From Tubulanus polymorphus (lineage: Eukaryota; Animalia; Nemertea): DNA of 64,000 bases. A program made the position numbers and the translations under genes. How positions within the stretch are numbered: the first letter of the stretch is position 1; each line of letters starts with the position of its first letter. Of the stretch, positions 1 through 64,000 are shown piece after piece. The notes under the pieces are model-generated. The model saw nothing but the letters and a program-made list of their open reading frames with translations. It was not told where the DNA came from and ran no database searches. The DNA lies in the NCBI RefSeq assembly GCF_964204645.1, contig NC_134028.1:12385263-12449262 (forward strand). The letters are read 5' to 3'.

Positions 1-82
1 TTTCATTTCTTTCTCACGTTTAAAATCAAATCAAAAACATATGCTCGGCCCAACAGTTATATTCATTTATATATCAAAAAAA

Positions 83-838
83 TTACTCTTTACATCTTAT
101 AACTAATTCATAAATTACAGGAAAGTTATTCAAATCAATTAAGTATCCATTGTGATTTCTTACTTCTAATTTGAAATTATTGAAATGTGGAATACAAGGT
201 TTAAAATCACATTCAGCTAAATTATAATTTATTTGAGTTCCAAATTGTTTAACATTCTTCAATGGTAAAATATTTAATATACTAGAATTACAAATTGTAT
301 CTTTAGTTGCTTCAAATGTTTTTGTAGGATCAATTAAATTACAATAAATATAAAAGTGTGTAAAAGTCATTAAATTTGTATAAGTTTCGATACTTGAATA
401 ATCTCTATCTGGAAGAATTCCAGACAGTTTAGCTAAGGGTTTTCTTACTAGAAATCTATGTTGTTCATTAGTTAACTTTATTCTTACTTTATTCGAACTA
501 TTACTTTTAATAAATTTAATTTCAAATCTAGCAGCTGCACCCATTTTTAAACGAGCTCTTCTATTAATTTCTTGCGCTAATGTTTTTAAATTATATAATC
601 CTGGTTTTAGATGAGGATGAACCCATTTATTCAAATTTCTAACATGAATTTTAAAAGCTAAATGATCAAGAATTTTATTCGATATATTATGAAAAGAATT
701 ACATAAACTTACATAAACTAATTTCAAATCTACATAATTCTTAAATTCTCTATTTATTTGTATTAGTAAATTATGTGATTTGTAATTTGTAAGTTTTCTA
801 GAATCAACAAATATTCTGTATTCTTTTAATTCTACCAT
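83..838 (-). CDS. Putative minor capsid (penton-like) protein
   Basis: Intact 251 aa ORF homologous to 41910-42671; pattern IFVDSR..NSFHNI..PGLY..YIYCNLI..LEVRNHNGYLIDLNN resembles Polinton/virophage minor capsids. Confidence 0.6.
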   Translation of the reverse strand: MVELKEYRIFVDSRKLTNYKSHNLLIQINREFKNYVDLKLVYVSLCNSFHNISNKILDHLAFKIHVRNLNKWVHPHLKPGLYNLKTLAQEINRRARLKMGAAARFEIKFIKSNSSNKVRIKLTNEQHRFLVRKPLAKLSGILPDRDYSSIETYTNLMTFTHFYIYCNLIDPTKTFEATKDTICNSSILNILPLKNVKQFGTQINYNLAECDFKPCIPHFNNFKLEVRNHNGYLIDLNNFPVIYELVIRCKE

Positions 839-906
839 TATTTATAACATAAAAAAATTACCGCTCATCACTAAAAATTAATTTTGATAACATTTTTCCT
901 AAATAA

Positions 907-2237
907 ATGGATGAGAAGATTTTGTGGTGAACTTCAAAGAAAAAGTAATATGGCTCGACATATGAAAAAACATGATGAAAATTATAAACCCCCTAAAATA
1001 AACTGCCCAAATTGTAATAAATTATTCTCAAGAAATTATGTTAAACAACATTCAGAGAAGTGTAAAATTAATGACACAACGGTTAATGTTGATAGTAACG
1101 AAATGAAACGAAAGTAATAGTGATTCTGTTGAAGTTGAACCTGAAATTATTTGGAAAAGACCTTTCTTATTCTATGATAAGGATAATATAAAAGATCATT
1201 TCTGTGAGCCTTGTCGAATAAAATATAACCCTGAAAATATAGAGGATTGGGAGAATCATCAATTTCGTTAAGTACATATAGATAAAATTTCTAATAAATT
1301 TGAAACAGAATTCAATGAAAGAAAAAATAGTTTATTAGAAAAGATAAAATATGAGAAAACGTTACCAGATAATAAAGAAACAGTTGAAAAGTTAGAAAAA
1401 CAATATAATGAATTAGTAAGAAAAACATATTATTGTAAATATTGTAAATTGATTATTACAACAAGTAATTTAAATCTACATAATAGAACAATAAAACATA
1501 AAGAAAACGTAAATAAATACCAAGAGCTAAATGAAGATCTATTACCAAGAATTGATAGAAAAAATGCCCACAATGTATTTATGAGTACTTTAGACAAGAA
1601 GGTCCTGTGATATTTTGTAATGAATGTGGATGGCAAAAGAATTTATGGGGTATTGAAAAAACTAGAGATATTCTTATAGAACCAAAATCAAAATATCTAG
1701 ATGAAATTTTCAAGATATTTTCTATGGAAGATCATACACCAGAATATAAGCAATGGCTTGAAAAAAAAGGAAAATGATAGAAAATAAAAATGGTGAAATA
1801 ACTAAGAAAGATATAATAAAAACAATTATTCCATCAACATGTAACACAAAAGAAAAGAAAATGTATTTATATTTATTATTTAACGATTATTATAAAAAAA
1901 CCTAAATTAACAGAAGAAGATATGGAAAATATAAAAGAAACATTCAAAAAAATATTAAGAAATTATGTGGATAATAAAATAACAGATTCAATTAATTATG
2001 AATTCTTTTTAAATAAGATTGTAAATTTTTTAAACATCGATATTATAATTCCATTTGATGAATTAACGAACAAAAAGAAACAAAGAGAGCGAGATGAAAT
2101 GTGGTACAAGATAGAACTGTATTTAAATGAGAAAAAATGAAATGGAGGAACCTAAATAAATTATACAAGAACAATTAAATGAAAAAGAAGAAACCAATAG
2201 TGATTTCGAGTTTGATGATATTGATTTTATGTATTAA
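907..2237 (+). pseudogene. Multi-zinc-finger protein, disrupted
   Basis: C2H2-like motifs (CPNCNKLFSRNYVKQHSEKC); frameshifts and stops; homolog of 42740-44060. Confidence 0.75.
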
Positions 2238-2624
2238 TAACCATAAGGTAATGTTTTTATTCCATCATCTAAAATATGCCTTTTATCATCAAAAATTATG
2301 CACTTCTTATATGGGAGGAATATATGTTTTTTTTCCAAATAATCAATAGTTGAATTAGATAAAGTAACTGCTAATGTTAATTTTAAAATATCATTTATAT
2401 CAAATCTATCAACATTAACACTTCCAATTTTAAATACTTTTTTTAATACCATTGTATAACCAACAGTTCCAACTGATATTAAGGCACCATTATATAATCC
2501 ACTTATTATCCACTTATTATCACTCATTTATTAATAAAAAAAAATTACCATCTTCAAAATATTTAGTTATCTTAGTGATGATTATTTCAACATTTATTTC
2601 ATTACTAGTTTCATTTGTATGTAT

Positions 2625-3129
2625 TTAGGGTTTCTGACTTTCGTCGAAAACCCTCTTGAAATTCTGTTGATTATTATTATTATTATATATTTTCCGCCGA
2701 TTTCGTCAAATAAAATTCATCTTCATTCAGATTCGGCAACTGACAGCTTCGAAACGAAATGTATAAATTGATACTGTAATAACGGTCTCTCTGAACCAAC
2801 AGATTGTCTGAATGTACTTTCCATCCTATTTAAAACTTAAAATTACTTATTAGGTTACTGTAAATAAAGAATTGAATTGAATTGTTAGACAACAAGCACT
2901 GGCGAATAACAGTTTGTGACGTCATTTAGTAAGTAAATAAAGGAGGGCTCCGAGAATTTCCAAATCACGGGGGACAATACTGGGTTAGACCATTCAACCA
3001 AAAAGACGATTGCTCCGTTAATATCCAAATCATCTCATTTTATTTTTTCCATCGAATACCCGGTAATTAATTTTTCCTTTCGATCACATGCATCCAGAAA
3101 ACCCGTTATCGCTGCTTTGCAGCTATATT
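2625..3129 (+). mobile_element. Non-autonomous Helentron-associated element (HINE/DINE-1-like)
   Basis: 5' AGGGTTTCTG..GAAAACCCT inverted repeat, (ATT)n microsatellite, 3' CAGAAAACCC sub-TIR plus GCTGCTTTGCAGC stem-loop then TATATT; the empty site is visible near 41625. Confidence 0.8.
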
Positions 3130-4770
3130 TCAATTATTATTTTTTTAATATCATCGATAATAAAATCTTCATCTAATTCATAAAATCTTAAAGATTCTCT
3201 AATTAATAATAGTAATCTTTTCTACATTTAAAGTTTCTTTATCGATTGTTTTGTCATACTCAAATGTTGTTTCATTAGAAAATACAATATTTTTAATATG
3301 TGTACTTACATCAGTAATGTTAAATTTCATTTCTTTCTCACGTTTAAAATCAAATCCAATGGTACAAGATAGAACTTTATTTAAATGAGAAAAATGAAAT
3401 GGAGGAACCTAAACAAATTATACAAGAACAATTAAATGAAAAAGAAGAAACCAATAGTGATTTCGAGTTTGATGATATTGATTTTATGTATTAATAACCA
3501 TAAGGTAATGTTTTTATTCCATGATCTAAAATATGCCTTTTATCATCAAATGGATTCAAACTGGTTTTTTCAACTTCAATAATGTACATCTCGTGATCTT
3601 CTGATCTTAAACAATTCATTTTGAGTTTCATTCCAATTGAGTTATATAAACACTTAATATAATCTTGAAATTCTATATGTTTATCAACCACGTGCTTTGT
3701 TATTCCTTTTAACTTTTTAGCTTCATGATCTTTTGTTCTATAACTGTACATTGTACTTCTTATCCCAACAAATTCAATCATTTCATCACCCCTAATTCAT
3801 CTTTAAACTTACCAGGAATCTTATTATTATCATTACTAAATAATTCATGATCTTTGGGATAATTGCTAAAATCAAAATAATTTTTTAATGTTTTTAAGTC
3901 TTTTGTTATATCATTTGTCTTGATTTTTAGTATAAAAATGGTGAAATAACTAAGAAAGATATAATAAAAACAATTATTCCACAACATGTAACACAAAAGA
4001 AAAGAAAACGTATTTATATTTATTATTTAACGATTATTATAAAAAACCTAAATTAACAGAAGAAAATATGGAAAATATAAAAGAAACATTCAAAAAAATA
4101 ATAAGATATTATGTGGATAATAGAATAACAGATTCAATTAATTATGAATTCTTTTTAAATAAGATTGTAAATTTTTTAAACATCGATATTATAATTCCAT
4201 TTGATGAATTAACGATCAAAAAGAAACAAAGAGAGCGAGATGAAATGTGGTACAAGACAGAACTGTATTTAAATGAGAAAAAATGAAATGGAGGAACCTA
4301 AATAAATTATACAAGAACAATTAAATGAAAAAGAAGAAACCAATAGTGATTTCGAGTTTGATGATATTGATTTTATGTATTAATAACCATAAGGTAATGT
4401 TTTTATTCCATCATCTAAAATATGCCTTTTATCATCAAAAATTATGCACTTCTTATATGGGAGGAATATATGTTTTTTTTCCAAATAATCAATAGTTGAA
4501 TTAGATAAAGTAACTGCTAATGTTAATTTTAAAATATCATTTATATCAAATCTATCAACATTAACACTTCCAATTTTAAATACTTTTTTTAATACCATTG
4601 TATAACCAACAGTTCCAACTGATATTAAGGCACCATTATATAATCCACTTATTATCCACTTATTATCACTCATTTATTAATAAAAAAAAATTACCATCTT
4701 CAAAATATTTAGTTATCTTAGTGATGATTATTTCAACATTTATTTCATTACTAGTTTCATTTGTATGTAT

Positions 4771-5275
4771 TTAGGGTTTCTGACTTTCGTCGAAAACCCT
4801 CTTGAAATTCTGTTGATTATTATTATTATTATATATTTTCCGCCGATTTCGTCAAATAAAATTCATCTTCATTCAGATTCGGCAACTGACAGCTTCGAAA
4901 CGAAATGTATAAATTGATACTGTAATAACGGTCTCTCTGAACCAACAGATTGTCTGAATGTACTTTCCATCCTATTTAAAACTTAAAATTACTTATTAGG
5001 TTACTGTAAATAAAGAATTGAATTGAATTGTTAGACAACAAGCACTGGCGAATAACAGTTTGTGACGTCATTTAGTAAGTAAATAAAGGAGGGCTCCGAG
5101 AATTTCCAAATCACGGGGGACAATACTGGGTTAGACCATTCAACCAAAAAGACGATTGCTCCGATAATATCCAAATCATCTCATTTTATTTTTTCCATCG
5201 AATACCCGGTAATTAATTTTTCCTTTCGATCACATGCATCCAGAAAACCCGTTATCGCTGCTTTGCAGCTATATT
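4771..5275 (+). mobile_element. HINE copy carried within the tandem duplication
   Basis: Near-identical to 2625-3129. Confidence 0.8.
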
Positions 5276-6524
5276 TCAATTATTATTTTTTTAATATCAT
5301 CGATAATAAAATCTTCATCTAATTCATAAAATCTTAAAGATTCTCTAATTAATAATAGTAATCTTTTCTACATTTAAAGTTTCTTTATCGATTGTTTTGT
5401 CATACTCAAATGTTGTTTCATTAGAAAATACAATATTTTTAATATGTGTACTTACATCAGTAATGTTAAATTTCATTTCTTTCTCACGTTTAAAATCAAA
5501 TCCAATGGTACAAGATAGAACTTTATTTAAATGAGAAAAATGAAATGGAGGAACCTAAACAAATTATACAAGAACAATTAAATGAAAAAGAAGAAACCAA
5601 TAGTGATTTCGAGTTTGATGATATTGATTTTATGTATTAATAACCATAAGGTAATGTTTTTATTCCATGATCTAAAATATGCCTTTTATCATCAAATGGA
5701 TTCAAACTGGTTTTTTCAACTTCAATAATGTACATCTCGTGATCTTCTGATCTTAAACAATTCATTTTGAGTTTCATTCCAATTGAGTTATATAAACACT
5801 TAATATAATCTTGAAATTCTATATGTTTATCAACCACGTGCTTTGTTATTCCTTTTAACTTTTTAGCTTCATGATCTTTTGTTCTATAACTGTACATTGT
5901 ACTTCTTATCCCAACAAATTCAATCATTTCATCACCCCTAATTCATCTTTAAACTTACCAGGAATCTTATTATTATCATTACTAAATAATTCATGATCTT
6001 TGGGATAATTGCTAAAATCAAAATAATTTTTTAATGTTTTTAAGTCTTTTGTTATATCATTTGTCTTGATTTTTAGTATAAAAATGGTGAAATAACTAAG
6101 AAAGATATAATAAAAACAATTATTCCACAACATGTAACACAAAAGAAAAGAAAACGTATTTATATTTATTATTTAACGATTATTATAAAAAACCTAAATT
6201 AACAGAAGAAAATATGGAAAATATAAAAGAAACATTCAAAAAAATAATAAGATATTATGTGGATAATAGAATAACAGATTCAATTAATTATGAATTCTTT
6301 TTAAATAAGATTGTAAATTTTTTAAACATCGATATTATAATTCCATTTGATGAATTAACGATCAAAAAGAAACAAAGAGAGCGAGATGAAATGTGGTACA
6401 AGACAGAACTTTATTTAAATGAGAAAAATGAAATGGAGGAACCTAAACAAATTATACAAGAACAATTAAATGAAAAAGAAGAAACCAATAGTGATTTCGA
6501 GTTTGATGATATTGATTTTATGTA

Positions 6525-9500
6525 TTAATAACCATAAGGTAATGTTTTTATTCCATCATCTAAAATATGCCTTTTATCATCAAATGGATTCAAACTAGTT
6601 TTTTCAACTTCATTAATGTACATCTCGTGATCTTCTGATCTTAAACAATTCATTTTGTGTTTCATTACAATTGAGTTATATAAACACTTAATATAATCTT
6701 GAAATTCTATATGTTTATCAACCACGTGCTTTGTTATTCCTTTTAACTTTTTAGCTTCATGATCTTTTGTTCTATAACTGTACATTGTACTTCTTATCCC
6801 AACAAATTCAATCATTTCATCACCCCCTAATTCATCTTTAAACTTACCAGGAAACTTTTTATTATCATTACTAAATAGTTCATGATCTTTGGGATAATTG
6901 CTAAAATCAAAATAATGTTTTAATAATTTTAAGTCTTTTGTTATATCATTTGTCTTGATTTTTAGTATGTAGGCGTCCGTATTTTTTAGGATTAATGGGA
7001 ACCCAGAATTGAATGTTCCATCATCTGTTGATAAATCATAAATCATAATCATAATCTATTGGGTTATATTTTTCAAATAAATCATTAACTTCTACTGTTA
7101 ATTCTTTTTCTACATGCCTTAAATTAAAACAATTTCGTTTAGATTTAATTAATTCAATATTCATATTAAAACCTAATGAATTTCATAATATATTTAACCC
7201 TGATATAGCAACTTTTCTTTTCTGCGCAAAGGTTATCTTTTTATCCTTTGTAAATTTTTTTGAACCATCTGCAGCATAGAATCCAATGAAGGACCATTTT
7301 CTTAAAAATTATTTTTTGCATTTAATACATAATCTGGAACTATCTTTTCTTTAGTTGAAGTATTACTTTTATCTATTGCATGAATATAGAATTCATTATT
7401 ATATTTTGTAGCAAAATCTTTAGGATTATTTACAAATATTCTATAAACCGCGGATGATTTCATATGATCCACGATTCTAAATATTTTATGTGAATAAACT
7501 TGTTCACAGAATTTCTTAATTCTTTCTAATAATTTCAAATCTTGATTGCATAAATACCAACGATATTGCGTGCGATTAACATAATTATACACACCTGCTG
7601 AACAATCTCCCATAAAAAATCCTTTGATAAAATATTCTTTTTCTTGTAATGTTTCGGGTTCTATGTTATAAATATTATCAATTATTTCATAAAATGACAT
7701 ATGATTCATTCTTTGGAAAAATGTTTTATGTAATAATTCATCTCCAATTTTTATATCAGTTGGTTTTATTTCATCACCGTTTAATTAAACTATGATCTTC
7801 TTTAACATCTACAAACCCTAATTTAGTTCTAACTCTATAGATTTTCTTATTTGTTTTATGCCTAATAATATTCTTTAATTTTTTCCATCCATTTCTTGTC
7901 CAAACATCCATTAATTCATTTATTTGTATTAATTCTTTTTCACCATATGAAATATAACATTCATTTTGTTTTGGAATTATTTCTGAAATTCTTCTTACCA
8001 ATATTTTATTATTACATTTTAATAATATTGGGGTGTCAGCTGTTACAGAATCAAAATATAAGATTTCTATATGTTTTTCCCCAAAAAGTGGTTGTAAAAT
8101 ATTATAATAAAAATCATACATTAATAATTTTGATACTTCTTAAACAGTGGAACCAATGAATATAGGTTTATTAAATTTCATTGACGTTCTTTTTAATTTC
8201 ACTGCTGTTAAATAATCTTCAAATCTTTTATTTCCTAAATGTCTAGGACTTGATTGTAAATGTCTTAATCTTTCAGAATTATTTACTTATTCAATACCAC
8301 TTCTATTTCTAATATTTTCACATGTTTTACCATACAACTATTATTCATTAATTTGAAGAAATCTTTTTCAAAAAGCTGTTTTTGATATGGTTCTCTGTTG
8401 AGTATTAAAATCTATATATTTTTCTAACCACTTCGATTTATTAAATTCAATAAATCTATGTAATTTCTTTAATTTCATTCCTTGTTTTAGATAAAATTTT
8501 AACATTCTACAACTACAAAGAAATAACCAATTGGTGCTTCATCTTTTTAAACTCGCAATTGCGCTTTCCCAATCAGTTTTATCATCATTTTCAACTTCTG
8601 TTAATATAAAATTTTTGTGTGGTTGAGGTTGCATCATTGCCCAACCATATAAATTAGTGGCGTCAATATATAATAATTTATATTCATCATTTGCTGTAAA
8701 ATATCTCCCATAACACCACTAATTCCACCTCTAATTGATTTTTCAAATAATAAAACCATGTCTGGTTCTTTTAATAAATCCAATTCTACATTTGTATATT
8801 TTAAACCACATTGCCAGGTTAAACCAGGACTTGAATAACAATAACAAGGATCAACATTAAAATGATTCAAATTAACTTCTCTAAATTTTTCAAATATGTC
8901 AGCCAATATCATAACATCTGATTTTAAATACAAATCTACTAATTCACCATGATTTTTTATCTTAAAGTGATTCCAAATATTTAATGTTCTATTAAAAACT
9001 CCTCTTTTAATTGATCATAAAATTGTTCTTTTGATAATTCTGTTACATTAAAATCATCATGTGTTTTATAAAATGAATAAGGAATTGCGCCTTCATATCT
9101 CAATAATGTAAAATCTTGTTCATTTGGATAATAATGTCGAGTTATTATAAAATCATTATCAACTAAACTTTTTGCTAAATTATCTAATTAACTTGCTAGG
9201 AATCTATCAGGATCTAAAAATCTAATGCAACCAAATTGAAATGAAATGTAATTTTCAGATGTCTTAGCTAATAGTTTAAAATCATATTTTCTTACATTTG
9301 CGCCATTCATAGCATTATATTCTTCTATTTCTTGATTAATTGTGCCCAATTTTCCTGATAACTGTTTTATAAATAGATGGGTATCATAGCCCGATAAATT
9401 ATGAAATAATATTGGTACGAAATTAACTTTCTTAGCTTGTAAATAACAATCTTCATGAGCAGCTCCACGATATTTTGAATTTAAATGATCATGATCTCTA

Positions 9501-10485
9501 ATTTTTTTATCAAATGAATGAAAACGTTTTCACACAGTAACAACCATGACTTGAGTAATTAAAATCAATTTCATCTTCTTTTGTCATAACTATTCTTTTA
9601 TTTTTGTTTCATAATTTTGCAAAATCACTTTCTAATTCAATTATTTTGTTACAAAAATTATTAACTACATCTTCACCTCTTAAAGGAATATATTGACTTT
9701 GATATAATTCAGGATTATTTGATTTTATGTAAATTCCATAAGCAGCTCTTTGATGAACTTTTTTAATTGTGTTCATAATTGGTGGATCTTGAATTATATC
9801 TTCATTTAATTCATTTCCTTTATCCATTGATTTTAAAATTTGCTTTTTATTATATATTTCTTTTGTATCTTGATTAGTTAATTCTTTATTCAACGATTCA
9901 AAATCCCCATAAATTACAAATGGAACAATATTTTTAAATTTATGATTAGTAAATTTCAATTCATAATCTTTTTCTGTTGGCATTATTAATTTGCAAAAAT
10001 CTTTATTATCACATAATTCTTTATGTTTTAATAATTTATTCTCAGTTCTAAATTTAGATAAACATTTTCTACATAGAAAGAATAAATCAATTTCTTTTCA
10101 CCACATATAATGTTCATTTTCATCTTTTTTTGTAATATAACAAATCTATAACATTTTCATCATCATAACATTCTGTTAAATATAAAGCTTCTAATGTATA
10201 ATCTTTAATATTTTCACCTTTTTGTCTTTGGTAATTGTATTAATTCGAATACATTTATTTATAAATCATTATCTTTTTCTATTTTAGGAATCATTTTTAT
10301 AGTTACTGGATATTGATCAATTTTATATTTTTTTTCATATTTCTGGTAATTTGTTGTTCTATAAACATTTTCCTGAGTTGGGTGTAAGCGACTAATAATT
10401 GACCATAGAAAACATTTATTATCTTCATTTTGAATATTTATTACTGCTTTTGTTGTAAATGGTAATTTGATATAACTTGATGCTA
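6525..10485 (-). pseudogene. Protein-primed family B DNA polymerase (pPolB), frameshifted and 5'-truncated, with intein
   Basis: FVIYGDFES exonuclease motif, SIRGGISG, PGKFKDE, TSLNPFDDKR, YFD...TDA. Confidence 0.92.
6981..8049 (-). mobile_element. Intein with LAGLIDADG homing endonuclease in pPolB copy 1
   Basis: Starts SVTADTPI, contains DVKEDHSL and YFIKGFFMGD, ends FPLILKN followed by T. Confidence 0.88.
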
Positions 10486-10556
10486 CATGCATGCATGCAT
10501 GCATACATACATACATACATACATACATACATACATACATACATACATACATACAT
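10486..10556 (+). repeat. (CATG)n(CATA)n microsatellite at an element junction
   Basis: Seen directly. Confidence 0.95.
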
Positions 10557-10973
10557 AATATTAATTTAAATATAGAAATCGTTATAATATTATCTATTAT
10601 TATATTTTCAACCAATTTAACAGTCTTATTGTCAATTTGAATTATGAAATTTCTCATCTAATTTATGAATATATTTATGAGTTTCTAAACTCTTTAAATT
10701 TTTATATCTTTTATTCTTCATACTTCACAACACTTAATATTATTTATTCGATCTGAAATATAATTTATGTTATCTTTCAATTCAGTGTTCTAATTTTACA
10801 GCAATCATAGAATTCTAACAACTGTTTTATACTATAAATTGAAAAAGAAAATAAACCTGAAATCATAATAATTGATTTAATATTTTGTTGATTTTTATAT
10901 ATTAGATGTAATAAGTTTAATATATTTTCACTCATTTTTATAGTCAAAATATATGAAATTAAAAGATGCTGTT

Positions 10974-11180
10974 TTAATCCACTAAATCATTTTCTAAATT
11001 AACTTTTTTATTCTTTTTATTTCTGTGATTGTTTCCATTTAACTTACGCAATTTATTATTTTCATTCATCAAATCTTTTGAAATATTCTCATAGTAAAAA
11101 TATAATGCTGCCAATATTAAACCTCCAGCAACTAAATAATGTTTCAAATCACTTTTCCCAGTTGGAATGAAACCATCCAT
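10974..11180 (-). CDS. Small membrane protein
   Basis: HYLVAGGLILAALYFYY hydrophobic helix; degraded homolog at ~22590-22790 (+). Confidence 0.55.
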   Translation of the reverse strand: MDGFIPTGKSDLKHYLVAGGLILAALYFYYENISKDLMNENNKLRKLNGNNHRNKKNKKVNLENDLVD

Positions 11181-11678
11181 TCATTTAAGAAAAAAATTAT
11201 TAAATTGATAAAAATTTAATATTTTAGAAATATTTAACTTTTATATGTTTCAAATCAAATAACAATTAAACTTACTCCCTTAACAGTTATTCACTAACTA
11301 ATTTCTCAATGCTTTAACTACTATATATTTGAAACATACAGCTTAATCTTATTTAAATACATATATTTATTATTCTTTTAGTAATTGATGTGTTTAACTG
11401 TTTGATAATATTTTGATTCATGTGATCTTAAATATTTGCCGCCGCAATAACAATACACTTATTCATTAGGATTGAATTTTCTAAATTCATCATCTAAATT
11501 ACATTGAACTGCAATATCTTTAAATGATTTTTCATTATCTAATTCACAAATTCACATTGAATACCAATATTTGATGAATTTTCATTATAGATAATTTGTT
11601 TAAAATTGAAATAATATAATTGTCTTTTTTCAATTCATTAATTTAAGTTAATCAATTCATTATAATCTTTTGAAAGTA

Positions 11679-12008
11679 TTAAATCATCATTTCTTTCATT
11701 GAAGGAGTTTTAAGAATATTAATTACGTTTTCATCTAAAATTCCTTTAAACTTAAAAACTGTATTGAACAATTTAGGATTTTTAACGCCATTATCAAAAG
11801 TATCTACTAGTTCAGTAATTAAATATGTTTCATTTGATAATATTTGATTAATCATAGTTATGTTATCGATTTTATAATGTCTGGCGGACACTAAATTTGT
11901 TGCTGAAATATAATTTCTAATGTTAAACTGTGAAAATGATTTATTGGTTTCATTGATTTCGATTTTAAAGTTGGGTTCTTCTTCTTCAAAATTTTTATTA
12001 AAACTCAT
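11679..12008 (-). CDS. Hypothetical protein
   Basis: 109 aa ORF immediately downstream of the tandem-repeat array. Confidence 0.4.
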   Translation of the reverse strand: MSFNKNFEEEEPNFKIEINETNKSFSQFNIRNYISATNLVSARHYKIDNITMINQILSNETYLITELVDTFDNGVKNPKLFNTVFKFKGILDENVINILKTPSMKEMMI

Positions 12009-12012
12009 TCAA

Positions 12013-12440
12013 ATATAAATATTCACTGTTTTAAATATAAATTATTCCACTCACACTTTACTCACACTTTTTATGTTAAAAAATAAGAATCTAACACATA
12101 TAAATATTCACTGTTTTAAATATGAATTATTTCACTCACACTTTACTCACACTTTTAATGTTTAAAAATAAGAATTTAACGCACATAAATAAAAATATTC
12201 ACTGTTTTAAATATAAATTATTTCACTCACACTTTACTCACACTTTTAATGTTTAAAAATCAAGAATTTAAAACATATAAATATAAATATTAACTGTTTT
12301 AAATATGAATTATTTCAATCACTCTTTACTAACACTTTTAATGTTTAAAAATCTAACTCATACAAATATAAATATTGAAATAATGTTTAAAATATATCTA
12401 TATATCTATTCTATATGAGCTCACACTTTACTCACACTTT
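12013..12440. repeat. Tandem repeats of ~85-92 bp with CTCACACTTTACTCACACTTTT core
   Basis: ATTCACTGTTTTAAAT recurs at 12021, 12106, 12197 and ~12289. Confidence 0.88.
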
Positions 12441-12711
12441 TATATTGAATAATCTATCAATTTATATGTTATTCATATATATTTTATTCATGTATATGAA
12501 TATTTTAAGAGTAATAGGGGTTTAGTTGTTCTAGGTTAAAGGTTGAATGGTCGAGTTCATTAAAAACAAATATAAAAAGTAATTTAAAACTATAATATAT
12601 TTTCATAGTCGTGTGTATTTTAGTTAAATAATAGAATAATTATTATTATTTGAATATATTTGATTATATGAATTTGTGTATTGTAAATAAATCAATTGGT
12701 CGCGGAGCATT

Positions 12712-12863
12712 GAGAGGGGTTCATGAAAGAAAAGAGACTCCATGATTTGAAAGTTTAACAATATATCTCCATGCCTACCAACTGAAGTTTGGTATTTAGG
12801 CATGGAAACATATTGTTAAACTTAGAAAATCATGGAGTTACTTCTCTTCATTTAACTCCTTTC
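12712..12863. repeat. Imperfect inverted repeat (MITE-like)
   Basis: ACTCCATGATTT..AAGTTTAACAATAT..CCATGCCTA versus TAGGCATGG..ATATTGTTAAACTT..AAATCATGGAGT. Confidence 0.6.
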
Positions 12864-13039
12864 AGTGAAGACTTTTTGGATATCCTTCAATACAGTTTCA
12901 TATGGATTAAAAAATGATGATTTAGGTTGACTGCTTGTCTTCTGGTCCTACTAAGACCTTTATCAGGTATGTACTACCAAAAATTAGCTAGCTAGGCCAC
13001 CCGGAATGCTCTCAAGACAGGTTGAAATAGACATTAGTC

Positions 13040-14651
13040 GTTATTTTACGTCGAAATTGCCGACTGGCGCTCAGTCGGCACTTTAACCACTCAGTACTCG
13101 GCATCTACTGAGATCCGATTTCAATAAATAAACTACCTACACTAACCTTATGTTGTTATCTTTTCATTGTTTACACTCCAAAGAATATATTTGAAGTTCA
13201 AGTGGCTGGAAATTGCCTCTAGAAATATTTTAGTACTGCTTTTGTTTTACTAAAAAACGGTTCCTCGCGAGACTCATCCGCATGAAAAAATCAATATCTT
13301 AGCAACACAATAATCAGATACCGCTCTGCGCGACTCGTGGATATTTGAGAAGTCATGAAAAATCGTTTCATACACAAAATACGATGAGAAAATGAGAAAA
13401 TGACTAAATAAACACAACAGTAAGAACAAGAAAGATCAGAGGTTTGCGATGATGGTTTATTTTTTTAAATCGGTTGAATGAGAGCTGAGTAGTGATGATA
13501 TAATTAGAATTGAATTCAAAAGAATTTAAAATCACCGCGTATAGGCCTATGGCTTCCGCAACTTAGTGTCAGGGGTCGCGTTAGCGATAGACCACTGACA
13601 CCAAGGTTCTCAGTGAATCGGGGCGCAGCGTCACTATGTCCCGCTCCGCGAATAAGCGTGCGGGCACCGAAATGAGTGCACGCGTACGGCCGTGACCACT
13701 CGTTAGTGACGTCAACAAGAAGGATGGCTCCGAGAATCGCCAAATCACAGGTTACTGTGAATAAATGGGATTCGACCATTCAAAAGTCCAAAATGTACTT
13801 TCTTGTTTTGTAAAACAAGTTTATTCATGTTGTTGTATAAAGCATTTTGTTTGAAACATTCTTTGATAATGTTTGTTGCGTTTAAAGCCAATTGTCCTTG
13901 TGTAATTCCATACTGGTCACTGACATCAAAGTTGTAATTTCTGTTCACATGTTTTGACTTATAAATATCCAACTTGTATGTTATATCTTTTAATACAGGT
14001 CATGCGATTAATTGCGTATCACTCCATTAGTTTAAAAAGAGAGCACATATTTCGATATTGTTAAATAATTAACTACATGTTTTCTGTCACACGTTGATTT
14101 TTACCCAGCACTTATTAAATTCAAATGTACGTGATGTATTCTGTAAGCTATGTAAGCTTGTTCTTAAACATACACCATGCATTTTCAATTTGTTCTGATG
14201 ATACTTTATTTTTCATATATAACATTTATATTTTAATTAAATAATTTCAAAATCTTTCCTATGCCCTCTGAAACGGAAAGTTACCAAGGACTATCACATA
14301 TTCAGATGCACGTTGATAATTGATTTCAATCGTCCCTTTTAATAATTCTATGAACATTATTTCGGAAAATGCAGGTGGCGCACAATCATAATACATACAA
14401 CTCATCAAGCTGACGAGTCGTTTCCGTAACCAATGTTACAGACGGGTAACCAATCTACTCGACTCCACAGACAACTAAACGACCCGAGTAACCCCAAATT
14501 TGACCATAACTATAAATTATGATATGTTAAACCGTATTGGTGTGACTTGACACATGCGTATCCCGCATTGACATATTTCTATTATCCACTTCTCAAATTA
14601 TGAATAGCACGCCAGCTCAGAAAACCCGTTATCGCTGCTTTGCAGCTATAT
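13040..14651 (+). mobile_element. Longer, 5'-truncated HINE/Helentron-family element abutting a penton-like gene
   Basis: Same 3' end CAGAAAACCCGTTATCGCTGCTTTGCAGCTATATT and internal TGACGTCA..GGCTCCGAGAAT..CAAATCAC block as 2625-3129; 5' boundary uncertain. Confidence 0.6.
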
Positions 14652-15018
14652 TTAACTTTATTCTTACTTTATTCGAACTATCACTTTTAATAAATTTAAT
14701 TTCAAATCGAGCAGCTGCGCCCATTTTTAAACGAGCTCTTTTATTAATTTCCTGCGCTAATGTTTCTAAATTATATAATCTTGGTTTTAGATAAAGATGA
14801 AACCATTTATCAATTTTTCTAACATGAATTTTAAAAGCTAAATGATCAAGACTTTTATTCGATATATTATGAAAAGAATTACATAAACTTACATTTACTA
14901 ATTTAAAATCTACACAATTTTTAAATTCTCTATCTAATTGTACAAGTAAATTATGAGATTTATGATTTGTAAGTCTTCTAGAATCAACAAATATTCTATA
15001 TTCTTTTAATTCACCCAT
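14652..15018 (-). pseudogene. Penton-like gene, 3' half lost
   Basis: Homolog of 83-838, truncated at the HINE end. Confidence 0.7.
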
Positions 15019-15084
15019 TATTTATAACGCGAAAAAATACCTCGCATCACTAAAAATTAATTTTGATAAAATTTTCCCTTAATA

Positions 15085-16241
15085 AATGGAAGAGAAGATA
15101 CCATGTGAAATTTGTGGTGAACTTAAAAGAAAAAGTAATATGGTTTGATATATGAAAAAACATGATAAAAATTATAAACCCCCTAAAATCAACTGCCCAA
15201 ATTGTAATAAATTATTCTCAAGAAATTATGTTAAAAAACATTCAGAGAAGTATGAAATTAATGAAAGTAATAGTAATTCTGTTGAAACTGAACCTGAAAT
15301 TATTTGGAAAAGACCTTTCTTATTCTGTGATAAGAATAATAAAAAAGATCATTTCTGTGAGCATTGGGAGAATCATCAATTTCGTAAAGCACATATAGAT
15401 AAAATTTCTAATAAATTTGAAACAGAATTCAATGAAACAAAAAAAAAAAATATTAGAAAAAATGAAATATTGGAAAACGTTACCAGATAATAAAGAAACA
15501 CTTGAAAAGTTGGAAAAACAATATAATGAATTAGCATTATTACAACAAGTAATTCAAATTCACATAATAGAACAATAAAACATAAAGAAAACGTAAGTAA
15601 ATACCAAGAACTTAATGAAGATCAATTACCAAGATATGATAGAAAAAAATGCCCACAATGTATTTATGAGTGCTTATGACAAGAGAATTCCGTGATATTT
15701 TGTAATGAATGTCGATGGCAAAGAAATTTATGGGGTGATGAAAAAACTAGAGATATTCTTATAGAACCAAAATTAAAATATCTAGATGAAATTTTTAAGA
15801 TATTTTCTATGGAAGATCATACACCAGAATATAAGCAATGGATTGAAAAAATGAAAATAATAGAAAATAAAAATGGTGAAATAACTAAGAAAGATATAAT
15901 AAAAACAATTATTCCATCAACATCTAACACAAAAGAAAAGAAAATGTATTTATATTTATTATTAAACGATTATTATAAAAAACCTAAATTAACAAAAGAA
16001 GATATGGAAAATATAAAAGAAACATTCACAAACATATTAAAATATTATGTGGAAAATAAAATAACAGATTCAATTAATTATGAATTCTGTTTAAATAAGA
16101 TTGTAAATTTTTTTAAACATCGATATTATAATTCCATTTGATGAATTAACGAACAAAAAAAGAGAGCTAGATGAAACAATTAAATAAAAATGAAGAAACC
16201 AGTAGTGATTTCGAGTATGATGATCTTGATTTTATGTTTTA
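15085..16241 (+). pseudogene. Multi-zinc-finger protein, disrupted
   Basis: Homolog of 42740-44060. Confidence 0.75.
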
Positions 16242-19200
16242 ATGGCCATAAGGTAACGTTTTTATTCCATCATCCAAAATATATCTCTTATCATCGAATG
16301 GATTTAAGCTAGTTTTTTCAACTTCATTAATGTTCATCTCGTGATCTTCTGATCTTAAACAATTCATTTTATGTTTCATTACAATTGAGTTATATAAACA
16401 CTTAATATAATCTTGAAATTCTATATGTTTATCAACCACGTGCTTTGTTATTCCTTTTAACTTTTTAGCTTCGTGATCTTTTGTTCTATACCTATACATT
16501 TTACTTCTTATCCCAACAAATTCAATCATTTCATCTCCCCCTAATTCATCTTTAAACTTACCACGCTGCTTTTTATTATCATTGCTAAACAATTCATGAT
16601 CTTTTGGATAATTGCTAATGTCAAAATGATGCTCTAATGTTTTTAAGTCTTTTGTTATGTCATTTGTCTTGATTTTTAGTTTGTAGGCGTCAGTATTTAA
16701 GCAAATTAATGGAAATCCACAGTTAAATGTTCCATCTTCAGTTAACAATTTGGTTTATCTTTCATAATTTCTAAACGCATATTAAAACTTAGTGAATTAT
16801 ACAACACATTTAAACCACTCATTGCAACTTTTCCTTTTTGTGCAAATCTTATTACTGGAAAACTCGTAAATTTTTTAGCACCATCTGCTGCGTAGAATCC
16901 AATGAAGAACCATTTTCTAAGATTATATTCTGCATTTAATACATAATCTGGCACTATCTTTTCTTTGGTTAAAGTATTACTTTTCACTATTGCATGAATA
17001 TAGAATTCATCATTATATTTTAGAGCAAAATCTTTAGGATTATTTACAAGTATTCTATAAACTGCTGATGATTTCATAACATCCATGATTTTAAAAACTT
17101 TGGGCGAATAAACTTCTTCACAGTATTTCTTTATTCTTTCTAATAATTTCAAATCTTGATTGCATAAATACCGATAATATTTAGTTCCACTAACAGATTT
17201 ATACACACCTGCTGAACCATCACCCATAAAAAATCCTTTGATAAAATATTCTTTTTCTTCCAATGTTTTGAGTTCTATATTATAAATATTATCAATTATT
17301 TCATCAAATGACATGATTCATTCTTTGGAAAAATCTTTTATGTAATAATTTATCTCCAATTTTTATATCAGTTGGTTTTATTTCATCACCATTTTGTTTA
17401 ATTAAACTATGATCTTCAGTAACATCTACAACCCCTAATTTAGTTCTAACTCTGTAATTTTCTTATTCGGTTTATGCCTAATAATATTTTTTAATTTTTT
17501 CCATCCATTTCTTGTCCAAACATCCATTAATCCATTTATTTGTATTAATTCTTTTTCACCATACGAAATGTAAAGTTCATTTTGTTTTGGAATTATATCT
17601 GAAATTCTTCTAACTAATATTTGGTTATTGTATTATAATAATATTGGGGTGTCAGCTGTTACAGAATCAAAATATAATATTTCAATATACTTTTCCCCCA
17701 AAAGTGGTTGTAAAACATTATAATAAAAATCATACATTAATAATTTTGATATTTCTAAAACAGTTGAACCAATGAATATAGGTTTATTAAATTTCATTGA
17801 CGTTCTTTTTGATTTAACTGCGGTTAAATAATCATCAAATATTTTATTTCCTAAATGTCTAGGACTTGATTTTAAATGTCTTAATCGTTCAGAATTATTT
17901 ACTAATTCAATATCATTTCTATTTCTAATATTTTCACATGTTTTTCCATAAAACTATTATTCATTAATTTGAAGAAATCTTTTTCAAAATCTGTTTTCGA
18001 TATGGTTCTCTGTTGAGTATTAAAATCTATAATTTTTTCTAACCACTTCGATTGATTTAATTCAATATATCTATGTACTTTCTTTAATTTCATTCCTTGT
18101 TTTAGATAAAATTTTAACATTCTATAATGAACAATATAATCGTATTTATTATTTTGAGTAAGTATTAATTTTTCTGTAAAAACATGATCTTTCGGTTTTA
18201 TTTTCTTCTGGTATTCACTTGAATAACTATCATCTACGGCTAAATGTTCTGGGCAATATGGTAAGTTTCTTGTTTTAAACTTTATGTTATCAGGATATTC
18301 TAAATCAACTACAAAGAAATAACCAATTGGTGCTTCATCTTTTAAACCCATAATTGCACTTTCCCAATAAGTTTTATCATCATTTTCAACTTCTGTTAAT
18401 ATAAAATTTTTGTACGGTTGAGGTTGCATCATTGCCCAACCATATACATTATTGGCGTCAATATATAATAATTTATATTCATCATTTGCTTTAAAATGTC
18501 TATCTCCCATAACACCACTAATTCCACCTCTAATTGATTTTTCAAATAATAAAACCATGTCTGGTTCTTTTAATAAATCTAATTCTACATTTGTATATTT
18601 TAAACCACATTGCCAAGTTAAACCAGGACTTGAATAACAATAACAGGGATCAACATTAAAATGATTCAAATTAACTTCTCTAAATTTTTCAAATATGTCA
18701 GCCAATATCATAACATCTGATTTTAGATATAAATCTACTAATTCACCATGATTTTTTATCTTAAAGTGATTCCAAATATTTAATGTTCTATTAAACACTC
18801 TATCTTTCACATACTCCTCTTTTAATTGATCATAAAATTGTTCTTTTAATAATTCTGTTACATTAAAATCATCATGTGTTTTATAAAATGAATAAGGCAT
18901 TGCGCCCTTATATCTCAATAATTTAAAATCTTGTTCATTTGGATAATAATGTCGAGTTATTATTAAATCATTATCAACTAAACTTTTTGCTAAATTATCT
19001 AATGAACTTGCTAGAAATCTATTAGAATCTAAAAATCTAATGCAACCAAATTGAAATGAAATATAATTTTCAGATGTCTTAGCTAATAGTTTAAAAAATC
19101 ATATTTTCTTAAATTTGCTTCATTCATAGTATTATATTCTTCTATTTCTTGATTAATTACACCCAATTTTCCTGACAATTGTTTTATAAATAGATGGTTA

Positions 19201-21151
19201 TCATAGCCTGATAAATTATGAAATAATATTGGTACGAAATTAACTTTCTTAGCTTGTAAATTGCAATCTTCATGAGCAGCTCCACGATATTTTGAATTTA
19301 AATGATCATGATCTCTAACTTTTTTATCAAATGAATAAAAACGTTTTTCACAGTAACAACAATGAGTTGCATAATTAAAATCAATTTCTTTTTCAATTAT
19401 TTTATTACAAAATTCATTTACTACATCTTCACCTCTAAGAGAAATATATTGACTTTCATATTATTCAGGATAATTTGATTTTATATAAATTCCATATGCA
19501 GCAGCTCTTTGATGAACTTTTTAAATTGTATTTATAATTGATGGGTCTTGAATTATATCTTCATTTAGTTCATTTCCTTTATCCATTGATTTTAATAATT
19601 GCTGTTTGTTATATAATTCTTTTCTATCTTGATCAGTTAATTCTTTATTCAACGATTCAAAATCCCCATAAATTACAAATGGAACAATATTTTTAAATTT
19701 ATGATTAGTAAATTTCAACTTACAATCTTTTTTTGTTGGCATTATTAATTTACAAAAATCTTTATTATCACATAATTCTTTATGTTTTAGTAACGCATTC
19801 TCAGTCATAAATTTAGATAAACATTTTCTACATAGATAAATTTTACGATGATGATCATTTTCTGTTGTTCTAAAGAATAAATCAATTTGTTTTAACCACA
19901 TATAATGTTCATTTTCATCTTTTTTGTAATATAACAAATCTATAACATTTTCATCATCATAATATTCTGTTAAATATCAAGCTTCCAATGTATAATATTT
20001 TCACCTTTTGTCTCTGGTAATTGCATTAATTCGAATACATTTATTTTCAAATTATTAACTTTATCTATCTTAGGTATCATTTTTATAGTTACAGGATATT
20101 GATCAATTTTATATAATGTTTCATATTTCCGGTAATCTGTTATTCTAAAACTATGCGTAATATCATCTGTTGGGTGTAAACAACTAATAATTGACCATAG
20201 AAAACATTAATTATCTTCATTTTGAACATTTGTTACTGCTTATGTTGTAAATAGTAATTGAATATAAGATGATGCTTTAATATCCATTCTGTTGTAAAGT
20301 TTGAATCATTTTTAAACATTGTTTTACTTTTTGATGCTTTATTCCTTTTTGTATTATAAATATTCAAATCTAAAAATATAATTTCATTCAATGTTAAACC
20401 AGAACCCTCAAAATATCTTTCCTCAATATGACGTTTAAATTCATTATATATTTTTTCTAACTTCTCTTTTGTTTGTGTTTTTGAAATTATTTCTTCAGAG
20501 TGTGTTTGAATATTATAATCAATTTTTTCTTCTGATTTGATAAAACTTACTTTTCCAGAAATACTAATTTTTGGATATTCAACATCTGTTACCAAATCTA
20601 GTATTTTTTTCCACGATTTCAATAAATTTACTATAATCTTCTATTGTTGTACCTTTAAAAAATCTAAATATAATAGCTGCAGGTCCAATTTTACTGCGTA
20701 ATGTTTCTAAAATTTCAATTGTAACTTTTATTTCTAGTGAATCGATATAATTTCTAACATTTATCCATGTAAGGTTTATTTGAAATAGATTAAGTGTTTG
20801 AAACTGGTAGTTTTACTTGTTGAGGTTTATCATCATATAATCTGTTCCTAAAACATTATTACTTAAATTTTGTTTGTGTTTTTGCGATTCGAGATGTCTT
20901 TTATAATTCCTTTTTGCTATAAATTCATTACAAACTTCACATTTTATTTCATCCACATTCATATTTTCTAATCGTTCTTTTCTTTCATTGGAATTTTCTG
21001 GTGTCTCAAATCTATAACATTTTTTGTATGATTTGCAGTTTTGTCATGACACGATTTTTGAGATTTATCGATGAATTTTTTACAATATGGACGATAATAT
21101 TGATTTTTATTAACATCATATTTTTTCGGTCTGGAACTCTCTATCTCCCAT
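16239..21151 (-). pseudogene. pPolB copy 2 with intein, frameshifted
   Basis: YIDANNVYGWAM (motif A), FFKLMNNSF (motif B), YFD|TDA (motif C), exonuclease and EndoVII-like motifs. Confidence 0.93.
16695..17665 (-). mobile_element. Intein with LAGLIDADG endonuclease in pPolB copy 2 (small deletion near the C-terminus)
   Basis: SVTADTP start, YFIKGFFMGDGS, WFFIGFYAADG, ends FPLICLN followed by T. Confidence 0.88.
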
Positions 21152-21187
21152 TTTAAAAGAAAAAAAATTACTTGTGGTGATGAGTGG

Positions 21188-21429
21188 GCACGGTCACCTT
21201 CCCCCTGTGTATAGCAAACACGCTATTAACCGTTCTCGTCCAAGCCTCGCTGCATCTATCTAAGCGAGCATGGCTGGTTGCACAATCGCTGTACTACAGT
21301 AATAGCAAACGCGCTAATAACCGTTCTCGTTAGCGCCTCGCTGCATCGATCTATCCAAGCGCAGCTGTTGTTACGCTCACTCACTGTATACGTATGGCAC
21401 AACGCTGTTGACCGTTCTCGTGCCTAGCT
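21188..21429. repeat. 242-bp GC-rich insertion with ~90-bp internal repeats inside the TIR, flanked by an 11-bp duplication
   Basis: GTGATGAGTGG at 21177-21187 and 21430-21440; ACCGTTCTCGT occurs three times. Confidence 0.8.
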
Positions 21430-21924
21430 GTGATGAGTGGTGTTTCGACCTCTCGACCTCTGGTATGAAACCCCACTTTTACAATTACTGATAAATCTCA
21501 AAGGGCAAGACATAATAAAACTAAAACACATTTAGAAAATAAATTGAAATTGGAATATAAAGATGATATATTAGAAACTAAATTAGAAGAATTAAAGAAT
21601 GAAAAAGAAATATACAAATGAGATAGTACATGTAATCAATCATTCAGTGATATAAGATATTATAAAGAACATTTAAAATCTAAAAGTCATATTAGAAATA
21701 TGAATAATGAGTGAAATAATATAAAAAGTAACGAGTAATTAACGAGTTAAAGAAAATATGAATTTTAAACATAAAAAGTGTGAGTTAAGTGTGAGAAGTA
21801 ATTCATACTTTAACAGATTTCGAATAAAAACATAGTCAATTAATCAAATTTTTAAATATAAAAAGTAACCAGTAATTAAAAAGTTGAAGAAAATATCAAT
21901 TTTAATAAAAAAAATTACTTATAA

Positions 21925-22533
21925 ATGAATGAACAGATACTACAGTTCAAAGATATCGATTTAAATGAATTAGAAAAATATTTCACAATTAGAAATTTTA
22001 TTCCTAATAAAGATTTGATTAAAACAGCACGTTTTCGTTTTCAAGTGAAAAATATTACTGAATTAATGATTAAAAATCATTACCCAATGATAGAGTTATG
22101 GAATGAAAAAGATAAAATCTTATTCAATGTAATAATTCCAAAATTCACAACATTTGAAGAAATAGATCAACATTTGATAATTACGGATGAAATGCAATCA
22201 CTTTTAAATAATGAAAATTCACATAAAACATTATTTTCACACTTACGTTATTGCCCTTTCAGAGAATGCTATGTAATGTTTTTCAGAGTAGAAGAAAAAA
22301 GATATATCCCTGACATTCCAAATGAAAAATCATTCAAAGATGTGGGAATTCAAAGTGAATTATATAATGATAAGTCTTATAAAGATATAGGAACTCAATG
22401 TAACTTAGATAATGAAATTGTTACGCCTAAATATAATCTTAATGAAAGCGTTTTATGTAATTGTGGAAACTATTATACTCGAAGCAATAAATCACACCAT
22501 CTTAAATCAAAATATCATGACTCAAAATATTAA
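21925..22533 (+). CDS. Hypothetical protein with C-terminal zinc finger
   Basis: Intact 202 aa; TAAATG start; CNCGNYYTRSNKSHHLKSKYH; KSFKDVGIQ repeat. Confidence 0.65.
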   Translation: MNEQILQFKDIDLNELEKYFTIRNFIPNKDLIKTARFRFQVKNITELMIKNHYPMIELWNEKDKILFNVIIPKFTTFEEIDQHLIITDEMQSLLNNENSHKTLFSHLRYCPFRECYVMFFRVEEKRYIPDIPNEKSFKDVGIQSELYNDKSYKDIGTQCNLDNEIVTPKYNLNESVLCNCGNYYTRSNKSHHLKSKYHDSKY

Positions 22534-23339
22534 TTCAACTCTAAATATTCGAAATAAGATATTTCAAATTACTTTTTTTCTTAAATAAATGTATGATTTC
22601 AACATACCAACCGGAAGTAGTGACTGAAACATTATTTAGTTGCTGGAGGTTTAATATTAGCCGCTCTTTACTTTCATTATGAAAATATTAGTAAGGATCT
22701 AATGAATGAAAATATGAAAAAGTAAGAAATTAAAGAAGTTAAATGGGAATAATAATCAAAAAGTTAATGATTTAGAAGTATTAGAGGATTAAAACAGCAT
22801 CTTTTAATTTAATTTATTTTTTATATTTTAACTATAAAAATGAGTGAGAGTAAGGTGTTAGAAATATTACATCTAACATATAATAATCAACAGAACAATT
22901 AAATCAATGATTATGCTTACAGGATTAGTTTCATTTGCATTTTTTAGCATAAAACAGTTGTTAGAATTCTATGATAATTGCAAAATTAGATACGCTGAAT
23001 TAAAAGATAACATAAATTATCTATCAGATAGAATTAATAATATTAAGTGTTGTGAAAATAAATAAATGTAATAAAAGATATAAATATGAAAAATCATTAA
23101 AAACTCATAAATATATTCATGAGCTTAACAAGAAATTGTATAATTCAAATTAAGTTATTCATATATGATATTTTAATTCTTTACATAAACAATAGAATAA
23201 TACAAGATGATACTAAGTTAGTTGGTTTGTTGTTTTTCTAATATTATTTTAGTCAAATGGAAAGAAATCTAAAGTAAACAAGAATTGAATAAAAAATGTT
23301 AGAAAAACAATAACCTTCTTTAACTATAACTAAATAATA

Positions 23340-24245
23340 CTTACTTAGTAAGTACTAGACGTACTCTAAGTACTAGACGTACGAGTAAGAATCGAAGAAT
23401 CCAAGAAAGTAAGAATCCAAGAAAGTAAGACCGGTACGAGAGGTACGAGTAAGAATCCAAGAATTCTTACTTTCTTACTTTCTTACTTTCTTACTCGTAC
23501 CTCTAGTACTTAGATATATAAACATGAATAAATTATATGTTTCTACTTAATAAAAATAAAAGTAGATTATATTATAACTATTTCAATACTTAGATTAATA
23601 ATTTATTCATTTTTATATTCTATTTTTAAAAGAACTAATTTATATATCTATGTATGAGACGTACGAGTAAGAAACCAAGATTCTTGCCAAGAAAGTAAGA
23701 CAGGTACGAGAGGTACGAGTAAGAATCCAAGAATCCAAGAATTCTTACTTTCTTACTCGTACCTCTAGTACTTAGATACATAAATTAGTTTTTACAAAAA
23801 TTTTAAATATAGATAGTTATAATATAATCTATTTTTTATTTTTATTAAGTGAAAACATATAATTTATTCATTTTCATATTCTATTTTTATAAAAACTAGT
23901 TTATTTATCTGTTTACGAGACGTGCGAGTAAGAAACCAAGATTCTTTCCAAGAAAGTAAGAAAGTAAGAATTCTTGAATTCTTACTCGTACCGCTCGTAC
24001 TTGGGTATATGAATTAGTTTTGTAATAATTAAAGATATAAAAATGAATGAATTATATGTTTTCACTTAATGAAAATAAAAATAGATTATATTATAACTAT
24101 TTCTATACTTAGATTAATAATTTAAATTTTTAATTTAAAAAAAAACTAATTTATATATGTATGTACTAGAGGTACAAGTAAGAAAGTAAGTAAGTAAGAA
24201 TTCTTGGATTCTTGGATTCTTACGTACGTCTTGTACATAGATATA
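23340..24245. repeat. Array of imperfect palindromes (GTACGAGTAAGAA...AAGAATTCTT...TTCTTACTCGTAC) separated by AT-rich spacers
   Basis: About four palindromic blocks; homologous array at 59385-59755. Confidence 0.85.
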
Positions 24246-24249
24246 TAAA

Positions 24250-25413
24250 TTATTCTAATTTTGTTTCTAATAAGTTTATAAAATCATCTTTGTTAATATC
24301 TAATTCATAATAATGCTTAGGTAGATTTATTAATTTTAGTTGAGCCATCAGATTATGATAATTAGTATGTATCTTACCTTCATCACTTAATTTTTCAAAG
24401 TATTCATCATAATAGAAATCAAAATGATATCCAAAATTTTTTATAAGATAACTTAAATCTATTTTTCTCGAATACAATAATTCATATATTTGTTAAGGAT
24501 TATTTTCTGCATAAGCTAATAATTTATCAAATAACAACTTATAGAATATATAATATTGTTTAGTTTTAGGATCAAAATATTTGATATATTTCTTTGGGTT
24601 ATTTAACAATGGTATCATACTCACATTTTTATAAACATTAATTAGATGTAATTTTGATTTAGAACGAGTATTTTCATCAACAGGTTCAATTTTCTTATTA
24701 CAATATTGACACGTTTTATTTCTTTCTATTTCTTCTAATTTCTTTTCATTTTCTTCTAGCTTCCTTTCATTTTCTATATGCGCTTGAGATTTTTTATGGT
24801 TAGAATAATTACTTTTAGAGATATCTAAATTACAAATATTACAATGTTTTTTAGAATCATCAATTGTTTCATTATCGTTAGTTTCGATTGTATCAACATT
24901 ATCTGTTATATTATCTATGGTATCATTAGTTTCAATTGTATTTACATTATCTATGATATTATTATCAGATATATTATTATCATTATTCTTCTTTTCTTTT
25001 TCTTCATGTTTCTTTTATTTCTTATGTGATGCCCAATTGTTATATGATATATATTACATACGTCACAATATTTTTCATTTGTCTTTTTGGTTTTGATATC
25101 AGGTTCAATATTTATATTATAATTATCATTATTGGATGTAGAAGGTATAATATCAATATTTTCATTATTATTAGATGTAGATTCAATATCATCCTCTATT
25201 TTAGTATCAATATTATCTTCTTTCTTAGTTTCAATATTATCTTATTTTTAGTTTCAATATAATTATCTATTTATTATCTATTCTACTTATTCTATATTTA
25301 AATTGATTATAGAATTCTCCAAAATACTTACTATATTCATCATAAGGTATTATATAATATATATCTGATATCATTTCACTTGGACTTTGTATTTCATGTA
25401 TTCCTCCTTCCAT
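24250..25413 (-). pseudogene. Multi zinc-finger (matrin/U1-like spacing) protein
   Basis: Homolog of 59757-60910. Confidence 0.7.
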
Positions 25414-25445
25414 TTATTATAGAAAGTTTTATTAAAATTAAAATT

Positions 25446-26684
25446 CTAATACATAACACTATTCAATTGAGAATTTATGATATTTGATTGCGCTTCAGAT
25501 ATAAGATAAATTTAAACCTCCTTTTTTCTTTTTCATGAATAATTGTATTCCATCTTTAGTGTTATGTAATTTCTTCCCAGAACCATGTAATAAGTTATCC
25601 TCTGTTGTTCTAAAATCTAACCATAATGCGTATTTATTACCGGTATAATAATCAATTTGATTAATATTACAATTTTCAAATGATTTTACTTTTTCATTCA
25701 TAAAATGTTTTTTAATTTCTGGCCACTGGTCATTCTCATTCTCATTCCCTGACAAAATATTTTATTAGCTATTCCTTCGACAGTTATCTCTACTTTTGTT
25801 ATTTCAGGATTATAATAATTATCAACATTTATTGCGCCATTAGAATATATGTTGCAATGGTAAAAAATATTGATACACGTTTAATAGATCTTCTTGGGAA
25901 GTTGATACTTTCATTGATTATTTCATCATTTGCATTAATAGTTACAGTTTTGAATTTATCAATATAATCATATAATAATGAAAATCCTTGGTTGTATTGA
26001 GTTTGAATTGTGCTAGCAATATTTTCATCAGTTACTGTGTCATATTCTAAACATATATTCGATGATTTATATCCCATATTTTTAACAACGCTTGATAATA
26101 CAATTTCATTAACAGGAGAAAATGTTATTTCAAATATAATATCTTCTTGTATTGCATATTTATATAAAGGCGCATTATTATTTATCGATCAAAATCTAAT
26201 TGAATTTTATATTTGCTTCCATAAATCTTTTTTATCAAATTATCTGCGGCACGAGTAACTGTTGCGTAGTTAGCTCCTGACATTAATTTATTATGGTTTT
26301 CTGATTGGAAGCCTTGAAATATCATATTATTTCTATTTTAATTTGTTAACCATAAATCTTTATAATGCACAAATAAATTATAATCATCTAATGAGAAAAC
26401 TGTTTGTGGTCCAATCATTATAGTTAATTTTTTAGTCAAATATCTCCCAACATTATCTACAACATAATTATTATCATGGCCAGTTACTTTTATATCAGCC
26501 GAAAAATAAATACTATTTGGAACATAAAAAGTATTTTGATTTAATCTCGGGATTCTAACATATAAAGTTTCATCGGGATTAATATTTGAAGGATTATGAG
26601 TAATAATATGATGAGATCACTCTGCTTTAATAGCATTAGTTATTCTAGAAGTCTTAGAAAAGGATTTATGTAACTCCCACTCAT
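25446..26684 (-). pseudogene. Major capsid protein (putative double jelly-roll), frameshifted
   Basis: Homolog of 36370-37593 (ALWLDFRTTEDN.LHGSGKKL). Confidence 0.65.
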
Positions 26685-26699
26685 TTATTTAAAAAAATA

Positions 26700-29600
26700 A
26701 TAATTATTTATTTTTTATCATATTAACTAATCCAAAAATAATTGCACTTACAACTGTAATTAAAAATAAAATAATATGTTCAGCAGCAAAGTTAATAATA
26801 TATCCAGCAGATTTTAAAACAAAACCAAAAATTGATGCTTTAACTCCGGGTAAAGCTGCAGCAGATTTTTTAGATAGTTCCTTAAATATTTTGCTAATTT
26901 TTTCAAACCATCTTTCACTTTATCTTGTATAGAATTATTATTACTTGGAGGTTTATCCGGTTTATTGGGTGTAGGCGTAGATTTTATTGAATTTGATATT
27001 GCTAAACCAATTGTTGTAAATAACATAGTTACAGCTGTTAGAATTGAAAGAATTGTGATACCTTCTAATTTAAATCATAATTTTATTCTATCTTTTAATG
27101 ATATTTCAGAATTTGGTTTTATCAACAAATCTTTAAAAATGGCTTTTAATCTATTAATATTATAATCATGTGATTTTTTTAATTATTTAATTTCTTCTTT
27201 CTAAAATTCTATGTTATATTCTAAATCATCTTTTTCTTTTTCTAAATATGCATTTCTTTTTTTAAATTCAATTTCTTCAATAACTTTATTATCTCTATCT
27301 AATTTCAATTGTTCTATTTTCTTAATTCTATCAGTTCTATCTTTTTCTAAAGTTCTAATTTTAAATCTCTTATACTTTTATCATGCGCAATTTTATCAGA
27401 TGCAAGGCTTATACTAATAATTTCTCTAATTGCTTTATCAGAAAATATATCTAATTCTTCTAATTCTTGATCTGTTGCGTCAAGTAACCCATTCGGTAAA
27501 GTTTTTCAATTTAAACTTTATTTGATTTAAGTTTATTAGTTTTGGAAGTTCCGGGATGTTTCCGGTTCTAAATTATTATTGATTATTTCAAATAATTCAT
27601 TAATTCTTTGTTTAAATACTCTTTTATTTTTAATAATTTCCGTGTCGGTAACATTTTCTATTTCATTACTATTAATTATTCTTTTAATTCTAGATGGTTC
27701 TAAATAACAAAAGTTGATTCTGGTAATATTTTGTTTTGATTTTTATAAGTGATATTAATATAATAATCATCTTTCAAAGGATAATAATATTCACCATCTA
27801 AAAGTTTTAATTCTCTTACTAGATATCTGGCACCTCTATCATTTATATAATATCCAGATCTTTCAAATATAGGTTTGAAATTATATATAAATTCACTATT
27901 TTCCTAATTTTGTTTTACTAAATCTGGATTTTCATTTTCAGAATTTATTCTCGATCTAGTTTTTTTAATCAAACTCGTTTGTTGAAGGCGCTTTAGAATC
28001 ACTATCTGCTAAATTAGAATTATATGCTGATCCATCATCATTATCAATATTAGTTTCATCAAAATCAGGTTGTGGTTCATCAGGTATAAATCCATCATTA
28101 TTTTTTCCCATTTCTCCCATTTCATAAGCTTCTGCACCTTCTACTTCCATTTATATCTTATAAAAATTAAAATTTAAAATATAATATTCCTACTATTACA
28201 ATTCCTATACAGGTTTTAGCTAATTTAGTATTTTCAAGGGATTTATTATCATTATTACTTTTGATTATATCATGTGGAATATTATCAGTTTTTATATTTT
28301 CTGTAGTATTGTAATCTTTTATTTTAGAATCATTATCCAATTTAATATTTTTAGTTTTAGTTTTTGTTGATTGAATATGCTTTTTAATTTTTTCACCTTC
28401 AATTAATTTTGGAGCAGTAATAATTTTTCTATTTATATCATTTAATCCAAATGAATTATTTATTGTAGCAGTTTTATCAAATTATTGTAACCAATTATAT
28501 TTCCCATCTTTAATATCAAATCATTAGAAATAATTAACAAATTAGGGCCTATACAATAATTTAATCTAATATGTGATTTATCTAAATAATTTTGGTACCT
28601 GACTATATTTTCTGGAATTGTTCTATTTTTATCATTATGAATAGAATCTTCAAATGAAAATTTAAATTGTTTCTGCGCGTCAAATGAAGTATCATCATTT
28701 CCAACTATTGGGGATCTTGTTTCAACCTGTGATCCTAAAATACAAATTAAATAATTTCTAATTCATTGATTTATTCTCTGTATACCTGATTTTGTAAAAC
28801 CTTCACTATTTTCTAAAATGAAATTAATCCAACCATTATTATTATCAATTTTATAATTATGATAAGCTCCAATTCTATGCATATAATTAATTCTTTTTAT
28901 TTCATACTGTTCACCAATACCTTGTAATTTACCATGTGCTCTAAAATCAGAATTAACATTTATATTAAATTCATTACATATTTTATAAAAACTTAGATAG
29001 ATTAATATTGTTATCCAATTCTTTAAAATATTTCGATCCAGGTAAAGGGCATTCTAATTCGTTTAATATAATTCTAATTTGAAAATACGTGTGAAATCTA
29101 AATATTGTATGAATTAATTGTAAATCGGAATAATTTAAATTTTAATCTAAGTTATTAAGATGATTGTTCCAACTTATACCACACCCTGTTGTTGCACAAT
29201 AAACAGCAAAATCTAATTGGTTCTGCCAATATTTCATATTAGATTTTACTTTATATATATGATATTCATCTCGAGTAAAAGTAACTTCATATGCATTAAA
29301 TATATTTTCCATTTTAGAAATAAAAAACTTTGTTTCAGTTACATAAATCTCTAAATTAATTAATGAATTTAAAACTTAATATATATATGTAATATTCTTA
29401 TTAAAATCTATTGCAGGAATATTATATTCGAAAGCTTTTGGAAACCCAATTTATATAATAAGAAAATTAATAATTAATTAATTCTTTTAATAATTTATCC
29501 TGCTTTTGAATTGTTATATTACCATTTAAACTTATTATATAATCTAGTGTTTTTTCAATTTATTAATTTTTTTATATTAGATTTAATTTTTCTTTATTAC

Positions 29601-31602
29601 TTTTTATATTCAATTTTGAACTTATTCCGGTTAAAACACTTGAACTTACTCCTAACATACAAATTGATATAGCTAAAGGAGTTAATGGACTGAATATTGC
29701 TAAAAATGTTATTACAGAACTTATTGTAACTGAACCACTAATAATAAAATAATATATAATTTTGCTTTTTAAATATTTTTTCTTTTTAACTTTTAAATCA
29801 TTTTCAAATTCTAATATTTTTTTTCCAAATATAATTTTAATTTAGTTTTATTTATATCATGGGGAATAATATCAACATTATCAACTTTATCATCCATTAA
29901 TTAAGAAAAGAAAATTACTAATTAGTAAATTTATATGCCACAAATATAACAATAACTGTTCCGCCTAAAATCCAAATTATTTCATATTTCTTCTGTTCGT
30001 TACTTGGGGTATAATAATCTGATATTGTAGGTTTATGTAGATGTAATTTTTCTTTATTTGTTACTGCGTTATATAAACTCATTCCATCATCAACTGATTG
30101 AAAATCTCTATGTAAAATTTTCTAATCATATAATTCTTTGTTAATCCATATAGTTTTGTCTTTTTTCTCTATATTCTTCTTTCTATTATATTTCTCTAAT
30201 GCTAAGTTATGTCTTTTTTGTTCTGATAATGAACCTTTTTTATCAATATGTTTAAATGAATATCCACCACCAATAAATGCTAAAGCGTTACCAATTACCG
30301 ACCCTTTAATAGTTATAATTGCAGATGCCATTTATTTAGTTAAAAAAATTATGTTTTTATATAGGAGGAATATATTTTTGTTTTTCCAAATAATCAACTG
30401 TTAAATTAGATAAAGTAACTGCTAACATTAATTTTAAAATGTCATTGATATCAAATCTAACAACATTAATAATTCCCATTCTAAATACTTTTTTTAATAC
30501 CATTGTATAACCAACAGTTCCAACTGATAATGATGCTCCATTGTATAACCCATTTATTATCCACTTATTATCACTTATTTATTAATCAAAAAGATTACAA
30601 TCTTCAAAATATTTAGTTATCTTATTTATGATTATTTCAACATTTATTTCATTACTACTTTTATGATTAACATATATTTTAGATAATATGTTTTTAATAT
30701 CATCGATTATTCCATCTTCATTAAATGATATACTTTTAATATCAGTAATTACATCATTTAGTTTAACTGTCATTTCTTTACCATGTTTAAAATCAAATCC
30801 AAAACATATGCTCGGTCCAACAGTTATATTCATTTATATAGTGAAAAAATTACTCTTTACATCTTATAACTAATTCATAAATTACAGGGAAATTATTTAA
30901 ATCAATTAAGTAACTATTATGATTTCTTACTTCTAATTTAAAATTATTCAATTTTGGAATACAATGTTTGAAATCACATTCAGCCAAATTATAATTTATT
31001 TGTGTTCCAAATTGTTTAACATTTTTTAATGGTAAAATATTTAATATACTAGAATTACAAATTCTATCTTAAGTTGCTTCAAATGTTTTTGTAGGATCAA
31101 TTAAATTTCAATAAATATAAAAGTGTGTTAAAGGTATTATATTTGAGCTACCTTCTGCGTTTCCAGTAATAATATGCAGTTTACTTCCTAGCATTTTAGC
31201 TATTGCTTTGTTTACCATAAATTTATTTTGTTCAGTAGATAACTTTATTCTTATTTTATTAGAACTATCAATTTTAATAAATTTAATTCCAAATTCATCA
31301 GTACTCCCGATTTTCAGCCAACCTCTTCTATTTATTTCCTGTGCTAATGATTCTAAATTATATAATCCTGGTTTTAAAAATAGATGAAACCATTTATTTT
31401 TATTTCTCATATAAATTGCAAACCTCTATGTTCAAAAGTTTTATCCGATATATTATAAAAAGAATTACATAAACTTACATTTACTAATTTTAAATCTACA
31501 CAATTTTTAAATCTTCTATCTAATTGTACAGGTAAATTATGAGATTTAGAATTAAATAGTTTTCTAGAATCAACATATTCTCTATTTTTTCAATTCTACC
31601 AT
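26700..31602 (-). pseudogene. Degraded structural module: membrane/coiled-coil gene, 441-aa homolog, small TM genes, penton-like gene
   Basis: Colinear with 37618-42671. Confidence 0.75.
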
Positions 31603-31625
31603 TTATTTTACATATTTTTATATTA

Positions 31626-31994
31626 CTAAAAATCTATATCATGATGCCCATTTTCATTCTTACCTTTAAATATGAAATAGAAATCATCTGAACATAATTC
31701 TTCTAAATCTTCACTAGATAATCTATGAAATCTATCTGGTAAATATGTTCTGAATTTATATTTATTTCCTTTTAATCCTTCATATTCTAAGTGGATAACT
31801 AATTTATCTCCATATTTGTTAGTAACTCTATCAATATTTGTAATTAGATATTTCTTTGAGAGATTTGGTAATTCTGTTAACTTCTTAAATTTATAATTTA
31901 CAGATTTGACATTTGTAGTATCTTTTATTCTATTCAAGAATTCACTGTGTATTTGTTTACTCTCCATTTTAATAACATATTTATTTTTTATCAA
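31626..31994 (-). CDS. Small conserved protein, possibly OB-fold/SSB-like
   Basis: TNKYGDKLVIHL..TYLPDRF..FKGKNENGHHDI; homolog at 32977-33302; the fold is a guess. Confidence 0.55.
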   Translation of the reverse strand: MIKNKYVIKMESKQIHSEFLNRIKDTTNVKSVNYKFKKLTELPNLSKKYLITNIDRVTNKYGDKLVIHLEYEGLKGNKYKFRTYLPDRFHRLSSEDLEELCSDDFYFIFKGKNENGHHDIDF

Positions 31995-32041
31995 AATTGA
32001 TTTTAGAAGTTATTCATACTCATATATATGAATATTATTAG

Positions 32042-32154
32042 AGTAATTGGGAATAAGTTGTTTCGAGTTAAAGGTTGAAGGGTCGAAAAATAAATTCGAG
32101 TGTGCGAGAATTTATTTTTCGACCCTTCGACCTTTGGCTTGAAACAACTTATTC
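32042..32154 (+). repeat. Terminal fold-back hairpin (47-bp stem, GAGTGTGCGA loop)
   Basis: 32051-32097 pairs with 32108-32154 with four G.T mismatches. Confidence 0.9.
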
Positions 32155-32159
32155 ACGAT

Positions 32160-32701
32160 GTTCAAAAGGGTCTGTGTACTCGTGTTTTGTAGATTTTAAA
32201 TGTGCATTTGACTCTGTATGGAGAGATGCCCTTTTCTACAAGCTTTTAAAAGCCAATGTAGGTGGAAACTTTCTAAAAACCATTATAAGTATTTATAAAG
32301 AGGTCTTATATTGTATTAAACTTGATAAAGGCATCACCTCTCCAAGTAATTCTTGTGTTGGTGTAAAACAAGGTTGTGTAATGAGTCCGACTTTATTTAA
32401 CTTGTTCCTATCAGACTTACCAAATATTTTTGATAGTTCATGTAATCCTGTCTCAGTTGCTGATCTCAATTTAAACTGTCTTATGTTTGCTGATGATTTA
32501 GTTTTATTTTCTGAATCAGCAACTGGACTCCAAAGCTGTTTAAACAAACTAGATAACTATTGTCAGAAGTGGCATTTATCAATCAATACCAAAAAAACTA
32601 AAATCATCGTATATAGCAAGAGTGGGCGTCTTGGAAGAAGCTTGAAATTTTATTTGAACGGATATTCTGAACTTGAAAATGTTAGTTCGTACTGCTTATG
32701 A
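32160..32701 (+). mobile_element. Non-LTR retrotransposon (LINE) reverse transcriptase fragment
   Basis: FVDFKCAFDSV, GVKQGCVMSPTLFNLF, LMFADDL. Confidence 0.9.
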
Positions 32702-32910
32702 GCCAGGAAGATCAATTCATGTATATTGTTTCATATGGCCATGGTGACACTGAAATTTTACCAGCTATCGATTTTGTAAATGACTCCATTAAAACTAAGT
32801 TTGGCTGAGATCTCGAATACACTGTACATTGTATATTAAAACGCATGTCATAGCCAGTGGCGCCGCACTAGCGGTCAATTTCGGAGATTTGATTATATTA
32901 AGTTTTTTTT

Positions 32911-32985
32911 TTTCATACCAGAGGTCGAGAGGTCGAGACACCACTCATCACCACAAGTAATTTTTTTTCCTTATAAATGGGAGAT
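32911..32985 (+). repeat. Left TIR (outer ~19 bp missing)
   Basis: TTTCATACCAGAGGTCGAGAGGTCGAGACACCACTCATCACCACAAG.. is the reverse complement of 49112-49187. Confidence 0.9.
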
Positions 32986-33302
32986 AGAAAAGCATTCTTA
33001 GCAACAATAAATAACAGAATAAAACCAGCAAAAAACAATTTGAAATAAAAAAGTTAGTTGATGTTACAAAAGAAATTGAACATAAAATATTGAAATTAGA
33101 AAAGATAAAAACTAAATATGGAGAGAAAGTATCAGCTAATTTAAGCTACTGCAATGTTAGTACATCGCGAGAATTTAAAGTATTTTTACCTGATAAATGG
33201 GTTTCATTGAGTACAGAGGAATTAAAAGATTTAGAAGGATTTAAAATAATCTATCATGGAAAAAATGAAGATGGCCATCATGATTTAGAAATTGTTGATT
33301 AA
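32977..33302 (+). pseudogene. SSB-like small protein, disrupted
   Basis: KTKYGEKVSANL..VFLPDKW..YHGKNEDGHHDL; homolog of 31626-31994. Confidence 0.6.
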
Positions 33303-33459
33303 ATTTTAAAAAAAATAAATTAATCAAAATAATGAATATCTAGAATCCGAAATGACTTATCTGGACAATTTAATTGCTCCGCATAGATAGACAAAAGTAG
33401 TGAGATATTCAATTAATATTCAATTAATTAAAAAAATTATTTTTTTGGCTTTTTTTCTA

Positions 33460-33833
33460 AAATATTAATCCATTTTTTTTATTGTCAATTTTGGAATTTC
33501 AGAATTATTTTCATTTTTGATAGCAGTTGTTTCAGAATTATTAATATCATGAATTTGATTTGATTTCTTATACCAATTACACCCAATCAAAATGAATACA
33601 ATTAAAAATCAAACTGTAAAATATAGACATTTATCAAATATTCTATCATTAGAAGGAGTAGAAATAACAATATTTTCACTATTTTTATTAACAATTTTAT
33701 TACTTATTTTTTCTTTTACAGCTTTTTTATATTCTTGTGATTTAATTCCTAATTGCCGAGACCATTCAATTTGTTTCTGTGATCTCGGTTTTTTCTTCAC
33801 AGTTAATTCCTTCACTTCTTCCACCTCGCTCAT
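33460..33833 (-). pseudogene. Small basic membrane protein
   Basis: KKPRSQKQIEWSRQLG; homolog at 57295-57656. Confidence 0.5.
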
Positions 33834-34371
33834 TTATTATAGAAATATTTTTACTTTCAATATTTGAAAATGTTATAACTCCAGTTGATAATAATGTCAT
33901 AAATCCGCCTAATTGAAATGATAAATATCCAATCCATTTATCTAATTCAGTCATAACTAAATAATCATTTTTTAAATCGGAATATAATCTATTTTCATCT
34001 TCAATTGGTAGTATATAATTACATAATTTACTATAACCTTTTACTACATTTTCTGATATCGCGTCATTAATTCTAGCTGTTCTCGCGGCTTCATAAATCT
34101 TAAATAATCTAATAATTTCATCTGATTTCATTGTATCTAATTCATTATAAGTTAAATTTTTACCGATAAAATTTTTACATTTTCCAGATGCTATTAATAT
34201 TTCTAATTGATGTTTACAATAAAGATAATATTCATAATTATTATTTGTTGTAACATTATTTAAAGCACCATCATCTGGAATTAATTTGTTTTCTGTTATT
34301 CCTGAATGATCTAAAGTTTTTTCAATTGGAACATCACCATTTTTAGATTTTATTTTCTTTTCACCTACCAT
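33766..34371 (-). CDS. Conserved hypothetical protein
   Basis: Homolog at 56693-57295 (FKIYEAAR.ARIND.IS, LYSDLKND). Confidence 0.65.
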   Translation of the reverse strand: MVGEKKIKSKNGDVPIEKTLDHSGITENKLIPDDGALNNVTTNNNYEYYLYCKHQLEILIASGKCKNFIGKNLTYNELDTMKSDEIIRLFKIYEAARTARINDAISENVVKGYSKLCNYILPIEDENRLYSDLKNDYLVMTELDKWIGYLSFQLGGFMTLLSTGVITFSNIESKNISIINERGGRSEGINCEEKTEITETN

Positions 34372-34394
34372 TTATATAACAAAAAAAATTAGTT

Positions 34395-34680
34395 GTGTTG
34401 TTGCAACTAGAATTCAACTAGAATGTAACTAGAATTCAACTAGATTAACAAGCTAGTTGAAATATTGTTGTTTTCATTTATTTCTTGTTGAATTTTATTT
34501 GATTTTTGTTTCAACTACTAATAAATAGAATTCAACTAGAATGTAACTAAAAATATACTAGATTAACAAGCTAGTTAAAATATTGTTGAATTTTATTTGA
34601 TTTTTGTTTCAACTACTAATAACTAGATTTCAACTAGAATATAACTAAAAATATACTACATAAACAAGCTAGTTGAATTT
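34395..34680. repeat. Intergenic repeats (TAGAATTCAACTAGAA..ACAAGCTAGTT), about three units of ~110 bp
   Basis: Seen directly; related motifs at 56445-56640 upstream of the homologous gene. Confidence 0.75.
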
Positions 34681-34746
34681 AAATAAATTCATATTTAAAT
34701 GTGTGTTGTAATAATCTAAATAGTAATTTTGATCTTTTAATATTTT

Positions 34747-35289
34747 TCAACTTATCCATATATCATTATGTAAATCATGTGGAATAATATCATTTTCCTC
34801 AAGCGCATTTTTCATCGATTTTCTATCTTTATTGTAGAATAAAACTAGAAATCTTATGTTTTCTCTAAAGTCTTTAACAATTGAATTATATTTTTGATTT
34901 AAAACCCAAGTTGTTATCCCAAAATGTCTTCCAGAGAAAGCTAAATAGCATAACTCACTTTCTCTTACTTTTGAATCATGTAAATTTGCGCAATCATCTA
35001 TAATGAATAATGTATTTGATCCTTTATAAATATCTATTGCTATTTTAATACAATCATCTAAATTTTCTTTAACTGTTTTAGGATCTAATATAATAAATGT
35101 ATTATTTCTAGTAATATTTCTATCATAAGTTTGATTAAATTCATATGTTGGACAAAATAATACTATATTATCAAAATAGTTTTCATAAACAGTTTCTAAT
35201 AAATTTAATATAAAATAAGTTTTTCCACAATTTGTTACGCCAGCAATTAACATATTATGAGGCTCAAATATAAATAATTCCTTATTCAT
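34747..35289 (-). CDS. Genome-packaging ATPase (A32/FtsK-HerA type); C-terminus probably frameshifted
   Basis: Walker A GVTNCGKT, Walker B LFIIDD, SGRH arginine motif. Confidence 0.88.
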   Translation of the reverse strand: MNKELFIFEPHNMLIAGVTNCGKTYFILNLLETVYENYFDNIVLFCPTYEFNQTYDRNITRNNTFIILDPKTVKENLDDCIKIAIDIYKGSNTLFIIDDCANLHDSKVRESELCYLAFSGRHFGITTWVLNQKYNSIVKDFRENIRFLVLFYNKDRKSMKNALEENDIIPHDLHNDIWIS

Positions 35290-36340
35290 TTATATATTTT
35301 TAATTTTACTTGATAATATCCATTCATTGAATTTATCTGGCCATCCAACCCATTTTACTAAAGAATATTTTTTTCTTTTAATAGTTTTTGTTTTTAATAC
35401 TTTTTCAATTTTATATTCTTGTTCTAGATTTTCAGTAGTTAAACTTAATTCTTCTTCGTAAAAGTAGCCATCAACTTCTTCACCATCTAAATCTTCTAAT
35501 TTATAGACATATGGTTTTGCTGTTATTACCTTTTTTATTTTATATGTTTCTCTAGTAAAATTTCGATCGTATCCTTTATCAAACATCTTTTTATACTTAG
35601 AAATTCTAACATTTTGACCAACTTTAAATTTAGGTTCACCAAAATCATCTACAAGAAATGCTCCATATGAATTATTCCAAACAATTTCAGCATTTTCAGG
35701 TTTTCTAGCATCAATAGGTTTCATTCCAATAGAAGAATGATAAGAATTATTATATCCTTCTATCAATTTTGGTAAAACATCAATCCATTTAAAAGTATTA
35801 TTTGCTGTAAAATATTTCCACATTCTTGTTCTTAATGTTCCATCAAATCGTTCAACAACTGCTGCTTTTTATCCGATTTTGTTGAAAAATATTTAATATT
35901 ATGAATATCTAAGAGTTCATGAACAAGTGAATTATCAAACTCTTTTCCATCATCAAATTGTATTTTTTCTGGTTTTAGTTTATCATCCGAAAGAAATTTT
36001 CTTAAAACATTTGATGTTTGTACAGCATCTTTTCTATAAAGTGGGAAGCTCCATACATAACGACTAAAAATATCAATTATATTCAATAACCACCAATAAT
36101 CATCATTTTTATATTTTCTAACAATTTTTTTATGTGTTGTGTATGTTGGTTGTTCTAACATAAATTCATTTATATCTTTATATTTAACTAAATTTTGTGG
36201 GATTATCTTATCTAATTTATCTTGTTTTACTTGACGCCATATATTTTTGGTAGAAGAATAAGCAACCGAACTCTCAGGGTTGTAATATAAATTTCTTAAA
36301 TATTGTTCTTTAGTATTAGGAGTTTTTTTTACCACCCATT
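35290..36340 (-). pseudogene. Retroviral-type (rve) integrase with C-terminal chromodomain, frameshifted
   Basis: IDIFSRYVW, IQFDDGKEF, YNNSYHSSIGMKP, LVKWVGWPDKFNEW. Confidence 0.9.
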
Positions 36341-36369
36341 TATATATCGTTAATTTTAACTTTATATTT

Positions 36370-37593
36370 CTAATATTGAATACTATCTAATTGTGAATTT
36401 ACAATATTTAATTGTGCGTCAGATATAATATAAATGTGCATTTTAAAATTTAAGCTTCCTTTTTTCTTTTTCATGAAAAATTGTATTCCATCTTTAGTGT
36501 TCTGTAGTTTTTTCCCAGAACCATGTAATGAATTATCCTCTGTTGTTCTAAAATCTAACCATAATGCATATTTATTGCCGGTATAATAATCAATTTGATT
36601 AGTATTACAATTTTCAAATGATTTTACTTTTTCATTCATAAAATGTTTTCTAATTTCTGGCCATTGTGATCTATCATTCTCATTCCTTGACAAAATATTT
36701 TATTTGCTATTCCTTCGATAGTTATTTCTACTTTTGTTATTTCAGGATTATAATAATTATCTACCTTTATTGCACCATTAGAATATGTTGCAATAGTAAA
36801 AAATATTAATATACCTTTAATAGATCTTCTTGGGAAGTTAATATTCTCATTAATTATTTCATCATTTGCATTAATAGTTACAGTTTTAAATGTATCAATA
36901 TAATCATATAATAATGAAAATCCTTGATTGTATTGAGTTTGAATTGTGCTAGCAATATTTTCATTAGTTACTGTGTCATATTCTAAACATATATTTGATA
37001 ATTTATAACCCATATCTTTAACAACGCTAGATAATACAATTTCATTTACAGGAGCAAATGTTATCTCAAATATAATATCTTCTTGAATTATTTATCAATT
37101 CAAAGTCTAATGGAATTTTATATTTGCTTCCATAAATCTTTTTTATCAAATTATCTACAGCATTAGTTACTACAGCATTATTGGCTTCAGATCTTAATTT
37201 ATTATGGTTTTCCGATTGAATACCCTGAAATATCATATTATTTCTATTTTCTTTAGTTAAGCATAAATCTTTATAATGCATAAATAAATTATAATCATCT
37301 AATGAGAAAACTGTTTCTGGACCAATCTTTATTGTTAATTTTTTAATCAAATATCTTCCAACATTATCAACAACATAATTATTATCATGGCCAGTTACTT
37401 TTATATCAGCTGATAAATAAATACTATTTGGAACATAAAAAGTATTTTGTGTTAATCTAGGAATTCTAACATATAAAGTTTCATCGGGATTAATATTTGA
37501 AGGATTATGTGTAATTATATGATGTGATCTTTCTGCTTTAATAGCATTAGATATTCTAGAAATCTTAGAAGGACTTATATAACTCCCACTCAT
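36370..37593 (-). pseudogene. Major capsid protein (putative double jelly-roll), split by frameshifts
   Basis: ~400 aa beta-rich product conserved in three copies, next to the ATPase and integrase. Confidence 0.68.
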
Positions 37594-37617
37594 TTATTTA
37601 ACAAAAAAATTAATTAT

Positions 37618-39055
37618 TTATTTTTTATTATTTTTTTCTTGATATCTTTTTGATATCATATTCACTAACCCAAAAATAATAGCACTTACAACTGTAATTA
37701 AAAATAAAATAATATGTTCAGCAGCAAAGTTAAGAATATTACCTGCAGATTTCAATATAAAACCAACAATTGATGCAATAATTCCTGGTAAAGCTGCAGC
37801 AGATTTTTTAGATAGTTCCCATAAATATTTTGCTAATTTTTTCAAACCATCCTTAACTTTATCTTGTATAGAATTATTATCATTCGGGGGTTTATCTGGT
37901 TTATTTGGAGTAGGAGTAGATTTTAAAGCATTTGATATTGCTAAACCAATTGTTGTAAATAACATAGTTACAGCTGTTAGAATTGAAAGAATTGTTATTC
38001 CTTCTAATTTAAATAATAACTTTATTCTATCTTTCAATGATATTTAAGAATTTGGTTTTATCAACAAATCTTTAAAAATAACTTTTAATCTATTAATATT
38101 ATAATCATATGATTTTAATAATAATTTAATTTCTTCTTTCTGTACTTCTAAATTATCTTTTAAATTATTAATTTATTTTTCTAAACGTAATTCTTTTTGC
38201 CTATATTCTATTTCATCAATTACTTGATGATCTAAATCAGCCTTTAATTGTTCTATTTCTTTATTTTTATCAGTTAATTCTTTTTCTAAAGATCTCTTAT
38301 ACGTTTATCATGTGCAATTTTATCAGATGCAAGTCTTATACTTTTAATTTCTCTAATTGCTTCAACAGAAAATATATTATTTAAATCTTCTAATTGTTGA
38401 TCTGTTGCATCAATTAATCCATTCGGTAAAAGTTTTTCAATTGGAACTTTATTTGATTTAAGTTTACTAGTTTTGGAAGTTATATTCTGTTCAGTTTCTG
38501 TTTCTGATTTCTTTTTGATTATTTCATATAATTCATTAATTTTTTGTTTAAATACGTCTATATTATCATCTTTTTCTTTTTGCGTAACATCAGTTATTTC
38601 ATTACTATTACTTATTATTTTAATTCTATCTAGTTCTAATTTTTTAAAGTTGATTTTGCTATTATTTTTTCTTCTTTCTTATAAAAGATATCAATATAAT
38701 TATCACCTTTCAAATGATAATACCATTTACCATTATCTAAAAATTTTAATTTATCTGCCAAAGGTCCAACGTTTTCATCATTTATGTTAAATTTAGAAAT
38801 TTCAATTATATGTTTTAATTTAGGTATTTTGTTTAAATCATTTAAATCTTTTTTAACTAAATCTGGGTCTAAATTTTCAGGATTTAATTGTGATTCTGCA
38901 TTTTTAATATAATCAGGCATATTTAAATTATTATTATATCCTGGCTCATTACCATCATTAAAACTTGTTTCACTAAAATCAGGTTGTTGTTCATCAGTTA
39001 TACCAGGTTCATCTAAAGGATCCATTCCAATATCTTCTCCACCTTCTACATCCAT
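37618..39055 (-). pseudogene. Acidic N-terminus / coiled-coil / C-terminal multi-TM protein
   Basis: ORF pieces 38636-39055 and 37618-38037; homologs at 26700-28150 and 62239-63667. Confidence 0.65.
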
Positions 39056-39071
39056 TTATATAATAAAAAAA

Positions 39072-40397
39072 TTAAAATTTAAAATATAATATTCCTCCTA
39101 TAACAATTCCTATACAAGTTAAAGCTAATTTAGTATTTTCATGGAATTTATTATCATTATCATTTTTAATTATATCATGTTGAATATTATCAGTTTTTAT
39201 ATTTTCTTTAGTATTGTAATCTTTTATTTTAGAATCATTATTTAATCTAATATTCTTAGTTTTAGTTTCAGTTGATTGAATATGTTTTTTATTTTTTTCG
39301 CCTTCCATTAATTTTGGAGCAGCAATAATTTTTTTATTTATATCATTTAATCCAAATGAATTATTTATTGTTGCAGTTTTAATTAGATTATTATAACCAA
39401 TTATATTTCCCATCTTTAATACTAAATCATTAGACATAATTAATAGATTAGGGCGTATACAATAATTTAATCTAATATGTGATTTATCTAAATAATTTTG
39501 ATATCTTACAATGTTTTCTGGAATCGATCTATTTTTATCATTATGAATGGAATCTTCAAATAATACTTTAAATTGTTTCTGAGCATCGAATGAAGTGTTA
39601 TCATTTCCAATTATTGGGGATCTTGTTTCAACTTGCGCACCTAAAATACATATCAAATAAGTTCTAATTGATTGATTTATTCTTTGTATTCCAGCTTTAG
39701 TAAAACCTTCACTATTTTCTAAAATGAAATTAACCCAACCATTATTGTTTTGTTGTTGTATATTATTATAATATTTTGGTAATTCATTCCAATTTAGTGT
39801 TCTTATATCTGAATTTGTCATTATTTTTCCAAATTCTTTAGTATACAATATTCCTAATCCACCCATTGTTCCAATTCTTGCTCTAAAATCTTTATTTGAA
39901 TTAATATTAAATTCATTACATATTTTATAAAACTTAGAAAAATTAATATTATTATTCAATTCTTTAAAATATTTTGAACCTGGTAAAGGACATTCTAATT
40001 CATCTAATATTAATTTTATTTGAAAATAAGTATGAAATCTAAAAAGTGATAACATCAATGGTAAACTTGGTTTGTTTAAATGATCATTCCAACTAATTCC
40101 ACATCCTGTTGTTGCGCAATAAACAGCAAAATTTAATTGGTTCTGCCAATACCTCATATTAGATTTTAATAACCATTGTTTTGCCTCATTTAAATTTTTA
40201 AAATTAATTAAATAGACATGAAATATATTTTCCATCTTTGCATTAAAATTATTAGTTTCAGTAACATAAATTTCTAAATTAGTTAATGAATATAAAACTT
40301 CATTTCTATATGTAATATCTTTATTAAAATCTATTGCTGGAATATTATATTTAATTGATTTATTATATTGGAAAGCTTTTGGAAAACTATCTACCAT
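39072..40397 (-). CDS. Conserved hypothetical protein with C-terminal TM anchor
   Basis: Intact 441 aa; WQNQLNFAVYCATTGCG; homologs at 28167-29450 and 63684-64000. Confidence 0.8.
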   Translation of the reverse strand: MVDSFPKAFQYNKSIKYNIPAIDFNKDITYRNEVLYSLTNLEIYVTETNNFNAKMENIFHVYLINFKNLNEAKQWLLKSNMRYWQNQLNFAVYCATTGCGISWNDHLNKPSLPLMLSLFRFHTYFQIKLILDELECPLPGSKYFKELNNNINFSKFYKICNEFNINSNKDFRARIGTMGGLGILYTKEFGKIMTNSDIRTLNWNELPKYYNNIQQQNNNGWVNFILENSEGFTKAGIQRINQSIRTYLICILGAQVETRSPIIGNDNTSFDAQKQFKVLFEDSIHNDKNRSIPENIVRYQNYLDKSHIRLNYCIRPNLLIMSNDLVLKMGNIIGYNNLIKTATINNSFGLNDINKKIIAAPKLMEGEKNKKHIQSTETKTKNIRLNNDSKIKDYNTKENIKTDNIQHDIIKNDNDNKFHENTKLALTCIGIVIGGILYFKF

Positions 40398-40413
40398 TTA
40401 TATAATAAAAAAA

Positions 40414-40848
40414 TTAATAATTTATTAATTCTTTTAATAATTTATCTTGTTCTTCAACTGTTATATGGCCATTTAAACTTATTATATAATCTAGTGTATT
40501 CTTTAATTTATTAATTTCTTTTATATTAGTTTTAATTTTTTCTTTATTACTTTTTATATTTAATTTTGAACTTATACCAGTTAAAACACTTGAACTTAAT
40601 GCTAACACGCCAATTGATATAGCTAAAGGTGTTAATGGACTGAATATTGCTAAAAATGTTATTACAGAACTAATTGTAACCGAACCACTTATAATCAAAT
40701 AATATATAATTTTAGATTTCAAATATTTTTTTTTTTTTATCTTTAAGTCACTTTCAAATTCTAATATTTGTTTTTCTAAATATATTTTTAATTTAGTTTT
40801 GTTTATATCATGAGGAATAATATCAATACTATCAACTTTATCTTCCAT
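40414..40848 (-). CDS. Two-TM coiled-coil protein
   Basis: 144 aa with a hydrophobic hairpin; TAAATG start. Confidence 0.7.
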   Translation of the reverse strand: MEDKVDSIDIIPHDINKTKLKIYLEKQILEFESDLKIKKKKYLKSKIIYYLIISGSVTISSVITFLAIFSPLTPLAISIGVLALSSSVLTGISSKLNIKSNKEKIKTNIKEINKLKNTLDYIISLNGHITVEEQDKLLKELINY

Positions 40849-40867
40849 TTATTTAGAAGAAAAATTA

Positions 40868-41290
40868 CTAATTAGTCAATTTATATGCAACAAATATAAC
40901 AATAACTGTTCCACCTAAAATCCATATTATTTCATATTTCTGTTGTTCATTACTTGGGGTATAATAATCTGATAATTTAGGTTTGTATAGATGTTATTTT
41001 TCTTTATTGGTTACCGCGTAATATAAACTCATTGCATCATCAACTGATTGAAAATCTCTATGTGAAATCTTCTGATCATATAATTCTTAGTTAATATAAT
41101 CCATATAGTTTTGTCTCTTTTCTCTATATTCTTCCGCTGCTTTATTGTATTTCTCTAATGCTAAGTTATGTCTTTTTTGTTCTGTTAATGAACCATTTTT
41201 ATCAATATGCTTAAATAAATAACCACCACCAGTAAATGCTAAAGCGTTAACTATTGCCGATCCTATAATAGTTATAATTGCAGAAGCCAT
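40868..41290 (-). pseudogene. Small membrane/structural protein with internal stop
   Basis: MASAIITIIGSAIVNALAFTGG; homolog at 29917-30331. Confidence 0.65.
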
Positions 41291-41314
41291 TTATTTAGTA
41301 AAATAATTACGCAT

Positions 41315-41536
41315 TTATATGGGAGGAATATATTTTTGTTTTTCCAAATATCCAATAGTTAAATTAGATAAAGTAACTGCTAATGTTAATTTTAAAATAT
41401 CATTCATATCAAATCTATCAACATTAACACTTCCCATTTTAAATACTTTTTTTAATACCATTGAATAACCAACAGTTCCAACTGATAGTAAGGCGCCATT
41501 ATATAATCCAGTTATTATCCACTTATTATCACTCAT
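41315..41536 (-). CDS. Small hydrophobic protein
   Basis: 73 aa; several homologs in the window. Confidence 0.7.
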   Translation of the reverse strand: MSDNKWIITGLYNGALLSVGTVGYSMVLKKVFKMGSVNVDRFDMNDILKLTLAVTLSNLTIGYLEKQKYIPPI

Positions 41537-41539
41537 TTA

Positions 41540-41893
41540 TTAATTAAAAAAATTACTATCTTCAAAATATTTATTTAACTTAGTTATGATTATTTCAACA
41601 TATATTTCATTACTAGTTTCATTTGTATATATTTCAATTATTATTTTTTTAATATCATCGATGATAAAATCTTCGTCTAATTCATAAAATCTTAAAGATT
41701 CTCTAATTAAATTAGTAATCTTTTCTACATTTAAAGTTTCTTTATCTATTGTTGTTTCATACTCAAATGTTGTTTCATTAGAAAATGCAATATTTTTGAT
41801 ATGTGTAATTACATCATTAACGTTAAATTTCATTTCTTTCTCACGTTTAAAATCAAATCCAAAATATATGCTCGGCCCAACAGTTATATTCAT
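41540..41893 (-). CDS. Hypothetical protein
   Basis: 117 aa; homolog at 30582-30833. Confidence 0.65.
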   Translation of the reverse strand: MNITVGPSIYFGFDFKREKEMKFNVNDVITHIKNIAFSNETTFEYETTIDKETLNVEKITNLIRESLRFYELDEDFIIDDIKKIIIEIYTNETSNEIYVEIIITKLNKYFEDSNFFN

Positions 41894-41909
41894 TTATATA
41901 ATGAAAAAA

Positions 41910-42671
41910 TTACTCTCTACATCTTATAACTAATTCATAAATTACAGGAAAGTTATTCAAATCAATTAAATATCCATTGTGATTTCTTATTTCTAATTTA
42001 AAATTATTAAATTGAGGAATGCAAGGTTTAAAATCGCATTCTGTTAAATTATAATTTATTTGAGTTCCAAATTGTTTAACATTTTTTAGCGGTAAAATAT
42101 TTAGTATACTAGAACTACAAATTGTTTCTTTAGTTGCTTCGAAAGTTTTTGTAGGATCGATTTTTAAATTGCAACAAATATAAAAGTGTGTAAAAGGTAT
42201 TAAGTTTGATCTACCTTCTGCGTATGCTGTAACAATATCTGGGTTAATTCCTAACAGTTTACCTAAAGGTTTTCTTACTGTAAATTTAAATTGTTCGTCA
42301 TTAGCTAACCTAATCTTTATTTTATTAGAACTATCACTTTTTAAAATTCTAATACTAAATCCGGAATCACTTCCTAATTTAGCTCGAGCTTTTCTATTAA
42401 TTTCTTGTGCTAATGTATCTAAATTATATAATCCTGGTTTTAAATATATAAAAAACCATTTATTCCTTTGTTTGTAAAAGATTGAAAAAATTAAATGTTC
42501 TAGACTTTTATCCGTTATATTGTAAAATGAGTTACATAAACTTATATTTACTAATTTTAAATCAACACAATTCTTAAATTCTCTATCTAATTGAACTATT
42601 AAATTATGTGATTTATAATTTTTAAGTCTTCTAGAATCAACAAATATTCTGTATTCTTTTAATTCGACCAT
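41910..42671 (-). CDS. Putative minor capsid (penton-like) protein
   Basis: Intact 253 aa; conserved ends with a variable middle across four copies. Confidence 0.62.
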   Translation of the reverse strand: MVELKEYRIFVDSRRLKNYKSHNLIVQLDREFKNCVDLKLVNISLCNSFYNITDKSLEHLIFSIFYKQRNKWFFIYLKPGLYNLDTLAQEINRKARAKLGSDSGFSIRILKSDSSNKIKIRLANDEQFKFTVRKPLGKLLGINPDIVTAYAEGRSNLIPFTHFYICCNLKIDPTKTFEATKETICSSSILNILPLKNVKQFGTQINYNLTECDFKPCIPQFNNFKLEIRNHNGYLIDLNNFPVIYELVIRCRE

Positions 42672-42739
42672 TATTTATAACATAAAAAAATTACCGCTCA
42701 TCACTAAAAATTAATTTTAATAAAATTTTTCCTTAATAA

Positions 42740-44060
42740 ATGGATGAGAAGATACCATGCGAAATTTGTGGTGAACTTCTAAGAAAAAGTAATATGGCTC
42801 GACATATAAAAAAACATGATGAAAATTATAAACCCCCTAAACTAAACTGCCCAAAATGTAATAAATTATTCTCAAGAAATTATGTTAAAAAACATTCAGA
42901 GAAGTGTAAAATTAATGGCGCAACGGCTAATGTTGATAGTAATGAAAGTAATAGTAATTCTGTTGAAGTTGAACCTGAAATTATTTGGAAAAGACCTTTC
43001 TTATTCTATGACAAGGATAATATAAAAGATCATTTCTGCGAGCCTTGTCGAATAAAATATAACCCTGAAAATATAGAAGATTGGGAGAATCATCAATTTC
43101 GTAAAGTACATATAGATAAAATTTCTTATAAATTTGAAACTGAATTCAATGAAAGAAAAAATAGTTTATTAGAAAAAATAAAATATGAGAAAACGTTACC
43201 AGATAATAAAGAAACAGTTGAAAAGTTAGAAAACAATATAATGAATTAACAAGAAAAACATATTATTGTAAATATTGTAAATTGATTATTACAACAAGTA
43301 ATTCAAATCTACATAATAGAACAATAAAACATAAAGAAAACGTAAGAAAATACCAAGAGCTTAATGAAGATCTATTACCAATAAATTATAAACGAAAATG
43401 CCCACAATGTAGTTATGCAACCTTAAGGCAAGAAGGTACTGTGTTATTTTGTAATGAATGTGGATGGCAAAAGAATTTATAGGGTGAAGAAAAAACTAGA
43501 GATTTTCTCATAGAACCAAACTTAAATTATCTGGATGAAATTTTTAAAATATTTTCTATAGAAGATCCGACACCAGAATATATGCAATGGCTTGAAAAAA
43601 TGAAAATGATAGAAAATAAAAATGGTGAAATAACTAAAAAAGATATTATAAAAACAATTATTCCATCAACATTTCACACAAAACAAAAGAAAATGTATTT
43701 ATATTTATTATTTAACGATTATTATGAAAAACCTAAATTAACAGAAGAAGATATGGAAAATATAAAAAAAATATTCAAACAAATATTAATGTATCATTTG
43801 GAAAATAGAATAACAGATTCAATTAATTATGAATTCTTTTTAAATAAGATTGTAAATTATTTAAACATCGATATTATAATTCCATCTGACGAATTAACAA
43901 ACAAAAAGAAACAAAGAGAGCGAGATGAAATAAGATAGAACTTTTTTTAAATGAGAAAAATGAAATGGAAGAACCTAAACAAATTATACAAGAACAATTA
44001 AATGAAAATGAAGAAGCCAATAGTGATTTCGAGTATGATGATATTGATTTTATGTTTTAA
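42740..44060 (+). pseudogene. Multi-zinc-finger protein with acidic tail
   Basis: CEICGELLRKSNMARHIKKH, CPKC..H, CPQC..CNEC; frameshift and stops. Confidence 0.78.
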
Positions 44061-47000
44061 TGGCCATAAGGTAATGTTTTTATACCATCATCTAAAATAT
44101 GCCTTTTATCATCAAATGGATTCAAACTAGTTTTTTCAACTTCATTAATGTACATCTCGTGATCTTCTGATCTTAAACAATTCATTTTGTGTTTCATTAC
44201 AATTTAGTTATATAAACACTTTATATAATCTTGAAATTCTATATGTTTATCAACCACATGTTTTGTCATTCCTTTTAACTTTTAAGCTTCATGATCTTTT
44301 GTTCTATAACTATACATTTTACTTCTTATCCCAACAAATTCAATCATTTCATCACCCCCTAATTCATCTTTAAACTTACCAGGAATCTTTTTATTATCAT
44401 TGCTAAATAGTTCATGATCTTTGGGATAATTGCTAAAATCAAAATGATGTTTTAATGTTTTTAAGTCTTTTGTTATGTCATTTGTCTTGATTTTTAGTAT
44501 GTACGCATCCGTATTTTTGGCTATTAATGGAAATCCACAGTTAAATGTACCATCTTCAGTTGATAAATTATAAACATAATCTGATGGGTTATATATTTCA
44601 AATAAATCTTTAACTTCTTCTGTTAATTCTTTTTCTACATGCCTTAAATTAAAACAATTTGGTTTAGATTTAATTAATTCTATATTCATATTAAATCCTA
44701 ATGAACTATATAATATATTTAATCCTGATATAGCAACTTTTCCTTTCTGTGCAAATGTTATCTTTTTATCCTTTGTAAATTTTTTAGTGCCATCTGCGGC
44801 ATAGAATCCAATGAAGAACCATTTTCTTAAATCATTTTTTGCATTTAATACATAATCTGGTACTATCTTTTCTTTTGTTGAAGTATTACTTTTCACTATT
44901 GCATGAATATAGAATTCATCATTATATTTTATAGCAAAATCTTTAGGATTATTTACAAGTATTCTATAAACTGCTGATGATTTCATAACATCTATGATTT
45001 TAAATGTTTTATGAGAATAAACTTCTTCACAGAATTTCTTAATTCTTTCTAATAATTTTAAGTCTTGATTACATAAATACCAACAATATTTATTACCCCA
45101 AACATAATTATACACACCTGCTGAACCATCACCCATGAAAAATCCTTTGATAAAATATTCTTTTTCGTCTAATGTTTCGGGTTCTATATTATAAATATTA
45201 TCAATAATTTCATCAAATGACATATGATTCATTCTTTGGAAAAATCTTTTATGTAATCATTCATCTCCAATTTTTATATCAGTTGGTTTTATTTCATCGC
45301 CATTTCGTTTAATTAAACTATGACATTCTGTAACATCTACAAACCCTAATTTAGTTCTAACTCTATAGATTTTCTTATTTGTTTTATGCCTAATAATATT
45401 CTTTAATTTTTTCCATCCATTTCTTGTCCAAACATCCATTATCCATTTATTTGTATTAATTCTTTTTCACCATATGAAATATAACATTCATTTTGTTTTG
45501 GAATTATTTCTGAAATTCTTCTTATCAATATTTTATCATTACATTTAAATAATATTGGGGTGTCAGCTGTTACAGAATCAAAATATAATATTTCAATATG
45601 CTTTTCCCCAAAAAGTGGTTGTAAAACATTATAATAAAAATCATACATTAATAATTTTGATACTTCTAAAACAGTTGAACCAATAAATATAGGTTTATTA
45701 AATTTCATTGACGTTCTTTTTAATTTAACTGCTGTTAAATAATCTTCAAATCTTTTATTTCCTAAATGTCTAGGACTTGATTGTAGGTGTCTTAATCTTT
45801 CAGAATTATTTACTAATCCAATATCATTTCTATTTCTAATATTTTCACATGTTTTGCCATAAAAACTATTATTCATTAATTTGAAGAAATCTTTTTCAAA
45901 ATCTGTTTTTGATATGGTTCTCTGTTGAGTATTAAAATCTATATATTTTTCTAACCACTTCGATTGATTAAATTCAATATATCTATGTACTTTCTTTAAT
46001 TTCATTCCTTGTTTTAGATAAAATTTTAACATTCTGTAATGAACAATATAATTGTATTTATTATTTTGAGTAAGTATTAAGTTTTCTGTAAAAACATGAT
46101 CTTTCGGTTTTATTTTCTTCTGGTATTCACTTAAATAACTATCATCTACAGTTAAATGTTCTGGGCAATAAGGTAAGTTTCTTGTTTTAAACTTTATATT
46201 TTCAGGATATTCTGAATCAACTACAAAGAAATAACCAATTGGTGCTTCATCTTTTAAACTCGCAATTGCGCTTTCCCAATCAGTTTTATCATCATTTTCA
46301 ACTTCTGTTAATATAAAATTTTTATATGGTTGAGGTTGCATCATTGCCCAACCATATAAATTATTGGCGTCATTATATAATAATTTATATTCATCATTTG
46401 CTTTAAAATACCTATCTCCCATAACACCACTAATTCCACCTCTAATTGATTTTTCAAATAATAAAACCATATCTGGTTCTTTAAATAAATCTAATTCTAC
46501 ATTTGTATATTTTAAACCACATTGCCAGGTTAAACCAGGACTAGAGTAGCAATAACAATAACAAGGATCAACATTAAAATGATTCAAATTAACTTCCCTA
46601 AATTTTTCAAATATGTCAGCTTATATCATAACATCTGATTTTAAATATAAATCAACTAATTCAATGATTTTTCATCTTAAAATGGTTCCAAATATTTAAT
46701 GTTCTATTAAACATTTCGTCTTTCACATACTCCTCTTTTAATTGATCATAAAATTAATCTTTTAATAATTCTGTTACATTAAAATCATTGTGTGTTTTAT
46801 AAAATGAATAAGGAATTGCGCCTTTTTATCTCAATAATTTAAAATCTTTTTCATTTGGATAGTAATATTGAGTTATAACAAAATCATTATCAACTAAACT
46901 TTTTGATAAATTATCTAATGAACTTGCTAGAAATCTATAAGAATCTAAAAATCTAATGCAACCAAATTGAAAATAAATATAATTTTCAGATGTTTTAGCT

Positions 47001-49121
47001 AATAGTTTAAAATCATATTTTCTTACATTTACACCATTCATAGCATTATATTCTTCTATTTCCTGATCAATTGCACCCAATTTTCCCGATAATTGTTTTA
47101 TAAATAGATGGGTATCATAGCCTGATAAATTATGAAATAATATTGGTACGAAATTAACTTTCTTAGCTTGTAAATTGCAATCTTCATGAGCAGCTCCACG
47201 ATATTTTGAATTTAAATGATCATGATCTCTAACTTTTTTATCAAATGAATAAAAACGTTTTTCACAATAACAACAATGAGTTGCATAATTAAAATCAATT
47301 TCATCTTCTTTTGTCATAACTATTCTTTTATTTTTGTTTAATAATTTTGCAAAATCACTTTCTAATTCAATCATTTTGTCACAAAAATCATTAACTACAT
47401 CTTCACCTCTAAAAGAAATATATTGACTTTCATATAATTCGGGATAATTTGATTTGATGTAAATTCCATAAGCAGCAGCTCTTGATGAACTTTTTTAATT
47501 GTATTTATAATTGGCGGGTCTTGTGTTGTGTCTTCATTTAATTCATTTCCTTTATCCATTGATTTTAATAATTGCTTTTTGTTATATATTTTTTTTCTAT
47601 CTTGATCAGTTAATTCTTTATTCAACGATTCAAAATCCCCATAAATTACAAATGGAACAATATTCTTAAATTTATGATTAGTAAATTTAAATTTATAATC
47701 TTTTTCTGTTGGCATTATTAATTTACAAAAATCTGTATTATCACATAATTCTTTATGTTTTAATAATGTATTCTCAGTCATAAATTTAGATAAACATTTT
47801 CTACATAGATAAATTTTATTATGGTGATCACTTTCTGTTCTAAAGAATAAATCAATTTGTTTTAACCACATATAATGTTCATTTTCATCTTTTTTTGTAA
47901 TATAAAAAATCTATAGCATTTTCATCATCATAATATTCTGTTAAATATAAAGCTTCCAATGTATAATCTTTAATATTTTCACCTTTTGTCTTTGGTAATT
48001 GCATTAATTCAAATACATTTATTCTTAAATTATTAACTTTTTCTATTTTAGGAATCATTTTTATAGTTACTGGATATTGATCAATTTTATATAATGTTTC
48101 ATATTTCCGGTAATTTCTTATTCTAAAACTATGCGTCATATCTTCTGTTGGGTGTAAACAACTAATAATTGACCATAGAAAACATTTATTATCTTCATTT
48201 TGAACATTTATTACTGCTTTTGTTGTAAATGGTAATTTAATATAAGATGATGCTTTAATATCCTTTTCTGTTGTAAAGTTTGAATCATTTTTAAACATTT
48301 TATTACTTTTTGATGTTTTATTCCTTTTTGTATTGTAAACATTTAAATCTAAATATATAATTTCATTCAATGTTAAGCCAGAACCCTCAAAATATCTTTC
48401 TTCAATATGACGTTTAAATTCATTAAATATTTTTTCTCTTTTATTTGTGTTTTTGAAATTATTTCTTCAGAGTGTGTTTGAATATTATAATTCATTTTTT
48501 CTTCTGACTTTATAAAACTTACTTTCCCAGAGATACTAATTTTTGGATATTCAACATCTGTTATCAAATCTAGTATTTTTTCTATTATTTCATTAAATTT
48601 ACTATAATCTTCTATTGTTGTTCCTTTAAAAAATCTAAATATAATAGCTGCAGGACCAATTTTACTACGTAATGTTTCTAAAATTTCAATTGTATCTTTT
48701 ATTTCTAGTGAATCAATATAATTTCTAACATTTTCCATGTAAGGTTTATTTGAAATGGATTTAGTTTTTGAAGTTGGTTTTTTTACTTGTTGAGGTTTAT
48801 CATCAAAATAATCTTTTCCTAAAACATTATTACTCAAATTTTGGCGGTGTTTTTGTGATTCAATATGTCTATTATAATTCCTTTTTACTATAAATTCATT
48901 ACAAACTTCACATTTTATTTCATCCACATTCATATTTTCTAATCTTTCTTTTCTTTCATTGGAATTTTCTGGAGTTTCAAAATCTATTACATTTTTTATA
49001 TGATTTGCAGTTTTTCATGTCGTGATTTTTGGGATTTATCGATGTATTTTTTACAATATTGGCAATAATATTGATTTTTATTTACATTATTGTTTTCTGG
49101 CTGGTGTTCATTCTCCCCCAT
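44057..49121 (-). pseudogene. pPolB polyprotein copy 3 (Zn fingers, terminal-protein region, OTU-like Cys/His segment, exonuclease with EndoVII-like insert, polymerase with intein)
   Basis: NKCFLWSI..HYMW, FVIYGDFES, CCYC..VRDHDH..YRGAAHEDCN, FHNLSGYD, DANNLYGWAM, KLMNNSFYGK; start codon lies inside the TIR. Confidence 0.95.
44513..45576 (-). mobile_element. Intein (~355 aa) with LAGLIDADG homing endonuclease in pPolB copy 3
   Basis: YFD-[SVTADTPI..DVTECHSL..YFIKGFFMGDGS..WFFIGFYAADG..VYNLSTEDGTFNCGFPLIAKN]-TDAY. Confidence 0.92.
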
Positions 49122-49206
49122 TTATTAGGAAAAAAAATTGCTTGTGGTGATGAGTGGTGTCTCGACCGCTCGACCTCTGGTATGAAAGCCCACTTTCCCA
49201 ATTACT
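49112..49206 (-). repeat. Right TIR ending ...CCCAATTACT (5'-AGT terminus)
   Basis: Matches the left TIR and the copy 2 end at 21430-21489. Confidence 0.88.
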
Positions 49207-49569
49207 CTCATGTCTGTATAACCTACGTTTTTATCTTCTTTTGTAATTGCTTTTTTATTTGTTTACCTATATAACTCGTATTATCTGGCTAAGCTAATCG
49301 TTATCGTAATCGTAATCGTGATATCGTAGTAATGGAATACATATTTCACGCGCATTGATTGCCTAAGAGATTTCGAAAAAACATTACAGAATTTATTAAC
49401 AAAGTACTGATAATTAATAAAATATCCGTATTATGAAAATATAGTGCAACATTCGTCTGAGGGGTGGTATTATTAGCAAATATTTCCTAGCCAATAGACG
49501 AACGTGAAATCTTTAGCCCGAACCTATGCACGTCACGTGATTAATGACCGCCCGCGTGATAGTGCGAGG

Positions 49570-50295
49570 TGCAAAAACCGTAATGTTTCCAATGTCTCCG
49601 TTTTTAACGCATGCGCATTAGGCTTAGTAAGTGTTGGAAAAGTCTAAGTCGAGAAATCAGTACAGTGCGCAGGCGTCATGATAGTGTTTACATGTTTCAA
49701 AACTGGGTCAAGTCAGAACGGTAATCGCTTGAAATGAACCAACGTAGCAGCGGGATCGTGATGTCTAAATAATCTCGTATCATATGCTTGCGTATTATAC
49801 GTTAATACAATTAAATGAATTGTCCAAATAAATAAACAGTGACATTGGAATCACCATAAAAAGTGCACCAAAGTTCATAATGGTTAGCATTTCGAGATTA
49901 GCATTTTCGGGATTCGAACTGATAGGGTCGTATAAAATAGATCAGCGACACTGGAGTCATCAAAGTTCAAATTGAATTGAAATAAGTTCAGTATTTTTCG
50001 GTGCTCGAATCTGGTAGCGCCGCAAAAAGAAACGAGTGACACTCGGGTCATCAATGTTCAAATCGAATTAAAATAAGATAATTATTTGTTGTGGGATTCG
50101 AATCTAATTGAAACGGAAACATTGAAGTCATCAAAACACACATTCATTATGCGTACTGACATGACCCAGTTTTGAAAGTTCTGACATGTAGTGACGCCTG
50201 CGCACTCAACAGATTTCTGGACAGAGAATTTCCCCAACACTCACTAATGCGCATGCGTTAAAAACGGAGACATTGGAAACATTACGGTTTTTGCA
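49570..50295. mobile_element. MITE-like element with long TIRs
   Basis: TGCAAAAACCGTAATGTTTCCAATGTCTCCGTTTTTAACGCATGCGCATTAG perfectly inverted at ~50244-50295; similarity extends ~150 bp. Confidence 0.8.
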
Positions 50296-50553
50296 TCATG
50301 CAACAAAACAAAAGCAACAAACAATTATTTACTGCAGCATTCACTGCAAGAATGTAGACACTACAGGTACACAGTACTTATCGCGGTGACGTCATTGCGA
50401 AGATCGGCACTGTTTTGTTTATGTATACGCAAAAAATATTTATTACCACAAAAACCTATTTAAAACTAGGAAACAGGGCAGATAGAAATGTTTAGCATTA
50501 TGATAAACAGTTTTTATACCATAAGACATAGTAAAGTCAAATAAAAAAAGTTT

Positions 50554-53548
50554 TCAGTATTCCTTTAAACGATAAGCAGGCAAATCTGCCATAATTTGCA
50601 ACTCTGTTTTTGCAGCGAATTCACGACAGAAAACGCACAATGTGCAAATCGGTTTCGCTAAACGTCTAACTCCAACGATCCAATACTTTCTGCGAACTGT
50701 GGCGCATGTAGCGGCTATTCCGGGATGTCCCAGTTTCCAGTGACAATGTCGTACTATCAGATATGATAAATAACAGAACGTAGTTAATAACGGCGGTTTA
50801 TACTCTTCATACGGATGAAGATTATTCGTTCTTGGTTTGATACGAACTATACCTTCGTCATCTATATATGGTGATAGCGATTGAAACGCGTTTTTCTTCT
50901 TTACTAGCGGCAATATTTCTTGATCAGAGCTTTTTCCGCGGATTTGATTTCATCAGGAGTAATACACCCAGTTTCAGGCGGTTGATTTTCGCCTTTAGCT
51001 CGAAGATTGCTGATGTATCTATCACGATATGCGGTTACTCTTATAGCGCGATTTAGATCTGCGAAGCGTTTTAGGTACGGATCATCAGTTGACTCATCGG
51101 ATTTAACTACGCTAACGTTCGCCTTCTTTATGACCGATTCTTTGGTGATTTCATCTTCCGGATTGGTTAGTTAGTCTCTGGGTTTCGGCCATTCTTCCTC
51201 CGGTCGCGCGAGAAACGCGTCTCCTGTGGACCTGCGGCCACTGAGTTCTGATGGTTCTAACCCTCTGGTTAGGTCGTCACACACATTGAACTCAGACGGT
51301 ATGTGACGCCACGAATTTACATCGGATTTCATGTGAATTTCACCTACTCGAACTGCTACGTATGGTTTCAAACTACGTGACTCTGACGAAATCCACGATT
51401 TAGCGATCATCGAATCAGTGAATAAGATTGCTCGCTCGAAATCAGCCGAGGGTGACAAGGTCCGTGATCTCCCCGTCGTACTTCCCCGCGAGTTCAGAGC
51501 CTTTTTTCCAACTGCTGCTCGAGACTATTTAAACAGTGGGAAAGTTGGACATCGTAGCTGCATTACTTACAAACTGTCACACTTGCTGTTATGGTGGAAT
51601 TGTCAATCAATTCTTCGGATTAGATGCTCCATCTTTAGTTGAATATTCAAGACCAGTAAACTGAGAACTATAATAATGAGCTGCTACTTTTAGAAAACTG
51701 TACTGTTTAATAAATTTCCACTTCTCTTTAAGGCAATAATTCTTTTTGTTATGTCATTATTTGACTCTAGATCTTTACTCTTTTACATCGGATTTCATGT
51801 GAATTTCACCTACTCGAACTGCTACGTATGGTTTCAAACTACGTGACTCAGACGAAATCCACGATTTAGCGATCATCGAATCAGTGAATAAGATTGCTCG
51901 CTCGAGATCAGCCGCGGGTGACAAGGTCCGTGATCTGCCCGTCGTACTTCCCTGCGAGTTCAGAGCCTTTTTTCCAACTGCTGCTCGAGACTATTTAAAC
52001 AGGCTTCAATTTGCTTATAATTTTTAGGTTCCTTCTGATACGGTATCTGAATCATCCAGCGATTTTCTTCCGGCAACTTGATAGCGGAATTCCGAATTGT
52101 CTGTTCTTCCAACTTCTCTTTAGTCGAGAGATTCTTATCGCAATAATTCCGAGTGCAACACGGGTTGACGGCGATACACATTTCTTCAGCTCTAATTAAT
52201 TCTTCGAGATTTACAGGTTCGAGTTTTTCAACCCTAGCGAGATTCACATTACCCGAAAGAATCGGCTCGCCAGAATTACGTCCGAATACGACAGGACCGA
52301 AGATAGATCTTTTGAGCGCTATATTGCCTTTGACAATTATTTCTCCGGCGTGGAACTTCACATTGTCGTTTCCAAACAGTAAATCTACTGAACCATGCGG
52401 TCGATTGACAGAAGTAGAAAATCCGAACAGTTCGCTGATTTTGTCCATTTTCACTTCGGGAATTACACTGCAAATTTCAGGAATACCAATAGCCCAGATT
52501 TTGTGCAACGCATTCGGGCGCGTAGATCTGACTAACAAACAATATTCCTTGGTCTGCAGACGCTCTTCTTCTCCGCCCACTTTGCCTAGATTCACTTCTG
52601 TCGACCGATGTGGTGAACTTAATTCCTCTGCGATTTCATTACGGATAAGCGTAAAATCGGACCCACTATCTATAAGCGTACACGCTTGATACGAACTATC
52701 ATTTTCCGGATGACAGATATTAACGCATACTAGAGGTAACAGTCCTTCACCCGTTTCTAACGCTAATCCAGTCTGACCGGTTTTAGTTTTTGTGAAATCA
52801 GCCCCGTGTAGTAACAGGTGATTAAAATATTCACAATTTTCAAGACTACATTTTTTTTCCTGCCTACATGGCTGTCTAAACCGGTGATATCTAAGGCAAA
52901 ACCAACAAAGCTTCTTTTCTCTGGTCGCAGCTAATCTCTGATCAGGCGTCATTGACCAAAACCTCGGACACTCTGCGACTAGATGCAGATCTTCCACGCT
53001 ACAGATACAACACTTTTTCCTCGGTTTTAGTGGCTCGATTTTAACAGATGAACGCTCTACGTTTGAATGCGAAGACGTGTTTGATGTTACGGATGGCGGT
53101 GACTGAACAATATTCGTCTTACCAGATTTATCAGATTTATATTTCGCAGTTCTTACATTACCCACTCTGCGCTTTACCTCTATCTCTTTGCGCATCTATG
53201 TCAGCAGATTTTCGATATCATTATCTAGGTCGTTTTCTACCTGATACCTAGCCCACAATTCATTATCATCACTGCTCAGCTTACTTTCTAAAACGGCGAT
53301 AGTAGTGCTGTTATCTAAATCTGAGGAACGTTTTGATTCCTGTAGCACAGTTCTAGCTCGGTGAATTAAGTGATAACGCTCTTCAAATTGCTGTACTGAG
53401 GTGACGTTCGGAGCTTTGTTAAATTCCGATAAAATGTCATCGCTCACCTTACGTGCATCACCATAAACGGAATCTAACCGCTCCCAAGCCTCTTCAATAT
53501 CGGCAACCCCATCAATCCACTTTTTCGCAGAACTCGGCAGACACTGTC
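50554..53548 (-). mobile_element. BEL/Pao LTR retrotransposon fragment (gag, protease, RNase H, integrase Zn finger; RT missing)
   Basis: Zn knuckles (CWFCLRYHRFRQPC), LIDSGSD, FTDSMI..W.HIPSEFN..DDLTRG, H..LGH..C..C; internal duplication 51315-51530 / 51785-52000. Confidence 0.88.
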
Positions 53549-53550
53549 AG

Positions 53551-53955
53551 TAGGGGTTTAGTTGGTTCAGGCCAAAGGTCGAACGGTCGAGCTCATTAAA
53601 AAATAAATATTAAAAGTAATTTAAAACTATAATATATTTTCATAGCCGTGTGCATTTTATATTATAACTAAATATTTATTCTAAGATATTAATAATTTAA
53701 ATTTTAAAAGCATATCGTATTAAATCAATTGGTCGCTCCGCTTCGCTGCCGCTCCACTCCGCGACCAATTGATTTATTTACAATACACAAATTCATATAA
53801 TCAAATATATTCAAATAATAATAATCATTCTATTATTTAACTAAAATACACACGGCTATGAAAATATATTATAGTTTTAAATTACTTTTGATATTTATTT
53901 TTTAATGAACTCGACCATTTAACCTTTAACCTGAACCAACTAAACCCCTATTACT
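53551..53955. repeat. ~405-bp fold-back hairpin
   Basis: ~105-bp outer stem, 15-bp inner stem AAATCAATTGGTCGC/GCGACCAATTGATTT, GC-rich loop. Confidence 0.9.
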
Positions 53956-54091
53956 CTTAAAATATTTATATATATGAATAACATATATATGAATAACATA
54001 TATAAGTAATTAGAAAAGTAGGCTTTCAGATCAGAGTACGAGCTCTTATAGAATAGATATGTAGATACATTTTAAACATTATTTCAATATT

Positions 54092-54278
54092 AGTAATAGG
54101 GGTAAAAGGCTTTCAGATCAAAGGTCGAAGGGTCGAGCTCGTAAAAAATGAAAATAACAATAATTTATAGTTGAATTAGTCGCGCACACTCCTAATTCAA
54201 CTGTAAATTATTGTTATTTTCATTTTTACTCACTCGCCCCTTCAACCTTTAACCTGAAAGCCTATTACCCCTATTACT
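54092..54278. repeat. 187-bp fold-back hairpin AGTAATAGGGG...CCCCTATTACT
   Basis: ~87-bp stem with loop TCGCGCACACTC. Confidence 0.9.
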
Positions 54279-54527
54279 CTTAAAATATTCATATATATAT
54301 GAATAACATTTAAATGAATAACATTTAAATTGACAGATTATTCAATATAAAAGTGTAAGCTCTTATAGAATAGATATATAGATATATTTACAACATTATT
54401 TCAATATTCATATTTGTATGAGTTAGATTTTTAAACATTAAAAGTGTTAGTAAAGTGTGATTGAAATAATTCATATTTAAATCATTGAACTTCTAAAATC
54501 AATTTAGTAAAAAAATTTGATATTAAA

Positions 54528-55197
54528 ATGGAATCAGAACAACCACAAACTATCAATATTACAAATAACACTGGTGTCATAAACATATACTACAAGAAGT
54601 GTTCTAAATGTGAATTAGATAAATTAGCTATAACAGAATTTAATAAGCGTAAGATTAGCAAAGATGGTTTTCAATATTGCTGTAAAACTTGTACTAAACT
54701 ATATACCAAACAATATCGAAAAGATAATAGAGAAGCTTATAATGATTATATGACAGAATATATGAGAGAAAGATATCAAACAGATCTTAATTTTAGATTA
54801 AAACAATGTTTAAGATCTAGATTAACACAATTATTCAACAAAGAAACACATTCAGAAACACTATCTAATTTATTGGGTTGTTCAGATTAATTCTTAAAAT
54901 CATGGATAATATATCAATTCGACGATAAAATGAAGATAGATAATTATGGTGAATACTTTCATATTGATCAAGTGTTGCCGATTTCTAAATTTGACATGAA
55001 TGATGAATACAATAAAAAAACTTATTTGGAATTGGAATAATCTAAGACCTTTAGAAAAGAAAGTAAATATAATTGAATCTAATAAACTAGATTTACAGTT
55101 ATATTTAGATCAACTGGATAAAGCAAAGACATTTGTTGAATTATGGAATAGTATTTCACAGAATCAACCGCATTCTGAGGTTTTAATCAGTGGTTAG
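54528..55197 (+). pseudogene. HNH-type endonuclease of a kind common in large DNA viruses, disrupted
   Basis: CSKC..EF..DGFQYCCKTC, LRSRL, LLGCS, NYGEYFHIDQVLPISKFD, WNNLRPLEKKVN. Confidence 0.75.
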
Positions 55198-56174
55198 AAA
55201 GCCGGCAATTCTATTTGAGCTTTGTATGTATATAATACATAGCTTTTGCTTACTACTAAAACATATGTTGCCAAATATATCTTGTTTTAAATTCTAAAGA
55301 ATTAATTAACTTCATCACAAAGAACATCTGTGCAGAAATAATTAGTTTGGTCGAACGTGCGCCACGTCGGCAGTTAGAGATCAACTTTCACATACATAGT
55401 ACGTATTGGATATTCTCTCTCAAAACACAGTTTACAGTTCTAAATCTAAGTGTAAGTACCGTTTTTTGTAGTTATTATGAAGTAGGGAAACCTTTAAACA
55501 TATTTAAGTACAGTAATTCATTTTCACGACATCTTTTAGATTAAAATGGAATACAAAGATGAACCAGAAATTCTAAGCCAACCATCGGAAAAGGAACTAA
55601 TGCTGCTGGATAGTGAAACTCAGGAATCAATAGAAATGGAGGATGAAACTCTCGTAACACACTGAAGGTCTTTGTAATATAGATATCAAAAAATGTAATC
55701 TCGATTGTATATATCTGTTTTAATATTGTATTGTTTACTGTTAACTAAGTATTGCGCAATAACCGGTCCGATTGAACCGCTTTTCTATTGTTCTCCATTG
55801 TTCTATTATTGATCGTTGTTGACGGAAACAGCTGCTCAATATTGATTGGTTACAGTTCTATGTTTGAATGTTGTAGTTTACAGAATTAAAATATAACTGT
55901 GTATTGCGCAATAACCGGTCCGATTGGACCGCTTTTCTATTGTTCTCCATTGTTCTATTATCGATCGCTAAAATTTACATAATAAATATATGTGTTTATG
56001 AAATAATATTTCCACCAGTCGTTTCGTTGAATTGATTTTCAGTTGAGGATTTATTGTCGAGGATCCGAAATGACTTATCAAAAGCAGCGAGGAATGAAAA
56101 AGGATGACGTTAGTCGAAGAAATGGAAGAGGATTCTAAAATATTAATCAATTTTATTAAAAATTTGATTTATAA

Positions 56175-56390
56175 ATGGAAAGGAATGATGAATACAATAA
56201 AAAACTTATTTGGAATTGGAAGAATTTAAGACCTTTAGAAAAGAAGGAAAACATAATTAAATCTAATAAACTAGATTTACAGTTATATTTAGAACAGTTA
56301 ACAAAGGCAAAGAAATTTATTGATCAATGGAACAATGATCCAAATAATGAACAATACGTTGAGGAATTTGATATCAAGGATCCGAAATGA
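56175..56390 (+). pseudogene. Second, internally deleted HNH copy
   Basis: Matches 54995-55150 and has a similar upstream sequence. Confidence 0.7.
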
Positions 56391-56692
56391 CTTATCTGGA
56401 CAGTTATAATTACTGCTCCTAATAGATAAAGAAAAGTAGTGAGATATCAAATAGAATTCAAAAAAAAGTATTTAAAAAACAATAACTTCAACTAGCTAGT
56501 GAATTCTATTATATTTTTAATATTTTCTTTTCAAAAAGAAAATACTTTATATTTTGAATAGATTCAAATAGAAATTCTTTAAATTCAAAAAGCTAGTATC
56601 AGTAGTCAATACTAGAATTCTTTAACTTTAACTATCTAGTATCATTTGAAGAATACTTATAATATTTTTCTTATTAAATTTCTCTAATATAA

Positions 56693-57295
56693 ATGACAAA
56701 GAAATCGAGTAAGAATAGTATTGATATTGAAAAAACATTAGATGATTTGGGCATTAGTGATAATAAGGATCCAGTGGTTTCTAATTCTATTCAAGTTAAT
56801 AACAATATTGATTATGAATACTATTTATATTGTTAACACCATCTTGAGTTACTAATTGCTGGCGGGAAATCTAAACAATTTTTAACTAAGACCATTACTT
56901 TTCAAGAACTAGACTCTATGAAACCAGATAAAGTAATAAAATATTTTAAGATTTATGAAGAAGCTAGATTGGCTCGAATAAATGATTCTATTTCAGATAG
57001 TATTATAAAATGTTATTCAAAATTATGTAACCGGTTAATGAAGATTAATGATGAAAATAAATTATATAGTGATTTGAAAAATGACTCCTTAGTTATGACT
57101 GAATTACAAAAATGGGTTGGATATGCTTCATTTCAATTAGGATCGGTTATGACATTAATTTCTACCGGCGTCATAACATTTTCGAACATCAAACCTATGG
57201 AATATAAATCAGGTAAGAACGAAACAGATGTACTACAACCAAACAGTGAAACAGAAAATGAATCAGAACAAAAATTAACTAAAATAAACGAGTGA
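56693..57295 (+). pseudogene. Homolog of 33766-34371 with internal stop
   Basis: YEYLLYC*HHLELLIAGGK, FKIYEEARLARINDSIS. Confidence 0.7.
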
Positions 57296-57656
57296 TGGCG
57301 TTAAGAAAAAGCCTAGATCCGAGAAACAAATTAAATGGGCAAGAGAATTAGGTAAAAGATCTTCAGAATTAAAAAAAGCTAAGAAAAAGAAATTAACTGA
57401 TATAAATGAATCCCAGACTTTATCTGATGTTGATTCAAATAATAATCCATCTAATTCTTCTAATGCTGGAAGTAATTATAAATTATATATTACAACTGGA
57501 TTAGTAACAGTTATTATATTATCCGGTGTAATATATAAATCAAAATTCAAATCTGATGATAAAGATGATTCCAATGACAATAAACCTATCATACCAGAAA
57601 ATAAGTCAAATCATAAAGTCATTGAAACTAAATCTAAATTATTATCAATGGATTAA
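57295..57656 (+). pseudogene. Small basic membrane protein
   Basis: KKPRSEKQIKWARELG plus a TM helix. Confidence 0.55.
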
Positions 57657-57662
57657 AATAGA

Positions 57663-58746
57663 ATGAAAAAAGAACAATATTTAAGAGATTTATATTATAA
57701 CCCAGAAAGTGAAGTATCATATTCTAACGTTTCAGAATTATGGAATAAAATTAAATCTGATAATGAAAATGGTAATATAAAATATAGTGAACTAAGATTA
57801 TGGTTACAAAATCAACCAACATATCAAATCCACAAGAAAATGGATAAAACTAATTTAACAAGAAAAGTTATGGTTTCATATATCGATCAACAATGGCAAG
57901 CAGATTCAATTGACATGAAGAACTTAGAAGAATACAACAAAGGATATTTCTGGATATTAAATGTTATAGACATATTCAGTAGATACGCATGGTCAATTCC
58001 AATCAAAAATAAAACTGGAATAGAAGTGACAAATGCTTTTAAATCAATATTTAAAGAAGCTATTCCAGATAAGATACAATTTGATGAAGGTAAGGAATTT
58101 TATAACAAACATTTCAAAAAACTATTATCCGATAACGATGTAGAATATTTTTCAACACATTCAGATAAAAAAGCATCTATTATAGAAAGATTTAATAAAA
58201 CATTGAAAACTAGAATGTGGAAATATTTTACTGCTAATGAAACGTATAAATATATCGATGTGTTAGATGATTTAGTGAAAGGTTATAATAATTCTAAACA
58301 TAGTTCTATAAATATGAAACCTATACAAGCTAGAAAAGAAGATAATTCAGAAATAGTTTGGAATAATTTATATGGTGTGTTTGTTACACATGATTTCGGA
58401 GAACCTAAATTTAAAATGGGAAAACACGTTGGAATATCTAAATATAGAAAAACATTTTATAAAGGTTATACCCCAAATTTTACAGAAGAAATATTTAAAA
58501 TTAAAAAGATAATATTAACTAAACCTTTTGTTTATAAACTAGAAGATCTAAAAGATGAAGAAATATAAGGTTATTTCTATGAACAAGAATTATCACTTGT
58601 ACCAAATCCAGATGAAATAGAATACAAAATAGAAAAAGTATTGAAAACAAAAACTCTTAAAGGAAAAAAGTATTCTTTGGTGAAATATAAAGGGTATGAT
58701 AATAAATTTAATGAATGGATTTTATCTAGTAAAATTAAAAGAATAA
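57663..58746 (+). pseudogene. rve integrase with chromodomain (one internal stop at 58566-58568)
   Basis: D-D-E triad WQAD, IQFDEGKEF, IIERFN; downstream LVKYKGYDNKFNEW. Confidence 0.92.
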
Positions 58747-59356
58747 ATGAATAAAGATTTATTCATATTTGAACCGCATAATATGTTAGTTACTGGTGTA
58801 ACCAATTGTGGTAAAACACATTTCATATTAGATTTGTTAGAAACTATTTATAAGAATCATTTTGATAACATTATATTATTTTGTCGTACTTATGAAATGA
58901 ATAAAACATATAATAGAGGTATAGTTAAGATGAAAAAGTTTATTATATTAGATCCTAAAACAGTAAAAGAAAATTTAGATAATTGTATAAAAATAGCAAT
59001 TGATACTTATAAAGGATCAAATACATTATTCATTGTAGATGATTGCGCAAATTTACATGATTCAAAAGTTAGAGAAAGTGTGTTATGTTATCTAGCTTTC
59101 TCTGGAAGACATTTCGGGATATCAACATGGGTTTTAAATCAAAAATATAATTCAATTGTTAAAGACTTTAGGGAGAATATAAGTTTCTAGTTTTATTTTA
59201 TAACAAAGATAAAAAATCTATGCAACAATCATTGGAAGAAAATCAAATTATACCTACTGAGTTACAAGATGAAAATATGAATAAATTAAAGAATAATAAA
59301 GGTTCAAAATTATTACTGAGACTACAATTTCCCTGTGAATATAAATTTATAAAATA
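58747..59356 (+). pseudogene. Packaging ATPase, frameshifted
   Basis: GVTNCGKT, LFIVDD, SGRH. Confidence 0.88.
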
Positions 59357-59384
59357 AAATTTATAATTTGGAATATTATAGAAA

Positions 59385-59755
59385 CTAATTTATATATCTA
59401 TGTACTAGACGTACGAGTAAGAAAGTAAGATTCTTGCCAAGAAAGTAAGAAAGTAAGAATCTTGGTAAGAATTCTTACGTACGTCTAGTATATAGATATA
59501 TAAATTAGTTTTATAATAATTATTCTAAATTTAAATTATAAAAATGAATAAATTATATGTTTTCTCTTAATAATAATAAAAATAGATTATATTATAACTA
59601 TTTCTATACTAAGATTAATAATTTTATGTTTTTAATTTTTATGAAAACTATTATATATATATATCTATGTACTAGTCGTACGAGTAAGAAAGTAAGATTT
59701 CTTGGATTCTTACTCGTACGTCTAGTATATAGTTATATAAATTAGTTTTATAATA
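59385..59755. repeat. Palindrome array between convergent gene blocks
   Basis: TACTAGACGTACGAGTAAGAA...TTCTTAC(TC)GTACGTCTAGTA, twice. Confidence 0.85.
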
Positions 59756-59756
59756 A

Positions 59757-60910
59757 TTATTCTAATTTTGTTTCTAATATATTTATAAAATCATCTCTGT
59801 TTATATCTAATTCACCAAAAGGTAGATTTATTAATTTTAATTGAGCCATCTTAACATAATTATTAGTAGGTAAATGAGCTTTTTCTCTTAATTTTTCTAA
59901 GTATTCATCAAAATCATCATAATCAAAATCAAATGATGTCCAAAATTATTTATCAGATACCTTAAATCTATCTTTCTAAAATATAATAATTTATATATTT
60001 GTTTAGTATTATCTTCTGCATAAGATAATAATTTATCAAATAACAACTTATAGAATATATAATATTGGTTAGTTTTAGGATTAAAATATTTGATATATTT
60101 ATTTGGGTTATTTAACAATGGTATCATACTCACCATTTTATAAACATTAATTAGATGTAACTTTGATTTATAATGAGTATTTTCATCAACAGGTTCAATT
60201 TTCTTATTACAATATTGGCACATTTCATTTCTTTCTATTTCTTCTAATTTCTTTTCATGTTCTTCTAACTTCCTTTCATTTTCGATATGCGCTTGAGATT
60301 TTTTATGTTTAGAAAAATTACTTTTAGAAATATCTAAATCACAAATGTTACAATGTTTTTTAGAATCATCAATTGTTTCATTATCATTAGTTTCAATTGT
60401 ATCAACATTATCTGTTATATTATCTATGGTATCATTTGTTTCAATTGTATTAACATTATCTATGATATTATCTATTATATTATTATCAGATATATTATTA
60501 TCATTATTATTCTTTTCTTTTTCTATATATTTATTTGATTTCTTATGTGATGCCCAATTTTTATATGATATATATTTCTTACATACATCACAATATTTTT
60601 CATTTGTCTTTTTGGTTTTGATATCAGGTTCAATCTTATCATTATTAGATGTAGAAGGTATTACATTATTAGATGTAGTAGGTATTACATTATTAGATGT
60701 AGTAGGTATTACATTATTATCAATTACATTACTTAAATTATCAACAACTTCACTTTTATTATTATCTATTTCTATTAGTTTAGTTTTATAATTTTTTAAA
60801 ATAGGATCAAATATCAAAGCTATATTACAAGGTATTACATAATATAAACCATCCTTATTTTCATGTGTATCGATGTATGGAATACGTTTATATACTTTAC
60901 CTCCTTCCAT
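59757..60910 (-). pseudogene. Multi zinc-finger (matrin/U1-like spacing) protein, frameshift near the C-terminus
   Basis: CDVC..SHKKS, CNIC..KHKKSQAH, CQYC..HYKSKLH. Confidence 0.72.
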
Positions 60911-60942
60911 TTATTATATAAATTTTTATTAAAGTTAAAATT

Positions 60943-62198
60943 TTAATACATAACACTATTTAATTGAGAATTTACAATATTTAATTGCGCTTCAGATATA
61001 ATATAAATATGCATTTTGAAATTTAGGCTTCCTTTTTTCTTTGTCATGAATAATTGTATTCCATCTTTAGTATTTTGTAATTTTTTCCCAGAACCATGTA
61101 ATGAATTATCCTCTGTTGTTCTAAAATCTAACCATAATTCATATTTATTACCGGTATAATAATCAATTTGATTAATGTTACAATTTTCAGATGATTTCAC
61201 TTCTTCATTCATAAAATGTTTTCTAATTTCTGGCCATTGATCTATCATTCTCATTCCTTGACAAAATATTTTATTTGCTATTCCTTCGATAGTTATTTCT
61301 ACTTTTGTTATTTCAGGATTATAATACTTATCAACCTGTATTGCACCATTATAATATGTTGCAATGGTAAAAAATATTAATATACCTTTAATAGATCTTC
61401 TTGGGAAGTTAATATTCTCATTAATAATTTCATCATTTGCATTAATAGTTACAGTTTTAAATGTATCAATATAATCATATAATAATGAAAATCCTTGATT
61501 GTATTGAGTTTGAATTATACTTGAAATATTTTCATCAGTTACTGTATCATATTCTAAACATATATTCGATAATTTATAACTCATATCTTTATTAACGCTA
61601 GATATTACAATTTCATTAACAGGAGCAAATGTTATTTCGAATATAACATCTTCTTGAATTGTGTATTTATATAAAGGCGCATTATTATTTATCAATTCAA
61701 AGTCTAATGGAATTTTATATTTGCTTCCATAAATCTTTTTAATCAAATTATCAATTTATCTACAGAATTAGTTAATATTGCATTGTGTGCTTCTGATCTT
61801 AGTTTATTTTGGTTTTCTGATTGGATTCCTTGAAATATCATATTATTTCTATTTTCTTTAGTTAACCATAAATCTTTTTAATGCATAAATAAATTATAAT
61901 CATCTAATGAGAAAACTGTTTCCGGACCGATCTTTATAGTTAATTTTTTAATCAAATATCTTCCAACATTATCAACAACATAATTATTATTATTACCGGT
62001 TACTTTTATATCGGCTGATAAATAAATACTATTTGGAACATAAAAAGTATTTTGTGTTAATCGAGGATTTCTAACATATAAAGTTTCATCGGGATTAATA
62101 TTAGAAGGGTTATGAGTAATTATATGATGTGATCTTTCTGCTTAAATAGCATTAGATATTCTATGATTCTTAGAAGGATTGATATAACTCCCACTCAT
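60943..62198 (-). pseudogene. Major capsid protein (putative double jelly-roll)
   Basis: Close homolog of 36370-37593. Confidence 0.68.
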
Positions 62199-62238
62199 TT
62201 ATTTAACAAAAAAATTAATTATTTATTTTTGATCATGT

Positions 62239-63667
62239 TTACTTGATATTTTTTGATATCATATTTACTAACCCAAAAATAATTGCACTTACAACTGTAA
62301 TTAAAAATAAAATAATATGTTCAGCAGCAAAGTTAATAATGTTTCCTAGAGATTTTAATATAAAACCAACAATTGATGCAATAACTCCTGGCAATGCTGT
62401 AGCAGATTTCTTTGATAGTTCCAATAAATATTTTGCTAATTTCTTTAAACCATCCTTAACTTTATCTTGTATAGAATCTTTGTCATTCGGGGGTTTATCC
62501 GGTTTATCGGGAGTAGGAGTAGATTTTAAAGCATTTGATATTGCTAAACCTATTGTTGTAAATACCATAGTTACAGCTGTTAGAATTGAAAGAATTGTTA
62601 TTCCTTCTAATTTAAAGTATAATCGTATTCTATCTTTCAACGATATCTTAGAATCTGGTTTTATCAACAAATCTTTAAAAACATCTTTTAATCTTTTAAA
62701 ACTATTACCATATTCTTTTAATAATATATCTCTTTCACCTTTCAGTACTTCTAAATTATCTTTTAAATTATCAATTTCTTTTTCTAAACGTAATTCTTTT
62801 TGCCTATATTCCATTTCACCAATTACTTGATGGTCTAAATCATACTTTAGTTGTTCTATCTCTTTATTTTTATTTTTATCAGTTAATTCTTTAAGTACTA
62901 ATTTTAGTATCTCTTATACTTTTATTATGTGCAATTTTATCAGCTTCATTTCTTATACTAATAATTTTTCTAATTGCTTCATCAGAAAATATATTTAAAT
63001 CTTCTAATTCTTGATCTGTTGCATCAAGTAATCCATTTGGTAAAAGTTTTTCAGTTTGAACTCTTCTTGATTTAATTTTACTAGTTTTGGAATTATCAGC
63101 TTCTTTAGGAATTTAATTATCTTAAAAAATTTAGCATTGCTTTGTTTAAATTCTCTTCTATTATCAATTATCTCTTTTTCTGTAACATCAGTTATAACAT
63201 CCTTAATGATTTTCTTAATTCTATCTGGTTTTAATAAATTAAAAGTTGATTGTGTTATTATTTTATCGTTACTTTTAAGATTTGAAATCCTAAAATAATA
63301 GTTGCCTTTCAATTTCCAATAATAATCGCCATTTAAATATTTCAAATCTTCTACTAAATAATCCATACCTTTATTTGTTATATTGAAACCAGATCTTTTT
63401 AACATTGGTTTAAAATCGCTAGCAATTTCATTATATTTTAATTTTTTTTTCTAATTCTGGTACTTCATTTTGAATATCTATCCTCGATTTAGCTCCTCTA
63501 ATATATTCATCTGTTGATGGGGTTTTTGAACCAGGAACAACTTCTGGTAAATTAGTATTATATTCTGGCTCATTATCATCATTAAAACTTGCTTCATCAA
63601 AATCATGTTGTTGTTCATCACTTATACCAGGTTCATATAAAGGATCTACTCCACCTTCTACATCCAT
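62239..63667 (-). pseudogene. Coiled-coil / multi-TM protein
   Basis: Homolog of 37618-39055. Confidence 0.68.
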
Positions 63668-63683
63668 TTATATAATAAAAAAA

Positions 63684-64000
63684 TCAAAATTTAAAATATA
63701 ATATTCCTCCGATTACAATTCCTATACAAGTTATAGCTAATTTAGTATTTTCATGGGATTTATTATCATCATTTAGTTTAATCATATCATGTTGAATATT
63801 ATCAGTTCCAATATCACCGTGTGGGTGCCGTACGGCACCATTTTCTGATGTATTGTAATCTTTTATTTTAGAATCATTATTTAATTTAATATTATTAGTT
63901 TTAGTTTCTGTTGATTGAATGTGTTTTTTATTTTTTTCACCTTCCATTAATTTTGGAGCAGTTATAATCTTTTTATTTATATCATTCAATCCAAATGAAT
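63684..64000 (-). CDS. 3' end of the 441-aa conserved protein homolog
   Basis: APKLMEGEKNKKH..CIGIVIGGILYFKF. Confidence 0.7.
   Translation of the reverse strand, partial: SFGLNDINKKIITAPKLMEGEKNKKHIQSTETKTNNIKLNNDSKIKDYNTSENGAVRHPHGDIGTDNIQHDMIKLNDDNKSHENTKLAITCIGIVIGGILYFKF

Follow-up and report, generated by a model that had tools for sequence, protein, structure and literature searches.

A decayed capsid-encoding Polinton copy with a terminal hairpin, and its probable descent from a polymerase-encoding element

The window (the whole stretch of DNA analysed, 64,000 nucleotides) contains several Polinton-related elements, and the element under study, here called C, occupies positions 21490-32154. 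The others are the type A Polinton A (32911-49206), a second type A copy (A2), B (53551-64000) and D (10560-12707); L001 and L002 denote metagenomic relatives, and L003 a further related locus. The features of C and its borders are as follows.

21430-21489, minus strand: right TIR of A2, a type A Polinton copy, directly abutting C (91.7% to 49147-49206; terminal ATTACT)
21490-21711, plus strand: remnant of a hairpin-type pPolB zinc-finger N-terminus, with one stop (tblastn, 68% amino acid identity, E 9e-26 against L001)
21712-21924, plus strand: remnant of a terminal repeat unit of ~88 bp, with a gene-start box (match to 12116-12262)
21925-22533, plus strand: ORF202, an open ORF of 202 aa with a C-terminal zinc-finger-like motif (C-terminal part in common with D)
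22589-23065, plus strand: two small hydrophobic ORFs, broken, with homologues in D (77.6% to 10634-11199)
23365-24257, no strand: nested palindromic repeat array, common to B 59340-59787 (sequence match)
24253-25413, minus strand: zinc-finger (ZnF) gene, broken, present in B too and not in A (sequence match)
25449-26684, minus strand: double jelly-roll MCP gene with frameshifts and stops (pieces 69-78% in amino acids to the L003 MCP)
26707-30833, minus strand: six accessory virion-module genes, most of them broken (sequence comparison)
30853-31602, minus strand: putative penton (minor capsid) gene, broken (82% in DNA to both A pentons)
31626-31967, minus strand: SSB-like (OB-fold-like) gene of the hairpin type, open, 113 aa (75.0% and 73.6% in DNA to L001 and L002; 52.6% to the A SSB)
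32042-32154, no strand: terminal hairpin of two inverted Polinton-terminus copies, the outer arm without its last 9 bases
32155-32700, plus strand: LINE reverse transcriptase fragment truncating the right end of C (RVT_1, E 8e-27)

The virion module of C is decayed, with stops or frame breaks in six of the eight module genes compared. The MCP-to-penton module (25449-31602, minus strand) is 83% identical to that of A by blastn (86% over the 3 kb common to A, B and C), and it matches L003 gene for gene. At the right end the penton gene is followed by the SSB-like gene and the terminal hairpin, as the initial annotation had described, and the small ORFs of the left arm do match D, as it had also proposed. 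The pPolB remnant and the ~88-bp repeat remnant are joined at a 3-base microhomology (21711/21712). The 6-bp TSD that goes with a Polinton is not readable for C, because its left end is missing and its right end is cut by the LINE. ORF202 gave no match in Pfam, PHROG or homologue searches (E<=0.001, over the lengths searched) and only atlas matches below 0.9, and the B copy of the ZnF gene gave no homologue at E<=0.001 over the lengths searched.

The other elements in the window provide the context for C.

10560-12707, minus strand: D, with a half hairpin, spacer, ~88-bp repeats, a 109-aa ORF and the small-ORF cassette, without SSB or pPolB
32911-49206, minus strand: type A Polinton, decayed, with plain TIRs, an intein-bearing pPolB, virion module, integrase, ATPase and its own SSB type
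53549-54278, no strand: left end of B, two tandem hairpins built of the terminus motif
54528-59354, plus strand: B, HNH gene (split by an insertion), genes Y and X, rve integrase and A32 ATPase
59340-64000, minus strand: B, palindrome array, ZnF gene, MCP gene and partial virion module, leaving the window

The layout of B, with its hairpin start, its HNH, integrase and ATPase genes on the plus strand, its palindrome array and its ZnF gene, is thus as first annotated. Over the outer arm and spacer D is 89.2% identical to B, and the ~88-bp repeats are terminal in both. Pox_A32 ATPase and rve integrase are present in A, B and L003.

The identity of the MCP gene was established through the L003 homologue, the C gene being broken: the L003 model (pLDDT 95.5) has the double jelly-roll fold, with Foldseek matches to the iridovirus (E 6e-16) and PBCV-1 (E 3e-15) capsids. 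The gene at 31602-30853 is a putative penton gene by its size, its position and a weak DUF5901 match (E 5e-4, below the cut-off, in one of three copies). The predicted structure of the SSB-like product is OB-fold-like, with the SSB P12 of PRD1 as the best Foldseek match (E 0.035) and VIA Z scores of at most 5.5, so that its assignment as an SSB is weakly supported by the model. Profiles of the MCP and pPolB matched nothing among PDB sequences.

C had been annotated as having no visible polymerase. A tblastn search over 21490-32154 with the L001, L002 and L003 proteins detected no pPolB core, integrase or ATPase, and C therefore has none of the three genes by which an autonomous Polinton is recognized (pPolB, rve integrase and A32-type ATPase), whereas L001 and L002 have pPolB. 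The description is correct in this respect but not entirely, since the first 222 bases of C (21490-21711, plus strand) correspond to codons 19-92 of pPolB in L001 numbering. In DNA this remnant is 80.8% identical to L001 and 82.6% to L002, against 60.5% to A and 59.2% to A2; the pPolB matches beyond it are only ZnF look-alikes. No whole replicase was found in C, in D or in as much of B as the window contains, no helicase or primase in B, C or D, and the left arms of these three elements, as they stand within the window, are all without a whole pPolB. The 'ZnF + pPolB' of type A, the place of which the SSB-like gene and hairpin were thought to take in C, is a single gene with the ZnF as its N-terminus, and the polymerase of the hairpin subfamily sits instead behind the hairpin-SSB end. 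The pPolB proteins of L001 and L002 did not match PF03175 at E<=0.01, and one type A pPolB piece did so above the cut-off (E 9e-8). Beta-class adintoviruses, or group 1 Polintons, have a PolB divergent from PF03175 with an N-terminal OTU domain.

The position of the polymerase is known from two of the three relatives, L001 and L002. All three are partial contigs from other samples, and a hairpin-type element complete at both ends has not been seen. L001 has a GC-richer flank (36% vs 21.5%), a hairpin unit (190-446), SSB, a 1363-aa pPolB and HNH, and L002 has an inner hairpin arm, SSB, a 1365-aa pPolB and HNH; the order hairpin, SSB, intact pPolB, HNH is thus found in both related loci that bear the SSB type of C. 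The tail of L001 matches B 56502-56574 (78%, E 2e-10), which is the repeat behind the B HNH gene and before gene Y, and the gene order of B is that of L001 minus SSB and pPolB. The B HNH gene is preceded by the same upstream segment as the C SSB gene. In L003, where the ORFs are open except for one integrase frameshift, SSB adjoins penton, and no pPolB occurs within 10,460 of its 11,483 bases. Searches of viral contigs gave no related locus for MCP, SSB, pPolB or the terminus pattern, and three distant loci (L004-L006, 33-35%) for HNH; genome contigs yielded no related loci, and phage records none for pPolB.

The hairpin of C (32042-32154) has a predicted energy of -45.3 kcal/mol (z -13.3; 0 of 200 shuffles), and the two hairpins of B have z values of -17.9 and -18.8. 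The arms of these hairpins repeat the AGTAAT Polinton terminus in inverted orientation, and this motif is present at the inner arm of the C hairpin. In ungapped comparison the terminus motif is identical at 30 of 46 bases to the A TIR start and at 25 of 46 to L001, and nine real matches to it were found against 0-2 by chance per shuffled window (five shuffles). C therefore has cis-acting ends in common with a potential co-resident helper, as a satellite should. The L001 hairpin starts at the element boundary, and that of B abuts a cut BEL element. Since the hairpin-SSB end leads into an intact pPolB in both relatives, a hairpin end is not the mark of a polymerase-free replicon.

The starts of SSB, pPolB, HNH, penton and ORF202 carry one common box of ~30 bases. 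In L001 the boxes before SSB, pPolB and HNH are ~82-84% identical to one another, and the L001 pPolB box is 86% identical to the L003 penton box. The capsid genes did not place B and C in a single lineage: only seven of 34 informative MCP sites, and four of 40 in a second gene, grouped the two, and such a clade was rejected. In the relatives, 19 of 20 gene starts carry TAAATG, the poxvirus late-promoter motif. It is not mere stop-start coupling, for only one of 17 gene pairs has a stop that adjoins the following start. Within ORFs the early terminator of poxviruses, TTTTTNT, is depleted (12 vs 24 expected), but this was discarded as unspecific, because all T-run patterns were equally depleted (ratios 0.34-0.64).

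Read depth was estimated from raw reads (X5, at least 85% identity) of one different sample with the same species label and no single-copy calibration. The depths were 658-705 for the C-type SSB, 786-889 for MCP and 239-323 for the A pPolB. The C-type penton reached 80-138, as compared with ~680 for the C SSB, and the SSB-penton junction may therefore be a minority one. At 46324, 402 reads (agreement 0.92) depart from the A pPolB as one pile, with a depth of ~620 when scaled by the TIR pile; at this point the matches of L001 decrease from 27/30 to 19/30, without an abrupt step in L002 (21/30, 24/30, 17/30). These reads suggest a second abundant pPolB, about as deep as the SSB-like gene, which may be the hairpin-type pPolB. 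By scaled read depths, the second pPolB, the hairpin-type SSB and the non-A capsids stand at roughly 1:1:1.

From these results, our best reading of the window is a hairpin-ended Polinton subfamily whose arms were reshuffled at common gene-start boxes and in which the polymerase was lost secondarily. C itself would be a broken mosaic copy of such a Polinton, descended from a polymerase-encoding element, that has lost the replication and integration block; we put the probability of this at roughly 0.55. As C retains the start of pPolB, and relatives with the same ends encode the whole of it, C is probably a reduced derivative, and not a satellite of a new kind without polymerase. The sister type proposed in the initial annotation thus holds as to the virion module in common with type A and the swapped arms, but less well as a polymerase-less family: pPolB in other copies had been named as evidence against such a family, and L001 and L002 carry it intact. 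Recombination at start boxes and microhomologies would delete or swap end cassettes, with hairpin-HNH (B), hairpin-repeats-small ORFs (D) and hairpin-SSB-penton (the right end of C) as the expected products. As the origin motif is kept, further copying might occur in trans, with pPolB and integrase supplied by an autonomous element of the hairpin type. The hairpin type itself, and not the type A Polinton, is the likely helper; for replication by host polymerase nothing was found, and this idea was rejected. A displaced strand could use the fold-back for self-priming, and the EndoVII-type HNH is a candidate resolvase. Several observations stand against this explanation, namely the polymerase-less left end common to B and D (89%), the small-ORF cassette diverged under purifying selection, the lack of a complete two-ended hairpin-type element, the absence of pPolB from L003 as noted above, and the putative identity of the pile at 46324.

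It is also possible, if less probable, that C and D are the halves of a real, multiplied lineage without pPolB, integrase or ATPase, for which the autonomous hairpin type would provide copying, packaging and integration, and which would be arranged as hairpin, repeats, small ORFs, ZnF gene, capsid module, SSB and hairpin. The ~88-bp repeats beside the pPolB remnant at 21712 are terminal in other copies (B and D), so that the remnant may be a neighbour's fragment, fused by deletion, and C a D-type element that has lost its hairpin. The polymerase-less end common to B and D fits this lineage, as does the cassette, which directly follows the hairpin in D and lies beside the capsid module in C. 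The cassette has a dN/dS of 0.21 (0.11-0.37; 130 codons; pS 0.47), which suggests purifying selection, and its synonymous distance is double that seen for MCP in the comparison of C with B; however, the estimate is biased low because the frames were picked by protein similarity, and the A vs A2 pPolB control gave 0.38. Moreover, the lineage would be a composite of two incomplete copies, C having neither left hairpin nor TSD; the capsid genes do not unite B with C, and the approximate read totals hardly allow for many capsid modules without a polymerase.

A wider proposal we regard as doubtful. By it, hairpin-ended Polintons of an animal genome would have lost either the polymerase alone (B) or integrase and ATPase as well (C/D) through recombination at common promoter boxes, would have gone on spreading on an autonomous hairpin-type sister as capsid-encoding satellites and, with poxvirus-type late transcription of the whole group from TAAATG, would be satellites of a virophage of an animal giant virus. 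A one-off deletion in the right arm, by which a pPolB once lying between SSB and penton was excised between look-alike boxes, is improbable: pPolB does follow hairpin-SSB in both relatives, the pPolB and penton boxes are similar and the C-type penton is far less deep than the SSB, but in L001 and L002 pPolB leads to HNH and the pre-Y repeat and not to a penton, SSB and penton are adjacent in L003 too, and a contig of run X2 joins the pPolB end to a stretch resembling an SSB or HNH start (its short side, of 27 letters, is unreliable). Least credible is a split genome with a polymerase segment (hairpin, SSB, pPolB, HNH) and a separate capsid segment with common ends, for which the lack of capsid genes in L001 and L002 and of pPolB in L003 might speak, since L001 and L002 end in internal repeats and not in a second terminus, and in B the genes HNH, Y, X, integrase and ATPase are continuous with MCP, in a stretch to which the L001 tail matches.

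The usual picture of an animal Polinton has plain TIRs and an invariant gene order. Among Polintons/Mavericks (Polintoviricetes, adintovirus-type, of animals), most genomic copies, 96%, are decayed (PMC8097293), and the elements described here resemble them in the double jelly-roll MCP, in AGT-starting termini like (AGT)2, in decayed copies and, for A, B or relatives, in rve integrase with chromodomain, A32 ATPase and pPolB (PMC8502044, PMC8097293). They differ from them in that C is without the pPolB core, integrase and ATPase, that the ends are inverted terminus duplications of 113-400 bases with an SSB-like gene, and that Pfam detected no adenain protease among the scanned ORFs of A, B and L003. 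Neither a hairpin-ended or capsid-keeping polymerase-less animal Polinton nor TAAATG in Polintons was found in the literature covered, which takes in few subscription papers or Repbase reports. Through the TAAATG signature it becomes possible to test whether animal Polintons depend on a cytoplasmic helper virus.

Terminal palindromes, with hairpin priming proposed, are reported for virophages and PLV subtype 4 of Halocafeteria seosinensis (bioRxiv 10.64898/2026.07.28.741278). The likeness extends to integrated capsid-encoding elements, reshuffled replication genes near one end and fragments possibly dependent on complete copies. Those palindromes are associated preferentially with non-pPolB replicases; here no helicase or primase was found in B, C or D, and the palindromes precede an intact pPolB in both relatives. 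The probable host here is an animal, and the hairpins, which derive from the TIR origin, are of greater length. A subfamily with fold-back ends before an intact pPolB thus separates 'hairpin end' from 'no pPolB'. In Polisuviricotina, capsid modules re-associate with various replication ends, Polintons within a genome exchange pPolB, and end modules turn over (bioRxiv 10.64898/2026.10.13.758929; PMC10748475; PMC11296320). Capsid modules with varying replication ends are seen here too, but the turnover also includes loss without replacement and apparently proceeds via the common gene-start box, neither of which is described in the parts of those sources that were covered; common start boxes are a concrete suggested route for the turnover of replication modules in Polinton-like viruses. 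Defective or non-autonomous derivatives of DNA transposons and DNA viruses keep their cis-acting ends, lose their enzymes and need a full-length sister, and the coding bulk is usually dropped. C differs in retaining a capsid module of ~6 kb, and if the polymerase-less arms are multi-copy, such elements would be capsid-keeping dependents of another Polinton.

Element C, the stretch under study, is not an autonomous Polinton, and we consider it likely (probability roughly 0.55) that it is a secondary-loss mosaic from a subfamily of Polintons that has hairpin ends and encodes a protein-primed family B polymerase (pPolB). The accepted view of Polintons is that they copy themselves by protein-primed strand displacement and insert by means of their own rve integrase. 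The GC content is 20-28% across most of the window, which contains nested decayed Polinton copies besides a LINE fragment and a BEL-like retrotransposon. These two retroelements and the atlas neighbours of the SSB-like protein point to a host that is probably an invertebrate animal. The main features are as follows.

1-10484: A1, partial copy of the type A Polinton
1784-6584: near-perfect tandem repeat inside A1 (unit 2,146 bases, 99.5%), either recently duplicated or an artefact of assembly
10560-12707: element D, inverted
12708-12867: separate 160-base palindrome, beginning exactly at the tip of the half hairpin of D, probably a host MITE
14620-21489: A2, second partial type A copy
21490-32154: element C
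32911-49206: A, the type A Polinton, with terminal inverted repeats (TIRs) at 32911-32990 and 49114-49206, the left one without its first 19 bases
50557-53546: BEL/Pao-like retrotransposon remnant, cut by the left end of B
53549-64000: element B

The virion module, the SSB-like gene and the terminal hairpin of C (fold -45.3 kcal/mol, z -13.3) were found where the initial annotation had placed them. Scanning metagenomes with an alignment of the SSB gave three related partial contigs (L001, L002 and L003) among at least 595 pattern matches. The pieces of the major capsid protein (MCP) of C are 69-78% identical to the intact MCP of L003, the model of which (pLDDT 95.5, from 79 sequences) matches iridovirus and PBCV-1 capsids (E about 1e-15), and through this relative's model the MCP of C is predicted to be a double jelly-roll. 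The penton is a putative label, and the SSB-like protein has an OB-fold-like model with weak matches only (PRD1 P12, E 0.035, Z up to 5.5). Stops or frame breaks were present in six of the eight module genes compared, and C is a dead copy. Its ORF202 (21925-22533) has two motifs which we take to resemble dynein light chain LC8 binding sites, as candidate sites.

The claim that C has no visible polymerase held for the pPolB core, since a tblastn search of 21490-32154 with the L001-L003 proteins gave no pPolB core, integrase or ATPase, but it did not hold for the first 222 bases, which correspond to pPolB codons 19-92, read inward and adjoin the right TIR of A2. This stump is 81-83% identical to L001 and L002 and about 60% to A, indicating that C retains on its other arm a remnant of the hairpin-type polymerase. 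L001 consists of a GC-richer flank, a hairpin unit (190-446), SSB, an open pPolB of 1363 aa, an EndoVII-type HNH (PHROG, E 1e-24) and repeats, and L002 has the same gene order, starting at the inner hairpin arm. Their SSB genes are of the C type (74-75% at the DNA level, versus 53% for the SSB of A), and the hairpin-SSB end therefore belongs to polymerase-encoding elements. One contig of run X2 joins a pPolB end to an SSB/HNH-start-like stretch, as in L001, but with a short side of only 27 letters, so that the join is unreliable. The pPolB of type A carries an intein at polymerase motif C (approximately 44516-45570 in A, 16700-17660 in A2 and 6985-8045 in A1; an intein_Nterm match that passes the cut-off, E 3e-6, and a LAGLIDADG_3 match), which is absent from the pPolB of L001 and L002; homing-endonuclease insertions have been reported in polinton pPolBs (PMC11161782).

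A third gene order occurs in L003, of which 10,460 of 11,483 bases (1-10460) were covered: A-type SSB, penton, module, MCP, integrase, ATPase, Y, X. All frames there are open except the integrase, and this part contains no pPolB. Its A-type SSB stands directly before the penton, so the SSB-penton adjacency is not confined to C.

We compared about 12% of raw DNA run X5 (same species label) and contigs of three older runs with 29800-49700 at 85% identity or more. The X5 depth was 658-705 for the C-type SSB and 786-889 for MCP; for type A genes it was 239-323 (pPolB), 270 (ATPase) and 432-443 (penton). The penton of C has a low depth (80-138), which argues that only a minority of copies may carry the SSB-penton junction. 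Around the hairpin tip of C, loose ends pile up at the mirror positions 32085 (647) and 32120 (594), indicating that the tip is multi-copy and that on either side of it most copies diverge from C. A further 402 reads (agreement 0.92) depart together from the pPolB of A at 46324, where the identity of L001 falls and that of L002 does not clearly do so; with the TIR pile as the scale (a depth of 1326 gave 856 loose ends), this pile corresponds to a depth of about 620. The ratio of this second pPolB to the hairpin-type SSB and to the non-A capsids (the latter at about 500-600) is then near 1:1:1. The sum is rough, as it comes from one sample under an identity cut-off, lacks a single-copy scale and uses a 46324 pile unlinked to hairpin ends. 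These depths roughly fit an abundant autonomous hairpin type, and a large population without polymerase, such as a multiplied helper-dependent lineage would form, would be hard to fit in. That lineage, close to the satellite of the Polinton proposed in the initial annotation, is a less likely alternative; the stump and the hairpin-SSB-pPolB relatives point to secondary loss.

A dependence on a helper virus is hinted at by the gene starts. TAAATG stands at 19 of the 20 ORF starts in L001-L003, versus 39 of 529 other ATGs, and the sole exception is an internal ATG that follows the frameshift of the integrase; in the window it stands at 16 of 22 chosen starts, alike in A, B and C (for example 37593, 58747, 60910 and 21925). 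With a T at -3, the context for initiation by the host is poor. Judged from sequence, these starts hint at transcription by a poxvirus-like helper or dependence on a cytoplasmic helper virus, while a search of the ORFs for the poxvirus early terminator (TTTTTNT) gave no support for poxvirus-type transcription. The late promoters of vaccinia carry TAAAT and then a G, in overlap with the start codon (PMC11980589), and PLVs associated with entomopoxviruses are known (PMC11296320).

The hairpin arms open with the same 46-base motif as the TIR of A (30 of 46 bases in C, 27-35 in B and D). A scan with the arm of C gave nine copies in the window, every one at an A terminus or a hairpin arm, and 0, 0, 0, 0 and 2 copies in five shuffles; the hairpin is thus an inverted duplication of the Polinton terminus. 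The two arms within C agree at 44 of 50 bases and arms from different elements at 32-36 of 46, from which both arms of one end appear to evolve together. In type A the start box and the first codons lie within the TIR itself, and SSB and pPolB thus begin from opposite ends.

B and C, previously assigned to one family, do have their ends in common, along with the palindrome array and the ZnF gene, but their capsid genes do not group them: with L003 as the fourth sequence, the informative sites were BC 7, AB 13 and AC 14 in MCP and BC 4, AB 31 and AC 5 in a second gene, and the closest MCP pair was A and B (93.3%). This combination argues for mosaic exchange. The tail of L001 matches the repeat behind the HNH of B (78%, E 2e-10), and B thus has the L001 order minus SSB and pPolB. 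The HNH of B also carries the upstream segment preceding the SSB of C; an insertion of about 1 kb splits this gene (54980-56332) and has a 169-base duplication (85% identity) on its flanks. The start boxes ahead of SSB, pPolB and HNH in L001 match one another at about 82-84%, and its pPolB box matches the penton box of L003 at 86%; a deletion between two start boxes would yield exactly B. D has the outer arm and spacer of B (89.2%) but a different cassette of small ORFs, common to the left arm of C at 77.6%. The dN/dS of this cassette between C and D was 0.21 over 130 codons (95% bootstrap 0.11-0.37), a value biased low because the frames were picked by protein similarity (control, pPolB of A versus A2, 0.38). 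In C a 3-base microhomology joins the cassette to the pPolB stump, and it lies within a repeat found at the ends of B and D. This junction is the main uncertainty: either an internal deletion or a fusion of two neighbours could account for it.

The common origin motif, the hairpin, the gene orders and the polymerase stump were directly seen. From these, the arms would be modules swapped or deleted at start boxes, and deleted forms, which retain the origin, could rely for their copying on the hairpin-type pPolB acting in trans. At a terminal fold-back the 3' end would anneal to the inner copy and could prime synthesis, with the HNH as a possible resolvase of the product. Polinton features and the decay of copies (PMC8502044, PMC8097293, PMC6431247), as well as pPolB swapping and module mosaicism (PMC10748475, bioRxiv 10.64898/2026.10.13.758929), are already described; in the portion of the literature covered, we found no description in animals of hairpin-ended pPolB Polintons or of capsid-keeping polymerase-less ones. 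Hairpin priming of this kind has been proposed for palindrome-ended virophages (bioRxiv 10.64898/2026.07.28.741278).

Follow-up and report, generated by a model that had tools for sequence, protein, structure and literature searches.

The window, meaning the whole stretch of 64,000 nucleotides analysed here, has a GC content of 25.6% and holds the same genes in several copies. The region at 32906..49192 is a decayed Polinton/Maverick copy of about 16 kb (copy A), bounded by inverted repeats at 32911-32984 and 49114-49187 that are 95% identical and whose outer ends are approximate. A LINE fragment adjoins copy A on the left side, and no 6-bp target-site duplication was seen around the copy, whose left end abuts this fragment. 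The polymerase gene (protein-primed PolB) lies in pieces on the reverse strand at 44057..49121 (PF03175, E = 2.9e-5 on one piece). The intein proposed in an earlier, sequence-only reading is present in this gene, inserted in the polymerase catalytic motif and equipped with a LAGLIDADG domain (44513..45576, reverse strand; PF14528, E = 2e-6), and the HNH label given in the same reading received no Pfam support at 54528-54890, 55000 or 56175. A retroviral-type rve integrase (PF00665, E = 3e-8 and 3.6e-9) and an A32-type packaging ATPase (PF04665, E = 6e-14) were also identified. The major capsid gene of copy A gave a weak match only (PF16903, E = 7.5e-4), and the capsid gene is conserved in 35 of the 82 related loci. 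Virophage-type major capsid profiles (PF21915/PF22031) found no match in copy A, while the control, a Sputnik-type virophage contig (L120), was matched with E = 6e-92. No maturation cysteine protease was matched by Pfam among the scanned ORFs, and neither an RNA polymerase nor a capping enzyme was detected by Pfam in the element's ORFs. The orphan ORFs at 11679-12008 and 21925-22533, considered as candidates for an RNA polymerase subunit, had no Pfam, NCBIfam or PDB-sequence match and gave an unusable model (pLDDT 38).

PolB, rve integrase, A32-type ATPase, capsid genes, inverted repeats and a size of about 16 kb are shared with the animal Polintons/Mavericks of the beta type ('adintoviruses', Starrett et al., PMC8502044), whereas the polymerase intein and the strict TAAATG start described below are features of the present family. 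VLTF3-like genes have been noted in some related elements (PMC8502044, PMC11131425), and the word 'promoter' occurs 0 times in the main texts of these two papers.

A further gene, on the forward strand at 42740..44060, combines C2H2/U1 zinc fingers with a VLTF-3-like part, a zinc ribbon and helical domain at 43390-43938. It is broken near 43230-43250, by a stop at 43480-43482, and near 43930. A model of 43390-43935, built from a 5-row alignment, reached a pLDDT of 75.5, and ranks 1, 3 and 4 of its BFVD search were VLTF-3 proteins from cowpox virus (E = 1.5e-5, TM 0.60) and two entomopoxviruses; of 7 matches at E ≤ 0.001, four were named VLTF3 or A2L-type late transcription factor and one more VLTF3-like protein. 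PF04947 matched one piece below threshold (E = 0.0019, 18.4 bits against a cut-off of 25) and matched neither the longer pieces nor P0171, P0172 and P0174. The zinc ribbon matched TFIIB weakly (PF08271, E = 0.041), and the top PDB match was non-significant (5fyw_M, a yeast initiation complex, E = 0.19). No VLTF3 was found in the 82 related loci, which are short and for the most part do not contain the region; word-based homologue searches with the domain returned nothing new, and the ESM Atlas gave sub-0.9 leads only. The domain at the end of this gene is predicted, from its model, to match the poxvirus VLTF-3/A2L fold best, an assignment new here, albeit the top rank of poxvirus A2L may reflect its shortness. 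Since VLTF3 is also known from small viruses, the mriyaviruses for one (PMC11253617), its presence alone does not imply a poxvirus helper.

A T-run and TAAATG at the gene starts of copy A

Most starts of copy A (reverse strand unless stated otherwise) share a motif in which a run of T is separated by a short spacer from TAAATG. The form T7-N6-TAAATG precedes the major capsid gene 36370-37593, itself in pieces (motif at 37591..37611), the broken conserved gene 37618-39055 (39053..39073), the intact conserved 441-aa gene 39072-40397 that served as marker gene (40395..40415), and the 73-aa gene 41315-41536 (41534..41554). The conserved 201-aa gene 33766-34371 has T8-N6-TAAATG (34369..34390) and the 117-aa gene 41540-41893 has T6-N7-TAAATG (41891..41911). 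Both inverted repeats carry T8-N5-TAAATG, at the start of a small broken gene, 32977-33302, on the left (32959..32979, forward strand) and at the probable polymerase start on the right (49119..49139). A motif with five T precedes the 144-aa gene 40414-40848 (40846..40866) and the zinc-finger/VLTF-3-like gene (42722..42742, forward strand), whose start at 42740 lies 68 bp from the divergent start at 42671. The T-run is interrupted before the broken gene 40874-41290 (TAAATG; 41288..41308). The A32-type ATPase gene 34682-35289, broken near its end, has TAAATG behind A-rich sequence (35287..35307); there is no T-run, and the TAA is the integrase stop. The sequence-only reading had placed a T-tract before TAAATG at 34371, 37593, 39055, 40397, 41893 and the repeat-embedded starts 32977 and 49121, all of which fit as written, and at 40848 and 42740, where TAAATG stands but the tract amounts to five T only. 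Where it had read TAAATG alone, this was borne out at 35289, true of 41290 apart from the interrupted T-run upstream, and wrong for 41536 with its full motif.

Some starts were absent from that reading. The one at 33833 (33831..33851) has TAAATG with A-rich sequence upstream, without a 5-T run, and aligns to residue 1 of ORF 9951 of the related locus L002. The probable start of the broken rve integrase-chromodomain gene 35290-36339, placed by inference, likewise has TAAATG behind A-rich sequence (36337..36357). The start of gene 41910-42671, which we take to be penton-like, shows a shifted motif, T7-N6-TAAAT-A-ATG (42669..42692), which recurs in the copies at 838 and 15018.

The motif is real and far above chance. 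The pattern AATTTTTTN{3,9}TAAATG has 15 matches in the window, which take in homologous copies and are thus not independent, whereas 100 dinucleotide shuffles averaged 0.52 matches and never reached 15; the motif seen in the sequence-only reading is confirmed. TAAATG stands at 14/15 copy A starts compared with 27/417 other same-strand ATGs, and a T-run with TAAAT at 11/15 compared with 4/417, while AAAATG is found at 0/15 starts and 45/417 other ATGs. The starts 32977, 36339 and 49121 belong to broken genes, and the motif had a part in their choice; once they are removed, TAAATG remains at 11/12. TAAAT(G/A) overlaps or abuts the start codon at 15/15. Relative to 40 non-start TAAATG, the TAAATG starts are further distinguished by AA at -18/-17 (13/14 against 6/40), by T at -13, i.e. 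10 nt upstream of TAAAT (13/14 against 14/40), and by A at -4 (14/14 against 14/40). The T-run thus keeps a constant distance to TAAAT and has its peak 10 nt upstream of it. The leading AA of the motif often belongs to the TAA stop of the upstream gene, and AATAAATG stands at about half of the starts. Exceptions occur in some other copies of the window, which read TAAAATG (21151 region, 31967, 54528). Since the whole motif stands 3 nt off the ATG in the penton-like gene, it follows TAAAT and not the start codon. One and the same promoter type precedes the polymerase gene and the structural genes, so that copy A has no early class, a point against the helper-virus reading given below.

Relatives with and without the motif

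Two clades of related elements carry the motif, with starts that were set by a first-ATG rule and homology, the motif being unused. TAAATG stands at 18/20 starts in clade I (8.1% of other ATGs) and at 55/62 in clade II (3.5% of other ATGs), which has 37% GC and proteins about 35-41% identical. Collapsing similar orthologous starts leaves 14/16 and 39/45, respectively. TAAAT(G/A) is found at the start codon in 20/20 and 57/62 cases and AAAATG in 0/20 and 0/62, and T at -13 recurs at 14/14 TAAATG starts of clade I (20/53 non-start TAAATG) and 34/39 of clade II (23/63). TAAAT is kept though off the ATG in L003 and L004, as at 42671, 838 and 15018 in the window, and the T-run holds its position even within upstream coding sequence (L001, L002, L004). 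At 4/7 capsid-gene junctions of clade II, back-to-back TAAATG starts are 14-15 bp apart, which leaves almost no templated leader.

In a quick tree the two motif clades are not neighbours, and L005 and L006 (0/12) adjoin the window clade. AT-rich relatives prefer AAAATG (15/40 starts) over TAAATG (4/40), and other clades have upstream words of their own, e.g. TTAAA near -28 and TTGAA near -30 to -38. The relatives without the motif are equally compact, hence the earlier argument that there is no room for Pol II promoters does not discriminate. The proposal that TTTTTNT serves as an early terminator also fails, as the T-runs follow the start and not the stop; the coding sequence of clade I does hold fewer of these words than it should (5 against 12 expected), but A-runs are depleted there as well. 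Searches of viral_contigs with a capsid piece, with the marker alignment and with one exact motif brought up no relatives.

Which polymerase may read the starts

The T-run and TAAATG very probably form a transcription start signal of some kind. As to the reader, we put at roughly one half the probability that the motif is a late-type promoter used by the polymerase of a helper virus of the Nucleocytoviricota. Almost all genes of this Polinton family would then start at a compact late-type viral promoter, from which a co-infecting large DNA virus would transcribe with its own RNA polymerase, and the element's predicted VLTF-3-like protein would help draw that polymerase to the element's genes. 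By analogy with vaccinia, transcription would begin inside the AAA, with slippage adding a non-templated 5' poly(A) leader; the T at -3 would consequently be absent from the mRNA, which would account for the persistence of a base unfavourable in a Kozak context. Integrated copies may, as in mavirus, remain silent as long as the cell is free of helper infection.

Vaccinia late and intermediate promoters share TAAAT over the ATG, the three A, the T ten bases upstream and the 4-7 nt spacer (PMC11980589, PMC5294985, PMC12722222), and the A-rich upstream sequence of vaccinia intermediate promoters resembles a minority of the copy A starts. Unlike vaccinia, the element has no Pfam-detectable RNA polymerase or capping enzyme. 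The poxvirus-type late promoter of the sequence-only reading is partly supported, by the geometry (PMC11980589) and, in addition, by the VLTF-3-like gene, but 'poxvirus' was too narrow. The helper is most likely poxvirus-like and could be another Nucleocytoviricota lineage; it need not be a poxvirus, because the Sputnik-type contig shows the same architecture, a T-run with ATAAATG at four starts, one of them being the match by which the contig was selected. That contig alone stood out among the 80 flanked loci of the matches listed in the viral_contigs motif scan, where 36/510 ORFs start with TAAATG. Helper sequence was found neither in the window nor among at least 120 IMG/VR motif matches, each single. 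Precedent for helper-type promoters exists in virophages and PLVs (PMC8547959, 10.1101/2022.07.28.501842): mavirus/EMALEs and the helper-dependent PgVV/Gezel-14T likewise integrate and carry one short, clade-specific motif before most genes (PMC8547959), but theirs are protist hosts and known mimivirus-relative helpers, and the present capsid has no Sputnik-type Pfam match. In animals, the entomopoxvirus-associated PLVs, small integrative viruses found in occlusion bodies, have been proposed as poxvirus hyperparasites (Barth et al., PMC11296320); promoter, TAAAT and VLTF find no mention in that text. The yeast cytoplasmic linear plasmids pGKL1/2 differ in lacking a capsid and in encoding an RNA polymerase and a capping enzyme of their own.

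In the main rival reading, less probable than a helper, nuclear host Pol II would read the promoter, steered by the zinc-finger/VLTF-3-like protein as a TFIIB-like factor, the likeness to poxvirus promoters then reflecting shared ancestry of an initiation factor. Such a factor is encoded by the element itself, its zinc ribbon has the weak TFIIB and non-significant 5fyw_M matches given above, and other clades have their own upstream words. Animal Polintons are also transcribed without a known helper: planarian Polintons gain H3K4me3 and RNA upon PIWI knockdown and differentiation (PMC8532177), and core genes of a coral polintovirus are expressed (PMC11131425), so that host Pol II does transcribe some animal Polintons, which may count against a helper here. 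Yet Pol II leaves unexplained the T at -3 with exactly three A and the back-to-back starts 14-15 bp apart; AATAAA does not consistently follow the stop codons of clades I and II, and its sense-strand count within clade I genes shows no depletion (85 against 86 expected), although neither this test nor the one for splice-donor depletion separated the clades. Moreover, the factor gene has the same promoter, and its first expression would need another source.

A role of TAAATG in translation or RNA processing, as stop-start coupling, an insulating in-frame stop or an upstream AATAAA poly(A) signal, is improbable. At 35289, and in several tandem gene pairs among the relatives, the upstream gene does stop at the TAA, and the AATAAATG starts would suit such a signal, but the upstream stop accounts for just 1/15 copy A starts, the motif is no less strong at divergent and terminal starts, which have no gene upstream (32977, 34371, 42671, 42740, 49121), and TAAAT is kept out of register with the ATG. 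A splice or trans-splice acceptor was rejected, there being no AG in the 14 nt before any of the 15 starts. The low GC and multiple gene copies of the window might suggest that the motif arose as a side effect of 77-80% AT, of the Kozak context preferred by the host and of descent from a single founder copy, but this is very improbable and largely refuted already: different genes of one copy share the motif, it is kept at 37% GC in the divergent clade II, and base composition and host Kozak context are ruled out since two clades keep TAAATG and AT-rich relatives take AAAATG instead. The general animal Kozak consensus has a purine at -3, opposite to the motif's T, and a host AAAATG context, named in the earlier reading as the observation that would overturn it, was found at none of the starts of copy A or either clade.

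Implications for Polinton biology

The literature search found no paper describing such a Polinton start motif. Polinton virions are rarely seen, and at issue is whether animal Polintons are autonomous nuclear viruses or helper-dependent. With a motif of about 20 bp that agrees, base by base, with a thoroughly studied viral promoter, Polinton expression becomes testable, and the motif predicts the type of large DNA virus to seek in the host. Tentatively, the element may be an endogenous animal virophage, a Polinton parasitising an undiscovered poxvirus-like virus in an invertebrate host, transcribed in cytoplasmic factories from copied late promoters, with its own VLTF-3 outcompeting the helper genes; more widely, the clade-specific start motifs of Polintons might record which large DNA virus wakes each clade. 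If true, the virophage lifestyle, together with a possible antiviral role, would extend from protists to animal genomes.

TAAATG at the gene starts of a decayed Polinton

The window contains a decayed Polinton/Maverick of 16.3 kb (copy A, about 32906-49192) with inverted repeats at both bounds, in which Pfam matches were obtained for an A32-type ATPase (E = 6e-14), an rve integrase with a chromodomain, a protein-primed PolB in pieces and, weakly, a capsid. The catalytic motif of the polymerase is interrupted by an intein (44513-45576, minus strand) that contains a LAGLIDADG domain (Pfam), and LAGLIDADG inteins were also observed in this Polinton polymerase motif at about 16740-17760 and 6970-7950. 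An intein would be unexpected in a nuclear gene of an animal. The word 'intein' has no occurrence in PMC8502044 or PMC11131425.

The window also carries further partial copies of 80-92% identity. As would be expected of a multi-copy family, 15,264 contig records from a single DNA run of this organism fall on copy A, with every identity band represented. In run X1, contig depth, which is not a copy number, was higher on the structural genes than on the polymerase. A second element type (21500-32040 and 54300-64000) has the structural genes in common with copy A in a different layout; it has, in addition, blocks of palindromic repeats (23365-24280, 59350-59760) along with orphan genes. Rearranged Polinton pieces form 2146-bp tandem units, 97-99% identical, at 1784-6970. 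The decamer CRCTCATCAC, possibly a binding site, recurs: besides the inverted repeats, it is present in the 68 bp that separate the penton-like gene from the zinc-finger gene (42695, 862, 32942, 49156, 21186, 21439). Other content comprises a LINE reverse transcriptase piece (32050-32900; PF00078, E = 4.5e-15) and an LTR-type Gag-protease ORF (51960-53195, minus strand; Pfam only at E = 0.28), the Cys-His pattern of which is BEL/Pao-like; both point towards a host among the animals.

The sequence-only reading had reported a T-run, a short spacer and TAAATG at most gene starts. The pattern matched 15 times in the window against 0.52 expected, a count inflated by copies; consequently, 15 gene starts were fixed within copy A, most of them placed via alignment to the near-intact relative L002. 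TAAATG was found at 14 of these, as compared to 27 of 417 other same-strand ATGs, while AAAATG was found at none (45/417 elsewhere) and a T-run with TAAAT at 11 (4/417 elsewhere). Three of the starts, in broken genes, were picked partly with the motif in view; without them TAAATG is present in 11/12. The geometry is fixed: the TAAATG starts have AA at -18/-17 (13/14), T at -13 (13/14) and A at -4 (14/14), whereas the corresponding fractions for non-start TAAATG are 6/40, 14/40 and 14/40. At the penton-like gene (42671), T-run, spacer and TAAAT are shifted together 3 nt away from the ATG, as is also seen at the copy starts 838 and 15018; the motif thus tracks TAAAT, not the start codon. The original observation is confirmed with small corrections. 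Most of the sites proposed hold, but 40848 and 42740 have only five T, 41536 carries the full motif, and 33833, 36339 and 42671 had been missed.

The T-run gives way to A-rich upstream sequence at the integrase, at the ATPase and, in the second element type, at several genes. Another upstream element, roughly AATTTTRATAAAA, was seen at -30 to -18 of the starts at 21925, 25413, 31967, 54528, 56175, 60910 and 42740; the genes so marked are of zinc-finger, nuclease-like or small terminal type, and in several of them an A-run stands where the T-run would be.

Distribution of the motif among related loci

The conserved 441-aa gene of copy A (39072-40397, minus strand) has 309 homologues, and a 51-row alignment of it served as query, which brought in 2 loci from genome contigs and, from metagenomes, the 80 best of 427 confirmed loci. 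Loci L081 and L082 are Polinton contigs filed within two bacterial MAGs, probably through binning contamination. First-ATG ORF calls were clustered and retained if they belonged to 15 sense-strand families and started near the homologue's start; antisense clusters were left out of the counts.

In the four closest loci (clade I, 21% GC) TAAATG occurs at 18/20 starts, with TAAAT at most 2 bases away at 20/20. Likewise, the 16 loci of clade II (37% GC, 35-41% protein identity; three short loci assigned without a tree) have TAAATG at 55/62, and AAAATG is absent from both clades. Collapsing similar orthologous starts leaves TAAATG at 14/16 and 39/45, respectively, with T at -13 in 14/14 and 34/39. 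TAAATG was found at 0/12 starts in two sister loci, at 4/40 in 13 other AT-rich loci (AAAATG 15/40) and at 3/163 in 47 GC-rich loci. A quick tree of 71 rows gave support of 100 for clade I and 100 for clade II (12 rows), with L005 and L006 separating them, so that the motif would have been either gained twice or altered in the sisters. In 4/7 clade II junctions 14-15 bp separate the start of the capsid gene from that of its divergent neighbour, both with TAAATG. In L001, L002 and L004 the T-run keeps its distance to the start even inside the upstream gene.

Starts in L006 show a T-run and then TATAGA/TATA ahead of the ATG, which recalls the late TATA initiator of ASFV as described in PMC7458399; those in L005 show a T-run or A-run followed by TAAAA-ATG. 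Other clades have upstream words of their own (TTAAAA near -28 in L062 and L071, TTGAA near -24 to -37 in the L060-L080 clade, TTGAAC near -32 to -45 in the L018-L053 clade), read with neither multiple-test correction nor a control for AT-rich intergenic DNA. In L002 a deoxynucleoside kinase (10340-10981, minus strand; PF01712, E = 1.7e-31) with the full motif is inserted beside the zinc-finger gene.

Likeness to poxvirus late transcription

Vaccinia late promoters, as outlined in PMC11980589, have a TAAAT that overlaps the start codon, in most cases with G as the next base. Ten bases upstream of it a T is conserved amid weaker T residues, and this T corresponds to position -13 of the Polinton motif. 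The same source describes vaccinia intermediate promoters as A-rich upstream, and PMC5294985 puts 5-7 bp between TAAAT(G/A) and a T-containing core.

The zinc-finger gene at 42740 (plus strand) has a sub-threshold Pfam match to VLTF3. Of its 4 matches among 1.84 billion representatives, 3 are plausibly homologous, and one of these is an intact 697-aa protein of 50% identity. A structure model of its domain (five-row alignment, pLDDT 75.5) retrieved 7 BFVD matches at E ≤ 0.001: cowpox VLTF-3 at rank 1 (E = 1.5e-5, TM 0.60), an unnamed entry at rank 2, VLTF-3 of two entomopoxviruses at ranks 3-4, followed by a moumouvirus entry that bears the name exonuclease and by two giant-virus VLTF3-like proteins. 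The PDB returned no match at E ≤ 0.001. This order of matches is not proof that the donor was a poxvirus. VLTF3 has already been reported in some Polintons according to PMC11131425 and PMC8502044.

Transcription of the element

In combination, we consider it about an even chance (roughly 0.5) that the late machinery of a Nucleocytoviricota helper, aided by the element's VLTF-3-like protein, transcribes the Polinton genes. The proposal of the sequence-only reading, transcription by a co-infecting large DNA virus, is partly supported; both the clade controls and the gene with the predicted VLTF-3-like fold strengthen it. No RNA polymerase subunit was detected among the orphan ORFs at 11679-12008 and 21925-22533 by comparison with Pfam, NCBIfam and PDB sequences. 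No helper virus was present among the matches listed in a motif scan of viral contigs (at least 120, each single). These matches do include a Sputnik-type virophage from IMG/VR (L120; capsid E = 6e-92) with a T-run and ATAAATG at starts 1516, 3004, 3042 and 4822, one of the four by selection. Its architecture supports a motif working like a virophage promoter and weakens the claim that the helper must be a poxvirus.

Alternatively, the motif could be read by host Pol II under the direction of the element's own factor, which we regard as possible though rather unlikely. According to PMC8532177, Polintons of planarians acquire H3K4me3 and RNA with no helper known, and coral Polinton core genes are expressed according to PMC11131425, both comparisons concerning expression rather than the start motif. 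The earlier argument that no room exists for Pol II promoters did not survive, since motif-free relatives are equally tight and compactness alone is no proof.

T at -3 of a start codon is a disfavoured base in animals, and AT-rich relatives use AAAATG; base composition and Kozak context were therefore rejected, and the proposed comparison with the host AAAATG context leaves the motif standing (AAAATG at 0/15 copy A starts and in neither motif clade). Stop-start coupling was likewise discarded (no gene lies upstream of five copy A starts, and the TAA doubles as the preceding gene's stop in 1/15), as was a splice acceptor (AG absent in 15/15). A translation or processing signal is improbable, and an artefact highly so. 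The suggested early-terminator role of the T-run fell away, as its depletion in coding sequence is equalled by that of A-runs.

Helper-type promoters are already known from protist virophages and PLVs (PMC8547959, 10.1101/2022.07.28.501842, 10.1101/2025.10.09.676808), as are poxvirus-associated PLVs, for which the available text of PMC11296320 leaves promoters unmentioned. A poxvirus-type promoter in an animal Polinton is apparently undescribed, no description being found in a literature search largely outside subscription papers, supplements and Repbase-type annotations.

The 5' poly(A) leader is put down to polymerase slippage at the initiator in PMC12722222. For helper-driven transcription of the Polinton we infer a similar course, in which the late machinery and the VLTF-3-like protein would start inside AAA and thereby add a poly(A) leader, so that the T at -3 would be gone from the message. 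Before infection of the cell by a Nucleocytoviricota virus, most likely one like a poxvirus, the integrated copies would stay silent.

What the first reader, a model, noticed from the sequence alone, without database searches (positions are those of the whole stretch)
44513..45576. Giant-virus-like homing intein inside the catalytic motif of a Polinton pPolB, in all three copies
Seen: polymerase motif C (YxDTD) is split as YFD-[SVTADTP ... ~355 aa ... FPLIAKN]-TDA. The insert has an N-terminal Ser, a TxxH block (TEDH/TECH), two LAGLIDADG helices, a C-terminal Asn and a +1 Thr. The same insertion is at 6981-8049 and 16695-17665. Established: this is the Pol-c site used by archaeal and Mimivirus-type PolB inteins, and inteins are essentially absent from animal nuclear genes. 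From recall, the Ser start, the VWT..GW..IRHKT.KKIYRV stretch and the K-N end lacking the penultimate His match Mimivirus-type inteins. Inference: the intein moved from a large DNA virus PolB into a protein-primed polymerase during co-infection and was endogenised with the element.
Basis: partly seen in the sequence, partly recalled or inferred. Interest (0 to 1): 0.9.

Follow-up and report, generated by a model that had tools for sequence, protein, structure and literature searches.

The report
Homing intein living in Polinton polymerases
An intein (a protein insert predicted to splice itself out) with its own DNA-cutting domain sits in the active-site motif of the polymerase of a virus-like transposon in what is likely an animal genome, where filled and empty copies coexist; it likely came long ago from giant viruses and likely spreads among such transposons by cut-and-copy homing, although inteins were held to be absent from animal genomes.

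Summary
On the minus strand, polymerase motif C of three decayed Polinton copies is split as YFD|S...N|TD by a LAGLIDADG intein (44513-45576, 6981-8049, 16695-17665). All three are broken. Raw DNA reads of the same species join the flanks across exactly the 1064-nt insert (41 reads), so empty alleles coexist. The donor story needs revising. The nearest relatives are not giant-virus inteins but inteins at the same site in other Polinton polymerases (45-63% identical, several intact). They form one clade (100/100) that is sister to, or inside, a giant-virus Pol-c group; Mimivirus is only 38% identical and far off in the trees. Intein and polymerase trees largely agree, so the invasion is old; one intein jumped to an unalignable polymerase class. 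Signs of continuing homing: filled and empty alleles in four families, both nuclease aspartates kept in 22 of 22, purifying selection on the nuclease, and differences piled at the target site in two families. No Polinton or protein-primed-polymerase intein turned up in the papers searched. Animal host is inferred from an adjacent BEL/Pao retrotransposon. Splicing and cutting are untested.

The parts
44513..45576 (-). Intein coding region, copy 3 (Ser start, Asn end, +1 Thr); one frameshift, one stop
   Evidence: precise empty-site joint 44512>45577 in 41 reads
45256..45576 (-). Hint N-terminal splicing region (blocks A, B)
   Evidence: TIGR01445 above cut-off on the matching part of copy 1
44660..45170 (-). 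LAGLIDADG homing endonuclease domain (motifs start at 45145 and 44809); limits approximate
   Evidence: PF14528 28.4 bits
44513..44575 (-). Hint C-terminal region (blocks F, G)
45577..49014 (-). pPolB N-extein, broken into several frames; includes an Endonuclease VII (HNH)-like domain in 46826-47494
   Evidence: collinear with intact relative P0003
44060..44512 (-). pPolB C-extein, starting at the +1 Thr of motif C
6981..8049 (-). Intein copy 1, three frame changes
16695..17665 (-). Intein copy 2, stops, indels and a 91-98 nt deletion
32911..32984 (.). Left inverted repeat of the Polinton copy that holds copy 3 (probably shortened)
   Evidence: 74 nt, 95% complementary to 49114-49187
49114..49187 (.). 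Right inverted repeat
34747..35289 (-). A32-like packaging ATPase
   Evidence: PF04665 52.5 bits
35290..36386 (-). rve integrase with chromo domain, frameshifted
   Evidence: PF00665 E 1e-7, PF00385 E 1e-4
36370..37593 (-). Probable major capsid protein, in three pieces
   Evidence: PF16903 Capsid_N E 7.5e-4, below cut-off
43483..43938 (+). VLTF3-like late transcription factor gene
   Evidence: 73% identical to window 1820-2140, which scores PF04947 30.1 bits against 25
50554..53546 (-). Neighbouring BEL/Pao-type LTR retrotransposon remnant; used only as a clue to the host
   Evidence: DUF1759 E 4e-5, Integrase_H2C2 E 5e-9; triple Cys-His knuckle and DSGS protease motif, assigned from own knowledge

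Best explanation
The insert is a Pol-c-site LAGLIDADG intein inside motif C of a Polinton protein-primed polymerase, present in filled and empty form in the same species; its ancestor likely came long ago from a large DNA virus polymerase, and it likely persists by homing between Polinton copies. How it would work: in an intact copy the precursor is translated whole; Ser1, the block-B His, the block-F Asp and the terminal Asn would excise the intein and join Asp to Thr, rebuilding YxD-TD, so the polymerase would be dead until splicing is done (inferred from motifs). The freed nuclease would cut the motif-C DNA of empty alleles, and repair on a filled copy would paste in the intein with some flanking letters (inferred). 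A multicopy element family supplies both allele types in one nucleus or one virus factory, so no meiosis or haploid stage is needed; that is likely why an intein can live in an animal here and not in animal genes. Empty alleles that change the letters around the site would escape (inferred from clustered differences). The element's poxvirus-late-like starts and VLTF3-like gene suggest it is expressed by a large-virus transcription machine, which would be the meeting place for the first capture (inferred). The three copies in this window are dead relics. Shown: anatomy, precise presence/absence, clade structure, selection. Inferred: splicing, cutting, direction of transfer, animal host.
For: Precise empty allele: joint skipping exactly 1064 nt in 41 reads from 26 starts, plus 51 reads that join the flanks with a few letters replaced beside the site, among 4505 reads laid; depth steps from 132-266 inside to 500-740 just outside both edges (run X6). 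Filled and empty alleles in three more families: P0103/P0106 (6 differences in 746 extein residues, none near the site), P0336/P0432, P0327 family (7 filled, 6 empty among 15 listed members). Differences between filled and empty alleles cluster at -15..+30: 10 of 45 against 7 of 805 (p 9e-10) in the P0327 family, 3 of 45 against 0 of 812 in P0336/P0432; empties also differ from each other there (10/45 against 13/800). Both nuclease aspartates and full length (337-354 aa) kept in 22 of 22 Polinton-type inteins. dN/dS between window copies 0.30-0.35 over the intein; nuclease domain pN/pS 0.30 (p 1e-4) and 0.43 (p 1e-3). Nine Polinton inteins are one clade, 100/100*; 7 of 7 retained at 100* under a mixture model, sister (95*) to a group of giant-virus and phage-type PolB inteins, within wider viral Pol-c diversity. 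Three of five sister loci tested carry giant-virus minor capsid genes. P0008's intein is 42-49% identical to the others while its polymerase has no BLAST match better than E 0.001 to five of them: a jump between polymerase classes. 9 of 17 T-run+TAAATG sites open a frame of 60 aa or more, against 66 of 649 ATGs.
Against: No activity was measured, and all three window copies are broken. The sister group of the Polinton clade is itself monophyletic in two of four trees (98/97*, 95*), so the Polinton clade is sister to it, not nested in it; direction rests on deeper branches that are mostly unstarred and on a long-branch root. P0103/P0106 show no differences at the site. Clustered differences fit either co-conversion or escape and come from proteins only: the filled P0327-family flank matches another filled family at 26-30 of 38 residues and its own empties at 23-28 of 38, which does not decide. 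Intein and extein trees agree, as plain vertical descent also predicts. Reads were laid at 80% likeness, so some empty alleles may belong to sister subfamilies, and X6 need not be the individual the window came from. Target DNA matches seven giant-virus sites at only 13-17 of 30 bases, so the first jump is not explained by ordinary homing. The host is coded; animal status is indirect, and the hosts of the relatives are unknown.
Confidence: 0.7

Rival explanations
1. One old invasion, then passive descent with the polymerase and occasional precise loss; the nuclease is no longer homing.
For: Intein identity tracks extein identity among the HNH-bearing families (49/47, 71/74, 77/82, 58/51%); trees agree; in the P0327 family the filled alleles are one clade (100/99*).
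Against: Nuclease under purifying selection and whole in 22 of 22, while 33 of 359 Pol-c-site inteins found are under 300 aa; differences cluster at the site; P0008 needs a horizontal jump; filled and empty alleles are 98-100% alike elsewhere.
Confidence: 0.12
2. The flow ran the other way or through a third party: Polinton-like or phage polymerases gave this intein subtype to the giant viruses.
For: Sister rather than nested position; the same subtype sits in phage-type polymerases P0187, P0189, P0357; long stem to the Polinton clade.
Against: Viral Pol-c inteins are far more diverse and surround the pair of clades in all four trees; 76 of 82 hits carry PF00136, and none of the 160 loci from viral and metagenome contigs that I could delimit and view showed a Polinton-type extein (output partly cut).
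Confidence: 0.09
3. One reading: a recent, direct transfer from a co-infecting Mimivirus-type virus into this element, then endogenisation.
For: Shared Ser start, VWT..GW..IRHKT.KKIYRV stretch and K-N end with Mimivirus; VLTF3-like gene and late-type starts point to contact with large viruses.
Against: Nearest kin are Polinton inteins, 62-63% to P0003 whose extein is also the nearest (60%); Mimivirus 38% and distant; intein G+C equals extein G+C (0.24-0.26 against 0.22-0.29).
Confidence: 0.04
4. The mechanism is as in the best explanation but the host is a protist or other non-animal, where viral inteins on nuclear scaffolds are already reported.
For: Host name is coded; no host gene lies in the window; inteins in virus-like polymerases on algal and protist scaffolds are described (PMC10710043, passages).
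Against: A BEL/Pao-type retrotransposon lies 1.4 kb from the element, a subclass described as metazoan (PMC3118150, abstract).
Confidence: 0.05

Closest known systems
Mimivirus PolB intein, Pol-c allele (Ogata et al. 2005, PMC549080; parts 1-2 of 3 read) and other giant-virus PolB inteins
   Same: Same motif-C site (YGD|TDS there, YFD|TDA here), Ser1, TxxH, terminal Asn, +1 Thr, two LAGLIDADG motifs, about 350 aa; 38% identity.
   Different: Host protein is a protein-primed Polinton polymerase, not a Pol-delta-like RNA-primed one; different C-terminal subtype (G-FPLI against AGVGEMI); integrated, multicopy, with empty alleles in the same genome.
Archaeal Pol-c inteins and PI-PkoII
   Same: Same site in archaeal MAG polymerases L166-L176; PI-PkoII is the only PDB sequence hit of P0003, E 4e-4.
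   Different: Distant; form the outgroup.
HNH and VSR nuclease domains inside Polinton pPolBs (Jeong et al. 2023, PMC10748475, passages and sections 5, 8; Krupovic et al. 2024, PMC11071308, one passage)
   Same: Nuclease domains inserted in pPolB; Krupovic et al. suggest they 'result from intein invasions'. This polymerase also has an Endonuclease VII-like domain.
   Different: Those lack a reported splicing domain and lie elsewhere; 'intein' and 'LAGLIDADG' occur 0 times in Jeong's main text. This is a full Hint + LAGLIDADG intein in the catalytic motif.
Inteins in virus-like DNA polymerases on algal and protist nuclear scaffolds; Anaeramoeba inteins (PMC10710043, passages)
   Same: Virus-borne inteins reaching nuclear genomes; intragenomic spread.
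   Different: Endogenised giant-virus genes or host genes of non-animals; not a transposon-borne protein-primed polymerase.
Polintons/Mavericks, adintoviruses (Starrett et al. 2021, PMC8502044, passages and section 7; Barreat and Katzourakis 2021, PMC8097293, term search only)
   Same: pPolB, rve integrase, A32-like ATPase, probable capsid, inverted ends.
   Different: 'intein' occurs 0 times in either main text; no protease gene found in this copy.

Membership tests
Class 1 intein with LAGLIDADG endonuclease, Pol-c allele | Insertion in motif C whose removal restores YxD-TD | tested here: met
   empty alleles in reads and relatives
Class 1 intein with LAGLIDADG endonuclease, Pol-c allele | N-terminal Ser/Cys and Hint N-domain | tested here: met
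   Ser in 3 of 3; TIGR01445 29 bits > 24.5
Class 1 intein with LAGLIDADG endonuclease, Pol-c allele | Block B TxxH | tested here: met
   2 of 3 window copies; 20 of 22 relatives by pattern
Class 1 intein with LAGLIDADG endonuclease, Pol-c allele | C-terminal Asn and +1 Thr/Ser/Cys | tested here: met
   3 of 3 copies, 22 of 22 relatives. Penultimate His absent in the window, as in Mimivirus
Class 1 intein with LAGLIDADG endonuclease, Pol-c allele | Two LAGLIDADG motifs with acidic catalytic residues | tested here: met
   PF14528 28.4 > 22.5 bits, two stretches; 22 of 22 relatives
Class 1 intein with LAGLIDADG endonuclease, Pol-c allele | Hint and LAGLIDADG folds | tested here: inconclusive
   Single-sequence model of relative P0085 had pLDDT 31.5; no usable model
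Class 1 intein with LAGLIDADG endonuclease, Pol-c allele | Open reading frame through the precursor in these copies | tested here: not met
   All three broken; open in relatives P0003, P0008, P0327-P0329, P0336. The window copies are relics of the family, not working members
Class 1 intein with LAGLIDADG endonuclease, Pol-c allele | Protein splicing and cleavage of the empty allele | not testable with these tools
   Bench assays
Giant-virus (Mimivirus-type) PolB intein clade | Nearest relatives are giant-virus inteins | tested here: not met
   Nearest are Polinton inteins
Giant-virus (Mimivirus-type) PolB intein clade | Lies within the viral Pol-c radiation | tested here: met
   sister group carries giant-virus capsid genes in 3 of 5 loci; deeper support moderate
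Polinton/Maverick | Protein-primed PolB | tested here: met
   PF03175 31.9 > 25.8 bits on copy 2; 62.3 on P0003
Polinton/Maverick | rve integrase and A32-like ATPase | tested here: met
   (rve 32.5 bits on the broken piece, cut-off 32.6; 37.2 on the copy at 57657-58568)
Polinton/Maverick | Double jelly-roll major capsid protein | tested here: inconclusive
   Capsid_N E 7.5e-4, below cut-off
Polinton/Maverick | Adenovirus-type cysteine protease | tested here: inconclusive
   No hit among the ORFs scanned; copies are decayed and short ORFs were not scanned
Polinton/Maverick | Terminal inverted repeats with 6-bp target duplication | tested here: inconclusive
   74-nt inverted pair found; no duplication seen, ends probably shortened

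The most novel reading that the evidence does not exclude
A giant-virus-derived intein has colonised the catalytic motif of Polinton polymerases at least once and perhaps twice (P0336), has jumped between polymerase classes, and is still homing among the many integrated copies inside animal nuclei, with empty copies escaping by changing the target: a natural gene drive running inside a transposon family in animals, picked up because these Polintons replicate as parasites of a large DNA virus.
Probability: 0.45. Interest if true: 0.9.

Novelty: new variant of a known kind. Interest (0 to 1): 0.8.

Why it matters
Surveys state that inteins are absent from metazoan genomes (PMC5784728, passage). 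An intein clade in Polinton polymerases, with intact copies and empty targets in one genome, would be an exception and would show what was missing: not the chemistry but a population of filled and empty alleles. It makes the homing cycle testable within one genome by comparing copies. It is also a dated marker of DNA exchange between Polintons and large DNA viruses, which bears on whether animal Polintons behave like virophages, and it extends the Pol-c allele to protein-primed polymerases. The cysteine-free splice junctions and a new nuclease family may be of practical use.

Tried and rejected
No whole genome is held for this window. Scan of viral contigs with copy 3's own intein: 23 pattern matches, 0 relatives; a degenerate junction pattern: 0 matches; with an alignment, 80 viral and 80 metagenome loci, none seen to be Polinton-type (part of the listing cut). 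The extein scan gave 3 loci; 2 read as empty and entered the tree, 1 was left out because its motif did not fit my pattern. No RNA holder listed. Single-sequence fold useless; no alignment-based model exists, so the fold is open. Atlas: the intein region of P0003 scores 0.91-0.93 to LAGLIDADG/intein clusters; the extein query for host taxa did not complete. A second, independent invasion (P0336, other C-terminal subtype, 50% to giant-virus-type L018) is apart in both trees but one clade is not rejected (AU p 0.198). A donor family for the P0327 flanks could not be named. Copies 1 and 2 were dropped from trees because their read-through was unreliable. Rejected: assembly artefact (reads and four other families show it); free-standing nuclease or intron (Hint ends, in-frame in intact relatives); K-N end as a Mimivirus marker. 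Tree sets were thinned: 209 of 351 rows, 51, 44 and 33 chosen rows (ten long or redundant rows and one further row dropped in 123). Earlier-findings look-ups by sequence and by words found no Polinton intein.

Full report
1. The observation. The insert lies on the minus strand. Its limits are exactly those given: 45576 to 44513 (1064 nt), 8049 to 6981 (1069 nt) and 17665 to 16695 (971 nt). Each reads YFD|SVTADTP at the start and N|TD at the end. Copy 1's N-part passes the curated cut-off of TIGR01445 (29 against 24.5 bits). Copy 3, read through its stop with X, passes PF14528 LAGLIDADG_3 and hits PF14890 weakly; whole relatives pass PF14890. None of the three is open. At copy 3's stop 228 of 235 reads from other copies differ from the window, and most reads at its frameshift carry an indel, so these breaks look private to this copy.

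2. The setting. The window is an A+T-rich cluster of decayed Polinton pieces. The copy that holds the finding runs from about 32911 to 49187 between 74-nt inverted repeats and has an A32-like ATPase, an rve integrase, a probable capsid gene, a VLTF3-like gene and the polymerase with an Endonuclease VII-like domain. I found no protease gene and no target duplication. A BEL/Pao-type retrotransposon lies next to it; that subclass is described as metazoan (PMC3118150, abstract). This is my only ground for 'animal'; the run table codes the organism.

3. Empty alleles. In raw genomic reads labelled as the same species (run X6, about 12% read), 41 reads from 26 starts join 44512 to 45577, skipping the insert exactly; 51 more join the flanks with a few letters replaced beside the site; 4505 reads were laid. 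Depth falls from 500-740 to 132-266 at both edges. Reads were accepted from 80% likeness, so sister subfamilies count.

4. Relatives. Of 82 longer proteins hit by copy 3's intein, the best six are Polinton-type polymerases with an intein at the same site (46-63%); the other 76 carry PF00136. A search with P0003's region added P0327 (136 cluster members, contigs up to 1 Mb), P0328, P0329, P0336 and the truncated P0354. The representative search found 1794 proteins at E 0.001; among the best 150 those I could delimit had extein matches to viral-type PolB or none, 22 could not be delimited, and two short ones are Polinton-type fragments. Filled and empty alleles coexist in the P0103, P0327 and P0336 clusters. 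In two of the three, differences pile up at the site: 10 of 45 against 7 of 805, and 3 of 45 against 0 of 812; in the third there are none.

5. Trees. FastTree on 209 rows put 11 Polinton inteins in one clade (99) inside a 34-row group (99) that shares a G(F/Y)PLI C-terminal motif. IQ-TREE on 51 rows agreed (99/81*; group 93/97). With more Polinton rows and Mimivirus added, nine Polinton inteins were one clade at 100/100* with an unresolved sister; a mixture model on 33 rows made them sister (95*) to the G-PLI group. Three of five loci of that group have giant-virus minor capsid genes P8 or P11; it also holds phage-type polymerases. The Mimivirus intein (1053-1403, as in PMC549080) is 38% identical to copy 3 and lies well outside. 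P0336 lies apart, but one clade for all ten is not rejected (p 0.198). The extein tree has the same groups as the intein tree, and intein and extein identities run together: the residence is old. P0008 is the exception, with an intein beside the window's (97/84*) in a polymerase that does not align.

6. Selection. dN/dS between the window copies is 0.30, 0.34 and 0.35 over 314-346 intein codons, 0.13-0.40 in the exteins (simple counting, no transition correction). The nuclease domain alone gives pN/pS 0.30 and 0.43 (p 1e-4, 1e-3); the Hint N-part of copies 1 and 3 is too alike to test. Both catalytic aspartates are kept in 22 of 22 Polinton-type inteins, which are near-copies of about nine families.

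7. Mechanism. Shown: anatomy, precise presence/absence, clades, selection. From established intein biology (PMC549080, parts 1-2; the rest own knowledge): Ser-Asn-Thr splicing rebuilds the catalytic motif, and the nuclease drives gene conversion of empty alleles. Inferred: that this still goes on among Polinton copies, that empties escape by changing the site, and that the first donor was a large virus. The target DNA matches giant-virus sites at 13-17 of 30 bases, so the first jump was a rare event, as Ogata et al. argue for archaea and Mimivirus.

8. What is in print. Searches: intein+polinton (18 papers, 15 listed), intein+maverick (17, 13 listed), polintons/pPolB/nematode/homing endonuclease (15, 11 listed), intein+adintovirus (4, 2 listed), intein/protein-primed/homing endonuclease/polB (55, 25 listed). 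I read the intein passages of PMC12220804, PMC11071308, PMC3671162 and PMC13768754; the rest only as listings. The nearest statement is Krupovic et al.'s guess that nuclease domains in pPolB came from intein invasions. 'Intein' occurs 0 times in the main texts of PMC10748475, PMC8502044 and PMC8097293. [quoted passage not shown] PMC10710043 reports inteins in virus-like polymerases on algal and protist scaffolds (passages); the BsV preprint proposes nuclease-mediated competition between co-infecting viruses (10.1101/214536, passages). Supplements, InBase, Repbase and subscription papers were not seen and may hold an annotation.

9. Verdict. A real intein, a new variant of the Pol-c allele: in protein-primed Polinton polymerases, as an old resident clade, probably in animals, with signs of live homing in the family though the three copies here are dead. 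Interest 0.8; confidence in the best explanation 0.7.

Noticed in passing
window 32911-49187: 11 of 26 listed ORFs begin at TAAATG, most behind a T-run, and the element has a VLTF3-like gene: poxvirus-late-type wiring (promoter form recalled). Prompted by earlier finding e1-8580207 in another genome.
   Followed up: partly
window 45256-45576 against 7750-8049: Copies 1 and 3 are nearly identical in the Hint N-part (1 silent difference in 59 sites) but differ at 20.5 of 95 silent sites in the nuclease: a mosaic intein, suggesting recombination between copies.
   Followed up: partly
P0336, P0432-P0434: A Polinton-type polymerase with Rho_N repeats holds an intein of the other C-terminal subtype; possible second invasion, AU p 0.198.
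   Followed up: partly
L161, L162, L166, P0382: Polymerases in records titled Promethearchaeota and Heimdallarchaeaceae carry viral-type Pol-c inteins, while L166 has an archaeal-type one at the same site.
   Followed up: no
P0187, P0189, P0357: Phage-type family B polymerases (phrog_262 for P0187) carry the same G-PLI intein subtype.
   Followed up: partly
P0421, P0423: Empty alleles of the P0327 family with Cys at the +1 place of motif C (YTD-CDS) beside YFD-TDA and YGD-TDA forms: unusual variety in a catalytic motif.
   Followed up: partly
window 1784-6584: Near-perfect tandem duplication, period 2148, 99.5% identical: recent duplication or assembly error.
   Followed up: no
window 12708-12867, 23434-24236, 53551-54278, 59340-59787: Several palindromic patches between and within the Polinton fragments.
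   Followed up: no
window 54489-54890 and 56837-59350 (+): A further, more distant Polinton-type module on the plus strand (integrase, ATPase), without a polymerase in the window.
   Followed up: no
L164, L165: Giant-virus-type PolB with intein inside records titled as Bacteroidales MAGs; probably mis-binned contigs.
   Followed up: no

Follow-up and report, generated by a model that had tools for sequence, protein, structure and literature searches.

What are the long fold-back hairpins that stand one behind the other between 53.5 and 54.3 kb, each carrying the end sequence of a Polinton-like element and each leading into the same flank? A preliminary description made from the letters alone read them either as self-priming hairpin telomeres that keep the recognition end of an element or as site-specific mini-Polintons. 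The window, by which we mean the whole stretch of 64,000 nucleotides that was analyzed, turned out to be a nest of decayed Polinton-like elements with retrotransposon insertions. Its elements fall into two types, A with plain ends and B with hairpin ends, and their features are given below.

12011..12707, minus strand: H4, left end of element B'', with an inner arm of the H1 type (12510-12707), flank and tandem repeats
21430..21489, minus strand: plain type A end of a second PolB-bearing copy
21490..32154: element B', with a palindrome array (23365-24283), capsid module (capsid gene 25519-26655), gene X and H3; left end cut by the type A end at 21489
31626..32041, minus strand: flank of H3 together with gene X (31626-31968)
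32051-32154, minus strand: H3, terminal hairpin of 104 bp with its inner arm from 32042; right end of element B'
32911..49206: type A element, with plain ends (32911-32988 and 49114-49206), integrase, ATPase and capsid genes (capsid gene 36373-37590) and a broken PolB (44282-49014)
53551-53955, plus strand (feature drawn from 53549): H1, terminal hairpin of 405 bp, outer arm at left, inner arm ending at 53955
53722-53775: GC-rich inner stem-loop of H1
53956..54091, plus strand: inner flank of H1, truncated by H2, from alignment with the uninterrupted H2 and H4 flanks
54005..54042, plus strand: bare terminus remnant, nearer to type A ends
54092..54278, plus strand: H2, complete terminal hairpin of 187 bp, AGT opening both arms; left end of element B
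54279..54527, plus strand: inner flank of H2, AT-rich repeats of variable length, followed by a conserved stretch that closes with the first ATG
54528..64000: body of element B, with broken HNH-like frames, integrase, ATPase, palindrome array and capsid gene; continues past the window
57663-58748: rve integrase of B (rve match 57663-58565, Pfam E 3.6e-09)
58747-59354: packaging ATPase of B
59340-59787: palindrome array of B
60946-62195: major capsid gene of B

Remains of a BEL/Pao-like retrotransposon occupy 49207-53548, between the type A element (A2) and B. Within another type A copy, 1784-6584 is a near-perfect tandem triplication (99.5%, period ~2146 bp), which is either a recent duplication or an assembly effect.

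All three hairpins of the preliminary description are present, and as DNA they fold far better than shuffled sequence: H1 at -111.5 kcal/mol (z -22.6; 0 of 100 shuffles as good), H2 at -66.1 kcal/mol (z -18.8; 0 of 200) and H3 at -45.3 kcal/mol (z -12.9; 0 of 200). Ten matches to the arm core occur in the 64-kb window against 0.03 expected, seven of them hairpin arms and three type A ends. The shared flank after each inner end (with one extra TA after H2 compared to the other hairpins), the loop common to H2 and H3, and the bare terminus copy at 54005 were also found as described; what had been missed was a fourth copy, the inner arm and flank at 12510-12707. The surviving outer arms of H1 and H3 are short by 3-5 and 9 bases, respectively. 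That of H3 is cut by LINE-type sequence, and H4 is cut at its loop by an unrelated palindrome. A piece of LINE reverse transcriptase (RVT_1, E 7.7e-27) abuts H3 within 32155-32700, and the 160-bp imperfect palindrome at 12708-12867 has its start precisely within H4's GC-rich loop.

The ends at H2 and H3 are alike in arm, loop and flank and in the sequence from there as far as the first ATG, and the conserved part of the H2 flank appears to be a promoter. An 85-92 bp repeat in the inner flank, present in 1-4 copies before different first genes (12011-12396, 21718-21914, 54403-54508), is likely a promoter unit with variable cargo behind it. Relative to the flank, the loops of H2 and H3 lie the same way round, which rules out a flip/flop pair. 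A three-hairpin MAFFT alignment misplaced H3 and was left out of the comparisons.

Sequencing reads were used to ask which side of a hairpin is constant, drawing on 24 of the 682 rows of loose ends, 40 of the 221 rows of differences and 15 of the 197 rows of joints. In run X6 (1934 million letters), 509 reads carry unrelated DNA before the outer arm at 53551 (agreement 0.47) and 1197 do so before H2 at 54092 (agreement 0.34), while 633 leave before the outer arm at 53566 (agreement 0.76). Loose ends before outer arms number 2339, where a rough estimate from the summed arm depth gives ~2440-2690 for one free end per hairpin and ~4900 for two, and none of the six X6 rows listed has loose ends behind an inner arm. 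On that inner side, read joints from 54295-54307 and from 53982 to 54475-54488 continue through a flank of variable length. At the outer side, H1 interrupts a gag-like frame of the retrotransposon at about 53548, as expected of an insertion end. One X1 contig spans this junction with no differences, and reads cover both arms, so that an assembly artifact was rejected. In X6, the arms reach a depth of 700-2800, compared to ~4 for the unique retrotransposon flank. With single-copy depth taken from that one flank, there are likely several hundred hairpin copies, 840 by simple division, a figure uncertain two-fold or more.

Because the DNA before the outer arms is unrelated and the DNA inside is constant, the integrated end must be the outer AGT arm, and the hairpins are very probably the outer ends of the type B family of Polinton-like elements. 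In H1, H2 and H3, the palindrome sits within the terminal repeat at the outer junction. The proposal of site-specific mini-Polintons is not supported: the shared flank is the inner part of the terminal repeat, running into a start codon (H2, H3), and the variable side is the outer one. The telomere proposal holds insofar as these are element ends bearing the AGT end sequence; a closed telomere of the poxvirus type does not fit, the palindrome being open and its outer arm joined to host DNA.

The stacking of two hairpins and a bare terminus at 53.5-54.3 kb is likely a one-off series of nested insertions in the flank of an earlier element. H2 follows the truncated flank of H1 at a point that is uninterrupted in H4. 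Just before H2, depth falls to ~50 and almost none of those reads match the letters of the window there, from which we conclude that the arrangement is likely near single-copy. Seven X2 contigs carry unrelated DNA before 54005 (agreement 0.52), and the terminus at 54005-54042 is likely what a deletion has left of a third nested insertion. For the stack and this terminus together, the simplest reading is that elements inserted into one another and were later partly deleted.

The hairpins are built of terminus-like arms, as the preliminary description had it, and the two arms are not equivalent, outer and inner copies showing fixed differences. We numbered the arms in register from AGT; the asymmetry rests on the seven arms in the window, three outer and four inner. 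Columns 10-25 follow the hairpin, with 0-1 of 16 differences between the arms of one hairpin and 5-10 of 16 among H1, H2 and H3. Columns 26-35 follow the arm: all four inner arms are identical, and each differs from each of the three outer arms at 3 of 10 positions. Compared to type A ends over these same columns, outer arms differ at 2 of 10 and inner arms at 5 of 10, the outer arms having C, as plain type A ends do, where inner arms have T. Orientation is the same in all seven arms and in the H2 and H3 loops. That columns 10-25 change together while the core differences stay fixed argues that pairing has been maintained and a small asymmetry kept. Columns that follow the hairpin, set beside columns that follow the arm, point to the bases a protein reads at the element end, and this arm-specific core is the new, testable detail of the locus.

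On the strand that reaches the element end with its 3' terminus, and on no other, the C/T differences form G·T wobbles. Of the 23 arm-to-arm substitutions, 14 give G·T on that strand and 3 on the opposite one, the remaining 6 being transversions; the strand bias has p=0.013 when counted naively and shrinks to 7:3 (p=0.34) with shared sites counted once. C-to-T is also the commonest mutation, which weighs against over-reading the bias. The 3'-end strand folds better in all three hairpins, by 10.5, 7.5 and 6.3 kcal/mol, and strand differences of 0.3-6.7 kcal/mol in five control palindromes overlap the value for H3 and come close to that for H2. In the folded form, the inner AGT is the pairing partner of the ACT at the 3' terminus, and the flank is left to serve as template; H2, the complete copy, has 14 perfect terminal pairs.

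The genes behind the hairpins place type B beside a plain-ended relative in the same genome. Type A elements have short plain terminal repeats, with an AG(T) start at both ends of one element, and in type B elements two gene blocks converge on a palindrome array. Hairpins are found on both sides of this layout, each on a different copy (H2 at left, H3 at right). From the array onward, B' is colinear with B (80% over 4.7 kb), and B'', starting at H4, has first genes in common with the left part of B'. The packaging ATPase matches Pox_A32 (E 9e-12), and Capsid_N gives a weak match (E 7.5e-04) on the capsid gene of type A, to which the genes of B and B' are 92-94% identical. The capsid genes of A, B and B' form one clade (100/100), and the integrases of A and B each fall with separate foreign loci (99/99 and 98/99; 7 rows, root open), a pattern that points to module exchange within the host. 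The one named eukaryotic capsid relative is from Mactra antiquata (38%); together with the BEL- and LINE-like neighbors, it suggests that the host is probably an animal. Further capsid relatives, P0008 and its cluster (57%), come from short contigs in assemblies labeled Bartonella sp. QHWL and probably represent host contamination of those assemblies. An adenain-like cysteine protease had no Pfam match among 26 window frames and 20 further frames, several conserved frames being unnamed.

The palindrome arrays of type B (23365-24283, 59340-59787) could be two-way terminators or internal origins. Related loci of the same layout have palindromes of other sequence at this spot (L001 3684-3875, L002 3092-3223, L004 3183-3259), and type A has plain tandem repeats instead (34404-34696). 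A close relative, L003, encodes a deoxynucleoside kinase at 10343-10981 (Pfam dNK E 1.7e-31). Gene X, next to H3, has a predicted fold (pLDDT 83) with uniformly weak matches to OB folds (best Z 5.4, best PDB E 0.03), the top PDB row in Foldseek being PRD1 P12 (E 0.03), and its sequence search gave no Pfam or PDB match. A homologue adjoins the left end of type A (33021-33299). On the strength of the model, gene X is likely an OB-fold single-strand binding protein, which would suit types A and B alike if both pass through a single-stranded stage, and which gives no means of choosing among the explanations weighed below.

In the visible parts, polymerase genes go with the plain ends. Type A encodes a pPolB (PF03175, E 5.7e-05 on one piece). 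A search of the window with seven pieces of it returned 47 hits, of which 46 lie within type A regions and the last is a 37-residue match elsewhere (E 0.007). No clear PolB hit was obtained in the visible parts of B, which runs off at 64000, or of B', whose left end is cut, and no unmapped gap of >1.2 kb occurs in B' (21490-32154) or visible B. Type A carries its PolB after the same genes that are visible in B, and B could carry one beyond 64000. Judged from these partial copies, type B may do without a polymerase of its own. Neither integrase nor ATPase was found in B', truncated as it is by the type A end; B' may be a non-autonomous copy served in trans. Scanned frames of the incomplete elements gave no Pfam hit to an HUH/NS1/Rep nickase or helicase and contained only broken HNH-like frames, and no primase-helicase or PolA gene was recognized in B or B', both incomplete. 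At its polymerase motif C, the type A PolB is split by an insert that carries a LAGLIDADG domain (Pfam E 2.3e-06; 44282-46620, 16742-18900, 7302-8139). The ends of this insert look intein-like by eye, and it is likely an intein in a Polinton polymerase.

The best overall explanation, to which we give an even chance, is that type B ends act as 3' hairpins that prime their own copying and that their inner arm no longer works as a site for the integrase; for the priming role specifically, our confidence stops a little short of even. In a displaced or packaged single strand, the 3' tip would fold back onto the inner AGT; its 3' OH would then stand where the flank begins, ready to be extended inward by a host polymerase or by the type A polymerase in trans. 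The C-type outer arm would be recognized by the integrase, and the T-type inner arm would pair by wobble and escape recognition, the three C-to-T differences probably stopping it from serving as a second integrase site. A small mismatch is put to similar use at the parvovirus left end (PMC1185569). Unless one form is selected at integration, simple hairpin resolution should bring the T arm to the outside, and no such T-outside (flop) arrangement exists among integrated copies in the window.

A wider extension of this explanation is unlikely as a whole. It would make type B an animal Polinton lineage without protein priming, having no polymerase of its own, self-priming 3' hairpins copied by the host, a wobble-disabled inner arm, its own integrase, capsid exchange with pPolB Polintons and perhaps the internal palindrome array as an origin. 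If true, a parvovirus-like replication mode would operate inside a Polinton capsid. The copying of Polinton ends is so far a model and not a result, and plain- and hairpin-ended sister families that share capsid genes, in hundreds of copies in one genome, make directly countable the link between end, polymerase and integrase that a 2026 protist preprint proposes.

The main rival to self-priming, which we consider rather unlikely, is that type B is copied by ordinary protein priming with a pPolB, its own or that of type A in trans, and that the fold-back is a template to repair or protect the 3' tip. The outer arm retains AGT and a core only 2 of 10 columns from the ends of PolB-bearing type A, the putative single-strand binding gene adjoins both kinds of end, mobile polB-less Polintons are known in insects (bioRxiv 10.1101/2025.02.07.637071, accessible text), and fold-back repair of protein-primed ends has been shown in Streptomyces (PMC5449611, accessible text). 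Such repair would also account for arms that change together. However, type A manages without hairpins, stems of 50-200 bp are unnecessary for repair, and arm-on-arm copying should erase the three fixed differences that are still there in all seven arms. The same differences bear on a quite improbable reading, that a single snap-back accident in a type B ancestor left the hairpin as a relic with no function, which has since been carried within the terminal repeat while fold-back conversion now and then restored its symmetry. The accessible part of a protist preprint (bioRxiv 10.64898/2026.07.28.741278) names as its alternative that strands annealed by accident once single-strand breaks had formed, stem length and interior vary widely (104-405 bp), and the wobble bias is weak once shared sites are merged. 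Yet the hairpin has been retained in at least three diverged subfamilies and hundreds of copies, and conversion on either side of a persistently different core is hard to obtain without selection.

If the structure acted as RNA instead, an outward transcript would fold into a long G·U hairpin serving as a decoy or small-RNA precursor, and the wobble-bearing strand is indeed the strand of any such transcript. This is very improbable: adjacent genes read inward, the four Rfam matches on 53400-54600 score 22-28 bits against thresholds of 60-100, and the hairpin stops exactly at the AGT end, a precision that an RNA role does not need. Least credible, and largely refuted, is that the hairpins are MITE-like mini-Polintons, each with two terminal repeats, inserting at a preferred site in the AT-rich flank. 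Every hairpin does read AGT...ACT like a tiny element, H2 does lie inside the H1 flank where H4 is uninterrupted, and free copies with two C-type arms would map onto the outer arm, where a minority could be present. Still, the flank is one-sided in all four copies, reads carry mutually unrelated DNA ahead of the outer arms (agreement 0.34-0.47), and loose-end counts match one free end rather than two. The constant inner side and the one-ended counts likewise argue against ordinary free MITEs, and none of the ten core matches in the window is a free-standing hairpin. Free MITEs are not the rule, and there may be a minority of free copies.

Among known systems, parvoviruses offer one comparison. 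In MVM and LuIII, according to the accessible text of PMC1185569, the 3' hairpin primes the host polymerase, the arms differ by a small mismatch that leaves one active as an origin and the other inactive, and the left end is reported in one orientation. Type B ends resemble this in 3' hairpin geometry, arm mismatch and single orientation, a likeness that may amount to analogy at most and not to membership; unlike parvoviruses, these are integrated elements of >10 kb with an integrase, and no NS1/Rep nickase was found. In the terminal-protein telomeres of Streptomyces, 3'-strand palindromes of a linear replicon fold back and can be extended to repair the tip, but those telomeres are bacterial, contain several short palindromes and need Tap and Tpg (PMC5449611, as far as the accessible text goes). 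Poxvirus telomeres have mismatched terminal hairpins with a function, covalently closed and in flip and flop forms (PMC8956199, accessible text), whereas the type B palindrome is open and has one orientation.

Animal Polinton/Maverick elements (adintovirus-like) share with type B the rve integrase, A32-like ATPase, capsid genes and, as judged from a left and a right end on different copies, AGT ends and TIRs. The neighboring type A has the Polinton/Maverick pPolB and belongs to one capsid clade with type B. Polintons are described with plain TIRs of 100-1000 bp and protein priming (PMC4196379, accessible text), unlike type B with its long hairpin within each end, internal palindrome array and no pPolB in the visible parts. 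The accessible text of PMC8502044, PMC6431247, PMC4196379, PMC11296320 and PMC8504770 describes no animal Polinton with terminal hairpins, and such hairpins are likewise absent from that of PMC12220804, PMC12747079 and bioRxiv 10.1101/2025.02.07.637071. A literature survey by title and abstract start yielded no animal case, although the founding Polinton papers or Repbase may mention palindromic ends earlier, and no paper joining Polintons with terminal palindromes beyond the 2026 protist preprint. Arm patterns had 0 matches in viral-contig and genome-contig collections, and integrase and capsid searches of viral contigs confirmed 0 of 7 and 0 of 71 candidates. A metagenome scan gave 43 loci, among which neither the arm core nor any terminal hairpin occurs; the sequences of the closest four, L001-L004, do not extend as far as the element ends.

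This hairpin-ended, Polinton-like family is of a kind reported months ago in a protist, and priority is uncertain. The accessible part of that preprint (bioRxiv 10.64898/2026.07.28.741278) describes terminal palindromes in Halocafeteria seosinensis virophages (subtypes 1, 2, 5 and 6) as well as in PLV subtype 4, links them to pPolB absence and particular integrases, and proposes hairpin priming. There the host is a protist, the capsids are those of virophages and PLVs, and the palindrome is 52 nt in the example given, compared to 104-405 bp here. The Halocafeteria elements encode other replication genes, as far as described, and none was recognized in the incomplete B and B'; the accessible text makes no mention of a fixed difference between outer and inner arms, which is present here. 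In both cases, the palindrome lies inside the TIR beside the host junction of an element with an rve integrase, and as in Halocafeteria, the integrases of our plain- and hairpin-ended types stand in separate groups while their capsid genes form one clade.
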